A model generated the notes under the pieces. That model was given only the letters and a program-made list of their open reading frames with translations, was not told the origin of the DNA and did not search any database. A program made the translations under genes and the position numbers. Below are positions 1 through 38,309 of a stretch of DNA of 38,309 nucleotides, in pieces. Each line of letters starts with the position of its first letter. Positions within the stretch are counted from its first letter, which is position 1. The stretch is from a virus: the IMG/VR virus record IMGVR_UViG_3300028024_000001, positions 1-38,309 of that record; one strand, given 5' to 3'.

Positions 1-127
1 AACCTGACGCGCCTCGCCGCGCACATCTCCGGATCTGGCTTCGTGGACATGGCGTTTCAGGCTGAGCCGACGCCGGTGGTGTGGATGGTTCGTGCGGATG
101 GCGTGCTGGTGAGCATGACCTATGACC
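1..127. repeat. 127-bp direct terminal duplication (identical to 38183-38309); circular-closure overlap of the contig
   Basis: I aligned the first and last 127 nt by eye and they are identical. The repeat lies inside a continuous ORF, so it is not a gene boundary. Confidence 0.95.
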
Positions 128-789
128 GCGACGACAACGTGTGCGGGTTCGCACGCCATACGACTGACGGACTGTTCAAGTCGGTGTGCGTCATTCCGGG
201 TGACGACGGCGATATCGTTTTCGCGGTCGTGCAGCGCGTGATCAATGGCGCGACCGTGCAATTCGTCGAACGCCTCGATCCGGACGTCATGACGGATTGC
301 GCCATTCTCGGCACCAACGCCACGCCGGTGACCATCTGGACCGGACTGGACTCGCTTGAGGGCAAGTCCTGCGATGTGAAGGCGGATGGCGTTTTCATGG
401 GTCAGATGACCGTGACCGGCGGCCAGATCACGCTGCCGCGCGCCGCGACGTCGATCGAGGTCGGCCTGCACTATGACTCGCAGATCACGACGCTTACGCC
501 GAATGTATCGGGTGGCGGCGTCATTACATCGCAGGGCAACCAGCAGCGCAGCGGCAAGCTCATCCTCCGCATGCTCGAGTCGATCAATGCTGTGGTCAAC
601 GACCAGCGCATCGCGTTTCGCGCGTTCGGCACCGGAATTCTCGACGAGGCGCCGCAGCCATTCACCGGCGACAAGGACATCTCCGATTTCGGGTGGGACG
701 CAACGTCTGAAATCACGATCGTGCAGGACCAGCCGTACAAGTGGTACGTGCTCGCGCTCATTCGCCAATACACCGTCAACAACGGCTAG
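1..789 (+). CDS. Tail tubular protein B (T7 gp12-like), 3' part; continues from 36566-38182 across the circular junction (about 801 aa in total)
   Basis: Frame 1 is open from base 1 and is in phase with the ORF that starts at 36566. The gene follows the tail tubular A gene, as in T7-like phages. The listed ORF 43-789 is only the part after an internal Met. Confidence 0.8.
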   Translation, partial: NLTRLAAHISGSGFVDMAFQAEPTPVVWMVRADGVLVSMTYDRDDNVCGFARHTTDGLFKSVCVIPGDDGDIVFAVVQRVINGATVQFVERLDPDVMTDCAILGTNATPVTIWTGLDSLEGKSCDVKADGVFMGQMTVTGGQITLPRAATSIEVGLHYDSQITTLTPNVSGGGVITSQGNQQRSGKLILRMLESINAVVNDQRIAFRAFGTGILDEAPQPFTGDKDISDFGWDATSEITIVQDQPYKWYVLALIRQYTVNNG

Positions 790-792
790 ACC

Positions 793-1257
793 ATGATCAG
801 AACCGCAACGCCCGACGACATGCCTGCACTTCTTGACCTCGCCCGCGAACTGGTTGCCGAAGGGCGGTTTGCGTCGTTCGGTTTCATCGAGGATAAGGTG
901 CACGCGCGTTTTGAGGCGCTGCTGGCTGGCGCTGGCGTGATCTTCATTGCGGAGCGCGACGGCGAGATCATCGGCGGCATGGCGGCCGGCATCGGAGAGG
1001 ACTGGTTTTCAGACGTTCCGCTGACATTCGACTACGGGATCTACACCCGGCACAGTGCGCGTGGCGGCATCGCCGGTGGCCGTCTGGTTGAGGCTTACCT
1101 GACGTGGGCGGCCGCGTTGGCGCCTGTCGTGAACATCAATGTGGGCGTGACATCCGGCATCAATCAGGAGCGCACGATCGCGCTTTATCTCGCCATCGCC
1201 AGGCGGCTCGGCATTCATCTGCGCGTGATCGGTGCGGCTCTTTCAAATATGGGGTGA
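793..1257 (+). CDS. GNAT-family N-acetyltransferase (154 aa)
   Basis: The ATG lies 1 nt after the upstream stop. The protein has a GNAT-like acetyl-CoA motif A (SARGGIAGGRL) and the typical size. It sits where T7-like phages carry gp13. Confidence 0.6.
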   Translation: MIRTATPDDMPALLDLARELVAEGRFASFGFIEDKVHARFEALLAGAGVIFIAERDGEIIGGMAAGIGEDWFSDVPLTFDYGIYTRHSARGGIAGGRLVEAYLTWAAALAPVVNINVGVTSGINQERTIALYLAIARRLGIHLRVIGAALSNMG

Positions 1258-1260
1258 CAC

Positions 1261-1776
1261 ATGGCATGGCTCGCACTCGTTGCGCAGGCTGGCGGGGCAG
1301 TGGTGGGTGCGCAGGGCGCCAAGCAGCAGGCGGCCGCGCAATCGCAGCAACTGACCATGCAGGCGAATCAGGATGACCAGACTGCTGCCATGACGCAGTC
1401 GGCCGGCTATCAGGCCGCGCGCCGCATCCGCACGCAAGGCGCAACGAACGTCGGTGCGGCGAATGCATCGCTTGCGGCGTCGGGCGTCGACGTGAGTCAG
1501 GGCACGGCGAACGACATCCGGCAGAAGATCACGCAGAACGCGGAAACGGATGCCCTGAACACCATTCTCAATGCCGACTCGCGCGCGACGAACGAGCGCA
1601 CTCAGGCGTTCTATGAGCGTCAGGGCGCAGCTGACGCCACGAAGGCCGGGCAGATGGGGGTGGTCAAGTCGGCACTGGGCGCGCTCGGTGGCGCGAGCAA
1701 GGCAAGCGGCTGGAAAACCTCGGTCAATTCGTCGGGCGGCGACAGTTCTTTTAACAATCCATCGAACTACGGTTAA
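1261..1776 (+). CDS. Internal virion protein A-like (171 aa)
   Basis: Ala/Gln-rich protein with a hydrophobic N-terminus. It is the first of four tightly packed genes between tail tubular B and terminase, the T7 gp14-like position. Confidence 0.6.
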   Translation: MAWLALVAQAGGAVVGAQGAKQQAAAQSQQLTMQANQDDQTAAMTQSAGYQAARRIRTQGATNVGAANASLAASGVDVSQGTANDIRQKITQNAETDALNTILNADSRATNERTQAFYERQGAADATKAGQMGVVKSALGALGGASKASGWKTSVNSSGGDSSFNNPSNYG

Positions 1777-1779
1777 GAC

Positions 1780-3936
1780 ATGGCGCGCATTCCACTCGGC
1801 AATCAGGGCGATTCTGTCAGCCAGCCAGCGCAGCAGGTGCAAACCAGTGCCGCGGACTTCGGCGGCCTGTCGGCGCAGGCCCGGCAAGGCGTCGGCGTGG
1901 CCGCTGAGCAGCTCGGCGACTCGCTCGCTGCGCAGCAGGCCAAGGTCAACGACGATCTGCAGCGCACCGCTGCGGCGACGGCGTATCAGCAGCATGCGAC
2001 GAACATGCAACTGGCGATGCACGATGCCGGCACGAAGCTACAGAGCGGTGATCTCGACCAGACCGGCTATCAGTCTGCAATCCAGGATGCCCAGAAGCAG
2101 TCGTACGACTCGACCATCGGGGCGTTGCCCGACAATCACTACAAGAACGTCGCGAACATCCAGTCGCAGGGGATCAATCGCACAGTACAGCTCGGCACAC
2201 AGGAGGCGCTGACGAAGAATTCGCAGCAGCTGATCGCGACCAATGCACAGTCGTTGCTGGATACGGCCGGCAAGAGCATCGCAGTCGCGCCGGCGACGAT
2301 CGATTCGACGGTTTCGAGCACGCGCTCGGCATATCTGAGCGCAGCCGCCGCCGCGGGAATCCCGAAACCGACCGCCGACAAGGTCGCGCAGGATTGGGCC
2401 GACAGCCAGTATGCGAGCCACGCCGAGAGTGCCGTTATCGCTGCCCGCTCGAACGGGGACCTTGCAGCGCTCCAGAGGCTGCAGACTGATCTGACGTCGC
2501 CGGATGGCTTCTATTCTGGCAAGCTCGACGCGAACGCGCGTAACCGCGTGCTGTCGACGGCTGTATCCCAGAGCCTCGCGCTGCAGAATCAGACTGATGC
2601 GGCCGCGCAGGCGCGCGAGACCCAGGCGGCCAGCGCCTTCAATCAGGGTCTCGACCTGATGAATCAGGGTAAGCAGTTCAGCCCTACATACATCAAGCAG
2701 ATCACCGATGCGACCGCCGGCACGTCGCTGGCCGCCCAGACGCAGGAACTGATCGCGGGTAGCGCCAGGAATGCGGGCTTCTCGACGTTGCCGGTTCCGC
2801 AGATGCGTGCGGCAATCCAGAGCGATCAGGCGGCGGCGAATACTCCGGGCGTTGGTACGGATCCGGCGATCGCGGCCGCCGTGAAGCAGCGGCAGCAGAT
2901 CTACACCGCGAGCGTGGAGGCATACCAGAAAGACCCATGGAATGCCGCGCTCGACCGTGGCGTGATCCAGGCCGTGCCGCAGATAGATACCTCGAACATC
3001 CCGGCGCTGACCGCGTCGCTCGCCGCGCGCGGCAAGGCGGCTGGAATCGTCGATCAGGCCGCCGGACGTCAGGTTTCGCTGCTGACGCCAGATGAAGCGC
3101 AGAACGTACTGAAGACCGTGACCGCGCTCCCAGTTGATGCTCAGGCTCAGGTGCTGAACAGCATCGGCGGCGCGTTCGGCCAGGGCGCGCGCATCAACGA
3201 TCTGGCGCAGCAGTGGAAGGAAAAGAATCCGGCTGTCGCTCTCGCACTGAAGGCGGGCGCCGCCGGCGGCAACGGCTCGCCGCTCACGACGGTCACCGGC
3301 CAGCCAGTCGGCGCATTCATCCTGTCTGGGCAGCAGGCAATCGCCGACAAGACAGTCAAGGTCGACGAGATGGCCGGCACCGGCATGCACGCGACGATTG
3401 CGACCGCGATCGACGGCGCGATGCCGCCCGATCAGGCGACCGACGCCAAGGAAAGTGCGTATTACATTGCGATCGGCAGCGCCGCGCGCAACGGCCGCAC
3501 GACGCCGAACAGCACCGATATCCAGAACGGCATCGATGCTGCGACCGGTGGCATATCCACCACTGGCGGCGCGCGTTACAACGGCAATCCGAACCGCGTC
3601 GCGATGCCGTATGGCTGGAAAGAGGGTGATTTTCAGGCCAGCGTCAAGAGCGCTGACGTCGGCAACATCGAGAACACCGTCAACGGCAAGCCGGTCGATA
3701 CGGTGTACGCCAATGGCAAACCGATTCCGGTCAGCGACTTCATGGCTAAATTCCCGAGCTACCAACTGGTGCGCGTCGGCGTGCGCGGCACGTATGCGGT
3801 TGCGACCGGCTCGAAGTTCGTTCAGGACTCGACGGGCGCTCCCGTAACAGTTCACCTTTCGCTGGGCCAGAAAGCGAAATCTGCGACGTCGGCAGCCACC
3901 GAGCAGACGCCTGACATGATCAACAACCCATTCTGA
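1780..3936 (+). CDS. Internal virion / ejection protein B-like (718 aa)
   Basis: Long Ala/Gln-rich ORF with high GC3, in a position syntenic with T7 gp15-like core proteins. Confidence 0.6.
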   Translation: MARIPLGNQGDSVSQPAQQVQTSAADFGGLSAQARQGVGVAAEQLGDSLAAQQAKVNDDLQRTAAATAYQQHATNMQLAMHDAGTKLQSGDLDQTGYQSAIQDAQKQSYDSTIGALPDNHYKNVANIQSQGINRTVQLGTQEALTKNSQQLIATNAQSLLDTAGKSIAVAPATIDSTVSSTRSAYLSAAAAAGIPKPTADKVAQDWADSQYASHAESAVIAARSNGDLAALQRLQTDLTSPDGFYSGKLDANARNRVLSTAVSQSLALQNQTDAAAQARETQAASAFNQGLDLMNQGKQFSPTYIKQITDATAGTSLAAQTQELIAGSARNAGFSTLPVPQMRAAIQSDQAAANTPGVGTDPAIAAAVKQRQQIYTASVEAYQKDPWNAALDRGVIQAVPQIDTSNIPALTASLAARGKAAGIVDQAAGRQVSLLTPDEAQNVLKTVTALPVDAQAQVLNSIGGAFGQGARINDLAQQWKEKNPAVALALKAGAAGGNGSPLTTVTGQPVGAFILSGQQAIADKTVKVDEMAGTGMHATIATAIDGAMPPDQATDAKESAYYIAIGSAARNGRTTPNSTDIQNGIDAATGGISTTGGARYNGNPNRVAMPYGWKEGDFQASVKSADVGNIENTVNGKPVDTVYANGKPIPVSDFMAKFPSYQLVRVGVRGTYAVATGSKFVQDSTGAPVTVHLSLGQKAKSATSAATEQTPDMINNPF

Positions 3937-3943
3937 GGCCGGC

Positions 3944-5887
3944 ATGCCAATCGACGACCTCTATGCGGAATCGACAAATCAATACCTGGCAGGTTCGAAC
4001 CAGGTGAATGTGCCTGCGCCGCAGGCGCCGCCATCGACGTCGATCAGCTCGATTGCGCACGCGGTGGGCCGCGGCTTCGGCCAGGGCGCACTTCAGTTTG
4101 GCGGCGCGCTGTCCGACATGGCGAGCGGCGCCTCGCAGATCTTCGTCGACCCTGACACGCTCGCGCTCAATCCGAATGCTCAGGCCGATGCCGACAAACA
4201 GATCAACGACGCGATAGCGAAGCAGCGCGCGGGTCACCTGTTCGAATCGCGCGTCGGTACGGCCGCCTATGACCTGGCTGACACGCTGAAGCCCGATCCG
4301 ACCAAAGCAACCGCAACGGATCAGATTGTGCAGGGCGCCGTGAGCGGCCTCACGCAGCTTGTACCGTCCACGCTGCTGTTCGGGCCGGTGGGCGGCGCGG
4401 TAGCCGGCGGCGCGTCGATCGGCATGGCGCGCGCCGAAGATCTCAAGCGGCAAGGCGTTGATGTCGGCACGCGCACCGCCGTCGGCGCTGTCGAGGGATC
4501 GCTGAGCGGCGTCGGCGCCGTGCTCCCTGTGGCAGGTTCGACCATCGCCAGAACGGCCGGCCTGGTGGCCGTTGGTGGTCCGGGCATGAACATCGCGCAG
4601 GGCGTTGCCGAGAAGGCCATTCTGCGCAACTCGAACTATGACCACCTTGCCGACCAGATCGACCCGCTAGACCCGACGAGCCTTGCCGCTTCGACGCTGG
4701 TTGCTGGCATGTTCGCCGGCGCGCACGCGGTCGGGGTGTCGCGTGCCGCGAAGGCTGGTGCTGCGGCAGACGCAAGTGCGGCCGCGCCGAAGACCGCACC
4801 CGTCGACGTGCCGCTCACAGACTTGCCGATCGATACCCGCAAGGCTTTGCGTTACAACGCTCCGCAACTCGACGCATACGCTGCGCAGGCAGCGCAGGCC
4901 GCCGGTGTGCCGCCCGAAATGCTGCTGTTCATCAAGAACCGGGGTGAGCAGTCGAATAGCAATCAGGTGAGCCCGAAGGGTGCGAAGGGCGTGATGCAAT
5001 TCACGGACCCGACGTTCGCGCAATTCGGCAAGGGCGACCCGACCGACCCCATCAACTCAATCGATGCCGCAGCGGCCTATGCGAAAGATCTGCTGCAGCG
5101 TTACGACGGTGACGTGCGCGCCGCGCTCACGGAATACAACGGCGGCGTGAAGCAGGCGCAGGCCGTGCACGCCGGCGGCGCGCCGACGGACCCGGAGACG
5201 ATCAAGTACCTGCGCAAGTACGACCAGTTTGCGGCTACGCAGCAGATCAACCACGTGAAGTTCGATGCGTCGCCTGATCAGGTCGACGCCGCGTTGGTGT
5301 CGCACGGCCAGAATATAGTTGACGACGCAAACATTTTGCCTGAGACAGATGTCGCGGGCATGGCTGCACACCAGGATGCATTCGAACTGGCGGCGCGGCA
5401 GATGGGCGATGGCGCGTTTCCGCAGGTCGCTGATGCAATTCCGGGTGACGTAACCGGTCGGGCGGAGTATCAGCAATTCGGAAGGGATGTTGGCGATTCG
5501 ATCGTCGCCGAGCCGCCTGTGCGTGCTGAGCGCGAATTGTCAACGCAGACCAGCGCCGCCGATGTGGCGCAGGTCACCGCGCCGCGCCCCGCTGATTCGA
5601 TCCCGGCGCCGCGACCCGCTACCGCAGACAGCGCCGCGACACAAATCAATGGCGAGCAGCAGGCCGCTGCGCCGAAACTGAGCGCGGTCGAGACTAACGT
5701 GCGCGATGTAGCGATGCTGGCGCCCGACACGCCTGTGCATCTGGACACCTCGAATCCAGATATGCCCGAGCACAACGGCACGATCGCATCCGCGCTTGAA
5801 TTGATCGATAACGAGCATGCTGCTACGGTGGACGACGCGAAGCTGTTCAGCGTGGCCGCAAACTGCTTTATAGCGACGGGGTTCTGA
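3944..5887 (+). CDS. Internal virion protein with soluble lytic transglycosylase (SLT) domain (647 aa)
   Basis: SLT signature: catalytic Glu context NRGEQSNSNQVSPKGAKGVMQFT, then AYAKDLL and EYNGG. This is analogous to the T7 gp16 peptidoglycan hydrolase. Confidence 0.8.
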   Translation: MPIDDLYAESTNQYLAGSNQVNVPAPQAPPSTSISSIAHAVGRGFGQGALQFGGALSDMASGASQIFVDPDTLALNPNAQADADKQINDAIAKQRAGHLFESRVGTAAYDLADTLKPDPTKATATDQIVQGAVSGLTQLVPSTLLFGPVGGAVAGGASIGMARAEDLKRQGVDVGTRTAVGAVEGSLSGVGAVLPVAGSTIARTAGLVAVGGPGMNIAQGVAEKAILRNSNYDHLADQIDPLDPTSLAASTLVAGMFAGAHAVGVSRAAKAGAAADASAAAPKTAPVDVPLTDLPIDTRKALRYNAPQLDAYAAQAAQAAGVPPEMLLFIKNRGEQSNSNQVSPKGAKGVMQFTDPTFAQFGKGDPTDPINSIDAAAAYAKDLLQRYDGDVRAALTEYNGGVKQAQAVHAGGAPTDPETIKYLRKYDQFAATQQINHVKFDASPDQVDAALVSHGQNIVDDANILPETDVAGMAAHQDAFELAARQMGDGAFPQVADAIPGDVTGRAEYQQFGRDVGDSIVAEPPVRAERELSTQTSAADVAQVTAPRPADSIPAPRPATADSAATQINGEQQAAAPKLSAVETNVRDVAMLAPDTPVHLDTSNPDMPEHNGTIASALELIDNEHAATVDDAKLFSVAANCFIATGF

Positions 5888-5888
5888 A

Positions 5889-8495
5889 ATGCATGACAAG
5901 TGCGCAAACGCAGTGCAGCAGGTACGCGAGGCCGCTGGCCGCAAGCCGCTTACCAAGGCCGAACTCGACCACATCGAGGACCGCGTGCGCGCCGGGATGC
6001 GCTCCGTTGCCAACAAGGACATCGACGCGTGGCGCGGCATGTCCGTCAACGAGCGCGTCGCTGCCGGCGCTGAGTGGGCATCGAAGCAACTGATTCAAGA
6101 GGCGGAACTAGCGAAACAGCGGAAATTGCTGCAGATATCGAAGCAACTGGAAACGCAGAACCGGATTGAGGACGCGCTCTACGCCGATCCAGAGAAAGCT
6201 CACGATAAGAATGCGCGGCAGAAGGCCGTCAAGCACGACATCGAGCAGGCATATGTCATGTCCGGTGCGATCAAGGCCGATTACATGCGACAGACGATGG
6301 GTGCGATCGACGCGATGAAGGAGGGTCAGAATTTCCTCGCGCGGGCTTTCGACGTCGATAACCCGGCGATGGAGCGCGACATCATCCGCGAGGTCTACAA
6401 GAAAGCCGACGGCTCGACCGGAAACGAGGTGGCGAAGGCCGCGGCCGAGCAGATCAGCAGGACGAACGAGGCGATGCGCAAGCGCTTCAATGCGTCAGGG
6501 GGCAATGTCGGCGATGTTGGATACGGCTACGTGCCGATCCGCCACAGCCAGTCGAAGGTGCTCGGCAATGGATCTGATGTGCAGCGTCGCGCGTGGGCCG
6601 ACTTCGTTATGCCGTTGCTCGACCGTTCGAAATACCTGGATGACAGCGGCGATGTGATGAGCGATGCCGCAGTGCGCCAGATGCTGACCGGAGAGGCGCG
6701 TGGGCCGTGGCAGGAGGCCAACATTGCCGCGAAGGGTAAAGACGTCAAGAAGCGCGCGCCGGGCATCTGGGATGAAATCGCCGGCACATCGCCGCGCGAG
6801 ATCACGACGATCCGCGGAGCCGTCGGCGCTCGCGCGAACGCCAACTCAGAGCACCGCTTCCTGCACTTCATCGACGCCGACGCACACATGGATTACAACC
6901 GCGTCTATGGCGAGGGCTCGCTGCTGAACGCACTAAATGACCACGTCACCGGCATGGCGAAGAATATCGCGCTGGTCGAGCGCTATGGTCCGAACCCGAC
7001 GCGCAACATCATGGCGCAGATCGATCGCACGGCCGAGCACGACGGCACGCCGGTTCGCATCCTAGAAAAAGGCCCGACGTCGATCGGCGCGTATTGGGAT
7101 TACGTCAACGGAAACACGAACACGCCGATCGATCCGACGCTCGCGCGTAATTTCCAGACCGTCCGGACGACTGTGGGCGCGATCAAGCTGCAGGGAACGG
7201 TGCTCGCGGCGCTGGGCGACGTCGGCACCATGTTCGTGACCGCGAATTACAACAAGGTGCCATTCTTTCGCACGCTGGGCACGGCGGCGCGCCTGATGGC
7301 GCCGGGCTCCAAGGATCTGCGCTCGTGGCTGTCTTCGCAAGGCCTGATCGCCGAAAACCTCGAGCACGGCATGACGCGATGGGGTCAGGATAATCTCGCC
7401 ACGGACTGGGCTAAAAACCTGTCGGCCGCAACGATGAAATTCGGCGGCGTGACGGGCTGGACGGACGCCATGCGCACCGGATTTCAGGCCAACATGATGC
7501 GCGGCCTCGCCGAGATATCGAAGACGCCGTGGGCTGACCTGACCGAATGGGATCGCCGCGCGCTGACGCGAGGCGGCATCACGAATTCGGATTGGGACGT
7601 GGTCAACAAGGCCGAGCCGAGCCAGTACGGCAGCAATCACTACCTGACGCCGGACTCGATCTACGAGACAGGCCACGCCGATGCGTCGAACGTCGCCCCG
7701 AAGCTGCTCGGCATGATCCGCGAGGAAGGCGAGTTCGCCGTGCTGAATCCGGATCTGACAACGAAGGTGATCACATCGGGCAACTCGGGCACGTGGAAGG
7801 GCGAACTGCAGAAGACTTTCATGCAGTTCAAGAGCTTCCCGATCGCGATGATCACGCGCCACTGGGGGCGCCTGTCGGAAATGCGCCGGTCAGGAGATTT
7901 CAAGGTCGACGGCGCGCCGGCGCTCGCGAATCCTCTGGCATACGGCACAGCGCTGATCGTCAGCACGACGCTGATCGGCGCCATCACCAGCCAGATAAAG
8001 GACGTCCTTGCCGGCAAGGATCCGGAATCGGTGTGGGGAGATCCGAAACACGCCTTTGCTTTCTGGTCAGGCGCATTCGCGACGGGCGGCGGCGCTGGCT
8101 TCGCTGGCGATATGCTCAAGGCAATGTTCACCAGCTCTGACTATGGCTCGCTGCTGTCCAGTGTCGTCGGCGGCCCAGTTCTTTCTACCATCTTTCAGCC
8201 GGTGCATGCTGTGGCTGATAATGTGGCCGCAGCTCGCGATGGGAAAGACACGCACATTGCGGGCGATATGGTGAAGATCGCAAAATCAAATCTTCCTCTG
8301 CTGAACCTGTGGTATTGGAAGACCGTGATGAATCGGCTTATCTGGGACAATCTCGCAGAGAACGTTTCGCCTGGCGTAACCCAGCGCAACATCAACAGGT
8401 CGAACAAGCAGGATGGGAACGAGTACTGGTGGACGCCTGGCACGACGTCGCCGCAGCGCCCGCCAAATCTCGCAACCGTAGCAGGGGCACAATAA
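5889..8495 (+). CDS. Large internal virion / DNA-ejection protein (868 aa)
   Basis: Largest ORF of the core-protein block. Its start is 1 nt after the upstream stop, and its stop overlaps the next start (TAATG). Confidence 0.6.
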   Translation: MHDKCANAVQQVREAAGRKPLTKAELDHIEDRVRAGMRSVANKDIDAWRGMSVNERVAAGAEWASKQLIQEAELAKQRKLLQISKQLETQNRIEDALYADPEKAHDKNARQKAVKHDIEQAYVMSGAIKADYMRQTMGAIDAMKEGQNFLARAFDVDNPAMERDIIREVYKKADGSTGNEVAKAAAEQISRTNEAMRKRFNASGGNVGDVGYGYVPIRHSQSKVLGNGSDVQRRAWADFVMPLLDRSKYLDDSGDVMSDAAVRQMLTGEARGPWQEANIAAKGKDVKKRAPGIWDEIAGTSPREITTIRGAVGARANANSEHRFLHFIDADAHMDYNRVYGEGSLLNALNDHVTGMAKNIALVERYGPNPTRNIMAQIDRTAEHDGTPVRILEKGPTSIGAYWDYVNGNTNTPIDPTLARNFQTVRTTVGAIKLQGTVLAALGDVGTMFVTANYNKVPFFRTLGTAARLMAPGSKDLRSWLSSQGLIAENLEHGMTRWGQDNLATDWAKNLSAATMKFGGVTGWTDAMRTGFQANMMRGLAEISKTPWADLTEWDRRALTRGGITNSDWDVVNKAEPSQYGSNHYLTPDSIYETGHADASNVAPKLLGMIREEGEFAVLNPDLTTKVITSGNSGTWKGELQKTFMQFKSFPIAMITRHWGRLSEMRRSGDFKVDGAPALANPLAYGTALIVSTTLIGAITSQIKDVLAGKDPESVWGDPKHAFAFWSGAFATGGGAGFAGDMLKAMFTSSDYGSLLSSVVGGPVLSTIFQPVHAVADNVAAARDGKDTHIAGDMVKIAKSNLPLLNLWYWKTVMNRLIWDNLAENVSPGVTQRNINRSNKQDGNEYWWTPGTTSPQRPPNLATVAGAQ

Positions 8496-8857
8496 TGCGA
8501 CAGGACCAGATCGAACGCCTTCAGCAGCTCGAGGAGCGACTGATTGACGTCTACCTCGACGAGGCGGACCCGGACAACTGGCCGGGCGTCGGCACGATGG
8601 GCGAGCAACTGACAAAGCAGCAGCGCGGTGATCGCTTCTGGGAGAAGAAAAACGCGATCGCGACGGTGGCGCTCGCGCAGGAAACGCGCAAACTGATCGC
8701 CAACGACAAGGCAGCACTTGGCCGCGACCCGTACAGTGATGGTGAAATGGATCGCAAGATTCACGATGCAGAGAAGCGCGCGGCCGAGCTGGTCAAAAAG
8801 GTTCAGGACGGCACCGCGCGAGCGGGATTCCTGAAGCGTGCCGCCGGTGACACCTAA
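8495..8857 (+). CDS. Terminase small subunit (120 aa)
   Basis: The ATG overlaps the upstream stop. It is a small charged helical protein immediately upstream of the large terminase. The listed ORF 8309-8857 begins inside the previous gene, so I chose the internal start. Confidence 0.55.
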   Translation: MRQDQIERLQQLEERLIDVYLDEADPDNWPGVGTMGEQLTKQQRGDRFWEKKNAIATVALAQETRKLIANDKAALGRDPYSDGEMDRKIHDAEKRAAELVKKVQDGTARAGFLKRAAGDT

Positions 8858-10472
8858 GATATCGTTTCTTGCATTCTTCCTGATATGGGCCGACCGCATG
8901 CGCTGGACGGTCCCGGACGTGCACGTAATTGCATGTCACTGGCTCGAGCGCCGCGGCGATCTATCGGTGTTCCGATGCTTCCGCGGCTTCGGCAAGTCCA
9001 CACTGCTCGCAATCCACAACGCCTGGCTCTATTACGAAGACCCGACGTTTCGCATCCTGCACCAGTCCGAGGCCGACGGAACGGCCTACAAGACGAGCCG
9101 CGACACCCAGAACGTCATCCGCAATCACCCGCTCACGAAGGGGCTCCTGCCGCCCGGCAAGGGCACGGTCGAGCAATGGTGGATCATCGGCTCGACGGAT
9201 CACCGCAACGCCAACATGTATGCCAAGGGCATCCTGTCGAATGTGACGAGCGCGCGCGCCGACGAGTGCCAGAACGATGACGTCGAAGTCCCGAAGAACA
9301 TCCAGACGCCGGAGGCCCGCGAGAAGCTGCGCTACCGGCTCGGCGAGCAGACGCACATCCTGGTGCCGGGCGGCCGCAAGCTGTACATCGGCACGCCGCA
9401 CACGCACGACTCGCTCTACGACGAAATCGAAAAGCTTGGTGCGGACTGCCTCACGATCAAGATGTTCGAACAGGAACACCGCATCGAGAAGGCGGACAGG
9501 GACAAATACGAGATCCCGTTCAAGCCTGAGTACGTTTTCGCCGGCATTGGCAAATCGACAAAGGTGCTCAGGGAGGGCGTCGACTATTTCGTCGAGGATG
9601 GCAACCGCGTCTGGTTCGCGCATCCGCCCGGCTGCCTGGTCGACTTCTATGCGGGCAGCGCGTGGCCGGAGCGGTTCGACCATGCCGAGATGGAGAAGCG
9701 GCGGCGCGAGACGCGCACCATCAACGAATGGGACAGCCAGTATCAGCTTCATTCGAAGCCGATCGGAGAGGTGCGGCTCGACCCGGAAAAGATGCGGCCG
9801 TACGACGTGCAGCCGGTCGTCGCGCGCGCGAACCGGGAAATGCGCATGATGCTCGGGGCGGCGCGCATCGTAAGCGCCCGCGCGTATTGGGACTGTGCAA
9901 CAGGCAAGGCTGGTGGCGACGATTCCGCGTTGTCGCTGATCCTCGATGATGCCGCGGGAAATTATTACTGGCACGTCGCTCAGGCCATGATCGGCGAGTT
10001 CGCGGTGTTTTCCGACGACAACGCGAAAATCAACGGCGGCCAGGTGATGCAGATATGCGACCTGATCGAGCGCTACTCGATCCCGCAGATCTACGTGGAG
10101 ACGAATGGCGTTGGGTCGTTCGCGCCGCAGTTGCTGCGCAAGGCGATCAGTCAGCGCCGGCTGCAGTGTGGCGTGATTGAGCGCACAGCGACCGTCAACA
10201 AGAACGAGAAGATCCTGGGTGGACTGGAAGGCCCGTTGCGCTCGGGGATCCTGTGGGCGCACGTCGATGTGCTCGACGGCCCTGTGTGGGACCAGATGAA
10301 GCAGTTCAACCCGCTCATCAAGACGCAACCTGACGATTTTATCGATTCGGGTGCATCGGCAATTCTGGAAACCCCAGTCCGCATAGGCAAGTTGGTCGGG
10401 AATTCGACAGGCGATACATCGCAAGATTGGCGTCCATCGACGGGCGTGCATGAGGTGACGCTCGAAATGTAG
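8838..10472 (+). CDS. Terminase large subunit (544 aa from GTG 8838; alternative ATG at 8898)
   Basis: Walker A-like RGFGKST, Walker B-like ADECQNDDVE, and a C-terminal nuclease-like half. Size and position are typical of a T7-like TerL. Confidence 0.85.
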   Translation: MPPVTPKISFLAFFLIWADRMRWTVPDVHVIACHWLERRGDLSVFRCFRGFGKSTLLAIHNAWLYYEDPTFRILHQSEADGTAYKTSRDTQNVIRNHPLTKGLLPPGKGTVEQWWIIGSTDHRNANMYAKGILSNVTSARADECQNDDVEVPKNIQTPEAREKLRYRLGEQTHILVPGGRKLYIGTPHTHDSLYDEIEKLGADCLTIKMFEQEHRIEKADRDKYEIPFKPEYVFAGIGKSTKVLREGVDYFVEDGNRVWFAHPPGCLVDFYAGSAWPERFDHAEMEKRRRETRTINEWDSQYQLHSKPIGEVRLDPEKMRPYDVQPVVARANREMRMMLGAARIVSARAYWDCATGKAGGDDSALSLILDDAAGNYYWHVAQAMIGEFAVFSDDNAKINGGQVMQICDLIERYSIPQIYVETNGVGSFAPQLLRKAISQRRLQCGVIERTATVNKNEKILGGLEGPLRSGILWAHVDVLDGPVWDQMKQFNPLIKTQPDDFIDSGASAILETPVRIGKLVGNSTGDTSQDWRPSTGVHEVTLEM

Positions 10473-10509
10473 CGCCGCCCGGCGGCGCGCCACATAAAGA
10501 GGCCGCCGC

Positions 10510-12459
10510 GTGACAGTCCCAATTCAAACCCCGATCATCGCGTACGTCGGCAATGGCATCACCACCGTATTTGCGTTTCCCTTTGCGATTCTCCAGAGCG
10601 ATGACCTGAAGGTTCTACTGGACAGCGCACCCCAGTCTGTCGGTATTCAGTATTCGATCAACGGAATCGGCAACCCCAACGGCGGCTCGGTCGTTTTCAA
10701 TTCGCCACCGGCGGTGGGCGCGAAGCTGATCCAGTACCGCGATGTCGCAATCGAGCGCGACACCGACTATCAGGACAACGGCGATCTTCTTGCCACCACG
10801 GTGAACGCCGACTTCGACCGGCTGTGGATGGCGCTGCAGGACAAGGCCGCCGCCGGTGGCCGCGCGATCCAGTACCCCATCACTGAATTCGCCACGGACG
10901 GCACCTTGCCGGAAGCGGCGGCGCGCGAGTCGACGATTCTAGGCTTCGACGCGAACGGGGTGCAGACGCTGATCCCGATACCCGCGAGCGTCGGCGCTGG
11001 CGATCTCAGGAATGAGGCATGGACGGCGGGCACTGATTACACCGCCGGCACGTCAAACTCCGTCACGCTGTCGCGTGCATACACGAGCAAGGCGAATCTC
11101 GGCACGGTTGTGATGGCCGGTGTGCCGCAGGACCCGGCGACATACGATCTTGCGCCCGGCGGTATGTCGCTGCTATTCAATGCCATCATCCCTGCCTACG
11201 TCAACCGGATCTGGTGCTATGGCGGAACGACGGCATCGCTCAACACTCCGGCTACGGCCAGTGTCACCGACGCTTCCATTGCACCGGGTACAGCCCTTTA
11301 CGACCGTGTTTTCAACGTTGTAAGCGTCGAAGACCCGCAGTTCGGTGCGTCGCCGGCGGCGGCAGATAACTGGGCCGCAATCCAGGCCGCAGTTACCTAC
11401 TGCCTCGCCCACGGCAAGGCTTTGCGCGTGCCGGGCAAGTACTCGTGCAGCAAGCAGATAACCGGCACGGGTAGCTTGATGGTCTACGGCTACGGCATGG
11501 ATCTGTCAGAGATCAGCTGGCCGGCTACTGCAACGTCCGTTGGTTTGTCGGTAACCCTTTCGCTGAAAGCTTCGTCACTCAGCAGCACCGCTGGCGTGGA
11601 GGATGTCAGTTTTGTCACGGCGGGAGCCGCGGTGGCTGGCTCAACTGCTCTCGCGTTCAAAGGCGCTCTCAATACCTCGGCCGATCGCGTTACGCCACGC
11701 GTAACCGTGAATCGCGTAGCGGTGCGCGGCGCTACGAATCAGGTGAATGACGGGTTCGACGTCGGGCTTTCTTTCGACAACTGCACCGGCGTAGTAGTGG
11801 ATCAATTCAATTGCTGGGGGAAAGTCGGGGCCGGTGGGCAGCCGAACTACGACAGTACCTACGGCATCATCTATACGAACAACTCCGGCGGCACACCTCA
11901 CCCCACCGAGTTCTCATTCCAGCATTGCCGCGTTTATGGCGTGAAGAACGCAATTTATACGCGAGACTTCGAGGGCGGATTTGTCAGCAAGTGCCAACTC
12001 GTCGGCGTCAATACAGGGATTACGTTCTCCACGCCTGGGCCAGGCTACCCGCACGCCATTGCGTGCAACAACCACATCAATGCAAGTGATCTTTGCATCG
12101 CAGTGCCGGGCATGTACGAAGTGCAGATTCACGACAACCTGCTCTACAAGCTGGAAGGGCCAAGCATTGGCACAGGAGTATCGCTGAGCGGCGGCGCGCA
12201 GTTCTGCAACGTGCACGACAACACTTTCGAATGCTACTCACAAAGCCAGGCGATGAACGCGATCGTCGTGTCGGACGCATCGAATAACCTGATTCATTCG
12301 AATATCTTCAGGCGTACAAACAGCATCGACGGCACTGCTCATGGCGTTGGTGTGTGGCTGACTGCCGCTTCGTCAGGCAACAAGCTGGTCGATAGCGGAC
12401 AGATATACGCACTGACGAACACGCCTTATCTGAACCAGGGCAGTAATACAGTCATATAA
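10510..12459 (+). CDS. Tail fiber/tailspike with right-handed beta-helix (pectate-lyase-like) domain (649 aa, GTG start)
   Basis: The N-terminal adaptor region is followed by QFGASPAAADNWAAIQAAVTYCLAHGKALRVPG, the typical start of a pectate_lyase_3-like beta-helix. Repetitive N/G/V-rich coils follow. Confidence 0.7.
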   Translation: MTVPIQTPIIAYVGNGITTVFAFPFAILQSDDLKVLLDSAPQSVGIQYSINGIGNPNGGSVVFNSPPAVGAKLIQYRDVAIERDTDYQDNGDLLATTVNADFDRLWMALQDKAAAGGRAIQYPITEFATDGTLPEAAARESTILGFDANGVQTLIPIPASVGAGDLRNEAWTAGTDYTAGTSNSVTLSRAYTSKANLGTVVMAGVPQDPATYDLAPGGMSLLFNAIIPAYVNRIWCYGGTTASLNTPATASVTDASIAPGTALYDRVFNVVSVEDPQFGASPAAADNWAAIQAAVTYCLAHGKALRVPGKYSCSKQITGTGSLMVYGYGMDLSEISWPATATSVGLSVTLSLKASSLSSTAGVEDVSFVTAGAAVAGSTALAFKGALNTSADRVTPRVTVNRVAVRGATNQVNDGFDVGLSFDNCTGVVVDQFNCWGKVGAGGQPNYDSTYGIIYTNNSGGTPHPTEFSFQHCRVYGVKNAIYTRDFEGGFVSKCQLVGVNTGITFSTPGPGYPHAIACNNHINASDLCIAVPGMYEVQIHDNLLYKLEGPSIGTGVSLSGGAQFCNVHDNTFECYSQSQAMNAIVVSDASNNLIHSNIFRRTNSIDGTAHGVGVWLTAASSGNKLVDSGQIYALTNTPYLNQGSNTVI

Positions 12460-12473
12460 GGACCGGGGGAAGC

Positions 12474-12758
12474 ATGCAGGATTGGGAAAAATCTCTCTGG
12501 GGGTTGGCGATCATGGGCGCTCTTATAGGCGTGGCGAAGCTACTGGTCAGCAGCGAAGAACTCACGTTCCGCGTGATCGTGGGCCGTGCGATTCTAGGCT
12601 CAGCGACATCGATGCTCGCAGGCGCGGTCCTGCTTCAGATCCCGAACATTCCACCGCTTGCGTTGTTGGCGATCGGCAGCGGCTGCGGCATCGTCGGTCA
12701 GCAATACCTCGAGCGGCTGCTGCGCAAACGCGCTGCGGCGTTGCTTGACAGGGATTGA
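12474..12758 (+). CDS. Holin (94 aa, multiple TM segments, charged C-terminus)
   Basis: Hydrophobic segments GLAIMGALIGVAKLLV, AILGSATSMLAGAVLL and LALLAIGSGCGIV, with a basic tail RKRAAALLDRD. Lies directly upstream of the endolysin. Confidence 0.7.
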   Translation: MQDWEKSLWGLAIMGALIGVAKLLVSSEELTFRVIVGRAILGSATSMLAGAVLLQIPNIPPLALLAIGSGCGIVGQQYLERLLRKRAAALLDRD

Positions 12759-12760
12759 TC

Positions 12761-13243
12761 ATGAGCAGCTTTGACGTCGCTTTCGCTCTACTCATCGGCA
12801 ATGAGGGTGGCTATTCGAACAACCCGGCCGATCCGGGCGGCGAAACGATGTGGGGCGTTACAGCGCGAGTTGCGCGCGTATGGGGGTACGCCGGCGCGAT
12901 GAAGGATTTGCCGCTCGACACAGCAAAGCAGATCGCGAAGAAGAACTACTGGGACCCGTACCAGTGCGACCAGTTCGACGTGCGCATTGGGTTTCAGGTG
13001 CTCGACGCGGCATATAACGGCGGCCACCCTGCGCAGTGGCTTCAGCAAGCCGCCGGCGCGACTGCCGACGGCGTGATTGGCGCCATTACGATCGCCGCAG
13101 TGCGCAACTCGGATCCGCTGAAAATCGTCATGCGGTTCGCGGCATATCGGCTGACTTACCTCACGACGCTGTCGACGTGGCCATCGTTCGGGCGCGGCTG
13201 GTCGAAGCGCATCGCGAACAACCTTGTGCGAGGTGCGTCATGA
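12761..13243 (+). CDS. Endolysin, glycoside hydrolase family 108 plus PG_binding_3 (160 aa)
   Basis: GH108 motif GNEGGYSNNPADPGGETMWGVT. The C-terminal DGVIGAITIAAV is like a peptidoglycan-binding domain. Confidence 0.85.
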   Translation: MSSFDVAFALLIGNEGGYSNNPADPGGETMWGVTARVARVWGYAGAMKDLPLDTAKQIAKKNYWDPYQCDQFDVRIGFQVLDAAYNGGHPAQWLQQAAGATADGVIGAITIAAVRNSDPLKIVMRFAAYRLTYLTTLSTWPSFGRGWSKRIANNLVRGAS

Positions 13244-13806
13244 GCGGATGGAGTGATGCAATCAATGTGGTGGCGAAGCTGGCCCCGACGATCGCCAGCG
13301 TGATCGGTGGCCCGCTTGCCGGCGGCGCGGTCACGGCGCTCGAGTCAGTGTTTGGTATCAACTCTCCGCCTGACGCCTCGATCGATGACCGGCAGGCCGC
13401 CGTAGCCGCGGCAATCAGCGGCGCGACGCCAGAGCAACTGGCGGCGATGCGCAAGGCCGACCAGGACTACGCCGCGCGCATGGCCGAGGCCGGATTCAAG
13501 AACGTCGAGACGCTCGCCGCGCTGTCGGTTCAAGATCGCGCCAGCGCGCGCGCCATGCAGATCAGCACCAAAAGCCTGACGGCGCCGTTTCTCGCCATGT
13601 TCGTGACGCTCGGCTTCTTCGGCGTGCTGGCGGTGATGATGTTCTATACCCTGCCGGCCGCGACACACGACGCACTGATGCTCATGCTCGGTTCGCTCGG
13701 CACCGCTTGGACTGGCGTCATTGCCTACTACTTCGGCAGTTCGGCCGGCAGTGATCGAAAGACCGAGTTGCTTGCACAATCCACTCCCACAGGAACAGGA
13801 CAATGA
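13240..13806 (+). CDS. 3TM holin-like membrane protein (GTA_holin_3TM / PF11351-like, 188 aa)
   Basis: ATGA overlap with the endolysin stop. A soluble N-terminal half is followed by TM segments FLAMFVTLGFFGVLAVMMF and LMLMLGSLGTAWTGVIAYYFG. Confidence 0.55.
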   Translation: MSGWSDAINVVAKLAPTIASVIGGPLAGGAVTALESVFGINSPPDASIDDRQAAVAAAISGATPEQLAAMRKADQDYAARMAEAGFKNVETLAALSVQDRASARAMQISTKSLTAPFLAMFVTLGFFGVLAVMMFYTLPAATHDALMLMLGSLGTAWTGVIAYYFGSSAGSDRKTELLAQSTPTGTGQ

Positions 13807-14996
13807 AACGCATCATCACAGGCGCGATCGCGGCGCTGCTGTCGCTTTCGGCGCTCGCCGCGACGACGATCCCGGTTCAGTCGTTGACGCCGACAGGATC
13901 GACAGCAGGCCAGGCGATCGTCTCGACTGGCCCGACCGGCTTACCCGCATGGGGTAGCGTCACCGCAACGGCGCTGGCGGCACAGGCAGCGAATACGGTT
14001 GTCGCGAATATCACGGCATCGAGCGCATCGCCGACTGCGGTTGCGATTCCGACTTGCAACACGTCGACGAGCGCGCTCCAGTACACACCGGTTACCGGCT
14101 GGACCTGCTACGCCAACTCGGCCACTACGACCGGCACGCTTGCGCAGTTCGCCACAGGCGGTGCGATCAACCCTGTATCGACTGGCGCAACGACTCCCGG
14201 CACGGGCTCTTTCACCACGCTGGTAGCAAGTGGCGGCATCAGCGGCACCGGGTTCAATAATCTGTTTGCCTCACCGCCTAATATCGGTCTGGTTGCGCCG
14301 GCCGCAGGCAAATTCACCACGCTTCAGGCGACGAGTACGCTAACCGGATTTACCGGCCGGCTGCTCAACATTCAGGTCTTCTCGTCGACCGGCACTTATA
14401 CGCCGACGACCGGGACCGCTGCGGTATATGTGAAGGTGCAGGCGGGCGGTGGCGCGGGCGGCGGAACGCCGACAACTAGCACCGGCCAAGCCGCTGCGGG
14501 AAGCGGTGGAACCGCCGGGGCATATGGGGAGGGTTACTACACAAGCGGCTTCTCTGGGGTCACGGTGACGGTCGGCGGCGGGGGATCTGGCGTATCCGGC
14601 TCAGCGGGCGGCGCGGGATCAGCATCGAGCTTCGGCGCACTTCTGTCGTGCCCCGGTGGCGCGGGCGGCGCGCCTGGAACTGCGAACGCCGGCCCGTGGG
14701 TGACTGCTGCGTCGGGAAATACCTCTGCGTGTACTGGAACTGCGTTGTTCAACCAGCTCGGCGTGCAAGGCGGTCAGTCAATTGTAGTATCAGCGACGGC
14801 ATCAAATGCAGGCAGTGGCGCCGGCACGGCGTTCGGGCCGGGTCCTGCTGGCGCTTGGTCGGCTCCGGCTCCTGGTGCTGCTGCTCAGTCATATGGCGCA
14901 GCGGGCGCTGGCGCAAATGCCCCGGCATCAAACGCAGCTCAGGCTGGGGGATCTGGTAAGCAGGGTATCGTCGAAGTATTCGAGTTCAGTCAGTAA
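13803..14996 (+). CDS. Secreted glycine-rich-domain protein (397 aa) with Sec-type signal peptide
   Basis: N-terminus MKRIITGAIAALLSLSALA-ATT. Strong RBS (AGGAACAGGA). The C-terminal half is Gly/Ala/Ser/Thr-rich with GGGAGGG and VTVGGGGSG blocks, as in phage glycine-rich fiber domains. Confidence 0.7.
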   Translation: MKRIITGAIAALLSLSALAATTIPVQSLTPTGSTAGQAIVSTGPTGLPAWGSVTATALAAQAANTVVANITASSASPTAVAIPTCNTSTSALQYTPVTGWTCYANSATTTGTLAQFATGGAINPVSTGATTPGTGSFTTLVASGGISGTGFNNLFASPPNIGLVAPAAGKFTTLQATSTLTGFTGRLLNIQVFSSTGTYTPTTGTAAVYVKVQAGGGAGGGTPTTSTGQAAAGSGGTAGAYGEGYYTSGFSGVTVTVGGGGSGVSGSAGGAGSASSFGALLSCPGGAGGAPGTANAGPWVTAASGNTSACTGTALFNQLGVQGGQSIVVSATASNAGSGAGTAFGPGPAGAWSAPAPGAAAQSYGAAGAGANAPASNAAQAGGSGKQGIVEVFEFSQ

Positions 14997-15253
14997 GAGT
15001 CCTGCCCCGCGGTCGGGATCTCGCCGACTTCGATGCCGTGCTGCATGAACTTGCGCGTCACGATGGGCGCGCCTGGCGCCGCAGGGTTCGTGCTCCGCTC
15101 GCGAGTGACGCGCAGCACATTCCACACAGCGCCTTGGGCCGTCTCGCCGTATTGAACGACGTTGCCACAACTAGCCATGTAGGCCAGATCTCCAAGGCAA
15201 CGGATGGTGACGGATTGTCCCAACTCCTTCAGCATGCTTTCAAGCGATTCCAT
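14990..15253 (-). CDS. Hypothetical protein (87 aa), convergent with the glycine-rich gene
   Basis: AAGGAG RBS 6 nt upstream of the ATG. Overlaps the end of the convergent gene by 7 nt. No recognisable family. Confidence 0.5.
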   Translation of the reverse strand: MESLESMLKELGQSVTIRCLGDLAYMASCGNVVQYGETAQGAVWNVLRVTRERSTNPAAPGAPIVTRKFMQHGIEVGEIPTAGQDSY

Positions 15254-15495
15254 CGCTATCTCCTTTTTCGGTTACCGGCACGATACCTTGGGTGCTGCTT
15301 GGCTGCCAGTTCGCGTGTGCCCAAAGTGCGTCCACATCTATACAATACGGTTCTGAAAAGGTCAAAAAGTCTACAAACTGGCAAAGTCTCAAGGCTGACC
15401 GGCGCGAGACTTTTGTGTTTAAAATCAGTTGCTTGCTGCTCTAACTCCAATCCTTTCTTGTCGTGTCCCTGGTGAAACAAGGCTTTCTCAGAGCC
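15254..15495. other. Putative attP-containing non-coding region next to the integrase gene
   Basis: A 242-bp AT-richer gap between the int stop and the next gene. The core sequence could not be identified without the bacterial attB. Confidence 0.35.
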
Positions 15496-16554
15496 TTATG
15501 CAGCAAGGGTTTGCACGTTTTCCGCTTCCGGTTGTGCCCAGATTGTGACCATGTTGGCGTGTTCTGCCAGATGGTCCGGTGCAAGATGGGCATACCGGAG
15601 AACGTGCTCATACTTCGCCCATCCCCCAAGTTCCATCAGACGGTTCAGCGGCGTGCCCGCCTGCACATGCCAGCTTGCCCATGTGTGGCGCACGTCATGA
15701 AACCGGAAATTCTCGATCCCGGCGCGGGCGCACTGCCGGTCCCACTGCGCACTGTTCCAGCCGTCGGCCGGTATCGGCTTGCCGTTCCTGACGAACACGA
15801 ATTGCTCGTGCCTGCCGAGCCACCGCCGGATAGTCTCGACCGCATCCTCGTTCAGCGGCACGCCGATCGGTTTGCGCGCCTTGGCCTGATCCGGGTGAAT
15901 CCATGCCCGGCGGTTCACCAGATCGATCTGCGACCATTCAAGCTCAAGCAGGTTGGCGCGGCGCAGCCCAGTAGCGAACCCGAGAATTGCCACATCCCGC
16001 ATCCATTGCGACCTGATCGCCGAAATCAGCCGCTGCGCTTCCGGCTTCGTGATCCAGCGAATGCGCCGGTTCGCCACCTTCAGGTCTTCCAGCTTCGGAG
16101 CCCGGTCGATCCATTCCCACTTGTCGGCGGCCAGCTTCAGCATGATCCGCATCGTGGCGAGGTACTTGTTTTTCGTCGCGCGCGAAACGAGCTTCTCTTC
16201 AGTCTTGCACCGCTGGTCCAACTCGGGCAACGCTTTGACTATCTCGTCGGCCGTGAGCGAACCTATCTGGCGACCGCCGAAAACCTTCGTGAAATGCCGG
16301 ATGTGAATCACGCGATTGCCGTAGTCCGCGAGGTGTTCGCATTCCGCTAACATTCGCTCTGCCGCTTCTTCCCATCTGTATGCGGGCCGCTCGCCCATCC
16401 GCGCGACTCGCCACAGTTCATGCTTTACCTTATCGTGATACTCCTGAGCTTCCTTTCGGTCGGTCGTGCCAGTCGTTTCTCTAATGCGGCCGCCGCCTGG
16501 CTTACGGATGTCGAGGTGCCAGACGTCCGAGCCTTTGCGCTTTCGGATTGACAT
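15496..16554 (-). CDS. int: Tyrosine integrase (352 aa)
   Basis: Catalytic signature ATGLRRANLLELEW ... HDVRHTWASWHVQAG ... LGGWAKYEHVLRYAHL (R, HxxR, Y). I chose the start MSIRKRKG because it has a GGAG RBS. The listed ORF extends 28 codons further upstream. Confidence 0.9.
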   Translation of the reverse strand: MSIRKRKGSDVWHLDIRKPGGGRIRETTGTTDRKEAQEYHDKVKHELWRVARMGERPAYRWEEAAERMLAECEHLADYGNRVIHIRHFTKVFGGRQIGSLTADEIVKALPELDQRCKTEEKLVSRATKNKYLATMRIMLKLAADKWEWIDRAPKLEDLKVANRRIRWITKPEAQRLISAIRSQWMRDVAILGFATGLRRANLLELEWSQIDLVNRRAWIHPDQAKARKPIGVPLNEDAVETIRRWLGRHEQFVFVRNGKPIPADGWNSAQWDRQCARAGIENFRFHDVRHTWASWHVQAGTPLNRLMELGGWAKYEHVLRYAHLAPDHLAEHANMVTIWAQPEAENVQTLAA

Positions 16555-16748
16555 TTTTTGCTCCTTGGTTCCGTCTGCGCCGGTCGGTTCGGATTGTACG
16601 CCGTCGCCAGTTTCAGCTTGTCGGGCCAGATGCGCCACTGGTTGCCGATCTGGAAGAAGCCCATTTCTTCCTTATGGGCGTACACAGTGGAGTAAGAGAC
16701 GCCGAGCAGGGCGGCTGCTTCCTTCAGGGTGAGGGCTGGCTCCATCAT
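16425..16748 (-). CDS. xis: Excisionase / AlpA-type HTH DNA-binding protein (107 aa as an open frame)
   Basis: N-terminus LTLKEAAALLGVSYSTVYAHKEEMGFFQIGNQWRIWPDKL matches the excisionase-family HTH. The ORF runs 130 nt into int in another frame. Confidence 0.65.
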   Translation of the reverse strand: MMEPALTLKEAAALLGVSYSTVYAHKEEMGFFQIGNQWRIWPDKLKLATAYNPNRPAQTEPRSKKCQSESAKARTSGTSTSVSQAAAALEKRLARPTERKLRSITIR

Positions 16749-17131
16749 GCCCTCGCTTCACCAAAAAACGCCACGTCCTGCCAATGCCGGAACGCCGGCC
16801 GCGCCAGTTCCTCGGCTATCCGCCTTGAGTGCTCATCCTCGCTGCTTCCTGGGCGCACCCATTCGTCCCGCGATGGCTTCGGCGCATCCTCACCGCCACC
16901 GATGATCCATACGGCGATGAAGCGGTTATTGACCGGGCTCATCTTCCATTCGCTCACGTGTATCTTTCCATCCGCGCGGAGTTTTTTTGCGGCGACATAC
17001 ACCGGGGATTCGGTGAGGCCAAGATCGGCTGCTGCCTGCGAAATTGTGCGCGGCTTTTTATCCTTCAGTAGAGCGGCTAGCCGCGGCATCGTGCGCTGAT
17101 AGTTGTAGCGTGACATGTTCTGATTTTTCAT
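16745..17131 (-). CDS. Hypothetical protein, possible winged-HTH (128 aa)
   Basis: ATGA coupling to xis. HTH-like segment PRTISQAAADLGLTESPVYVAAKKL. Confidence 0.5.
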   Translation of the reverse strand: MKNQNMSRYNYQRTMPRLAALLKDKKPRTISQAAADLGLTESPVYVAAKKLRADGKIHVSEWKMSPVNNRFIAVWIIGGGEDAPKPSRDEWVRPGSSEDEHSRRIAEELARPAFRHWQDVAFFGEARA

Positions 17132-17134
17132 CCC

Positions 17135-17779
17135 TCACCCCGCCTGTTTTTGGTTAGCTTCTCGCGCATCGATTTTCCGAAACTCAATGACCCAGACCCA
17201 GGGGTTGGCGTCCCACGATTCGTTTCCGTTGATCGACGTCCAGAGTCGGATGAAACGATCGCGCGCATAACCCGGAATGCTCGTGTTTGTGCGGTCAACG
17301 CCTTCAGCAAGCGCATCTGCATCTGTGATGTCGTGCAACCGCTCGACCCGCACGCCAGTGACTTCGAGCGCGATGCGCGACGCTGCGCGAGGCATGTGAA
17401 TCGACGGCCGCCATTGCCGGCGAATGCCGTCAGCCGATCGCTCGAGGTCCGGGCCAAGCGGATCATCGAGATAGTCGGCGCGGTAGAAAACGATGCAGTC
17501 GTCTTCATACGGCCCGCACGGATGGTTGCTGTGCTGCCACGTCTCGCGCACGTACAGGCGATCGCCAGCCTCGCCATAGGGGCACGGTTGCGCCCAGTCC
17601 ATCAACGCTTCACCGTCGAAGCCGTAGAAGTGGGTCCGCGGATCGGGATGATGAAACGTGAAAACGTCTTTGGCTTCGGCCGGCGGCTGCGGCTTCACGA
17701 TGCGCCGAGTCTGCGTCTTGCTGCAGTCGAGCAGCGCGCGCACCATTGCGCCGCTGAAGAGGATCGGTCGTTCTTTCAC
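17135..17779 (-). CDS. ASCH/PUA-like domain protein (214 aa, GTG start)
   Basis: N-terminal PILFSGAMVRALLDCSKTQTRR motif typical of the prophage ASCH family. GGAGGTG RBS. GTGA overlap with the upstream gene. Confidence 0.6.
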   Translation of the reverse strand: MKERPILFSGAMVRALLDCSKTQTRRIVKPQPPAEAKDVFTFHHPDPRTHFYGFDGEALMDWAQPCPYGEAGDRLYVRETWQHSNHPCGPYEDDCIVFYRADYLDDPLGPDLERSADGIRRQWRPSIHMPRAASRIALEVTGVRVERLHDITDADALAEGVDRTNTSIPGYARDRFIRLWTSINGNESWDANPWVWVIEFRKIDAREANQKQAG

Positions 17780-18462
17780 GCTTCACCTCCGCTCAAAGGT
17801 TGCGCGGCGAGAAGGGCGCGGGCGATGCTTTGCGCGAATTGGAGCGCCCATTCAGGCGGCGAGACAGAGCGCGATCCGCAGTCGCGCCACGCCGCACCGA
17901 TCATTTCCTTCGTCAGCGCCACCTGTGCCTGCACTGGCTGCGTTGCCGTTGATTGCGTGGATGCGGCGCGGTCGAACAGTGCCCGCAACTCGTATGCGTC
18001 AGAGTACTTTTCACGGATTGTGGCCGCGCCTTCTTCGGTTATGTTGATCCACTCGGCACGGGAAACATTGCGGACGCGCGATTGCCATTGCGTAACCCGC
18101 TCGTCCTGCTCGGCAGATTGCGCGAATCCGTTCCACGGGCGTGGGCCGCTAAAACCCTCGGAGTCGGGGCCATCGGAAAAGTCCGGGCCTTGCTCAGCAG
18201 ATTGCGCGGGCTGTGGTTGCGACTCATAGGTGCGTTTCGCCCACTCGCTGAACTTCTCGCCCGGTAGGCGCTCAGGAATCACCGGCTCCGCTGCCACCTT
18301 TTCGGCGGTGAGAGCGGCGCGGCTTGCCTGCCATATCTCAAGATAGGTTAGTCGAGGCCACACGCCGCGTGTTTTAAACCATTGGTCAAACGCTTCCCGC
18401 TCCCCAATCGCCACATTGGCGGCGTCCTCACCGCACGGCGAAGTGTGATTTGTCGTGGTCAT
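17776..18462 (-). CDS. Hypothetical protein (228 aa from ATG 18462)
   Basis: Coupled on both sides. Internal duplicated QSAEQ motif. No family recognised. Confidence 0.5.
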   Translation of the reverse strand: MTTTNHTSPCGEDAANVAIGEREAFDQWFKTRGVWPRLTYLEIWQASRAALTAEKVAAEPVIPERLPGEKFSEWAKRTYESQPQPAQSAEQGPDFSDGPDSEGFSGPRPWNGFAQSAEQDERVTQWQSRVRNVSRAEWINITEEGAATIREKYSDAYELRALFDRAASTQSTATQPVQAQVALTKEMIGAAWRDCGSRSVSPPEWALQFAQSIARALLAAQPLSGGEA

Positions 18463-18464
18463 GG

Positions 18465-18953
18465 TCAATACTCCGTAGGTACATGCTTGCCATCGTTCGC
18501 GAACTCTTTATGAAGGCGGATCGATGCCTCGACATATGCCTTATGCGCGTCTTCTGGATTAGCAAACAATCCCAAGTGATAGACAACGTGGTTGGACGTT
18601 ATCCGTGCTCTCCATTTCTTCGAATCTATGGCCCAGTAGACGCCCTTAAATCCAGACCGGCTCGTGGCTTTGAGCCTTCGGTTGGTTGAGTTTTGAGAGA
18701 GATTGCATTCCCGGAGATTCGAACGCCTGTTATCCAGCTTGTTGCCGTTTATGTGATCAACAAGAATATTCCTGTCAGTGATTCCCAAGATAGTCCGGTG
18801 CATCAGAACAGTCTTCTGCTTATTTGCGCCTACCCTTACAAGTCGCGCCGCATAACCTCGGTTACTGAATTTCCATTTGTTCATTGCCAAGGCGTCGTAG
18901 TCGTCGTCATCTACGAGTGCTACCTTTCCTTGAGTGAGTTGGATCTCTTTCAT
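18465..18953 (-). CDS. HNH homing endonuclease with AP2 DNA-binding domain (162 aa)
   Basis: HNH core LMHRTILG...VDHINGNKLDNRRSNLREC, followed by an AP2-like SGFKGVYW...KWRARI...LGLFANPEDAHKAY. The gene is visibly AT-richer than its flanks. Confidence 0.85.
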   Translation of the reverse strand: MKEIQLTQGKVALVDDDDYDALAMNKWKFSNRGYAARLVRVGANKQKTVLMHRTILGITDRNILVDHINGNKLDNRRSNLRECNLSQNSTNRRLKATSRSGFKGVYWAIDSKKWRARITSNHVVYHLGLFANPEDAHKAYVEASIRLHKEFANDGKHVPTEY

Positions 18954-19834
18954 GATTGCTCCTTTGCGCGGGAGGCGAGTTCAACCAGTTCATCACGCAG
19001 ACCCGCAAGCCCGCTAATGTCTAGCCCGGCTGATGCCTGTCCGTTCCACAGCATCAACGTTTCGATAAGGTCTTTGGTGATCGTGGCAATCTGTGATGTT
19101 GGAGAATCCGTCACCGCCTCGTCTGCTTGCTCGCTGGCGCGCCGACGCTCTGGCATAGTGTGATCGCAGCCTTCGACGCCATTGCAGATCGGGCATGGCA
19201 AGTACGGATGTCGCGCGCCTACGGCATAAACCAATGGCGGCATCATCCCGGACGTGTATTCCCCTCCGTCCATCGCTTTCAGGCACTCCATCAGACGCAT
19301 TACACGGTCATCACGTGCGTTGATTGATCCGTGACACCCAAGAACTGCCGTGACCTGATTGATAGAGTCGTACAGGTCACGCCAGCGGCACATGGACTTG
19401 ATAGTTTCTTCCGTTTGCCATTGCGGAGCGTCTGCTTGCTCGGCGTCACCGCAGGGTTGCGCGGGAGCGGCGGGATGGAGTCCGCTGCAATTCATTGCGC
19501 AGCCGGTCCCTTCACAATCGAAGCACTTGTTATGCGCCAACACGATGCCCTCCACGGTCTCGCTTGAAATAGTCTCGCCAAACCAGATAATTTCTTCCCT
19601 TCCACAACGTATCGACCAGCCTTTATACGGGTTGGACCCAGCCCAATGCGCGATCCATTGCTTGACCTGCGGCACGGCTTGCTTGCTTGCAAGCAGGGCG
19701 CGGGCAGCGTCGTACACGTACGGCTTCAGGTCCGTCTGGCCTTCCTTGATAGTGAAACCGTGCGCCATGAAAATGTCGCGAATCTGGTCCTTGGTCATAG
19801 CCTCTCCGGCGATCTTGGTAGTGGTGGTATTCAT
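18950..19834 (-). CDS. Hypothetical Cys-rich protein (294 aa)
   Basis: ATGA coupling on both sides. Two CxxCxG motifs (CFDCEGTG and CPICNGVEG). No family recognised. Confidence 0.5.
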   Translation of the reverse strand: MNTTTTKIAGEAMTKDQIRDIFMAHGFTIKEGQTDLKPYVYDAARALLASKQAVPQVKQWIAHWAGSNPYKGWSIRCGREEIIWFGETISSETVEGIVLAHNKCFDCEGTGCAMNCSGLHPAAPAQPCGDAEQADAPQWQTEETIKSMCRWRDLYDSINQVTAVLGCHGSINARDDRVMRLMECLKAMDGGEYTSGMMPPLVYAVGARHPYLPCPICNGVEGCDHTMPERRRASEQADEAVTDSPTSQIATITKDLIETLMLWNGQASAGLDISGLAGLRDELVELASRAKEQS

Positions 19835-20283
19835 GTCGTCTCGTCAGCGTGCGTCGCCCACACTGCAAACGGGCCGTCTTCGTTGTCGCAGATGTCGATC
19901 AGCCACCAACCAGGCGGCGGTGACTGGTCCCATTCTGATATGTCGCCGTTACCGTTGTCGAAGTACGAGACGTATGCCGGGTGTTCCAACGGCTCGGTTT
20001 CGAGGTAGACGATTTGCGTCTGGATGCCAGCACGCCGCTCAAGATCGGCCCATTGCTCTTTCGTGCAATGTTCAGTGCCGTCCATCGTCACTTGCCAGAA
20101 GTGAATGAGATCGGGATGGCTCCAGTAGCCGTTTTCGTCGCGAGTGACCGGGATTTTCTGAAGGAGCTTCACTGCGTCTGTATCGGTAGTCATGTCGGGT
20201 TCCTTGGCTTTCCGGTTGCGCTCGCGTTCTTCGTCGGCGCGCGTGAGCTCAGGGTATTCGTCGTAATGTCCGGGGTTATCCAT
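19831..20283 (-). CDS. Hypothetical protein (150 aa)
   Basis: GAGGA RBS, and coupled to the downstream gene. Acidic, Trp-rich protein. Confidence 0.5.
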   Translation of the reverse strand: MDNPGHYDEYPELTRADEERERNRKAKEPDMTTDTDAVKLLQKIPVTRDENGYWSHPDLIHFWQVTMDGTEHCTKEQWADLERRAGIQTQIVYLETEPLEHPAYVSYFDNGNGDISEWDQSPPPGWWLIDICDNEDGPFAVWATHADETT

Positions 20284-20290
20284 GTCGTCC

Positions 20291-21358
20291 TCAATTACTG
20301 TTCGATTGCTTCGCGCGCTGCGCGGATGAACTCTGCTGCCGCTTCCGCGTTGATCGCGTTACCGTAGGCGCGCAGTCGTCCCACTCGGGAGGGAGCCCCA
20401 TCAGCCAGCGGGAATGAGCCGGGTCTAACTGGCCGCCACTTTTCGTCCCGGCAGAGCAGCCAGTCAGCATCTCGCCAGAAGCCGTTAGTCGGGCCGGCTG
20501 CGTCAGGTCGATCGAGAACGCCGCCGTGCCCAACTCGTTGTTCCATCCCTTCCGGGCCGCTTCGTTCTCTGCTCCGGAGAGCGTCCGAGCTCCGTTCTCG
20601 CCGTCCAGCGCTCGCGGCGTCGGCCAGCTCGACAGCATCACGTAGTCGTCCAGGTTCCGGCGCCGGCCGCCCGTCCTCTCCACCATCCCGCTGCGCCCAT
20701 ACATTCCGTCCCGCGACTGCGGTGTCGGCCAACTGGAAAGCGTCGCCGCCATGCCGAGCGTCATCCCGAATCCGTTGTTCCCGTGTCGAGCTGCGCACTC
20801 CGCCCGCCGCGCTTCCCACGTCGAGTCGTTGTCGTTCTGCGGCCCCGCATTCGGCGTCGGCCACGATGCCAGCCACGCCACCCGACCCAGCAGAGCGTTC
20901 AGCGGCACGTTCGCGCACTCGCTTCCGTCCTTGTGGTCGCGCGTAGTCGGCGTCGGCCACGAAGTACGTTCTGTCGCGGATGTGCGGAGCACCGATGCCC
21001 GCAGACGGGAAAGGTGTCGCCCCGCAGGCGTAACCCAAGGCTTCCAGGTCATCGAAAACAAGGTCGATCCAAGGGTCGACGTCCTTGCTTGCAACCTGCT
21101 CGCCAAAGAGGGTTGCAGGTGCGCGCTCCTGGACGAGCCAGTGCCACGCCGGCCAGAGGTGCCGCTCGTCAGCAAACCCAAGTCCTTTGCCTGCCGCGCT
21201 GAAAGGTTGGCACGGACAGGAACCGGTCCAAACAGGTCGGTCATCAGGCCAGCCGGCGATTCGAAGCGCGTAGGACCAGACACCGATTCCGGCGAAGAAA
21301 TGGCACTGGGTGAATCCGCGAAGGTCGTCTGGTCGAACATCCTCAATGCTCCGTTCAT
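20291..21358 (-). CDS. Same-strand +1-frame ORF fully embedded in the methyltransferase gene (355 aa); carries 4x SWPTP repeats and [10 protein letters not shown]
   Basis: The frame is open for 1068 nt. It has a periodic SWPTPxx(R/L)DxxxG module and a C-terminal [19 protein letters not shown], which is like the motif IX region of phage C5-MTases. By hand count its GC3 exceeds that of the annotated frame in the distal half. Confidence 0.4.
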
Positions 21359-21449
21359 CAACTTCGCCGGCGGCGATATGCCCCTTGGCGATCAGGTTGC
21401 GCAGCCACTGCGCGGCGTATGGGTCGATCTCGTTGTAGTACGCGGCCAT
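20295..21449 (-). CDS. DNA (cytosine-5) methyltransferase (384 aa from [10 protein letters not shown])
   Basis: Motif I-like FFAGIGVW, motif [11 protein letters not shown], motif VI FGEQV, motif [17 protein letters not shown], and C-terminal motif X-like [14 protein letters not shown]. The middle about 150 aa is Arg/Gly/Ala/Asp-rich low complexity. Confidence 0.75.
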
Positions 21450-21552
21450 CGGTTCCTCGCCGGCATAGCCGAACAGATGTAAAAAGCGGGAGTCGTGCGG
21501 ACCTCCCTTCAAAACGCCACGCGGAGATCACCGCGCGTTCGGGGGTTACCTG

Positions 21553-21720
21553 TTACCGCCGCTGTTCGGCGTCGCGGTTGTCCCGCTGCTGCAGCGGTCG
21601 ATGAAAGTCATGGGTTCCGGTATCAGTCGGCCAGACGAACAGATGTGCCCATGCGAACGCAACGCCAAGAGCAACGGCGCCAAGCACGCAGAGGATAAAA
21701 AGGACGAGCGGATCATCCAT
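21553..21720 (-). CDS. Small membrane protein (55 aa)
   Basis: MDDPLVLFILCVLGAVALGVAFAWAHLFVW is a single TM segment. The ATG overlaps the stop of the upstream micro-ORF (ATGGATGA). Confidence 0.45.
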   Translation of the reverse strand: MDDPLVLFILCVLGAVALGVAFAWAHLFVWPTDTGTHDFHRPLQQRDNRDAEQRR

Positions 21721-21859
21721 GGCGATTAGCCCGGCGGCGCGCCTGACGCATCGCCTGGCGGCGCGCGGCGCGAATCTGTGCGCGGACAAGCCGATAGGCA
21801 TCCCAGCGCGACAGCGAGCCATTTGCGGCGTCTTCAATGATTTGCCAGAGGGTGCGCAC
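21713..21859 (-). CDS. Small basic protein (48 aa, GTG start)
   Basis: I translated it by hand as MRTLWQIIEDAANGSLSRWDAYRLVRAQIRAARRQAMRQARRRANRHG. It fills the gap between two coupled micro-ORFs and is below the ORF-track size cutoff. Confidence 0.35.
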   Translation of the reverse strand: MRTLWQIIEDAANGSLSRWDAYRLVRAQIRAARRQAMRQARRRANRHG

Positions 21860-21861
21860 GT

Positions 21862-21993
21862 TCAGGCACCCCGCACCATAGAGATGCGGATGCGCTGGGT
21901 ATCGGCGTCATCCCATTTCTGGGCCAACCCCATAACCAACACGATCGCGATGAAGGCGGCGAGCATGCGCACGAAGAGCTTGAAATCACGCAT
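21862..21993 (-). CDS. Small membrane protein (43 aa)
   Basis: MRDFKLFVRMLAAFIAIVLVMGLAQKW has one TM segment. Its start overlaps the end of the upstream 72-aa gene. Confidence 0.4.
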   Translation of the reverse strand: MRDFKLFVRMLAAFIAIVLVMGLAQKWDDADTQRIRISMVRGA

Positions 21994-22204
21994 TCCCGGC
22001 CTTGTCGTCTTTGGGTTGGTACAGGTGCGACATTCCAGCACCTTCCGCCAGCGCCTTCGCAATCTCTGGGTCGGAGACCTCTAGCCGGCCGCACAGATTC
22101 GCAATAAAGGCCTTGCATCGATAGTCATCGTTATATAAGCGTGCCCGCGCCCCAGCCGCTGTGATCTGCTCCAACAGAGCGCGCTTGCTGAATCCTGGTT
22201 TCAT
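21986..22204 (-). CDS. Hypothetical protein (72 aa)
   Basis: MKPGFSKRALLEQITAAGARARLYNDDYRCKAF... ATGA overlap with the upstream micro-ORF. Confidence 0.45.
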   Translation of the reverse strand: MKPGFSKRALLEQITAAGARARLYNDDYRCKAFIANLCGRLEVSDPEIAKALAEGAGMSHLYQPKDDKAGNA

Positions 22205-22344
22205 CGCAGCACCCCGGCCCGGTAAGCAACGCAAAGAAACCATACGCAGCCGATGGCGACCATCACCACGACTGCATAGGTGCCAGCCTTGCGCTGCATC
22301 TGGCAAGCCGCGAGCAGATCGTTATCGTGAGCGGAGCGGTTCAT
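22201..22344 (-). CDS. Small membrane protein (47 aa)
   Basis: Hand translation MNRSAHDNDLLAACQMQRKAGTYAVVVMVAIGCVWFLCVAYRAGVLR, with one TM segment. Starts 1 nt after the upstream stop. Confidence 0.4.
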   Translation of the reverse strand: MNRSAHDNDLLAACQMQRKAGTYAVVVMVAIGCVWFLCVAYRAGVLR

Positions 22345-22345
22345 G

Positions 22346-22486
22346 TCAACACCACACGATCTGGTCATAGCCAACCGAGCGCACGAAGCGCGAATTCACG
22401 TACTGATCGAAGTGCGCTACGAAGCGCAGCATGTAGTTCGATTGGCGCGGCCGATAGGCCCTGACACCGTAGTCGCTGTAGAACAT
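22346..22486 (-). CDS. Small protein (46 aa), first ORF of the leftward early operon
   Basis: Hand translation MFYSDYGVRAYRPRQSNYMLRFVAHFDQYVNSRFVRSVGYDQIVWC, with a GGGGTG RBS-like element upstream. Confidence 0.35.
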   Translation of the reverse strand: MFYSDYGVRAYRPRQSNYMLRFVAHFDQYVNSRFVRSVGYDQIVWC

Positions 22487-22587
22487 GGTCACCCCGATGT
22501 GGGCTGAGAGGTTTGTAAAACGGAAGCAATGCTGAGCAAGTGGACTGTGAAAATCCGCCTTAATCAGAACTCTTCGCGGTTGATATA

Positions 22588-22632
22588 AGCTTAGGCATGA
22601 CTAATGTTCATGTCAAGCGGAACTTAGGTGTG
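22588..22632 (-). promoter_or_regulatory. Putative leftward early promoter (PL-like) with overlapping operator
   Basis: On the minus strand: TTGACA (22611-22616), a 17-nt spacer, then TAAGCT (22588-22593). The 14-bp near-palindrome TTAGGCATGACTAA (22591-22604) overlaps the -10 and spacer. An extra half-site CTTAGGTGTG lies at 22623-22632. Confidence 0.55.
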
Positions 22633-22648
22633 GGCAACTGTTTGGTCG

Positions 22649-22673
22649 AAAAAAACCCGCCACGAGGCGGGGG
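22649..22673 (-). terminator. Rho-independent terminator downstream of the repressor gene
   Basis: The minus strand reads CCCGCC-TCGT-GGCGGG followed by TTTTTTT. Confidence 0.8.
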
Positions 22674-22830
22674 TAAGGGTTAGTGACGGGGGCGCTTTAT
22701 CGCTTGGACGATGAGGAGGACATACCTTGCAATTTCTGTGATTGTCTCCTCCGCATCGATCTGCTGGCTTGGCGCAGTTGGTCTCTCGGATTCTTTGCTT
22801 TTTCGGTAAGCGGCCAGGTCCGTGACCGCC

Positions 22831-23304
22831 TTATGGTTTGTGCTTCCTATTTGCACGTTCTTTCCCCTCGGACTTTTCGATGTGGGATGTCAAGTCTTCC
22901 TCGGCTGCCGCCAAGTCCCCATCCCGGAGGGAATTCTGCGCCTGCGTAAGAGCGCCCGCAACCTGCAGCGCAGCGCTGATATGAGCGAATAGTTTTGGGG
23001 CCGGAGCGCCAAGCCCGTCTACGCGTTCGACCCACGAAATCAGCTTTAATGCTTCGTGACTTAGCGACCCTTTCGGGTCTGTAATCGGCGCTTTGGACTT
23101 GTCCATGCCGAACACGAGCCAGTACGGATCCACCCGTAAAACCTTGCATATCGTGAGCATATTTGCCGCATCGAGGTTCTTTATGTTGCCATTCTCCCAA
23201 TCCGTGACAGTTGGGGCAGAAACTTCGCACGCGCGCGCAAGCTCGGCTTTCGACATGTGTCGCGCCGTCCGCGCCTCTGTGATTCGCCGATTCCAGTTTG
23301 CCAT
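22831..23304 (-). CDS. cI-like repressor, XRE-family HTH, no S24 peptidase domain (157 aa)
   Basis: HTH MSKAELARACEVSAPTVTDWENGNIKNLDAANMLTICKVLRV. Divergent from the cro-like gene. The C-terminal half has no Ser-Lys LexA-like motifs. Confidence 0.8.
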   Translation of the reverse strand: MANWNRRITEARTARHMSKAELARACEVSAPTVTDWENGNIKNLDAANMLTICKVLRVDPYWLVFGMDKSKAPITDPKGSLSHEALKLISWVERVDGLGAPAPKLFAHISAALQVAGALTQAQNSLRDGDLAAAEEDLTSHIEKSEGKERANRKHKP

Positions 23305-23377
23305 TAGCTAAGACTAACAAAAAAAGTGTTGTGTATGCCTTGCGTTTGCTGTTAGGCATGCCTTAGACTTAGGCATG
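23304..23377. promoter_or_regulatory. Divergent immunity-region promoter/operator cluster (OR-like)
   Basis: Operator TTAGGCATGCCTTA (23352-23365, core AGGCATGCCT is a perfect palindrome). Half-site CTTAGGCATG (23368-23377) includes the cro ATG. A degenerate copy TTAGCTAAGACTAA (23304-23317) abuts the cI ATG. The same motif occurs at the PL-like site. Confidence 0.6.
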
Positions 23378-23644
23378 GACAAGAAACGCGACCCTTTCGC
23401 CTGCGCTGTGATCGCCGAACTTGGCGGTCCTGCTGCAACCGCACGCCTCTTCAACATCAAACCGCCGTCGGTAATCGGTTGGCGCAAGAAGGGCATTCCG
23501 CCTGCACGGCTGATGTATCTCGAGGTAGCCCGCCCGGATGTGCTTGCGGATGCGCGCAAGAAGCTTCGCAAGCAAGTAGAGCCCGATGCCATTGATACCT
23601 CCGATGATGTTCAGCCGCCAGTTGGCGACCGAACAAAAAAGTAG
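23375..23644 (+). CDS. Cro/YdaS-family HTH regulator (89 aa)
   Basis: AELGGPAATARLFNIKPPSVIGWRKKGIPPARL resembles the Cro/YdaS HTH. Divergent from the repressor gene. Confidence 0.7.
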   Translation: MDKKRDPFACAVIAELGGPAATARLFNIKPPSVIGWRKKGIPPARLMYLEVARPDVLADARKKLRKQVEPDAIDTSDDVQPPVGDRTKK

Positions 23645-23700
23645 TGATTTAGTTGCTCTCATTTTTCATTCCATCAATTTCTTAAAGAAAGGAGGTTCCC

Positions 23701-23925
23701 ATGTCACGCCGCTCGGAATATCGAAACGAGGTCAAGACGCGTCTCCCAGACCGCACGTACGACGCGATGCTGAAGTTCAAAACCCTGCACGGCATCGACA
23801 GCGACTCTGCTGCGCTTGCCCGCATTGCGGAGTTGTTGCTGCTTGGCGTTGTAGGTAATTTGCCTTCGAACCTGCTTGGGCGCAGTGACGAGGTGGCCCA
23901 ATCTGGGACAAGGATGGCCGCGTGA
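23701..23925 (+). CDS. Hypothetical protein (74 aa)
   Basis: Strong RBS AAGGAGG. First gene after an AT-rich gap downstream of cro. Confidence 0.5.
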   Translation: MSRRSEYRNEVKTRLPDRTYDAMLKFKTLHGIDSDSAALARIAELLLLGVVGNLPSNLLGRSDEVAQSGTRMAA

Positions 23926-24140
23926 ATCAGTGCAAGACCAGCTTCGAGATTCAGCTTCCGGGACCGGAGGCGGCTGATCTGGCATTGCAGGCAGCAAAAG
24001 AAGGCGTCTCGACTATCCAGCTCATTGAGTACCACGTGATCAGAAGCGCTTTCGGAGTTCTTCACCCGACCGTAGTTGCGCACGAGACGCGGCCCAATCA
24101 GGGTCAGGTTGGGAAAAGGTCGGACGGTGGGGATTGTTGA
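23922..24140 (+). CDS. Hypothetical protein (72 aa, GTG start)
   Basis: GTGA overlap with the upstream stop. No family recognised. Confidence 0.4.
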   Translation: MNQCKTSFEIQLPGPEAADLALQAAKEGVSTIQLIEYHVIRSAFGVLHPTVVAHETRPNQGQVGKRSDGGDC

Positions 24141-24376
24141 TGATCGAGCAAATAGCTATCGGTCTGTGCGGCGTTGCGGCCGTGTTTCTGTCGCAAGACA
24201 GCCGGGCGGCGCGCAGTCGTTACGCGTGCGTCTTCGGGCTGATCGCTCAGCCGTTCTGGTTCATCGCAACGTGGAAGGCCCAGCAGTACGGGATTTTCGC
24301 GCTTTGCATCCTCTACACCGCGGCATGGCTGCGCGGCTTCGTGACTCACTGGGTGAGACCTTTCTATGGACGCTGA
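24140..24376 (+). CDS. Small membrane protein (78 aa, about 3 TM)
   Basis: ATGA overlap. Hydrophobic segments IAIGLCGVAAVFL, VFGLIAQPFWFIA and IFALCILYTAAWL. Confidence 0.5.
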   Translation: MIEQIAIGLCGVAAVFLSQDSRAARSRYACVFGLIAQPFWFIATWKAQQYGIFALCILYTAAWLRGFVTHWVRPFYGR

Positions 24377-24458
24377 CATTCTCCTGTTCGGCATGCTCGC
24401 GACGATCGCGCTGTCGTTCGGCCTTCCGGTCCTGCTTTCCATGCGAGGAATGCGATGA
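24366..24458 (+). CDS. Possible micro-ORF, single-TM peptide (30 aa)
   Basis: Hand translation MDADILLFGMLATIALSFGLPVLLSMRGMR. Bridges two genes, with an ATGA overlap to the next start. Confidence 0.25.
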   Translation: MDADILLFGMLATIALSFGLPVLLSMRGMR

Positions 24459-24724
24459 GCCTGATACACGAAGTGGTCGCCTGGGACTTCGACATGCCGG
24501 GCCTGAAGAAGATCGTGCTGTTACACCTGTGCCGCAGCGTGCACCGATCGACGCAGGAGGCGCGGCTGCCGATTCACAAGGTCACGTCTGCGTGTGGCAT
24601 CAGTGAGTCGGCGGCGCGCAAGTTCATTGCCGAACTCGAACGCGAGGGCTATATCGCCTTCATTCCGGCGCCGGGCCGCGGCGTGCACTACCGACTGACG
24701 ATCGATTCGAAGGTGCCTGCATGA
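24455..24724 (+). CDS. Winged-HTH protein (89 aa), paralogous to the N-terminus of the replication protein
   Basis: KKIVLLHLCRSV...ACGISESAARKFIAELEREGYI parallels AKFVLTILANCA...ATDQDRKTVIAAIAKLIEIGLV in the next large gene. Confidence 0.55.
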   Translation: MSLIHEVVAWDFDMPGLKKIVLLHLCRSVHRSTQEARLPIHKVTSACGISESAARKFIAELEREGYIAFIPAPGRGVHYRLTIDSKVPA

Positions 24725-24843
24725 TCATCGAGGCCAAAGTTCTGCCGCCGCCGGAAGAGGGCTACGACTACCGGCAGGGTCTGTATCTCCGCTTTGGCGA
24801 TGTGGACTTGGACGTCGCCGCCAATGGCGAGGTGTCTGCGTGA
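24721..24843 (+). CDS. Possible small ORF (40 aa)
   Basis: ATGA overlap upstream and GTGA overlap downstream. Hand translation MIIEAKVLPPPEEGYDYRQGLYLRFGDVDLDVAANGEVSA. Confidence 0.3.
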   Translation: MIIEAKVLPPPEEGYDYRQGLYLRFGDVDLDVAANGEVSA

Positions 24844-25790
24844 GCGTCGAGGCGATTACATGGGCATTGGGGCAGCACGTGGGCCGCTCGACGGCCAAGT
24901 TCGTCCTGACGATCCTCGCCAACTGCGCGGACGGCAAGGAATTCCTCTGCTTCCCGTCCGTTGCCTACATCGCCGAAGCAACCGATCAGGACCGCAAGAC
25001 GGTGATTGCGGCGATTGCAAAGCTTATCGAAATCGGGCTTGTCGAAGATACCGGAGAAAGAAGAGGGACAACGGCGCAGGTCATTGTGTACCGGCTTCTT
25101 GTTGGTAAAAACGGAACTGTTAAAGAGTCCCAAAAACGGAACAGTTCCAAAAACGGAACAGTTCCAAAAACGGCGGGTAACAGTCCCAAAAACGGCGTTA
25201 AACAGTACCGAAAACGGATGGAAACAGTACCGAAAACGGGACACGGAACCGTCATTAAACGTAATGAAACATCAGGAACCGTCAGTCCTGCTTCGCCAAC
25301 GGCTTCGCCGCCGGCTGCGCGCGGTACCCGCTTGCCAAAGGACTGGGTTCTGACAAAGCCTCTTGGCGTATGGGCAGCAGGCGAGCAGCCCACATGGACG
25401 CCCGAGCATATTCGCAAGGTTGCCGCCTCGTTCAAGGATTACTGGATCGCGAAGGCTGGCAAGGATGGACTGAAGACCGACTGGGAAGCAACGTGGCGCA
25501 ACTGGGTACGCAACGAGAAGGCGCTGGGCGGCGCGCAGGCCTCCGCTGGTGCGCCGGTATCGGGAAGCTGGTGGGAGGGCGACGCAGGCATCAATGCGAA
25601 GGGCGCAGAGCTAAGTATTCCCCGCCACAAGGATGAGCCAACGCCGCATTACCTGCTGCGTATCGCGAAGGCTGCCGGGCGCGGTCCCTGGATCGACCAC
25701 ATTCTGCGGCACGCACGCACCAGCGGAGAGCGCTGGTTTAACCAGGTTGTCGCCACGCTTGGCGACGCACTGCTGCCGACGGACTTCTGA
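24840..25790 (+). CDS. Replication initiation protein: N-terminal HTH plus C-terminal DnaT-like domain (316 aa, GTG start)
   Basis: HTH_36-like N-terminus. Central iteron-encoded linker. C-terminal LPKDWVLTKPLGVWAAGE...FKDYWIAKAGKDGLKTDWEATWRNWVRN resembles DnaT-type replication domains. Confidence 0.7.
   Translation: MSVEAITWALGQHVGRSTAKFVLTILANCADGKEFLCFPSVAYIAEATDQDRKTVIAAIAKLIEIGLVEDTGERRGTTAQVIVYRLLVGKNGTVKESQKRNSSKNGTVPKTAGNSPKNGVKQYRKRMETVPKTGHGTVIKRNETSGTVSPASPTASPPAARGTRLPKDWVLTKPLGVWAAGEQPTWTPEHIRKVAASFKDYWIAKAGKDGLKTDWEATWRNWVRNEKALGGAQASAGAPVSGSWWEGDAGINAKGAELSIPRHKDEPTPHYLLRIAKAAGRGPWIDHILRHARTSGERWFNQVVATLGDALLPTDF
25107..25252. repeat. Iteron array (about 7 copies), putative origin of replication inside the replication gene
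   Basis: Units CC(C)AAAAACGGAACAGTT x2 are exact. Variants are CCAAAAACGGCGGGTAACAGT, CCCAAAAACGGCGTTAAACAGT, ACCGAAAACGGATGGAAACAGT and ACCGAAAACGGGACACGGAACCGT. An AT-rich stretch follows. Confidence 0.8.
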
Positions 25791-25792
25791 CC

Positions 25793-26284
25793 ATGGCGAA
25801 GAACGCACTCCGCTACCCGGAAAGCGCCATTGCTGGCGGACGCTTCGGCACGGCCCGCGTGGCGGGTGAGATTTCTGGTGCGGCGGCGCGCTTGACGTCG
25901 ACTGAGCCCGCACCGCTCGAATCGCCGATCAAGCAGCTTGTCGGCGGCGCGCGTGGCTCACATCGCGAGTTGGGGCGGCTGGGCGGCGGAACGATGAACA
26001 AGTCGGAGGCTGCATACGCCGCGCACCTCGACGCGCTGCGCTCAATTGGTCAGGTGCTCTGGTTCCGCTTCGAAGGTGTGAAACTGCGCCTCGCCGATAA
26101 CACGTTCTATACCCCCGACTTCGCTGTGATGGTCGCCGGCGGCGCGCTGGAAATGCACGAATTCAAGGGATTCATGGAAGAGGACGCGAACGTCAAGATC
26201 AAGACGGCCGCCTCGCAGTATCCGTTCACGTTCCGCCTGGTGCGCAAGGCCAAGGGCGGTGGTTTCGATATCAGGGAGGTGTGA
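25793..26284 (+). CDS. DUF1064-like (PD-(D/E)xK-type) protein, possible Holliday-junction resolvase (163 aa; domain begins near Met at 25994)
   Basis: The C-terminal 96 aa, SEAAYAAHLDAL...FEGVKLRLADNTFYTPDFAV...EFKGFMEEDANVKIKTAASQYP, fit the DUF1064 pattern. Confidence 0.5.
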   Translation: MAKNALRYPESAIAGGRFGTARVAGEISGAAARLTSTEPAPLESPIKQLVGGARGSHRELGRLGGGTMNKSEAAYAAHLDALRSIGQVLWFRFEGVKLRLADNTFYTPDFAVMVAGGALEMHEFKGFMEEDANVKIKTAASQYPFTFRLVRKAKGGGFDIREV

Positions 26285-26934
26285 TGGGCGCTAAATGGTC
26301 AGAGGCTGAGGTGGCGGTCCTCGCGGATGTGGCAAAAACAGGAGTGACGCTGCGTTCGCAGATGCATCGCCTTCCGGGTCGCACGCACGAAGCCGCACGC
26401 ACGTATGCCGCGCGAATTGGCATCCCGCTCTCGGCGGCGCGCGCGTGGACCAAAGAGGAGCGCGCGATCCTCAAGCGCATCTGGCGCAGCGGCGAGCAAA
26501 TCAAGATCGGCATGCGTCAACTGCCGAACAGGAGCTACGCTGCCGCGCGCGGCGAGGCGCAACGGCTTCGCATCTGCGGTGACCGGACAAAGCGAAATGG
26601 CTATTCGTGGGTCGACGCGGCGATAACCGTGCTGCTTGCTGACGGCGTGCGCATGACCATCAAGCAATTGACCGCGGCGACTGGCGCATCCCCAAATGCG
26701 GTCGACAAGGCGCTGAACCGGCGGCGCGGTACCAAGTTCAGGGTTTGCGACTGGACTCGCGTCTCACGGAATGGTGATTGGGCTGGTGTGTGGGGACTCG
26801 GCGTTGGCGAGGATGCGCCGCGGCCGCCGAGAAAGACGCCTAGCGAAGTCGCGAAGACATGGCGTGCTCGGCGTCGGATCGCTGGCGGCGCGCATAACCC
26901 GTTTGCCGGTTTGATTCAGCAGGTAGCGGCGTGA
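26284..26934 (+). CDS. Hypothetical protein with two SANT/Myb-like WxE repeats (216 aa)
   Basis: ATGA coupling. Repeats KWSEAEVAVL and AWTKEERAILKRIW. Confidence 0.45.
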   Translation: MGAKWSEAEVAVLADVAKTGVTLRSQMHRLPGRTHEAARTYAARIGIPLSAARAWTKEERAILKRIWRSGEQIKIGMRQLPNRSYAAARGEAQRLRICGDRTKRNGYSWVDAAITVLLADGVRMTIKQLTAATGASPNAVDKALNRRRGTKFRVCDWTRVSRNGDWAGVWGLGVGEDAPRPPRKTPSEVAKTWRARRRIAGGAHNPFAGLIQQVAA

Positions 26935-27224
26935 GCCACCGGGCAAACAAGCGTGAGCGTGAGCATATGGGCCGGGTTGCCGGAATGCAGTGCATCTGCT
27001 GCTTCCTGCTCGATCGTGCGCAGACCAGCAAAACTGAGGTACATCACGTTCGCGTTGGTCATGGCGGCGCTCAGCGCGCCGGCGACTTCTGCACCGTTCC
27101 GTTATGTGCCAATGACTGCCACCGCGGCAAAAACGGGGTGCACGGCGATCAGACGTATCTGCACATTCTGAAGATGACGCAGATTGATCTGCTTAACGCA
27201 ACGCTGGAGCGGCTCTACGGATGA
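26931..27224 (+). CDS. Ref-like / HNH-type recombination enhancement nuclease (97 aa, GTG start)
   Basis: Pattern HMGRVAGMQCICC...EVHHVRVGHGGAQRAGDFCTVPLCANDCHRGKNGVHG resembles the P1 Ref family. Confidence 0.5.
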   Translation: MSHRANKREREHMGRVAGMQCICCFLLDRAQTSKTEVHHVRVGHGGAQRAGDFCTVPLCANDCHRGKNGVHGDQTYLHILKMTQIDLLNATLERLYG

Positions 27225-27511
27225 GATTGCTGGTTCGAATGGTGCTGCCGTTTGAGTCGTACGAGGGCTCGCAGTTGTTCGAGTGCCTCGCCAAGCGCGT
27301 GATACGCGCCGAAGACGACCCGGAATGCGCGGATGCGGTGCTGGTCGATGTGGACTTGCCGGAGCGTTACAGCGGCTTCGCAATTGCCCGGTACTGGAAT
27401 CGCGATGGAACGTATCGGGTCGAGGCGTTGGTGAAGCACAACCGCAGATCGCTGGCCGCGTTCATCGCAAGCGGCGATCACGAATGGGATCTGAGAAATG
27501 ACGAATTGTAA
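27221..27511 (+). CDS. Hypothetical protein (96 aa)
   Basis: ATGA coupling, with coding-like composition. Confidence 0.45.
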   Translation: MRLLVRMVLPFESYEGSQLFECLAKRVIRAEDDPECADAVLVDVDLPERYSGFAIARYWNRDGTYRVEALVKHNRRSLAAFIASGDHEWDLRNDEL

Positions 27512-27839
27512 GGAAATTGAAGGATACATCCCGCAAGACTGCGCGCCGGTCTCGCGCACGCACGCACACGCGCGCGTGCATTTGAGCGACCAGCTCATTG
27601 CTGAGCTTTGCGTGGTGTCGGCAAGCATGGCGCGGCGCGAACGCTTGACCGGCCGCGCGCTGAACATCGAGCAATTCGCCGAGAACGTGATTCGCGCGAC
27701 GGTGGGCGCGATTAATTCGATGGGCGACGATTCGCGATATCGCGAGTGGGAGTTCGAAAAGATCGCAATCGCATGTTTGAGCGACGAGCAGGCAGAACAG
27801 AGTTTCGCGCGCTGGAAGGGCTGTCAGTACCAGGCCTGA
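27498..27839 (+). CDS. Hypothetical protein (113 aa)
   Basis: Overlaps the upstream gene by 14 nt. No family recognised. Confidence 0.45.
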   Translation: MTNCKEIEGYIPQDCAPVSRTHAHARVHLSDQLIAELCVVSASMARRERLTGRALNIEQFAENVIRATVGAINSMGDDSRYREWEFEKIAIACLSDEQAEQSFARWKGCQYQA

Positions 27840-27880
27840 ATCGATTTATCCCGTAGCACCACATCCACAGGAGCAACAGC

Positions 27881-28339
27881 ATGGACGAGCAGCAAAAGCA
27901 GGAAGACCAAGTGGCGGATGCATCGCCGAGCAGCACTGAAGCGCAACTGGCCGGTGATTCCCCAAACGTTGCCACGCTTGCGGCCGCCCAATCCGCAAGC
28001 GACACCTCGTCATCTGTGCCGAGTGCATCGCCCGCCAGCGACACAGGGGCGGCTGCATCGTCCGATCAAGCCGCAGGTGATCTGGGAAACGTTGTGGCCG
28101 CTGCCGACGGTGGCGACCAGTCGGCTGGCGGTGTAGTTGCCGCTGGTGGTGACGCGGGAAACGTCCTGGCTGGTGGTGCCCCGCTTGTGGGCATTACCAG
28201 CACTTCGATTGATGAGTCGACTGACTATCATCCGGCGAAGCCGCACCTGTCGGCGTTGCGCCGCAAGATCGAATCGGGCGAGGCAATCCTCATGTCCGAT
28301 CTGCTGCGCCTGATCCACGCGATCGAGGAGACGCTCTGA
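27881..28339 (+). CDS. Hypothetical acidic, Ser/Ala/Gly-rich protein (152 aa)
   Basis: RBS AGGAGC. Low-complexity N-terminal two thirds and a structured C-terminal tail. Confidence 0.45.
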   Translation: MDEQQKQEDQVADASPSSTEAQLAGDSPNVATLAAAQSASDTSSSVPSASPASDTGAAASSDQAAGDLGNVVAAADGGDQSAGGVVAAGGDAGNVLAGGAPLVGITSTSIDESTDYHPAKPHLSALRRKIESGEAILMSDLLRLIHAIEETL

Positions 28340-28560
28340 TGGCATCGAACACTCCAACTTCACAGCTCGGACTGCCGAGGGGCGGCTTTCGAGATAGCCC
28401 GGTGAAAACCTTCGTCATTACAAACACGCATGGCGAGAAACACGAAGTGGCTGGCAACAGGTATGACGTCGACGGTTGCTATGTTTCGGTTGTCAAGGCT
28501 GGCGAGGTGGTTGCCTCGTTTGCCAACTGGATGTCGATTCGCGTTAAGGAAATAGCCTGA
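28339..28560 (+). CDS. Hypothetical protein (73 aa)
   Basis: The ATG overlaps the upstream TGA. Confidence 0.45.
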   Translation: MASNTPTSQLGLPRGGFRDSPVKTFVITNTHGEKHEVAGNRYDVDGCYVSVVKAGEVVASFANWMSIRVKEIA

Positions 28561-28564
28561 GCTT

Positions 28565-28834
28565 ATGACGAAACAACTCGCCCCTGCACCGCTGGTCAAC
28601 TGGTCTCGCATTCTCGACGAGGTGCGAGGGGCGGGTTACACCATCAAGGAAATCTCGCAGTACACGCAGATCCCGCGCACGACACTGCTCGGGTATCACA
28701 ACCTTGGCGCCGAGCCGCGGCACTCGAGCGGGCAGATGCTGCTGCGATTCTGGGCTCAGGTGACCGATCGCGATCCTGAGAGCGCCCCAACGTGGACGCC
28801 GCCGCCGAGCGTGGCCGAATACCGGCGGATGTGA
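28565..28834 (+). CDS. HTH protein (89 aa), candidate late-gene regulator
   Basis: AGYTIKEISQYTQIPRTTLLGYHN is HTH-like. It is the last gene before the late module, and its stop is 1 nt from the 19-bp late motif. Confidence 0.4.
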   Translation: MTKQLAPAPLVNWSRILDEVRGAGYTIKEISQYTQIPRTTLLGYHNLGAEPRHSSGQMLLRFWAQVTDRDPESAPTWTPPPSVAEYRRM

Positions 28835-28835
28835 A

Positions 28836-28854
28836 TTGGTCGGGATTCCGACAG
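28836..28854 (+). promoter_or_regulatory. 19-bp conserved motif TTGGTCGGGATTCCGACAG, copy 1, upstream of the first late gene
   Basis: Perfect repeat of 34295-34313. Contains the inverted repeat GTCGG-GATT-CCGAC. Confidence 0.5.
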
Positions 28855-28899
28855 CCTGACGGCCAAATACTCGCCGCACCACGGATGGAGGTTCGAGCG

Positions 28900-29397
28900 A
28901 TGGCAAGAGAGTACAAGACGCAGCAGCCGGGCATGCCGACGGCGCCGGTTGATGGTGGCGACGCGGCCAAAGTTGTGCTGGCTGGCGTGGGCGATAATGA
29001 CGCGGTGATGCAGATCGCCGGCCGCGACGTGCCGATCAACGACATCGTCGAGGGCGCATTCGAGACGAGCGGGTTGTCTGCCGAGGAATGGAATGCTGCG
29101 GAGCCGACGAAGCGCGATGAACTTATCGCCGGCAAGCGCAAGGAACTTGAAACGATGTTCCGCAACGCTGGCGACCTGCCGTCGCAGGATGCCGCCCGCG
29201 AACAGGCTCAGGCGGCTGTTTCGGCCCGCCGCGCCGCTCGCGCCGCTCAACCTGCCGCAGATGGCACCACGGCCGCTGCGCCGCCCCTCCCGCATTCGAG
29301 CGAAGTCGATCCCGCCACACTGGCCGCGCCGAAGCTGTGCGCGGATGGCTGGCTGGTGCCGACGATCCAGAAGCAACTCCCGCAGAACTTCCGCTGA
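28900..29397 (+). CDS. Hypothetical protein, first gene of the late module (165 aa)
   Basis: GGAGGT RBS 7 nt upstream of ATG 28900. The listed ORF start at 28792 overlaps the motif and lacks an RBS. Confidence 0.5.
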   Translation: MAREYKTQQPGMPTAPVDGGDAAKVVLAGVGDNDAVMQIAGRDVPINDIVEGAFETSGLSAEEWNAAEPTKRDELIAGKRKELETMFRNAGDLPSQDAAREQAQAAVSARRAARAAQPAADGTTAAAPPLPHSSEVDPATLAAPKLCADGWLVPTIQKQLPQNFR

Positions 29398-29404
29398 GGC
29401 GATC

Positions 29405-29674
29405 ATGGGCAATTTCAGCTTTTCGAAGTTCCTCGACCCGGGCGGCCTGTGGACGAAAGACCAGACCGCTACGCCCGCGACCACGACGACGGTCGCGGGT
29501 GCTGCCGATGCTGCTGACGCCCAGGCGGCGCAGGCGGCGAACGCTCAGGCCGCAGCCGACAAGAAGAAGCGCGCGGCATCAAGCCTGCTTGCTACTGGCG
29601 CCGGTGCGACCGGTGCAGGCGCCACGACGACTTCGTCCGTGATGGCGCAGGGCAAGACGTCACTGGGCCAATAA
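29405..29674 (+). CDS. Small Ala/Thr/Gly-rich protein upstream of portal (89 aa)
   Basis: ATG at 29405, in the same frame as listed ORF 29093-29674. Adjacent to the portal gene. Confidence 0.45.
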   Translation: MGNFSFSKFLDPGGLWTKDQTATPATTTTVAGAADAADAQAAQAANAQAAADKKKRAASSLLATGAGATGAGATTTSSVMAQGKTSLGQ

Positions 29675-29677
29675 TCC

Positions 29678-31300
29678 ATGTCCTACACCCTCGGCGAGAC
29701 GCTCTACAAGCGGATGGAAGCACTGAAGTCCGCGCGCACCGTGCATGAACTGGTGTGGCGCGACTGCTTCATGCTCACCGATCCGATTCGCGCATCTGGC
29801 CTGCAGGGGCCGGTGATGGACGCGAACGAGATCGCGCGCGCCGTCTCGCTGATTTTCGACTCGACCGCGAGCGACGCAAAGCGCGTGCTGAACGCCTCGA
29901 TCATGTCGGGCATGACGCCGGCCAACTCGCTGTGGTTCAAGATGCGCGTGAATGGCGAGGACGACGAGGGAACGCGCTGGCTCGACGACGCGAGCGAGCT
30001 GCTGTGGGAGAACATCCACAATGCGAATTTCGATTCTGAGGCATCCGATTGCGTCGACGATTGCATGGGCGCTGGCTGGTTCGCGCTCTATATCGATGAA
30101 GACCGCGACAACGGCGGACTCTATTTCGAACACTGGCCGATGGCTGGCGTCTACGTGGCGTCGTCGCGTCCCGGCGGTCGTATCGACACTGTGTTTCGCC
30201 CGTATAAGCTCACCGCCGAGCAGGCCGTTACCGAGTTCAGCAAGCGCGGTGACAACCTGCCGAAGCAGATCACCGACGCGGCTGAGACGACGCCTGACCG
30301 GCAGTTCGAGTTCTGCCACTGCATCTACCCGCGCGGCGTCTCAGTCGTCGGCGCGGTCCGCTCGAAGAATCTCCCGATCGCCTCGGTCACGCTGTGCTGC
30401 GACGTGAAGGCAACCGTCCGAGAATCCGGCTACCACGAAATGCCGGTGGTGGTCGCGCGCTGGAAGAAGATTCCGAATAGCTGCTATGGCGTTGGCCCGG
30501 TGCTCGACGCACTGCCGGACATCCGCACGCTGAACGACATCGTCAAGCTGGAATACGCAAATCTCGACATGGCTGTGTCGGGCATGTGGATCGCCGAGGA
30601 TGACGGCGTGCTGAATCCGCGCACGGTCAAGGTGGGTCCGCGAAAGATCATCGTCGCGAACTCGGTGGATAGCATGAAGCCGCTGCAGCCCGCTGCGAAC
30701 TTCAATGTCGCATTCACCGAGAAAGAAAAGCTGCAGGGCAACATCCGCCGCACGCTGATGGCTGACCAGTTGCAGCCGCAGGATGGACCGGCGATGACGG
30801 CCACTGAAGTGCATGTGCGCGTCGACCTGATCCGCCAGTTGCTTGGCCCGATCTATGGCCGCCTGCAGGCCGAATACCTGCAGCCGCTGATCACCCGCTG
30901 TTTCGGTCTGGCGTATCGCGCTGGCGTTTTTGCGCCGCCGCCCGACTCTCTGGCTGGCCGCAATTTCTCGGTCCAGTATCAGTCGCCGCTCGCGCGCGCC
31001 CAGAAGCTCGAGGAAGTGACCGCGATCGAGCGCTTCATGGGCGATGTCTCCGTGATTGCCCAGGTTGATCCGAGTGTGATGGACAACGTCGACACCGACG
31101 AGGCCGCACGACAGACCGCGAAGGGGCTCGGCGTGCCGGATTCGATCATTCGCCCGTCCGACAAGGTGCTTGAGTTCCGTCAGAAGAAGCAGGCGGCTGC
31201 CGCGCAGGCCCAACAGCAGCAGCTTGGCATGGAAGTTCAGGGTGACGTGATGAAGTCCGTCGGCTCCGCGGCGGCTAACCGGATGGTGGCACAGCAATGA
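29678..31300 (+). CDS. Portal (head-tail connector) protein, T7 gp8-like (540 aa)
   Basis: Size, position and sequence character (ELVWRDCF...DSTA...WF...) fit the podovirus head-to-tail connector family. Confidence 0.8.
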   Translation: MSYTLGETLYKRMEALKSARTVHELVWRDCFMLTDPIRASGLQGPVMDANEIARAVSLIFDSTASDAKRVLNASIMSGMTPANSLWFKMRVNGEDDEGTRWLDDASELLWENIHNANFDSEASDCVDDCMGAGWFALYIDEDRDNGGLYFEHWPMAGVYVASSRPGGRIDTVFRPYKLTAEQAVTEFSKRGDNLPKQITDAAETTPDRQFEFCHCIYPRGVSVVGAVRSKNLPIASVTLCCDVKATVRESGYHEMPVVVARWKKIPNSCYGVGPVLDALPDIRTLNDIVKLEYANLDMAVSGMWIAEDDGVLNPRTVKVGPRKIIVANSVDSMKPLQPAANFNVAFTEKEKLQGNIRRTLMADQLQPQDGPAMTATEVHVRVDLIRQLLGPIYGRLQAEYLQPLITRCFGLAYRAGVFAPPPDSLAGRNFSVQYQSPLARAQKLEEVTAIERFMGDVSVIAQVDPSVMDNVDTDEAARQTAKGLGVPDSIIRPSDKVLEFRQKKQAAAAQAQQQQLGMEVQGDVMKSVGSAAANRMVAQQ

Positions 31301-31551
31301 AGGCGAACATTCCCGGCGCAGCGCCGCCCGTTGCCACGCCGGCGGAATATGCGCTGCTGTTCGAATCGAAGGCGGGCGAGCTGGTGCTCGAAGACCTCGT
31401 TAATCGGTTCGCTGGATCGACCTACGTGCGTGGTGGGCTCGAGGCGCAGCGTGAAACTGATTTCCGGTCTGGAAAGCGCGATGTGGTCGAGTTCATCTTG
31501 AGGCAGATCAACCGCGCGAACAGCGCTGAACCGATAGAGCAAGGGAATTGA
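31297..31551 (+). CDS. Hypothetical protein (84 aa), conserved partner of portal in BPP-1-type podoviruses
   Basis: ATGA coupling to portal. My assignment to a Bbp19-like family comes from memory only. Confidence 0.4.
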   Translation: MKANIPGAAPPVATPAEYALLFESKAGELVLEDLVNRFAGSTYVRGGLEAQRETDFRSGKRDVVEFILRQINRANSAEPIEQGN

Positions 31552-31552
31552 T

Positions 31553-31759
31553 ATGAAGCTGGCGACGCTAACTGCGAGTGGTTGGTCGTGCAACCCGCTC
31601 AAATTTGATGATGATTCGGGTCATCACGAGTATGGCTACGACGGCGTCGGGAACCTGATAACCGATACGTGGATTGTCGGCAGTAAAACGTACGTTAAAA
31701 CGTTTACCTATGTAGGCACCACCCTGGCTACTCAGGGTGACTGGATTGAGCAGCCATGA
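31553..31759 (+). CDS. Hypothetical protein (68 aa) with a single YD-repeat-like motif
   Basis: YGYDGVGNLITD resembles the YD/RHS repeat core. Shares the N-terminal SGWSCNP motif with ORF 33070-33276. AT-richer than its neighbours. Confidence 0.4.
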   Translation: MKLATLTASGWSCNPLKFDDDSGHHEYGYDGVGNLITDTWIVGSKTYVKTFTYVGTTLATQGDWIEQP

Positions 31760-33033
31760 GCTTCCCGCCACCCACTCCTGTTAGCCCGAGTCAGTTCAAT
31801 CTGCAACTGGTAAATTCAGGCGTCGCCGCACTTGCGCAACCCGACGGCGGCATTCGCCAGATGGTGAACCTCGCGCGCTTCACTGAGGATCTGACGTGGG
31901 GTGCCGTGGTGCTCAGCCCCTCGACGCTCATAAGCACCGGCCCGACGCCCGCCTCCATCAATGCGACGGTAAACGGAAGGCTGATGCCTTTGACTGGCCT
32001 GCTTCCGACCGGGTTCAGCAGTAGCGTCGAGCATCGGTATAGCGCTGTGAGTCTGACGCCATTCTTCGCAGGCTCGAAATACCTGGTCTCGTATTACGTC
32101 TATGCGCCGCAGGACACTTATTTCTACATGCGTCCAATAGCTACGACGGGCTCGCAGGGGCACGGCATTCGCGGTGTGCGCGCGGGTCAGTTCAAGCGTG
32201 TCTGGACGCTATTTGCTGCCACAAGTCAGACGGCAATTGATCCGGGCGTGGCCGCTGAAACGGCACTCGGTTCAGGCTCCGGTGTGCAGCCTCACTTCTA
32301 TCAGGCCGGCTTGCCGGGCACGAAGCCGATTTATGTCGGGGGCTTCCAGATCGAAGCCGTAGCGCCGACCACTAAAAACGGCATCATGATTATCGGAGAT
32401 TCGACCGTCGCAGGATCAAGCGGCAAGATCGATACGTGCCGGGATTTCACCGACCCGAACAACGCTGAATGGTCCACGCATCTGGCGGTCGCACTTAACT
32501 GCGACTGCTATAACCGCGGCGTTGGCGGCGAGACACTGACGAGCATGCTCGCGCGCTGGGATACCGACATGACGCCGCTCGCCGCGAACTCGGCGTACTG
32601 CATCATCCAGGGCGGCATCAACGACATCAACACCGCGCACTCGCTCTCGCAGATGCAATCCGATCTACAAGGGATGGTTGCGAAGGCTGTCACGAACGGC
32701 TTCACGATGAATGGCCTGACCGGGACCATACGCCTTATCGCTGTCGCGCCCACCGGCTATTTCACTGGCGATGCGACCAAAGAACCGCTGCGTCTTGCCT
32801 ATAACGCATGGCTGAAGCAGACCTATGGCGCAGCCGTGCTGGACTACAACGCGGACATCCAGAATCCGTGGACGGCTGCGCACGATTCGCTGAACCCGGC
32901 CTATTTCCAGAACGAAACGCCGAACGTGCACCCGAATGGTATCGGGCGAGAGGTGGAGGCTCATCGGATCGCCATGAGCGGAAATTTTTCGCTACTTCCA
33001 ACCCCATCGCCGTATCAGCGGCAACAGTCTTAA
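31756..33033 (+). CDS. SGNH/GDSL hydrolase (esterase) with an N-terminal jelly-roll/CBM-like domain (425 aa)
   Basis: SGNH block I IIGDSTVAG, block II GVGGET, block III QGGINDI, and block V-like NVHPNGIG. Confidence 0.7.
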   Translation: MSFPPPTPVSPSQFNLQLVNSGVAALAQPDGGIRQMVNLARFTEDLTWGAVVLSPSTLISTGPTPASINATVNGRLMPLTGLLPTGFSSSVEHRYSAVSLTPFFAGSKYLVSYYVYAPQDTYFYMRPIATTGSQGHGIRGVRAGQFKRVWTLFAATSQTAIDPGVAAETALGSGSGVQPHFYQAGLPGTKPIYVGGFQIEAVAPTTKNGIMIIGDSTVAGSSGKIDTCRDFTDPNNAEWSTHLAVALNCDCYNRGVGGETLTSMLARWDTDMTPLAANSAYCIIQGGINDINTAHSLSQMQSDLQGMVAKAVTNGFTMNGLTGTIRLIAVAPTGYFTGDATKEPLRLAYNAWLKQTYGAAVLDYNADIQNPWTAAHDSLNPAYFQNETPNVHPNGIGREVEAHRIAMSGNFSLLPTPSPYQRQQS

Positions 33034-33069
33034 GCGGTGTCGTCTCACATCATCTGAGGGATATTAATC

Positions 33070-33276
33070 ATGGCAGGAACTTCAACACTTGGCGGCTCCG
33101 GCTGGACGGCTAACCCGACGCCCGACACGCGTTTCGCGAAAACGATCTCGATTCCGTCCGTGATCGGTCAGCCCGCAGCCGAGATCGGCGCACCTGGCGA
33201 TCTGGCGATCGACGTGGTTGCGCGCAAGCTGTACGAGAACGTCGCTGGCACGTGGTCGGCTGGCACGTCGTACTGA
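33070..33276 (+). CDS. Hypothetical protein (68 aa)
   Basis: The SGWTANP motif is paralogous to that in ORF 31553. GAPGDLAIDVVARKLYENVAGTWS resembles fiber-tip motifs. Confidence 0.4.
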   Translation: MAGTSTLGGSGWTANPTPDTRFAKTISIPSVIGQPAAEIGAPGDLAIDVVARKLYENVAGTWSAGTSY

Positions 33277-33306
33277 TTTTTCAACGCAGCAGCGAGGACA
33301 CGAAAA

Positions 33307-34233
33307 ATGAATTGGTTCTGGAGGCGCTATGCGCTCATGGATTCGCAAGGTGGTGAGGGTGGTGCTGGTGGTGGCGGAGTCGTCACCGGAGGCGCAGCTG
33401 GCGCGGCTGGCGCAGGAGGCGAGGCAGCGGGAGCGGGAGGCGTGGACCCGGCTGCAGGCGCTGCTACTGGCGCAGGATCGGCCCTCGCAGCCGGTGCTAC
33501 AGCCGCTGACCCGTCAGGAAGCGGTGCGAATTTTGATTGGATCCCCGAAAAATATCGGGTGAACGGCCCCGATGGTGCTGTTGATGTCGCTGCGTCGGCG
33601 CAGAAGCTCGCCGGCGGCTACGGCGAACTGTCCAAGCGCTTTGGTGATGGCGGTGCCGCACCGAAGTCAGCCGAGGAATACGCCGTTGCCGTGCCCGACA
33701 CGCTCAAAGAAGCGATGGGCGACCTGAGCAACGACGACATGTTCAAGCAGTTCCGCACGGACATGTATGGTCTTGGTCTATCGCAGAAGCAGTTCGACGG
33801 CGTGATGTCGCGTTATTTCGAGCTGGTGCCGCAGCTAGTCGCCGGCGGTGTTGCGCACAACACCGAGGCAGCAACGGCGGATCTGCGCAAGACGTGGGCT
33901 GATGAAGGCGCGTTCAAAAAGAACGTCCAGTTGGCGTATCGCGCCGGCGATGCAGTCGCGAAAGCGGCCGGCATGTCGTTCGACGATCTTGAGAAGGCGG
34001 GGCTCGCGAACAACCCGACTTTCATCAAGATCATGGCGGCGATCGGCCCGGAGTTTGGTGAAGATGTGCCGGTCGAAGGTGGAGCGCCTTCAGGCTTCGC
34101 CAGCGAGTCAGAGATCCAGAAGCTTCTCTCGTCTGAAGCCAACCTCAATCCGAAGCACGCCGATCACAAGGCAACGCGCGCGCGAGTTGACGCTTACTAC
34201 GCGCGCAAGTACGGCAATACGCCCGTCGCATAA
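33307..34233 (+). CDS. Scaffolding protein (308 aa)
   Basis: Gly/Ala-rich N-terminus followed by a helical charged body. Lies immediately upstream of the capsid gene, as T7 gp9 does. Confidence 0.6.
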   Translation: MNWFWRRYALMDSQGGEGGAGGGGVVTGGAAGAAGAGGEAAGAGGVDPAAGAATGAGSALAAGATAADPSGSGANFDWIPEKYRVNGPDGAVDVAASAQKLAGGYGELSKRFGDGGAAPKSAEEYAVAVPDTLKEAMGDLSNDDMFKQFRTDMYGLGLSQKQFDGVMSRYFELVPQLVAGGVAHNTEAATADLRKTWADEGAFKKNVQLAYRAGDAVAKAAGMSFDDLEKAGLANNPTFIKIMAAIGPEFGEDVPVEGGAPSGFASESEIQKLLSSEANLNPKHADHKATRARVDAYYARKYGNTPVA

Positions 34234-34258
34234 CAGAGTCTCCTCGCTGTACCAGGTT

Positions 34259-34282
34259 GCCCCGCTTCGGCGGGGCTTTTTT
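34259..34282 (+). terminator. Rho-independent terminator between scaffold and capsid genes
   Basis: GCCCCGC-TTCG-GCGGGGC followed by TTTTTT. Confidence 0.85.
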
Positions 34283-34294
34283 GTTGACGCTCAT

Positions 34295-34313
34295 TTGGTC
34301 GGGATTCCGACAG
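34295..34313 (+). promoter_or_regulatory. 19-bp conserved motif TTGGTCGGGATTCCGACAG, copy 2, upstream of the capsid gene
   Basis: Identical to 28836-28854. Lies 13 nt after the terminator T-run and 161 nt before the capsid ATG. Confidence 0.5.
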
Positions 34314-34473
34314 TTCATCTGAAAGAACATCGTGCTCATTCGGCCCGCAGTGGCGTGCGGACACCCGAGAAGCCCGATGCATCGCGTTCGCCGACGCGAT
34401 GCCGTATTACAGGCCCGGTAACGGACACCCTGGAAGGCGACAAGAACACATCGAACCTTTTGGGAGCCATTCC

Positions 34474-35364
34474 ATGAACACGGCAGTCAACGACAGCATC
34501 ACCGCCGCATTTGTCCAGCAGTTTGCGGACACTTACATGATGGTCGCGCAGCAGAAAGAGTCGCGACTTCAGGCAACCGTCACCGACGTTGGTGGCGTAA
34601 CCGGCACTTCTTTCACCGCGAACAACATCGCCGCGACCCAGGCCAATCAGGTGACCAGCCGTCTCGGCGACACCGAATGGTCGGACAACGCGAACGATAC
34701 GCGCGTGATCATGATGGGCGATTGGGACTGGGCGACGCCCGTCGATACGTTCGACGTTCCGAAGCTGAAGGCCAACCCCGGCGGCACGTACACGCAGAAC
34801 GGCGTGGCCGCGATGAATCGCGCGAAGGATGCTGTGATCTACAACGCGGCGCTGAATGCATCGATCACGCGCGCTGCTGAAGCAACGCCGTACGGCACGA
34901 TCGCGCTTCCGTCGAGCCAGAAAATCGTGGACGGCGGCACCGGCATGACGAAGGCCAAGCTGATCACCTGCAAGAAGCTGTTCCGCAAGGCCGAGGCCGA
35001 CGAACAGAACGGCGAAGAACTGTACATGCTGTACGACGCCGAAATGCTCGAGGACATCCTGAGCGACACGACGCTGACGTCGGCAGACTTCATGGCCGTG
35101 CAGATGCTGCAGGACGGCAAGCTGTCCGGCAAGTGGCTCGGCTTCAACTGGATTCCGTACGAAGCCCTGAAGACGGTCAGCACGGTAAAGACCACGGTCG
35201 CGTACACGAAGACGGGCATCCAGTTCGGCACCGGCATGAACCGCGTTGTCGATATCGGCCCGCGCCGCGACAAGAAGAACGCGACGCAGATCTACATCCA
35301 GGAGTCGTACGGCGCTGGCCGAATCCAGGAAAACAAGGTCGTCACCATCGACTACCAGTTCTGA
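34474..35364 (+). CDS. Major capsid protein (296 aa)
   Basis: GGGAG RBS, very high GC3, and position after scaffold. The listed ORF start at 34399 has no RBS. Confidence 0.8.
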   Translation: MNTAVNDSITAAFVQQFADTYMMVAQQKESRLQATVTDVGGVTGTSFTANNIAATQANQVTSRLGDTEWSDNANDTRVIMMGDWDWATPVDTFDVPKLKANPGGTYTQNGVAAMNRAKDAVIYNAALNASITRAAEATPYGTIALPSSQKIVDGGTGMTKAKLITCKKLFRKAEADEQNGEELYMLYDAEMLEDILSDTTLTSADFMAVQMLQDGKLSGKWLGFNWIPYEALKTVSTVKTTVAYTKTGIQFGTGMNRVVDIGPRRDKKNATQIYIQESYGAGRIQENKVVTIDYQF

Positions 35365-35373
35365 TCGTGATGT

Positions 35374-35397
35374 GGGGAGCGGCGTAACACCGCCCCC
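35374..35397 (+). other. GC-rich hairpin after the capsid gene, with no U-tract
   Basis: GGGG(A)GCGG-CGTAACA-CCGCCCCC. It could be an attenuator or an mRNA-stability element. Confidence 0.35.
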
Positions 35398-35432
35398 CTG
35401 TCCGTCTAAACACAGATTCAGGAGCACACATC

Positions 35433-35894
35433 ATGGCAGAAGCAAACTCGGTACAGATGGCGAAGGTTCTCGCGAGCCCGCCGGTCAAGCTTCAACCGAA
35501 CGAGCGCAATGGTCGCGCGCGGATCATGTTCGGCACGATCACCTCGATCTCCGGCCAGATCGGCGACACGATCTATTTCGGCCGCGTTCCTCAGGGCGCG
35601 CGCATCACCGGCTGTTGGCTGAACACCGCGGCCGGCACGGCGAGTTCGACTCTCTCGCTGGGTCTGCGCAAGGCGTCCGACAAGACCGTGATCGATGCAG
35701 TAGGGCTCGCTGCGGCGACCTCCATCGCGGCGGCGCAGAAGACCGACACCATCGGCACCGGCAATCTGACGAAGAACGGCCAGTCGTACGTGACGCAGCA
35801 GGAAGTGGATGTGTACGGCACGATCGCTGGCGCGGTGACGCCGGTGAGCCCCGGTCAGGTGATCTCGGTAACCGTCGACTACGTGATCGACTGA
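35433..35894 (+). CDS. Putative head decoration/cement protein (153 aa)
   Basis: Strong RBS AGGAGC, beta-rich sequence, and position directly after the capsid gene. Confidence 0.45.
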   Translation: MAEANSVQMAKVLASPPVKLQPNERNGRARIMFGTITSISGQIGDTIYFGRVPQGARITGCWLNTAAGTASSTLSLGLRKASDKTVIDAVGLAAATSIAAAQKTDTIGTGNLTKNGQSYVTQQEVDVYGTIAGAVTPVSPGQVISVTVDYVID

Positions 35895-35926
35895 CGGGCG
35901 TCTGCCCGGCTAGATTGTTTGAAGTC

Positions 35927-35960
35927 ATGCCGGGGGTTCGCGCTCCCGGCATTTTTGTTT
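35927..35960 (+). terminator. Rho-independent terminator after the decoration gene
   Basis: ATGCCGGG, a 10-nt loop, CCCGGCAT, then TTTTGTTT. Confidence 0.7.
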
Positions 35961-35971
35961 GAGGCGACGCA

Positions 35972-36562
35972 ATGACTAGCAGCGTATCGATCTGTTCGAA
36001 TGCACTTTTGCGACTCGGCGACTCGGCGATTTCGTCGTTTCAGGACCCCTCGAAGCGTGCTACGACTTGCGCCAATCTGTATCCGGAAGTACGAGATGCA
36101 ATGCTGCGCTCGCATCCTTGGAACTGTGCGACGAAGCGCGTGGTGCTCGCGCCACTCACTGAGGCGCCCGCGTTCGATTATCAGTATCAGTTCCAGTTGC
36201 CAGACGACTGGCTTAGAAGCATCCAGATCGGCCTACTTGGCTGCCCATTGAAATACACGATCGAGGGCCAGCGAATCCTCGCCAATGTTCAGGCACTGCA
36301 ACTCGTCTACATCTACCGCAATACAGTAGAGCAGTCGTGGGACTCGACGCTGGTCGATGTGGTCACGGCGGCGATGACTGCCGTTCTGGCGTATCCGATC
36401 ACGCAGTCTGCGTCCGAGGAACAGCTCAAGCAGGCGCTTCTCGTCCAGACGCTGAAGCAGGCAAAGGCTATAAATGGCCAGGATGATGACGAGGAAACGC
36501 TCGGCGACTTCCCGCTGCTCGCCGGACGCATGTCGAGCTACTCGCGCGCGCCGGGGCGGTGA
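35972..36562 (+). CDS. Tail tubular protein A (T7 gp11-like, 196 aa)
   Basis: The N-terminus ICSNALLRLGDSAISSF is typical of gp11-like adaptors. Lies upstream of tail tubular B. Confidence 0.7.
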   Translation: MTSSVSICSNALLRLGDSAISSFQDPSKRATTCANLYPEVRDAMLRSHPWNCATKRVVLAPLTEAPAFDYQYQFQLPDDWLRSIQIGLLGCPLKYTIEGQRILANVQALQLVYIYRNTVEQSWDSTLVDVVTAAMTAVLAYPITQSASEEQLKQALLVQTLKQAKAINGQDDDEETLGDFPLLAGRMSSYSRAPGR

Positions 36563-36565
36563 TCC

Positions 36566-38309
36566 ATGGCGAAGCTAACCACGATCCAGTCCAATTTCAA
36601 CGCCGGCGAGCTGTCGCCGGATCTGGCTGGGCACATTGATCTGGACCGCTATCAGAACGGCGCGAAGACGATTCTGAATGCCGTGCCGCAGGTGCAGGGC
36701 GGAGTGCAGCGCCGCGGCGGATTCCGCCAGATCGCGCGAACAAAAACGACGGGCGTGACACGCCTGATCCCGTTCGTGTTCAGCAAGTCGCAGGCTTATG
36801 AGATCGAGTTTGGCGATTCGTACGCACGCTTTTACACGGCCGCCGGTCGGATCGAGACGGGTGGCACGCCCATAGAAATCCCGACGCCATGGACGGCGGA
36901 CAAGCTTTTCTCGGTGGAATACACCCAGGGCAGCGACACGATGTTTGTGGCGCATCCGTCCTCGCCGATCAAGCGGATTGTTCGCATGAGTCAGGCCGCA
37001 TGGTCGATCGGTGATGCGCCATTCGACCCCGCGCCAATCGACGAAATAGGGAAGCGGCAGAATAGCCCGCTGACCTTGTCCGGCACGACGGTGGGGGCGA
37101 CGATATCCGTCTTTTCGGCGGGCGGTGGATTTCTATCGAGCGACGTCGGGCGGAATATTGTGGCCGGCCCCGGCATTGCGCAGATTACCGGGGTTGCAAG
37201 CTCAACCAACGCGACGGCCGTGGTGACTGCAGAATTCGACAGCGCGAGCTTTGCGGCGCTTGCGTGGAAGGTTGACCAGTCGCCGCGCGTGGCGGTCACG
37301 CCATCCAATTCCGGCCCGCTCAATGGTTCGATCACGCTCACGGCTGATGGTCCAGCGACAGGTGTCAATGTGGCATCGCTCACCGGCACGTCGATGGCGA
37401 TCACCACGTCGACTAACCACGGCTACTCGGTTGGCCAGACGGTCGTGCTGTCAGGATTTGAGTCTGCCGGGCTCGACGGCACGTATGTAATCGTCAGCGT
37501 GCCGTCGGCGAACGTCTTCACGTTCACGTTCAATGGCTCGCTTCTGGCTGGCGGCACGCTGGGCTTCGTCTATGCGTTCGCCGCTGGCGATGCGTTTCGC
37601 AATGAGGACGTCGGCAGCTACGTCGCGATCAATGGCGGGCTGGTGCTGATCACTGGCGTGAGCCAGTTCAACAAGGCTTTCGGGCTGATCATCAAGACGC
37701 TGACGGGCACGGTCACGGCACCTATCGATAGCTGGAGCCTGAAAACTGCGGTGTGGAATTCGGTGGATGGCTATCCGCGCGCCGTCAGCCGGTATCAGCA
37801 GCGGCTGTACGCCGCCGGCACCACCGGTTTCCCGCAGACGATCTGGGCGAGTTCGACGGGTCTTTATTACGACTTCACGCCCGGCACGGATGACGGTGAC
37901 TCGTTCTCGTATGCCGCCGACTCCGACCAGGTGAGTGAAATCGAACACCTGACGTCAGCCGGCATTCTGGCCGTGCTCGCCGAGGGCGAGGAATTTGTGA
38001 TCAGCGCCGGCACCGGGAACAGTGTCACGCCAACCAATATCAGTTTCCAGAGCCAGTCCGTGAACGGTAGCGCCGCGGTGCGGCCGGTGCGCGTCGGCAA
38101 TGAAATCGTGTACGTGCAGCGGGCTGCGAAAAAGGTCCGCGCAATGACGTACGACTTCAATACCAATTCCTTCCGGTCGCAAAACCTGACGCGCCTCGCC
38201 GCGCACATCTCCGGATCTGGCTTCGTGGACATGGCGTTTCAGGCTGAGCCGACGCCGGTGGTGTGGATGGTTCGTGCGGATGGCGTGCTGGTGAGCATGA
38301 CCTATGACC
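36566..38309 (+). CDS. Tail tubular protein B (T7 gp12-like), 5' part; runs off the window and continues at base 128
   Basis: There is no stop codon to the end of the window, and the frame matches bases 1-789. Contains an E1-FCCH-like insertion HGYSVGQTVVLSGFESAGLDGTYVIVSV. Confidence 0.8.
   Translation, partial: MAKLTTIQSNFNAGELSPDLAGHIDLDRYQNGAKTILNAVPQVQGGVQRRGGFRQIARTKTTGVTRLIPFVFSKSQAYEIEFGDSYARFYTAAGRIETGGTPIEIPTPWTADKLFSVEYTQGSDTMFVAHPSSPIKRIVRMSQAAWSIGDAPFDPAPIDEIGKRQNSPLTLSGTTVGATISVFSAGGGFLSSDVGRNIVAGPGIAQITGVASSTNATAVVTAEFDSASFAALAWKVDQSPRVAVTPSNSGPLNGSITLTADGPATGVNVASLTGTSMAITTSTNHGYSVGQTVVLSGFESAGLDGTYVIVSVPSANVFTFTFNGSLLAGGTLGFVYAFAAGDAFRNEDVGSYVAINGGLVLITGVSQFNKAFGLIIKTLTGTVTAPIDSWSLKTAVWNSVDGYPRAVSRYQQRLYAAGTTGFPQTIWASSTGLYYDFTPGTDDGDSFSYAADSDQVSEIEHLTSAGILAVLAEGEEFVISAGTGNSVTPTNISFQSQSVNGSAAVRPVRVGNEIVYVQRAAKKVRAMTYDFNTNSFRSQNLTRLAAHISGSGFVDMAFQAEPTPVVWMVRADGVLVSMTYD
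38183..38309. repeat. Second copy of the 127-bp terminal duplication
   Basis: Identical to bases 1-127. Confidence 0.95.

Follow-up and report, generated by a model that had tools for sequence, protein, structure and literature searches.

A C5-methyltransferase gene on the minus strand of a prophage holds a second long gene in its +1 frame, and the two polypeptides probably (at roughly 0.8) form one phage C5-cytosine DNA methyltransferase that is encoded as a nested gene pair. Comparison of related loci showed that both frames are conserved and under selection, and that the methyltransferase frame, A, is kept open across its centre. Two open same-strand frames inside this gene had been predicted from the letters of the window (the whole stretch of DNA analysed, 38,309 nucleotides), and A and B are indeed both open across one stretch of DNA (Table 1).

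Two reading frames on one stretch of DNA

Gene A is an orphan methyltransferase gene in the early operon of a temperate phage. Its ORF covers 20295..21512 at full extent (405 aa), and the homologues begin at ATG 21449, where a GAGG precedes the start codon by 5 nt. The ORF of gene B at full extent is 20291..21361, with other in-frame starts at ATG 21358 and TTG 21361. The stop of gene B is located 4 nt past that of gene A in the window and inside A in most loci.

The sequence features named in the original prediction were recovered. Frame A carries FFAGIG (aa 51-56), PCQPFS (79-84), GEQV (116-119), PHIRDR (155-160) and YGNAI (362-366), and its central 160 aa are 57% R/G/A/D. The four-fold module of frame B is present as four copies of SWPTP. 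The 12-mer CGGYGTCGGCCA occurs at 20615, 20720 (given earlier as 20719), 20852 and 20948 and has no copy elsewhere in the window; this is highly significant, as shuffles expect 0.03. Third-position GC, previously counted by hand, was 26/28 for the first 28 codons of A, 0.68-0.69 for A and 0.65-0.71 for B in the proximal overlap, and 0.84 for B and 0.61 for A in the centre, in agreement with the earlier estimates.

Table 1. Coordinates of the two genes, their selection zones and their motifs in the window
Feature	Position	Strand	Remarks
Gene A, alpha-like subunit	20295..21449	-	384 aa + stop; C5-methyltransferase catalytic domain, unconserved spacer, C-terminal segment with motif X-like YGNAI
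Gene B, beta-like subunit	20291..21340	-	+1 frame relative to A; 349 aa + stop, from family-conserved ATG 21340-21338
Zone 1, A codons 1-80, only frame A constrained	21210..21449	-	Difference rates at codon positions 1/2/3: 0.073/0.053/0.337
Zone 2, A codons 81-160, motifs IV-VIII, doubly constrained	20970..21209	-	Position rates 0.127/0.073/0.171
Zone 3, A codons 161-320, only frame B constrained	20490..20969	-	Position rates 0.354/0.190/0.163
Zone 4, A codons 321-360, doubly constrained	20370..20489	-	Position rates 0.117/0.058/0.129
Zone 5, A codons 361-384 + stop, only frame A constrained	20295..20369	-	Position rates 0.090/0.077/0.319
Putative Shine-Dalgarno GGAG for B	21349..21352	-	8 nt upstream of B ATG; from A codons CGG-AGC (R-S of DERSIEDV)
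PCQPFS, motif IV with catalytic cysteine	21198..21215	-	Invariant in 102 homologues; aligned to M.HhaI PCQ
WPTP module anchor 1	20948..20959	-	B aa 128-131
WPTP module anchor 2	20852..20863	-	B aa 160-163
WPTP module anchor 3	20720..20731	-	B aa 204-207
WPTP module anchor 4	20615..20626	-	B aa 239-242
Motif IX-like 11-aa segment, frame B	20381..20413	-	By eye only; in all loci checked, in the +1 frame and starting 41 nt upstream of YGNAI
YGNAI, motif X-like, frame A	20352..20366	-	hhalign onto E. coli Dcm 430-442 (AYRQFGNSVVVPV), not significant (probability 0.3%)

Both frames are kept open across relatives

Taken alone, the window does not establish frame B: when A was shuffled synonymously, 171 of 1000 replicates had a +1 ORF at least as long as the observed one (p ~0.17). 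That B is real follows from the comparison of about 160 related loci from Proteobacteria, Firmicutes and phages, with a GC content of 47-71%. Frame B is always in the +1 frame of A in these loci and spans about 90% of it. In 77 genome loci, the mean open share of A is 90% for the +1 frame and 19% for the +2 frame, and the best antisense frame reaches 52%; in 21 of the 77, none of 1000 synonymous shuffles reaches the observed +1 length. The +1 ORF is also retained at lower GC, where 0 of 5000 shuffles (47-50% GC) and 0-2 of 5000 (47-55% GC) reach it. Homology searches with frame B matched 6914 homologues and 17374 representative clusters, and in about 165 loci gene B is present only together with the methyltransferase gene.

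Frame A likewise stays free of stops in the centre, where B is the coding frame, and does so much more frequently than chance would allow. In about 153 of the 157 loci in which both motifs were found, motifs IV and X share one stop-free frame. Under B-synonymous shuffles frame A would be open only about 8% of the time, and in one locus (L073) it is still open through an insertion of 150 aa. The expectation that both frames remain open in homologues thus held in about 160 loci.

The selected frame changes along the gene

To locate the constraint, dN/dS and the difference rates at the three codon positions were calculated as pairwise counts over 368 pairs. Five zones were distinguished, in which the frame under purifying selection is, in order along the gene, A, A and B, B, A and B, and A again. 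Zone 1 has a dN/dS of 0.08 in A and 2.84 in B. It holds the start and the first ~44 codons of B, which are unconstrained, and the similarity seen in the B frame here is a by-product of A. In Zone 2, where frame B reads LSARQAK... through to LRASVLRTS, the dS of A drops from 0.77 to 0.27.

The relation is reversed in Zone 3, where position 1 of A is position 3 of B. Here dN/dS is 0.28 in B and 1.73 in A, and amino-acid identity in the central region of frame A is 0.15-0.27. This zone contains the four WPTP modules in B and an open, R/G/A/D-rich spacer in A. Such values, together with the disorder of this region in the AlphaFold model, bear out the earlier impression that the centre of A looks like an off-frame translation. 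Zone 4 shows a dN/dS of 0.40 for A and 0.50 for B. In Zone 5 the values are 0.12 for A, whose C-terminal helix lies here, and 2.33 for B, whose tail is unconstrained. Double constraint is therefore limited to A codons 81-160 and 321-360, about 360 nt in all, and in the 480 nt between them constraint acts on frame B alone. Synonymous sites of A are suppressed precisely where B is conserved. The synonymous-site comparison proposed with the original prediction thus gave a lowered dS of A in the B-conserved zone and no amino-acid conservation of the A centre.

A putative start site for gene B within the codons of A

Gene B has a conserved Shine-Dalgarno sequence and ATG of its own, a putative independent start. 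Biased codon choice in the DERSIEDV segment of A creates AAGGAG or GGAG, followed 8 nt on by ATG. Among 108 distinct genes, the Arg codon of this segment is AGG or CGG in 65% compared to a background of 15% (AGG alone, 42% versus 3%), the Ser codon is AGY in 86% (background 27%) and the Asp codon is GAT in 85% (background 36%). Binomial p values for these biases range from 1e-26 to 1e-36. Among the best 150 of the 17374 clusters listed, most B homologues are called from the conserved Met by gene callers.

Protein A resembles a catalytic domain with a disordered centre

Profile searches assigned frame A to the C5-methyltransferases, as was anticipated. PF00145 matches with an E value of 1.3e-11 over residues 94-186 of the 405-aa ORF and phrog_363 with 6.9e-87 over the full length. 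A profile of A aligns PCQPFS, GEQV and HIRDR to residues 72-179 of M.HhaI (E 8e-13). Motif IV and motif VIII (RxR) are present, and motif VI is EQV, not ENV. FFAGIG is invariant in the homologues, but it is preceded by a 14-aa segment, the HMM alignment of this region to M.HhaI 7-32 scores -0.6, and BLASTP to a canonical relative aligns from motif IV onward only.

Structure prediction gave a methyltransferase fold and a centre that is disordered. The AlphaFold model has a pLDDT of 82-97 for residues 1-167, residues 171-322 have a pLDDT of 35-54 and are without secondary structure, and residues 368-383 form a C-terminal helix (pLDDT 88-95). Foldseek matched the model to M.HhaI, M.HaeIII, DNMT2 and DNMT1 with a probability of 1.00 over about 170 aligned columns. 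Protein A is thus modelled, with confidence for the domain and the helix, as an M.HhaI-like catalytic domain followed by about 150 disordered residues and a C-terminal helix. By AlphaFold, dN/dS and identity, a folded small domain (target recognition domain and motif IX) between motifs VIII and X is absent from the A chain. For the C-terminal segment of A, Pfam gave no match and a PDB profile search gave unrelated, insignificant matches only. Single-frame fusions were sought among A matches of half coverage, and only A proteins with shorter spacers were found.

Protein B is modular and has no structural match

Checks on B by profile and by structure had a mixed outcome: homologues are numerous and PHROG families match (phrog_1008, E 1.2e-38; phrog_31772, E 4.5e-35), but no model in Pfam or NCBIfam matches B and its fold model is poor. 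PF00145 was not matched by any of 105 B homologues in Pfam. The AlphaFold model of B alone has a pLDDT of 62 and a pTM of 0.27. Within it, a helix (71-88) and a hairpin (95-117) reach a pLDDT of 75-89, and the confident pieces are the hairpin and the helices that follow each WPTP. Foldseek of this model against the PDB returned noise only (best E 0.5), and the full B profile returned unrelated, insignificant PDB matches only. The WPTP modules form mosaics: across 96 loci, 51 module types are combined into 73 architectures.

The end of frame B had been likened to motif IX. The segment is present in B, and its conserved C-terminus (17 aa) resembles xLTPRECARLMGFPDxF by eye; the resemblance found no support in Pfam, in a PDB search with a B C-terminal profile (no match) or in hhalign against E. 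coli Dcm. An A-B-A chimera also had no Pfam match beyond motifs IV-VIII, its C-terminus included. Sabertooth gp78 lends the resemblance indirect support, as its corresponding EWMMGWEEGW leads in frame into IIGNGVV.

A two-polypeptide model and its alternatives

In the model that we propose, gene A would be translated from the ATG at 21449 to give a catalytic large domain with motifs IV, VI and VIII and the AdoMet-loop-like FFAGIG. Its centre would consist of about 150 disordered residues whose sequence is the remainder left by frame B, and its conserved end would provide a motif X-like helix that rejoins the large domain. Gene B would be translated independently, from the internal Shine-Dalgarno sequence and ATG within the DERSIEDV codons of A. 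The N-terminal part of B would be a helix-hairpin segment overprinted on motifs IV-VIII of A, its middle would hold cassette-like WPTP modules in variable number (four here), and B would replace the small target-recognising domain and motif IX, both missing from A. Since B would fill the role of this missing domain, the active enzyme is proposed to be an A:B complex. It would act as an orphan, protecting phage DNA. That A and B associate, that DNA is recognised through B and that both are needed for activity is what we infer, with M.EcoHK31I as the analogue. An overprinted second gene was one of three readings originally offered, and it is the one that the data favour, with about 160 loci open in both frames, frame-specific selection, a Shine-Dalgarno sequence and ATG for B, and frame A kept open. 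A conserved frameshifted arrangement, another of the three, is apt only in describing a possible origin of the layout.

It could be argued that frame B is untranslated and that its openness and homologues are by-products of high GC and the conservation of A. The 17% of shuffles that match the +1 ORF in the window alone would agree with this, as would the B-frame similarity of Zone 1, which does derive from A. The comparison of loci already speaks against such a reading and makes it extremely improbable: the centre is conserved in B and not in A, the +1 ORF persists at 47-55% GC, synonymous sites of A are suppressed where B is conserved, and codon choice makes the B start site. Programmed recoding, the remaining original reading, would yield a single polypeptide by a +1 shift from A to B after motif VIII and a -1 shift back before YGNAI, with single-frame products minor or absent. 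It would account for the order A, B, A of the selected frame, and the A-B-A chimera would have the canonical order of catalytic domain, variable region, motif IX and motif X. However, an X_XXY_YYZ heptamer is found within 90 nt upstream of YGNAI in just 1 of 116 loci, and the longest homopolymer in the window gene is at most 4. Moreover, B is constrained 80 codons before the supposed +1 site and A 40 codons before the supposed -1 site, B has its own conserved Shine-Dalgarno sequence and ATG, and A, which would not need to stay open in its centre, is kept open against expectation. The chimera would also leave about 7 residues from LPP to GN, a spacing that is canonically about 17 residues in the M.HhaI sequence. 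We therefore regard recoding as very unlikely.

A somewhat stronger competitor, though still an unlikely one, is that B is real and selected but is not a methyltransferase subunit and has another job, for example in anti-restriction, DNA binding or regulation. An HNH-like domain is fused to the C-terminus of B in some relatives, which would suit such a role, as would the missing Pfam, NCBIfam and structural matches of B and a motif IX assignment that profile methods do not support. On the other hand, B always accompanies the methyltransferase gene in the ~165 loci, A is without a folded small domain, and M.EcoHK31I provides a precedent for a nested subunit (PMC2836561). In mycobacteriophage Sabertooth, the alpha ORF stops right after motif VIII and gp78 runs in frame into a motif X-like GNGVV segment, so that a B-type protein there supplies the missing part. 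The two-polypeptide enzyme remains our preferred explanation.

Annotation and implications

The nested layout is common in phages and usually overlooked in annotation, with only frame A called. The original remark that such an arrangement is not standard annotation is correct insofar as it is usually missed, with both genes annotated in about one tenth of the sampled phage records (4/40). It does not hold for K1ind1, PhiXhv-18 and Bloom, in which both are annotated, and the layout has been shown experimentally for M.EcoHK31I. Because GenBank annotates both genes in several phages, the layout is already known and not new; a literature search found no paper on this phage family of nested pairs. 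Since only A is called and B has no Pfam or NCBIfam model, a B family of thousands is largely invisible, and descriptions of the methyltransferase consequently present it as one chain whose centre is oddly low in complexity. Should target recognition come from B, gene A alone would not suffice to predict, clone or engineer the specificity of these very common prophage methyltransferases.

The four changes of the selected frame along the locus make it a clean natural example of overprinting, and thus a useful test case for methods that detect gene overlaps, as well as for work on the evolution of overprinting and of disordered spacers that are read through. Gene B is about 1 kb long, and at 50% identity its family comprises at least 17,000 clusters from Proteobacteria and Firmicutes; actinophages have a split variant. 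It is tempting, if rather speculative, to rank the pair with the longest and most widely distributed same-strand nested genes of bacteria and phages, in which exchangeable WPTP cassettes of the hidden B would set specificity, perhaps for several targets, and A would be a disordered tether.

Comparison with known systems

The closest described layout is that of M.EcoHK31I, a methyltransferase from E. coli HK31 with the target YGGCCR. Its beta polypeptide is encoded inside the alpha gene in another frame and has internal initiation codons; alpha carries motifs I-VIII and X, beta carries motif IX, and both are required for activity (PMC2836561; PMC3404938). By this description, the window is similar in that A carries motifs IV, VI and VIII and ends in a segment resembling motif X, and B is nested in its +1 frame, contains a segment resembling motif IX and has a putative Shine-Dalgarno sequence and ATG of its own. 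The extent of the overlap differs. The alpha and beta polypeptides of M.EcoHK31I are reportedly 309 and 176 aa long (Lee et al. 1995), so that beta would span about 57% of alpha by these sizes, whereas B of the window spans about 90% of A, with its stop 4 nt beyond that of A. In M.EcoHK31I, alpha is held to contain the target recognition domain; at this place, A of the window has an unconserved, disordered spacer and the conserved modules are in B. Furthermore, M.EcoHK31I is part of a restriction-modification system, unlike the orphan gene in the early operon of a temperate phage. No EcoHK31I-named protein was among the matches listed for the homologue searches with A, B or K1ind1 ORF28.

In M.AquI-type C5-methyltransferases, a break in the variable region separates a catalytic polypeptide with motifs I-VIII from a second polypeptide (PMC3404938). 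The window shares with these and with Sabertooth the division into a catalytic and a second polypeptide. In Sabertooth (cluster A), the alpha ORF is gp79, and gp78 lies in the +1 frame relative to it. A single frame of gp78 holds LPTP modules, then EWMMGWEEGW, the equivalent of the B C-terminus, and then IIGNGVV, and hhalign supports its homology to B with a probability of 89%. In Sabertooth and the M.AquI type, motif X is in the second polypeptide, the first ORF ends after motif VIII and the annotated overlap is about 26 nt; in the window, by contrast, the motif X-like segment belongs to frame A, whether retained there or transferred, and the A frame continues across all of gene B.

Nested pairs are annotated as ORF29/ORF28 in K1ind1 ('Mte8-like'; Mte8 may be a Swiss-Prot mnemonic for an E. 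coli methylase), in Xanthomonas phage PhiXhv-18 and as gp56/gp57 in Paenibacillus phage Bloom. As in the window, the nesting is +1 and the pair consists of members of the two protein families of A and B, and B of the window is homologous to the nested gene BLOOM_57 (hhalign probability 97.7%). B starts 82 nt after the A start in PhiXhv-18, 88 nt in K1ind1 and 202 nt in Bloom, and module number and type differ from those of the window. The N-terminus of A differs as well: the Firmicute A is canonical, with LFSGIGG first, whereas A of the window has YYNEIDP first and FFAGIG later, and BLASTP aligns the two from PCQPFS only.

The C5-methyltransferases of Bacillus phages SPR, phi3T and rho11s are multispecific and carry tandem exchangeable units of 30-50 aa in the variable region. 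They are single polypeptides and differ from the nested pair in this respect. By description, exchangeable modules in the variable region are common to both, and our hypothesis is that the WPTP modules may likewise be specificity units.

Two reading frames are maintained in one methyltransferase gene

The original prediction described two open frames on the same strand of a C5-methyltransferase gene, termed A and B. The motifs that it quoted are all present in these frames, and its third-position GC estimates were accurate (26/28 for the first 28 codons of A; in the centre, 0.84 for B vs 0.61 for A). The four-fold repeat was likewise recovered as the 12-mer CGGYGTCGGCCA, which reads WPTP in frame B and occurs four times in the gene but nowhere else in the 38-kb window (0.03 copies expected from shuffles). 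In the window gene by itself, the open +1 frame is unremarkable at 65% GC; when A was shuffled synonymously, 171 of 1000 trials gave a +1 ORF at least as long.

Positions of the features in the window
Feature	Position	Strand	Remark
tail fibre	13803-14996	+	
integrase	15496-16638	-	
HNH endonuclease	18465-18953	-	
ORF just downstream of methyltransferase gene	18950-19834	-	no PHROG match
ORF just downstream of methyltransferase gene	19831-20283	-	matches phrog_1372 only (unknown-function family)
ORF B	20291-21361	-	open frame, +1 relative to A
ORF A	20295-21512	-	open frame; start of homologues is ATG at 21449, giving 384 aa
WPTP modules	20490-20969		centre of B
antisense ORF	20751-21482	+	243 aa
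A residues 1-56	21282-21449	-	order of motifs
conserved B Met	21340-21338		ATG
repressor-like gene	22831-23304	-	
replication protein (initiator)	24840-25790	+	

The gene was compared with 80 genome loci, 80 viral contigs and a number of annotated records from phages and plasmids. Both frames stay open in homologues: over A, the mean openness in 77 genome loci (53-71% GC) is 90% for the +1 frame, 19% for the +2 frame and 52% for the best antisense frame. The observed +1 length was met in 0 of 1000 shuffles for 21 loci, mostly enterobacterial (53-58% GC), and in 0 of 5000 for relatives at 47-50% GC (Paenibacillus phage Bloom and P. polymyxa plasmid pAP1). B is +1 relative to A in every case, including phages of Rhodobacter and Xanthomonas, E. 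coli Kagunavirus phages and distant loci of Acidobacteria and Alphaproteobacteria. An ORF on the opposite strand of the methyltransferase gene looks like a by-product of high GC content, since antisense openness averages only 52% of the gene length across loci.

A is translated right through the B-coded centre. Motif IV and the motif X-like YGNAI segment share one stop-free frame in ~153 of the 157 loci where pattern matching found both. In B-synonymous shuffles A is open across the centre in 8%, so that 9.7 of 115 genes would be expected if only B mattered; in no case is the third frame open. A is broken in four loci, by a single stop codon separating motif IV from motif X (L027, L083) or by motifs IV and X lying in different frames (L061, L064), and these are probably pseudogenes or assembly errors. 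A also remains open across a 150-aa insertion in a Nitratireductor soli locus (L073, ~2500-3000). This insertion, also seen in proteins P0171 and P0154, separates A's FPL... from RVGRLRxYGNA; in frame B of L073 it carries a motif that is HNH-like (HAHHVDEDWTNNEPKNVQTLCVFCHQFWH) and follows RWLMGLPAAWDECAP as a fusion.

Selection acts on different frames in successive zones

To locate constraint, 368 gene pairs with 70-97% nucleotide identity were aligned as DNA regardless of frame. Differences were tallied by codon phase, A position 1 being B position 3, and Nei-Gojobori dN/dS was calculated for each frame.

Difference rates and constraint by zone
Zone	A codons	Rates at A positions 1/2/3	dN/dS A	dN/dS B	Constrained frame
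1	1-80	.073/.053/.337	0.08	2.84	A only
2	81-160	.127/.073/.171	0.36	0.73	both
3	161-320	.354/.190/.163	1.73	0.28	B only
4	321-360	.117/.058/.129	0.40	0.50	both
5	361-384	.090/.077/.319	0.12	2.33	A only

The synonymous rate dS of A falls from 0.77 to 0.27 in zone 2, and a column analysis of 70 loci agrees with the pairwise results. This zone-by-zone pattern refines the proposed 1.07 kb of dual coding: ~360 nt are truly double-constrained, 480 nt are B-coded with A merely reading through, and a B leader of ~44 codons is unconstrained.

B has its own independent start. The conserved Met arises from GAT|G where A encodes the Asp-Val of IEDV, and the majority of B homologues as gene-called begin there. 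Positioned 8 nt upstream is (A)AGGAG, built from Arg and Ser codons of A. In 108 distinct genes, with the A-only zones as background, Asp is encoded by GAT in 85% (background 36%), Arg by AGG or CGG in 65% (15%) and by AGG alone in 42% (3%), and Ser by AGY in 86% (27%). Binomial p values for this bias are 1e-26 to 1e-36, with kinship ignored and third positions of the zone near saturation.

Homologues and predicted structures of A and B

Searched separately, each frame yields a large set of homologues in protein databases (>8000 for A, 6914 for B), and the same contigs often yield both. A matches PF00145 in motifs IV-VIII only and phrog_363 along its whole length. B has no match in Pfam or NCBIfam; its PHROG matches, phrog_1008 and phrog_31772, both carry the label DNA methyltransferase, and a profile search with B retrieved the representatives of 17,374 clusters (50% identity). 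Residues 1-165 and 320-375 of A are nearly invariant, and the alignment between them is gap-ridden and of low complexity. In B, the WPTP modules are conserved in the middle part and the C-terminus is nearly invariant. In motif IV of the distant members L066, L072, L073 and L077, PCPSFS or PCPPFS replaces PCQPFS; L072 and L073 have a Cys-rich insertion (CPSCGG...CLDC) after it.

The structure of A, modelled with 102 homologues, is a confident methyltransferase fold with a disordered centre: residues 1-167 are confident (pLDDT 82-97), 171-322 are disordered without secondary structure (pLDDT 35-54), and a weak hairpin (329-341) and a confident C-terminal helix (368-383) follow. Foldseek aligned A at probability 1.0, across ~170 columns, to M.HhaI, M.HaeIII, DNMT2 and DNMT1, and the A profile aligns to M.HhaI 72-179. 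B modelled by itself with 105 homologues has confident elements (helix 71-88, hairpin 95-117), short helices following every WPTP and one helix that covers SRWLMG, but no compact fold (pLDDT 62, pTM 0.27). Structure and sequence searches of B against the PDB gave no match. The model would fit a protein that folds upon a partner subunit.

By eye, the motifs at the N-terminus of A seem unusually ordered: motif II-like and motif III-like segments precede the motif I-like FFAGIG, which comes shortly before PCQPFS. Firmicute relatives have a canonical start with LFSGIGG. BLASTP aligned window A to a Firmicute relative from PCQPFS onward only, and the HMM alignment of FFAGIG with M.HhaI motif I is insignificant.

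B as a probable part of a divided methyltransferase

Both nested CDS of Bloom are annotated as cytosine methyltransferase, and one of them, BLOOM_57, shows homology with B over its full length (probability 97.7%). The catalytic ORF of mycobacteriophage Sabertooth, gp79 (motifs I-VIII), ends just past motif VIII, and the next ORF, gp78, is a B homologue in the +1 frame (probability 89%) that holds in one frame LPTP modules, then LNAAFSEWMMGWEEGWVTD (motif IX-like) and KIIGNGVVVQQAAAAI (motif X-like). The strongest indirect evidence comes from these two phages: the B-type protein would be one half of a C5-methyltransferase split in two, namely the C-terminal half with the variable region. The putative motifs IX in B and X in A were assigned by eye, as profile methods recognise neither; an hhalign match of the A C-terminus to Dcm motif X is correctly placed and insignificant.

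The Sabertooth locus (L168, 1014-2154) has the split version as in cluster A mycobacteriophages; the annotated overlap of gp79 and gp78 is 26 nt, and the open stretch of the gp78 frame begins at 1420. The products may be two subunits or one protein made by a +1 frameshift. With the B-type protein of pAP1 as query, tblastn found 146 Mycobacterium phage records; almost every record sampled has a pair of annotated CDS beneath the match.

The WPTP modules are mosaic. The B centres of 96 loci contain 318 modules (median 36 aa) of 51 types at 50% identity in 73 architectures; types recur and their order differs. Copy number is 0 to 5 in 77 genome loci. If these cassettes are exchangeable specificity units, the finding would be of greater interest.

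The window represents a temperate phage. None of the scanned neighbours was identified as a restriction enzyme, and the gene thus appears to be an orphan methyltransferase of the phage, within the leftward early operon.

Alternative readings

With both frames kept open, each selected in its own zones, and B having its own start, the observation holds and overprinting is the correct reading. Recoding from A into B and back, which had also been proposed, is disfavoured: there are no conserved slippery sites, both frames are constrained well past the junctions, and both the start of B and the open frame of A speak against it. A non-coding B is ruled out by the central selection pattern together with the relatives at 47-50% GC. 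That B encodes a protein of unrelated function is less likely, given its strict association with the methyltransferase gene and the architecture of Sabertooth gp78.

Comparison with known systems

No paper on this arrangement in phages was found in the searchable library. Nested pairs are present in GenBank, in K1ind1 (‘C-specific methylase’ and ‘Mte8-like protein’), PhiXhv-18 and Bloom. The overprinted locus is of a kind that experiments have already established; such systems are common and under-annotated. M.AquI consists of two polypeptides split in the variable region (PMC3404938). M.EcoHK31I has an alpha chain with motifs I-VIII, motif X and a predicted target recognition domain, and a beta chain with motif IX, whose coding sequence is nested in the alpha gene in a different frame; association of the two chains is required (PMC2836561; PMC3404938). 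The window gene is alike in layout to M.EcoHK31I. However, its beta-like gene, B, is much longer, and the conserved variable region lies in this beta-like gene and not in alpha.

What the first reader, a model, noticed from the sequence alone, without database searches (positions are those of the whole stretch)
28836..28854. A perfect 19-bp hairpin motif (TTGGTCGGGATTCCGACAG) precedes both late transcription units
The same 19-mer occurs at 28836-28854 and at 34295-34313. The first copy lies 1 nt after the stop of the HTH gene 28565-28834 and 46 nt before the first late gene. The second lies just after a strong terminator and before the major capsid gene. The motif contains the inverted repeat GTCGG/CCGAC around GATT. 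No sigma70-like -35/-10 pair is obvious at either site, and the phage encodes no RNA polymerase of its own. It is therefore a candidate late promoter, an activator-binding site for the adjacent HTH protein, or an RNA processing/antitermination hairpin. A weaker relative (GGTCGGGATCTCGCCGAC, 15011-15028) lies just after the glycine-rich gene.
Basis: seen in the sequence. Interest (0 to 1): 0.65.

Follow-up and report, generated by a model that had tools for sequence, protein, structure and literature searches.

The report
Conserved late promoter with activator site
The repeated 19-base motif is most likely the upstream half of this prophage's late-gene promoters, probably switched on by the small DNA-binding protein encoded right next to it, and the same pair recurs in hundreds of uncharacterised prophages of Burkholderia, Pseudomonas, Salmonella and Yersinia.

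Summary
The 19-mer is exact at 28836 and 34295. A third copy with 2 mismatches lies at 10392, inside the 3' end of the terminase gene and upstream of the tailspike gene.

The window is a circular, roughly 38.2-kb temperate podophage with T7-like structural genes and no RNA polymerase or sigma gene. In 80 relatives with portal identity down to 55%, plus Yersinia phage YeP5, the core GTCGGGAWNCCGAC sits at the same positions, always on the late-gene strand.

Thirteen bases after the core lies a -10-type hexamer. Its A and T are each kept in 135 of 139 unique sites. This places the dyad at about -39 to -26, where a -35 box would normally be, and no -35 box is present.

The 89-aa HTH gene ending 1 nt before copy 1 is the only non-structural gene shared across the family (73 of 80 loci). 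Its model has an XRE/Cro fold. Lineages with altered recognition helices carry matching motif changes at all their sites.

Best reading: activator-dependent late promoters, a new variant of a known kind. An RNA hairpin role is disfavoured. The supposed relative at 15011 is not supported. Nothing here has been tested experimentally.

The parts
28836..28854 (+). Motif copy 1 (core dyad 28839-28852). Upstream element of the first late promoter, which drives 28900 onward, the portal and the scaffold.
   Evidence: Exact 19-mer. PWM score 43.2 bits. The same position after the HTH gene is occupied in relatives.
28866..28871 (+). -10-type hexamer AATACT of late promoter 1. The predicted start is about 28878, leaving a 5' UTR of roughly 21 nt that contains GGAGG.
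   Evidence: Sequence read. It lies at core positions +28 to +33, where A29 and T33 are each kept in 135 of 139 unique sites.
34295..34313 (+). Motif copy 2 (core 34298-34311). Upstream element of the capsid promoter.
   Evidence: Exact 19-mer. PWM score 40.8 bits. The arrangement 'terminator, motif, capsid' is conserved in relatives.
34325..34330 (+). -10-type hexamer GAACAT of the capsid promoter. The predicted start is about 34338, the A of CAT.
   Evidence: The conserved 5' UTR begins at this CAT in relatives.
10392..10410 (+). Motif copy 3 with 2 mismatches (core 10395-10408), embedded in the 3' end of the terminase large subunit gene. Candidate promoter for the tailspike and lysis genes. 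Its -10-type hexamer CAAGAT is at 10422-10427.
   Evidence: 22.5 bits. It is conserved 71-74 nt before the terminase stop, or just after it, in relatives down to 57% terminase identity. Third codon positions inside the motif are constrained.
28565..28834 (+). Gene for an 89-aa HTH protein, the proposed cognate activator and the last gene of the early-right operon.
   Evidence: Matches phrog_16553. AF2 model has pLDDT 86.8 with the recognition helix at residues 38-47. XRE/Cro-type fold. Present in 73 of 80 relatives, against at most 12 for any other early gene. Its recognition helix co-varies with the motif.
34259..34276 (+). Intrinsic terminator that ends the portal-scaffold transcription unit just before copy 2.
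   Evidence: Seven G-C pairs followed by TTTTTTG. Conserved in relatives.
35927..35952 (+). Intrinsic terminator after the capsid unit.
34338..34473 (+). Structured 5' leader of the capsid mRNA, made of two similar stem-loop modules. It starts at the predicted transcription start.
   Evidence: RNAalifold on 15 relatives predicts 16 pairs, 6 of them with compensatory changes. Not in Rfam.
34474..35364 (+). Major capsid gene, the target of promoter 2.
   Evidence: PF19821 at E 2e-68 and phrog_3437.
10510..12459 (+). Tailspike or tail fibre gene, followed by holin and endolysin. These are the targets of promoter 3.
   Evidence: phrog_1640. Holin and endolysin.

Best explanation
The 19-mer is the upstream recognition element of the phage's late promoters. 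Each promoter has three parts:
- a 14-bp dyad, GTCGGGA(W)(N)CCGAC, with an A/T-rich or TTG 5' flank;
- 13 variable bases;
- a sigma70-type -10 hexamer of the form nAnnnT.

With transcription starting about 7 nt after the hexamer, the dyad spans roughly -39 to -26. Its centre falls at about -32.5, exactly where a -35 hexamer would sit, and there is none.

The inferred mechanism runs as follows. The 89-aa XRE/Cro-fold protein from 28565-28834 is made at the end of the early-right operon. It binds the dyad as a dimer and recruits or stabilises host sigma70 RNA polymerase on promoters that the polymerase cannot use alone. This turns on three late units:
- 28900 through portal and scaffold;
- the capsid;
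- tailspike plus lysis.

Shown by computation: the conservation, spacing, strand bias and positions of the sites; the co-occurrence and co-variation with the HTH gene; and the fold of the protein. Inferred only: the actual transcription start sites, binding, dimerisation, activation rather than repression, and use of sigma70.
For: 1. Three copies where 0.01 is expected, and a PWM trained on relatives recovers only these three in the window.

2. The exact motif recurs at all three equivalent positions in IMG/VR relatives while the immediate flanks diverge.

3. In 80 portal-selected relatives the core regex matches 149 times on the late-gene strand and 3 times on the other, all 3 being perfect palindromes. 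At a PWM threshold of 12 bits there are 192 sites, all on the + strand.

4. Among 139 unique sites, A at +29 and T at +33 are each kept in 135, while positions +15 to +27 are nearly free. This is the A(-11)/T(-7) signature of a -10 hexamer at fixed spacing. The spacing is retained in lineages with variant motifs.

5. The simple sigma70 scan finds no -35/-10 pair in 22000-38309.

6. Sites always precede late units. In Yersinia phage YeP5 the four copies precede the lysis genes, the first late gene, the capsid (after a terminator) and a gene at 33112. In a Pseudomonas relative chosen through the HTH protein alone they precede the holin, the pre-portal genes and the capsid. In a Salmonella relative chosen the same way they follow the HTH gene and precede the capsid.

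7. The HTH gene is present in 73 of 80 relatives, against at most 12 for any other early gene. It ends at or near the first site.

8. Five lineages with a changed recognition helix carry a changed dyad at their late sites, for example:
- TTCGGG..CCCGAA with R37 to L at all three sites of one genome;
- GTCAGGATTCTGAC;
- GTCAAGATGTTGAC.

9. The fold resembles small dimeric XRE regulators, including restriction-modification controller proteins that activate from dyads overlapping the -35 region.

10. Synonymous sites are constrained where the motif lies inside the terminase gene.
Against: - There is no experimental start site, binding or expression data for any member.
- A protein bound across the -35 position more often represses than activates.
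- The Foldseek matches are weak in E-value (about 0.03), and the family reaches no curated Pfam threshold.
- The co-variation events are few (about 5 to 8 lineages) and were read by eye, not tested on a tree.
- The symmetric half-site changes would also fit a base-paired stem.
- In copy 3 the -10-type hexamer overlaps conserved Asp-Trp codons, so its conservation there is partly coding.
- No fourth promoter was found for the tail and internal-virion genes after the terminator at 35927-35952, so part of late transcription must depend on read-through.
Confidence: 0.72

Rival explanations
1. The motif works as an RNA hairpin (GUCGG-GAUU-CCGAC) in read-through transcripts. It would be a processing site, a stability element, or a boxB-like antitermination signal bound by a phage protein.
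For: A perfect 5-bp stem with a 4-nt loop is present. Copy 3 keeps pairing through a G-U wobble. Three variant lineages change both arms symmetrically.
Against: Among 120 unique sites, 30 departures break a pair on one side, 7 are G-U and only 4 are compensated. The stem sequence is otherwise invariant from Yersinia to Burkholderia phages, which points to base-specific recognition rather than pairing. Loop positions G6 and A7 and the 5' flank are also invariant. Copy 2 lies just after a strong terminator, so little read-through RNA would contain it. The fixed-distance -10 hexamer has no role in this model. No Rfam family matches.
Confidence: 0.05
2. The motif plus the downstream hexamer is a promoter read directly by an alternative sigma factor or another host factor. 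The neighbouring HTH protein would then have some other role.
For: The core contains GGGAAC/GGGAAT-like strings that recall ECF -35 elements, and a bipartite element at fixed spacing is what a sigma factor would read.
Against: The downstream element has the housekeeping A-N3-T signature, not ECF, sigma28, sigma32 or sigma54 consensus features (my comparison with textbook consensus sequences, applied to the profile). Hosts range from Yersinia and Salmonella to Pseudomonas and Burkholderia, so a shared specialised host factor is unlikely. No sigma domain is found in the window. This model does not explain the dyad symmetry, the universal linkage to the HTH gene, or the helix-motif co-variation.
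Confidence: 0.1
3. The HTH protein binds the dyad as a repressor or timer of late promoters, occluding the -35 region, rather than as an activator.
For: A dimer centred at about -32.5 overlaps the place where polymerase contacts DNA. Most XRE-family proteins are repressors, and phrog_16553 is labelled 'transcriptional repressor'.
Against: The promoters have no -35 element to occlude and would be weak on their own. The gene lies at the end of the early lytic operon, immediately before the late genes, which is the position of a positive late regulator. No other conserved regulator is available to turn late genes on. A repressor operator would not need to be the most conserved element of every late promoter across the family.
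Confidence: 0.08
4. The repeats are chance matches, remnants of a mobile repeat, or recombination 'boundary' sequences with no role in transcription.
For: Three exact-pattern hits in IMG/VR lie in unrelated contexts (L003, L006, L015). The motif sits at module junctions of a mosaic genome.
Against: Expectation in the window is 0.01 against 3 observed. The 192 sites across relatives are all on one strand, each with a -10 at fixed spacing. The three odd hits are about what my rough estimate gives for chance matches to a 4-fold degenerate 19-mer in a collection of that size.
Confidence: 0.01

Closest known systems
Controller (C) proteins of restriction-modification systems and their C-boxes (C.AhdI, C.Esp1396I, C.PvuII, C.BclI)
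   Same: These are small (about 75-85 aa) XRE-fold HTH proteins that bind dyad-symmetric sites as dimers. Their sites overlap the -35 region of a promoter with a poor -35, and they activate host sigma70 polymerase (established knowledge). They are among the best Foldseek matches to the model.
   Different: C proteins autoregulate from tandem OL/OR boxes upstream of their own gene and switch to repression at high dose. Here single dyads lie downstream of the gene, at three separate late promoters. The sequence similarity is not significant, and there is no linkage to a restriction enzyme.
Lambda cII at PRE, PI and PaQ
   Same: An HTH activator whose roughly 14-bp site straddles the -35 region of promoters that lack a usable -35 hexamer, so transcription depends on the activator (established knowledge).
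   Different: cII is a tetramer that reads direct repeats (TTGC-N6-TTGC) and serves lysogeny, not late genes. The Pfam Phage_CII model does not match the HTH protein.
Phage middle and late activators acting with host polymerase: Mu Mor and C, P2 Ogr / P4 Delta, T4 MotA with AsiA
   Same: A phage-encoded protein made early turns on several -35-less promoters that share a conserved upstream box at fixed distance from a -10 element. MotA boxes are centred near -30 and Mor/C dyads at -43.5 (established knowledge).
   Different: The protein folds and families are different, and no PHROG or Pfam match to them was found. The dyad centre here is about -32.5, and no AsiA-like co-factor was identified.
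T7-group phage promoters (phi10, then gene 10, then T-phi)
   Same: The structural gene order is T7-like. A conserved element of about 20 bp is repeated before late units, including one just before the capsid gene with a terminator after it.
   Different: T7 promoters are read by a phage single-subunit RNA polymerase, and this phage has none. The element here also needs a separate -10 hexamer.
Lambda Q with its binding element at PR'
   Same: The regulator gene is the last gene of the delayed-early operon and lies immediately upstream of the late promoter.
   Different: Q is an antiterminator acting at a constitutive promoter that is followed by a terminator. Here the promoter lacks a -35, no terminator follows copy 1, separate copies follow each terminator, and the protein is an 89-aa XRE-fold domain.

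Membership tests
Sigma70-type promoter | A -10 hexamer with conserved A(-11) and T(-7) | tested here: met
   The hexamers are AATACT, GAACAT and CAAGAT at core positions +28 to +33. A29 and T33 are each kept in 135 of 139 unique sites in relatives.
Sigma70-type promoter | A -35 hexamer resembling TTGACA, 16-18 bp upstream of the -10 | tested here: not met
   The corresponding bases are GGATTC or GGAATT, matching 0-1 of 6. The consensus scan found no promoter-like pair in 22000-38309.
T7-like phage RNA polymerase promoter | A phage-encoded single-subunit RNA polymerase | tested here: not met
   All large ORFs are annotated as something else; the 868-aa ORF matches virion protein phrog_684. No RNAP hit appears in PHROGs or Pfam.
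Lambda Q-type antitermination (Q binding element) | A Q-family protein, a constitutive promoter and a terminator shortly downstream | tested here: not met
   No Q family match. No -35 is present. No terminator lies between copy 1 and the ATG at 28900.
RNA hairpin element (boxB-like or processing site) | Base pairing maintained by compensatory changes across relatives | tested here: not met
   Among 120 unique sites there are 30 one-sided pair-breaking changes, 7 G-U and 4 compensated. No Rfam match.
XRE / Cro-C1 HTH superfamily | A lambda-repressor-like helical fold with helix 2-turn-helix 3 | tested here: met
   The AF2 model has pLDDT 86.8 with helices at 13-22, 27-34, 38-47 and 53-67. Foldseek probability is about 1.0 and target-normalised TM 0.55-0.68 against ImmR, C.AhdI, SinR and P22 c2.
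XRE / Cro-C1 HTH superfamily | Sequence membership (Pfam HTH_3 or HTH_31 above the gathering score) | tested here: not met
   The window protein has no Pfam hit at E of 1 or below. 23 of 51 relatives give only sub-threshold HTH_3 hits, the best at E 0.0025.
Restriction-modification controller (C) protein with C-box | Tandem dyads (OL/OR) upstream of its own gene and linkage to a restriction-modification operon | tested here: not met
   The dyads are single and lie downstream of the gene, at late promoters. The only methyltransferase (20295-21512) is 7 kb away on the other strand.
Dimeric operator-binding regulator (functional class) | Protein binds the dyad as a dimer | not testable with these tools
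   This is only inferred, from the 14-bp dyad, the symmetric half-site changes and the fold. It needs EMSA, footprinting or a structure of the complex.
Mu Mor/C, P2 Ogr, T4 MotA and lambda cII activator families | Sequence or profile similarity to the family | tested here: not met
   No such PHROG or Pfam family matches the protein or 51 of its relatives. A PDB profile search gives only generic HTH hits at E of 0.008 or weaker.

The most novel reading that the evidence does not exclude
The 89-aa protein does not merely assist polymerase from an adjacent site. Its dimer occupies the exact position of sigma70 region 4 (dyad centre about -32.5). It would then act as a surrogate -35 reader, so that sigma region 4 is displaced or re-docked onto the activator. 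This would be a one-protein counterpart of T4 MotA/AsiA sigma appropriation, built on an XRE fold. The natural specificity variants (G..C to T..A with R37 to L, GTCAG..CTGAC, GTCAA..TTGAC) would then form a ready-made set of orthogonal activator-promoter pairs.
Probability: 0.15. Interest if true: 0.75.

Novelty: new variant of a known kind. Interest (0 to 1): 0.55.

Why it matters
Temperate podophages with T7-like virion genes but no RNA polymerase are common as prophages in Burkholderia, Pseudomonas and Enterobacterales. How they switch on late genes has not been described.

If the reading is right, one small protein and one roughly 35-bp promoter architecture explain late transcription for the whole group. 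The protein family has 1388 cluster representatives at 50% identity. The result gives:
- exact predicted start sites and operators to test;
- a simple marker for annotating late operons in such prophages;
- natural protein-site specificity variants that could be used to study HTH recognition or as orthogonal expression switches.

Tried and rejected
1. A megablast of 27500-35500 against GenBank phages found nothing. The closest cultured relatives are only at protein level: YeP4-6 at 56% portal identity.

By my estimate a 14-base pattern is too short for 596 Gb, so the scan was wasted.

3. Burkholderia phage KL4, Alcaligenes phage Piluca, Escherichia phage vB_EcoM_APEC and Acinetobacter phage TPWB-05 have related virion genes. 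KL4, Piluca and TPWB-05 also have distant HTH homologues. None has the motif. I did not find what replaces it.

4. I compared the profile by eye with textbook consensus sequences for sigma54 (GG-N10-GC), sigma32, sigma28, ECF sigma factors and LexA (CTGT-N8-ACAG). None fits the invariant positions or the spacing.

5. The TTGACG at 34281-34286 looks like a -35 but lies 38 nt from the -10, so I rejected it.

6. L006 carries the exact 19-mer, but in the lysogeny region of an unrelated prophage and with the -10 out of register. With L003 and L015 it is best treated as a chance hit.

7. The APSE and YeP papers say nothing about promoters in these phages.

Full report
**Observation.** The 19-mer TTGGTCGGGATTCCGACAG is exact at 28836-28854 and 34295-34313 on the + strand. 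A third copy with two mismatches, TTGGTCGGGAATTCGACAG, lies at 10392-10410. Three matches are found where 0.01 is expected. Copy 1 begins 1 nt after the stop of ORF 28565-28834 and ends 45 nt before the ATG at 28900. Copy 2 follows the strong intrinsic terminator 34259-34276 and precedes the capsid ATG at 34474. Copy 3 lies within the last 80 nt of the terminase large subunit gene, 100 nt before the tailspike gene.

**Genome context.** The window has an exact 127-bp terminal overlap, so it is a circular contig of about 38.2 kb. It is a temperate podophage with T7-like virion genes:
- connector PF12236, scaffold, and capsid PF19821;
- tail tubular proteins A and B, and internal virion proteins;
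- a T7-type terminase, tailspike, holin and endolysin.

It also carries an integrase, an excisionase, a CI-like repressor and a lambda-like early-right operon. No RNA polymerase or sigma factor is encoded. The 868-aa ORF is a virion protein (phrog_684), and the early genes give only HTH or replication-type hits.

**Conservation.** A scan of IMG/VR for the motif found 16 stretches. Thirteen sit at the three equivalent positions in related phages, with the immediate flanks diverged.

I then fetched 80 relatives through the portal protein, at 97% to 55% identity. The core GTC[AG]GGANNCCGA[AC] occurs 149 times on the late-gene strand. It occurs 3 times on the other strand, and all 3 are perfect palindromes.

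A matrix trained on relatives alone picks out only the three window sites, at 43.2, 40.8 and 22.5 bits (shuffle maximum 2.8). At a threshold of 12 bits there are 192 sites in the window plus relatives, all on the + strand.

The induced Yersinia enterocolitica phage YeP5 (portal 56% identical) has four + strand copies: before the lysis genes, before the first late gene, after a terminator before the capsid, and before a gene at 33112. More distant phages (Piluca, vB_EcoM_APEC, TPWB-05, KL4) lack the motif.

**Promoter anatomy.** In 139 unique sites the information profile shows four features:
- a 5' flank AAATA or TTTG;
- the 14-bp core;
- about 13 nearly free positions;
- a hexamer whose A (+29) and T (+33) are each kept in 135 of 139 sites.

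This is the A(-11)/T(-7) signature of a sigma70 -10 element. In the window the hexamers are AATACT (28866-28871), GAACAT (34325-34330) and CAAGAT (10422-10427).

A start about 7 nt downstream puts the core at roughly -39 to -26, with the dyad centre at about -32.5. That is the place of a -35 hexamer, yet the bases there match TTGACA at 0-1 of 6 positions. The consensus scan finds no -35/-10 pair.

At the capsid site, conservation of the 5' leader begins at the predicted start, CAT at 34337-34339. At copy 1 the predicted leader is about 21 nt and carries a GGAGG ribosome-binding site.

Where the motif is inside the terminase gene, it is kept 71-74 nt before the stop, or moves to just after the stop, in relatives down to 57% identity. 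Third codon positions in the motif codons are 0.94, 0.94, 0.69 and 0.88 identical, against about 0.4-0.6 nearby.

**DNA site rather than RNA hairpin.** The stem bases are conserved as sequence. Among 120 unique sites, 30 departures break a pair on one side, 7 give G-U and only 4 are compensated. Loop positions G6 and A7 and the 5' flank are invariant as well. Copy 2 sits just past a strong terminator. Rfam has no match.

**The adjacent HTH protein.** Of all non-structural genes in the window, only 28565-28834 is shared by relatives: 73 of 80 loci, against at most 12 for any other early gene. It is always on the late strand, just upstream of the first site.

Loci chosen through the protein alone also carry the sites at the expected places. 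These include a Salmonella enterica assembly and a Pseudomonas-type contig.

The family is large and unnamed:
- the word-indexed profile search finds 340 proteins;
- all 120 listed are unnamed or 'hypothetical protein' with no Pfam domain, apart from one UniRef label 'XRE family transcriptional regulator';
- the exhaustive search finds 1388 representatives at E of 1e-3 or better and 488 at 1e-10 or better;
- members reach only sub-threshold generic HTH models, and no solved structure is similar in sequence.

The AlphaFold model (pLDDT 86.8) has helices at 13-22, 27-34, 38-47 and 53-67. It matches XRE/Cro-type domains, including ImmR, the restriction-modification controller proteins C.AhdI, C.Esp1396I and C.BclI, SinR and P22 c2. 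Foldseek probability is about 1.0 and target-normalised TM 0.55-0.68, but E is only about 0.03.

**Co-variation.** Lineages whose recognition helix departs from the usual [R/K][S/T/A][T/A][L/V/I]xG[W/Y] pattern carry changed dyads at their late sites, with the -10 spacing unchanged.

| Lineage | Dyad at late sites | Recognition helix |
|---|---|---|
| Window | GTCGGGATTCCGAC | IPRTTLLGY |
| Contig 3300020047_007610 and L266 | TTCGGGAWNCCGAA at the post-HTH, pre-capsid and terminase sites | VPLSTLAGY (R37 to L) |
| L028 | GTCAGGATTCTGAC at both sites | VTKPSIMNY |
| L033 | GTCAAGATGTTGAC and CCAGGATGTTGAC | IPRTSLAFY |
| L030-32 | CAAGATTCCGAC | ISRSNLTTY |
| L091 | GTCGAGAAACCGAC and GTCGAGAAACGGGC | VPRATLMAW |

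A change shared by all sites of a genome, together with a change in the regulator, is what a trans-acting specificity shift predicts. The events are few and I did not test them on a tree.

**Mechanism and rivals.** The best-supported reading (confidence 0.72) is a set of activator-dependent late promoters. The HTH protein is made last in the early operon. It binds the dyad, probably as a dimer, and lets host sigma70 polymerase use promoters that have a -10 but no -35.

Terminators after the scaffold and capsid genes, with a fresh promoter after the first, would set the relative amounts of the late products. The genes after the second terminator have no detected promoter and must rely on read-through.

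The rivals are:
- an RNA hairpin (0.05);
- direct reading by an alternative sigma or host factor (0.10);
- the HTH protein acting as a repressor of these promoters (0.08);
- chance or a non-transcriptional repeat (0.01).

**Comparison with known systems.** It works most like the restriction-modification controller proteins, lambda cII, Mu Mor/C or T4 MotA. Each is a phage or mobile-element protein that activates -35-less promoters from a conserved box at fixed distance from the -10. It is not a sequence member of any of those families. It is not a T7-type promoter, since there is no phage polymerase. It does not fit the Q antitermination layout.

None of the six core variants searched occurs in any searchable paper, and the papers on YeP4-6 and on APSE relatives do not discuss promoters. 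I therefore rate it a new variant of a known kind, of moderate interest.

**Limits.** Every functional statement is inferred from sequence comparison. The one genome-contig scan was wasted on a pattern too short for that collection, so host names come from protein sources and two look-ups.

Noticed in passing
window 34338-34473: The capsid mRNA leader is strongly conserved in relatives as far as the Pseudomonas clade. It folds into two similar modules, each an outer stem, an inner hairpin such as CCGCA..TGCGG, and an internal ACACCC loop. RNAalifold predicts 16 pairs, 6 with compensatory changes. It is not in Rfam and its function is unknown; it could affect stability or translation.
   Followed up: partly
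window 1-127 and 38183-38309: There is an exact 127-bp terminal overlap, so the window is a circular assembly of about 38,182 bp cut inside the tail tubular protein B gene (36563 to the end, continuing at 1-789).
   Followed up: yes
window 31553-33033: A 425-aa GDSL/SGNH acylhydrolase gene and the small ORF before it sit between the portal and scaffold genes. Neither has a homologue in any of the 80 relatives (0 loci). They look like an inserted accessory gene (a moron) inside the late operon.
   Followed up: no
It has a longer loop, no -10 at the right distance, and scores below 8 bits. It is most likely a chance resemblance.
   Followed up: yes
window 10473-10495: A G+C-rich inverted repeat (GCGCCGCCCGGCGGCGC) lies directly after the terminase stop codon and has no T-run. 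It would sit in the leader of the tailspike transcript made from the third promoter.
   Followed up: no
L006 4233-4251 (- strand): The exact 19-mer occurs in the large intergenic region next to a CI-like repressor and an integrase of an unrelated prophage fragment. The -10-like sequence is 2 nt out of register, and no HTH homologue lies in the 6.8 kb held. It is probably chance, but a recombination remnant is not excluded.
   Followed up: partly
L366 8541, 10143, 13974 (and the 'AAATAGTCGGGA' clade in general): In the Pseudomonas-type clade the lysis cassette lies between the HTH gene and the portal operon and has its own copy of the motif. These phages therefore have three copies within 6 kb. 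The middle two bases of the core differ by site class: TT at the first site, AC at the second and AA before the capsid.
   Followed up: partly
L231 about 6530: The terminase gene of IMGVR_UViG_2526164745_000001 has an in-frame stop in its last 50 codons while the embedded motif is intact. This could be a sequencing error or a decaying prophage.
   Followed up: no
L099 17438-17842, L101 29110-29517, L097 1814-2083: Piluca, TPWB-05 and KL4 encode distant homologues of the HTH protein with different recognition helices, and they lack the canonical motif. They may use a different, still unidentified late-promoter box.
   Followed up: no
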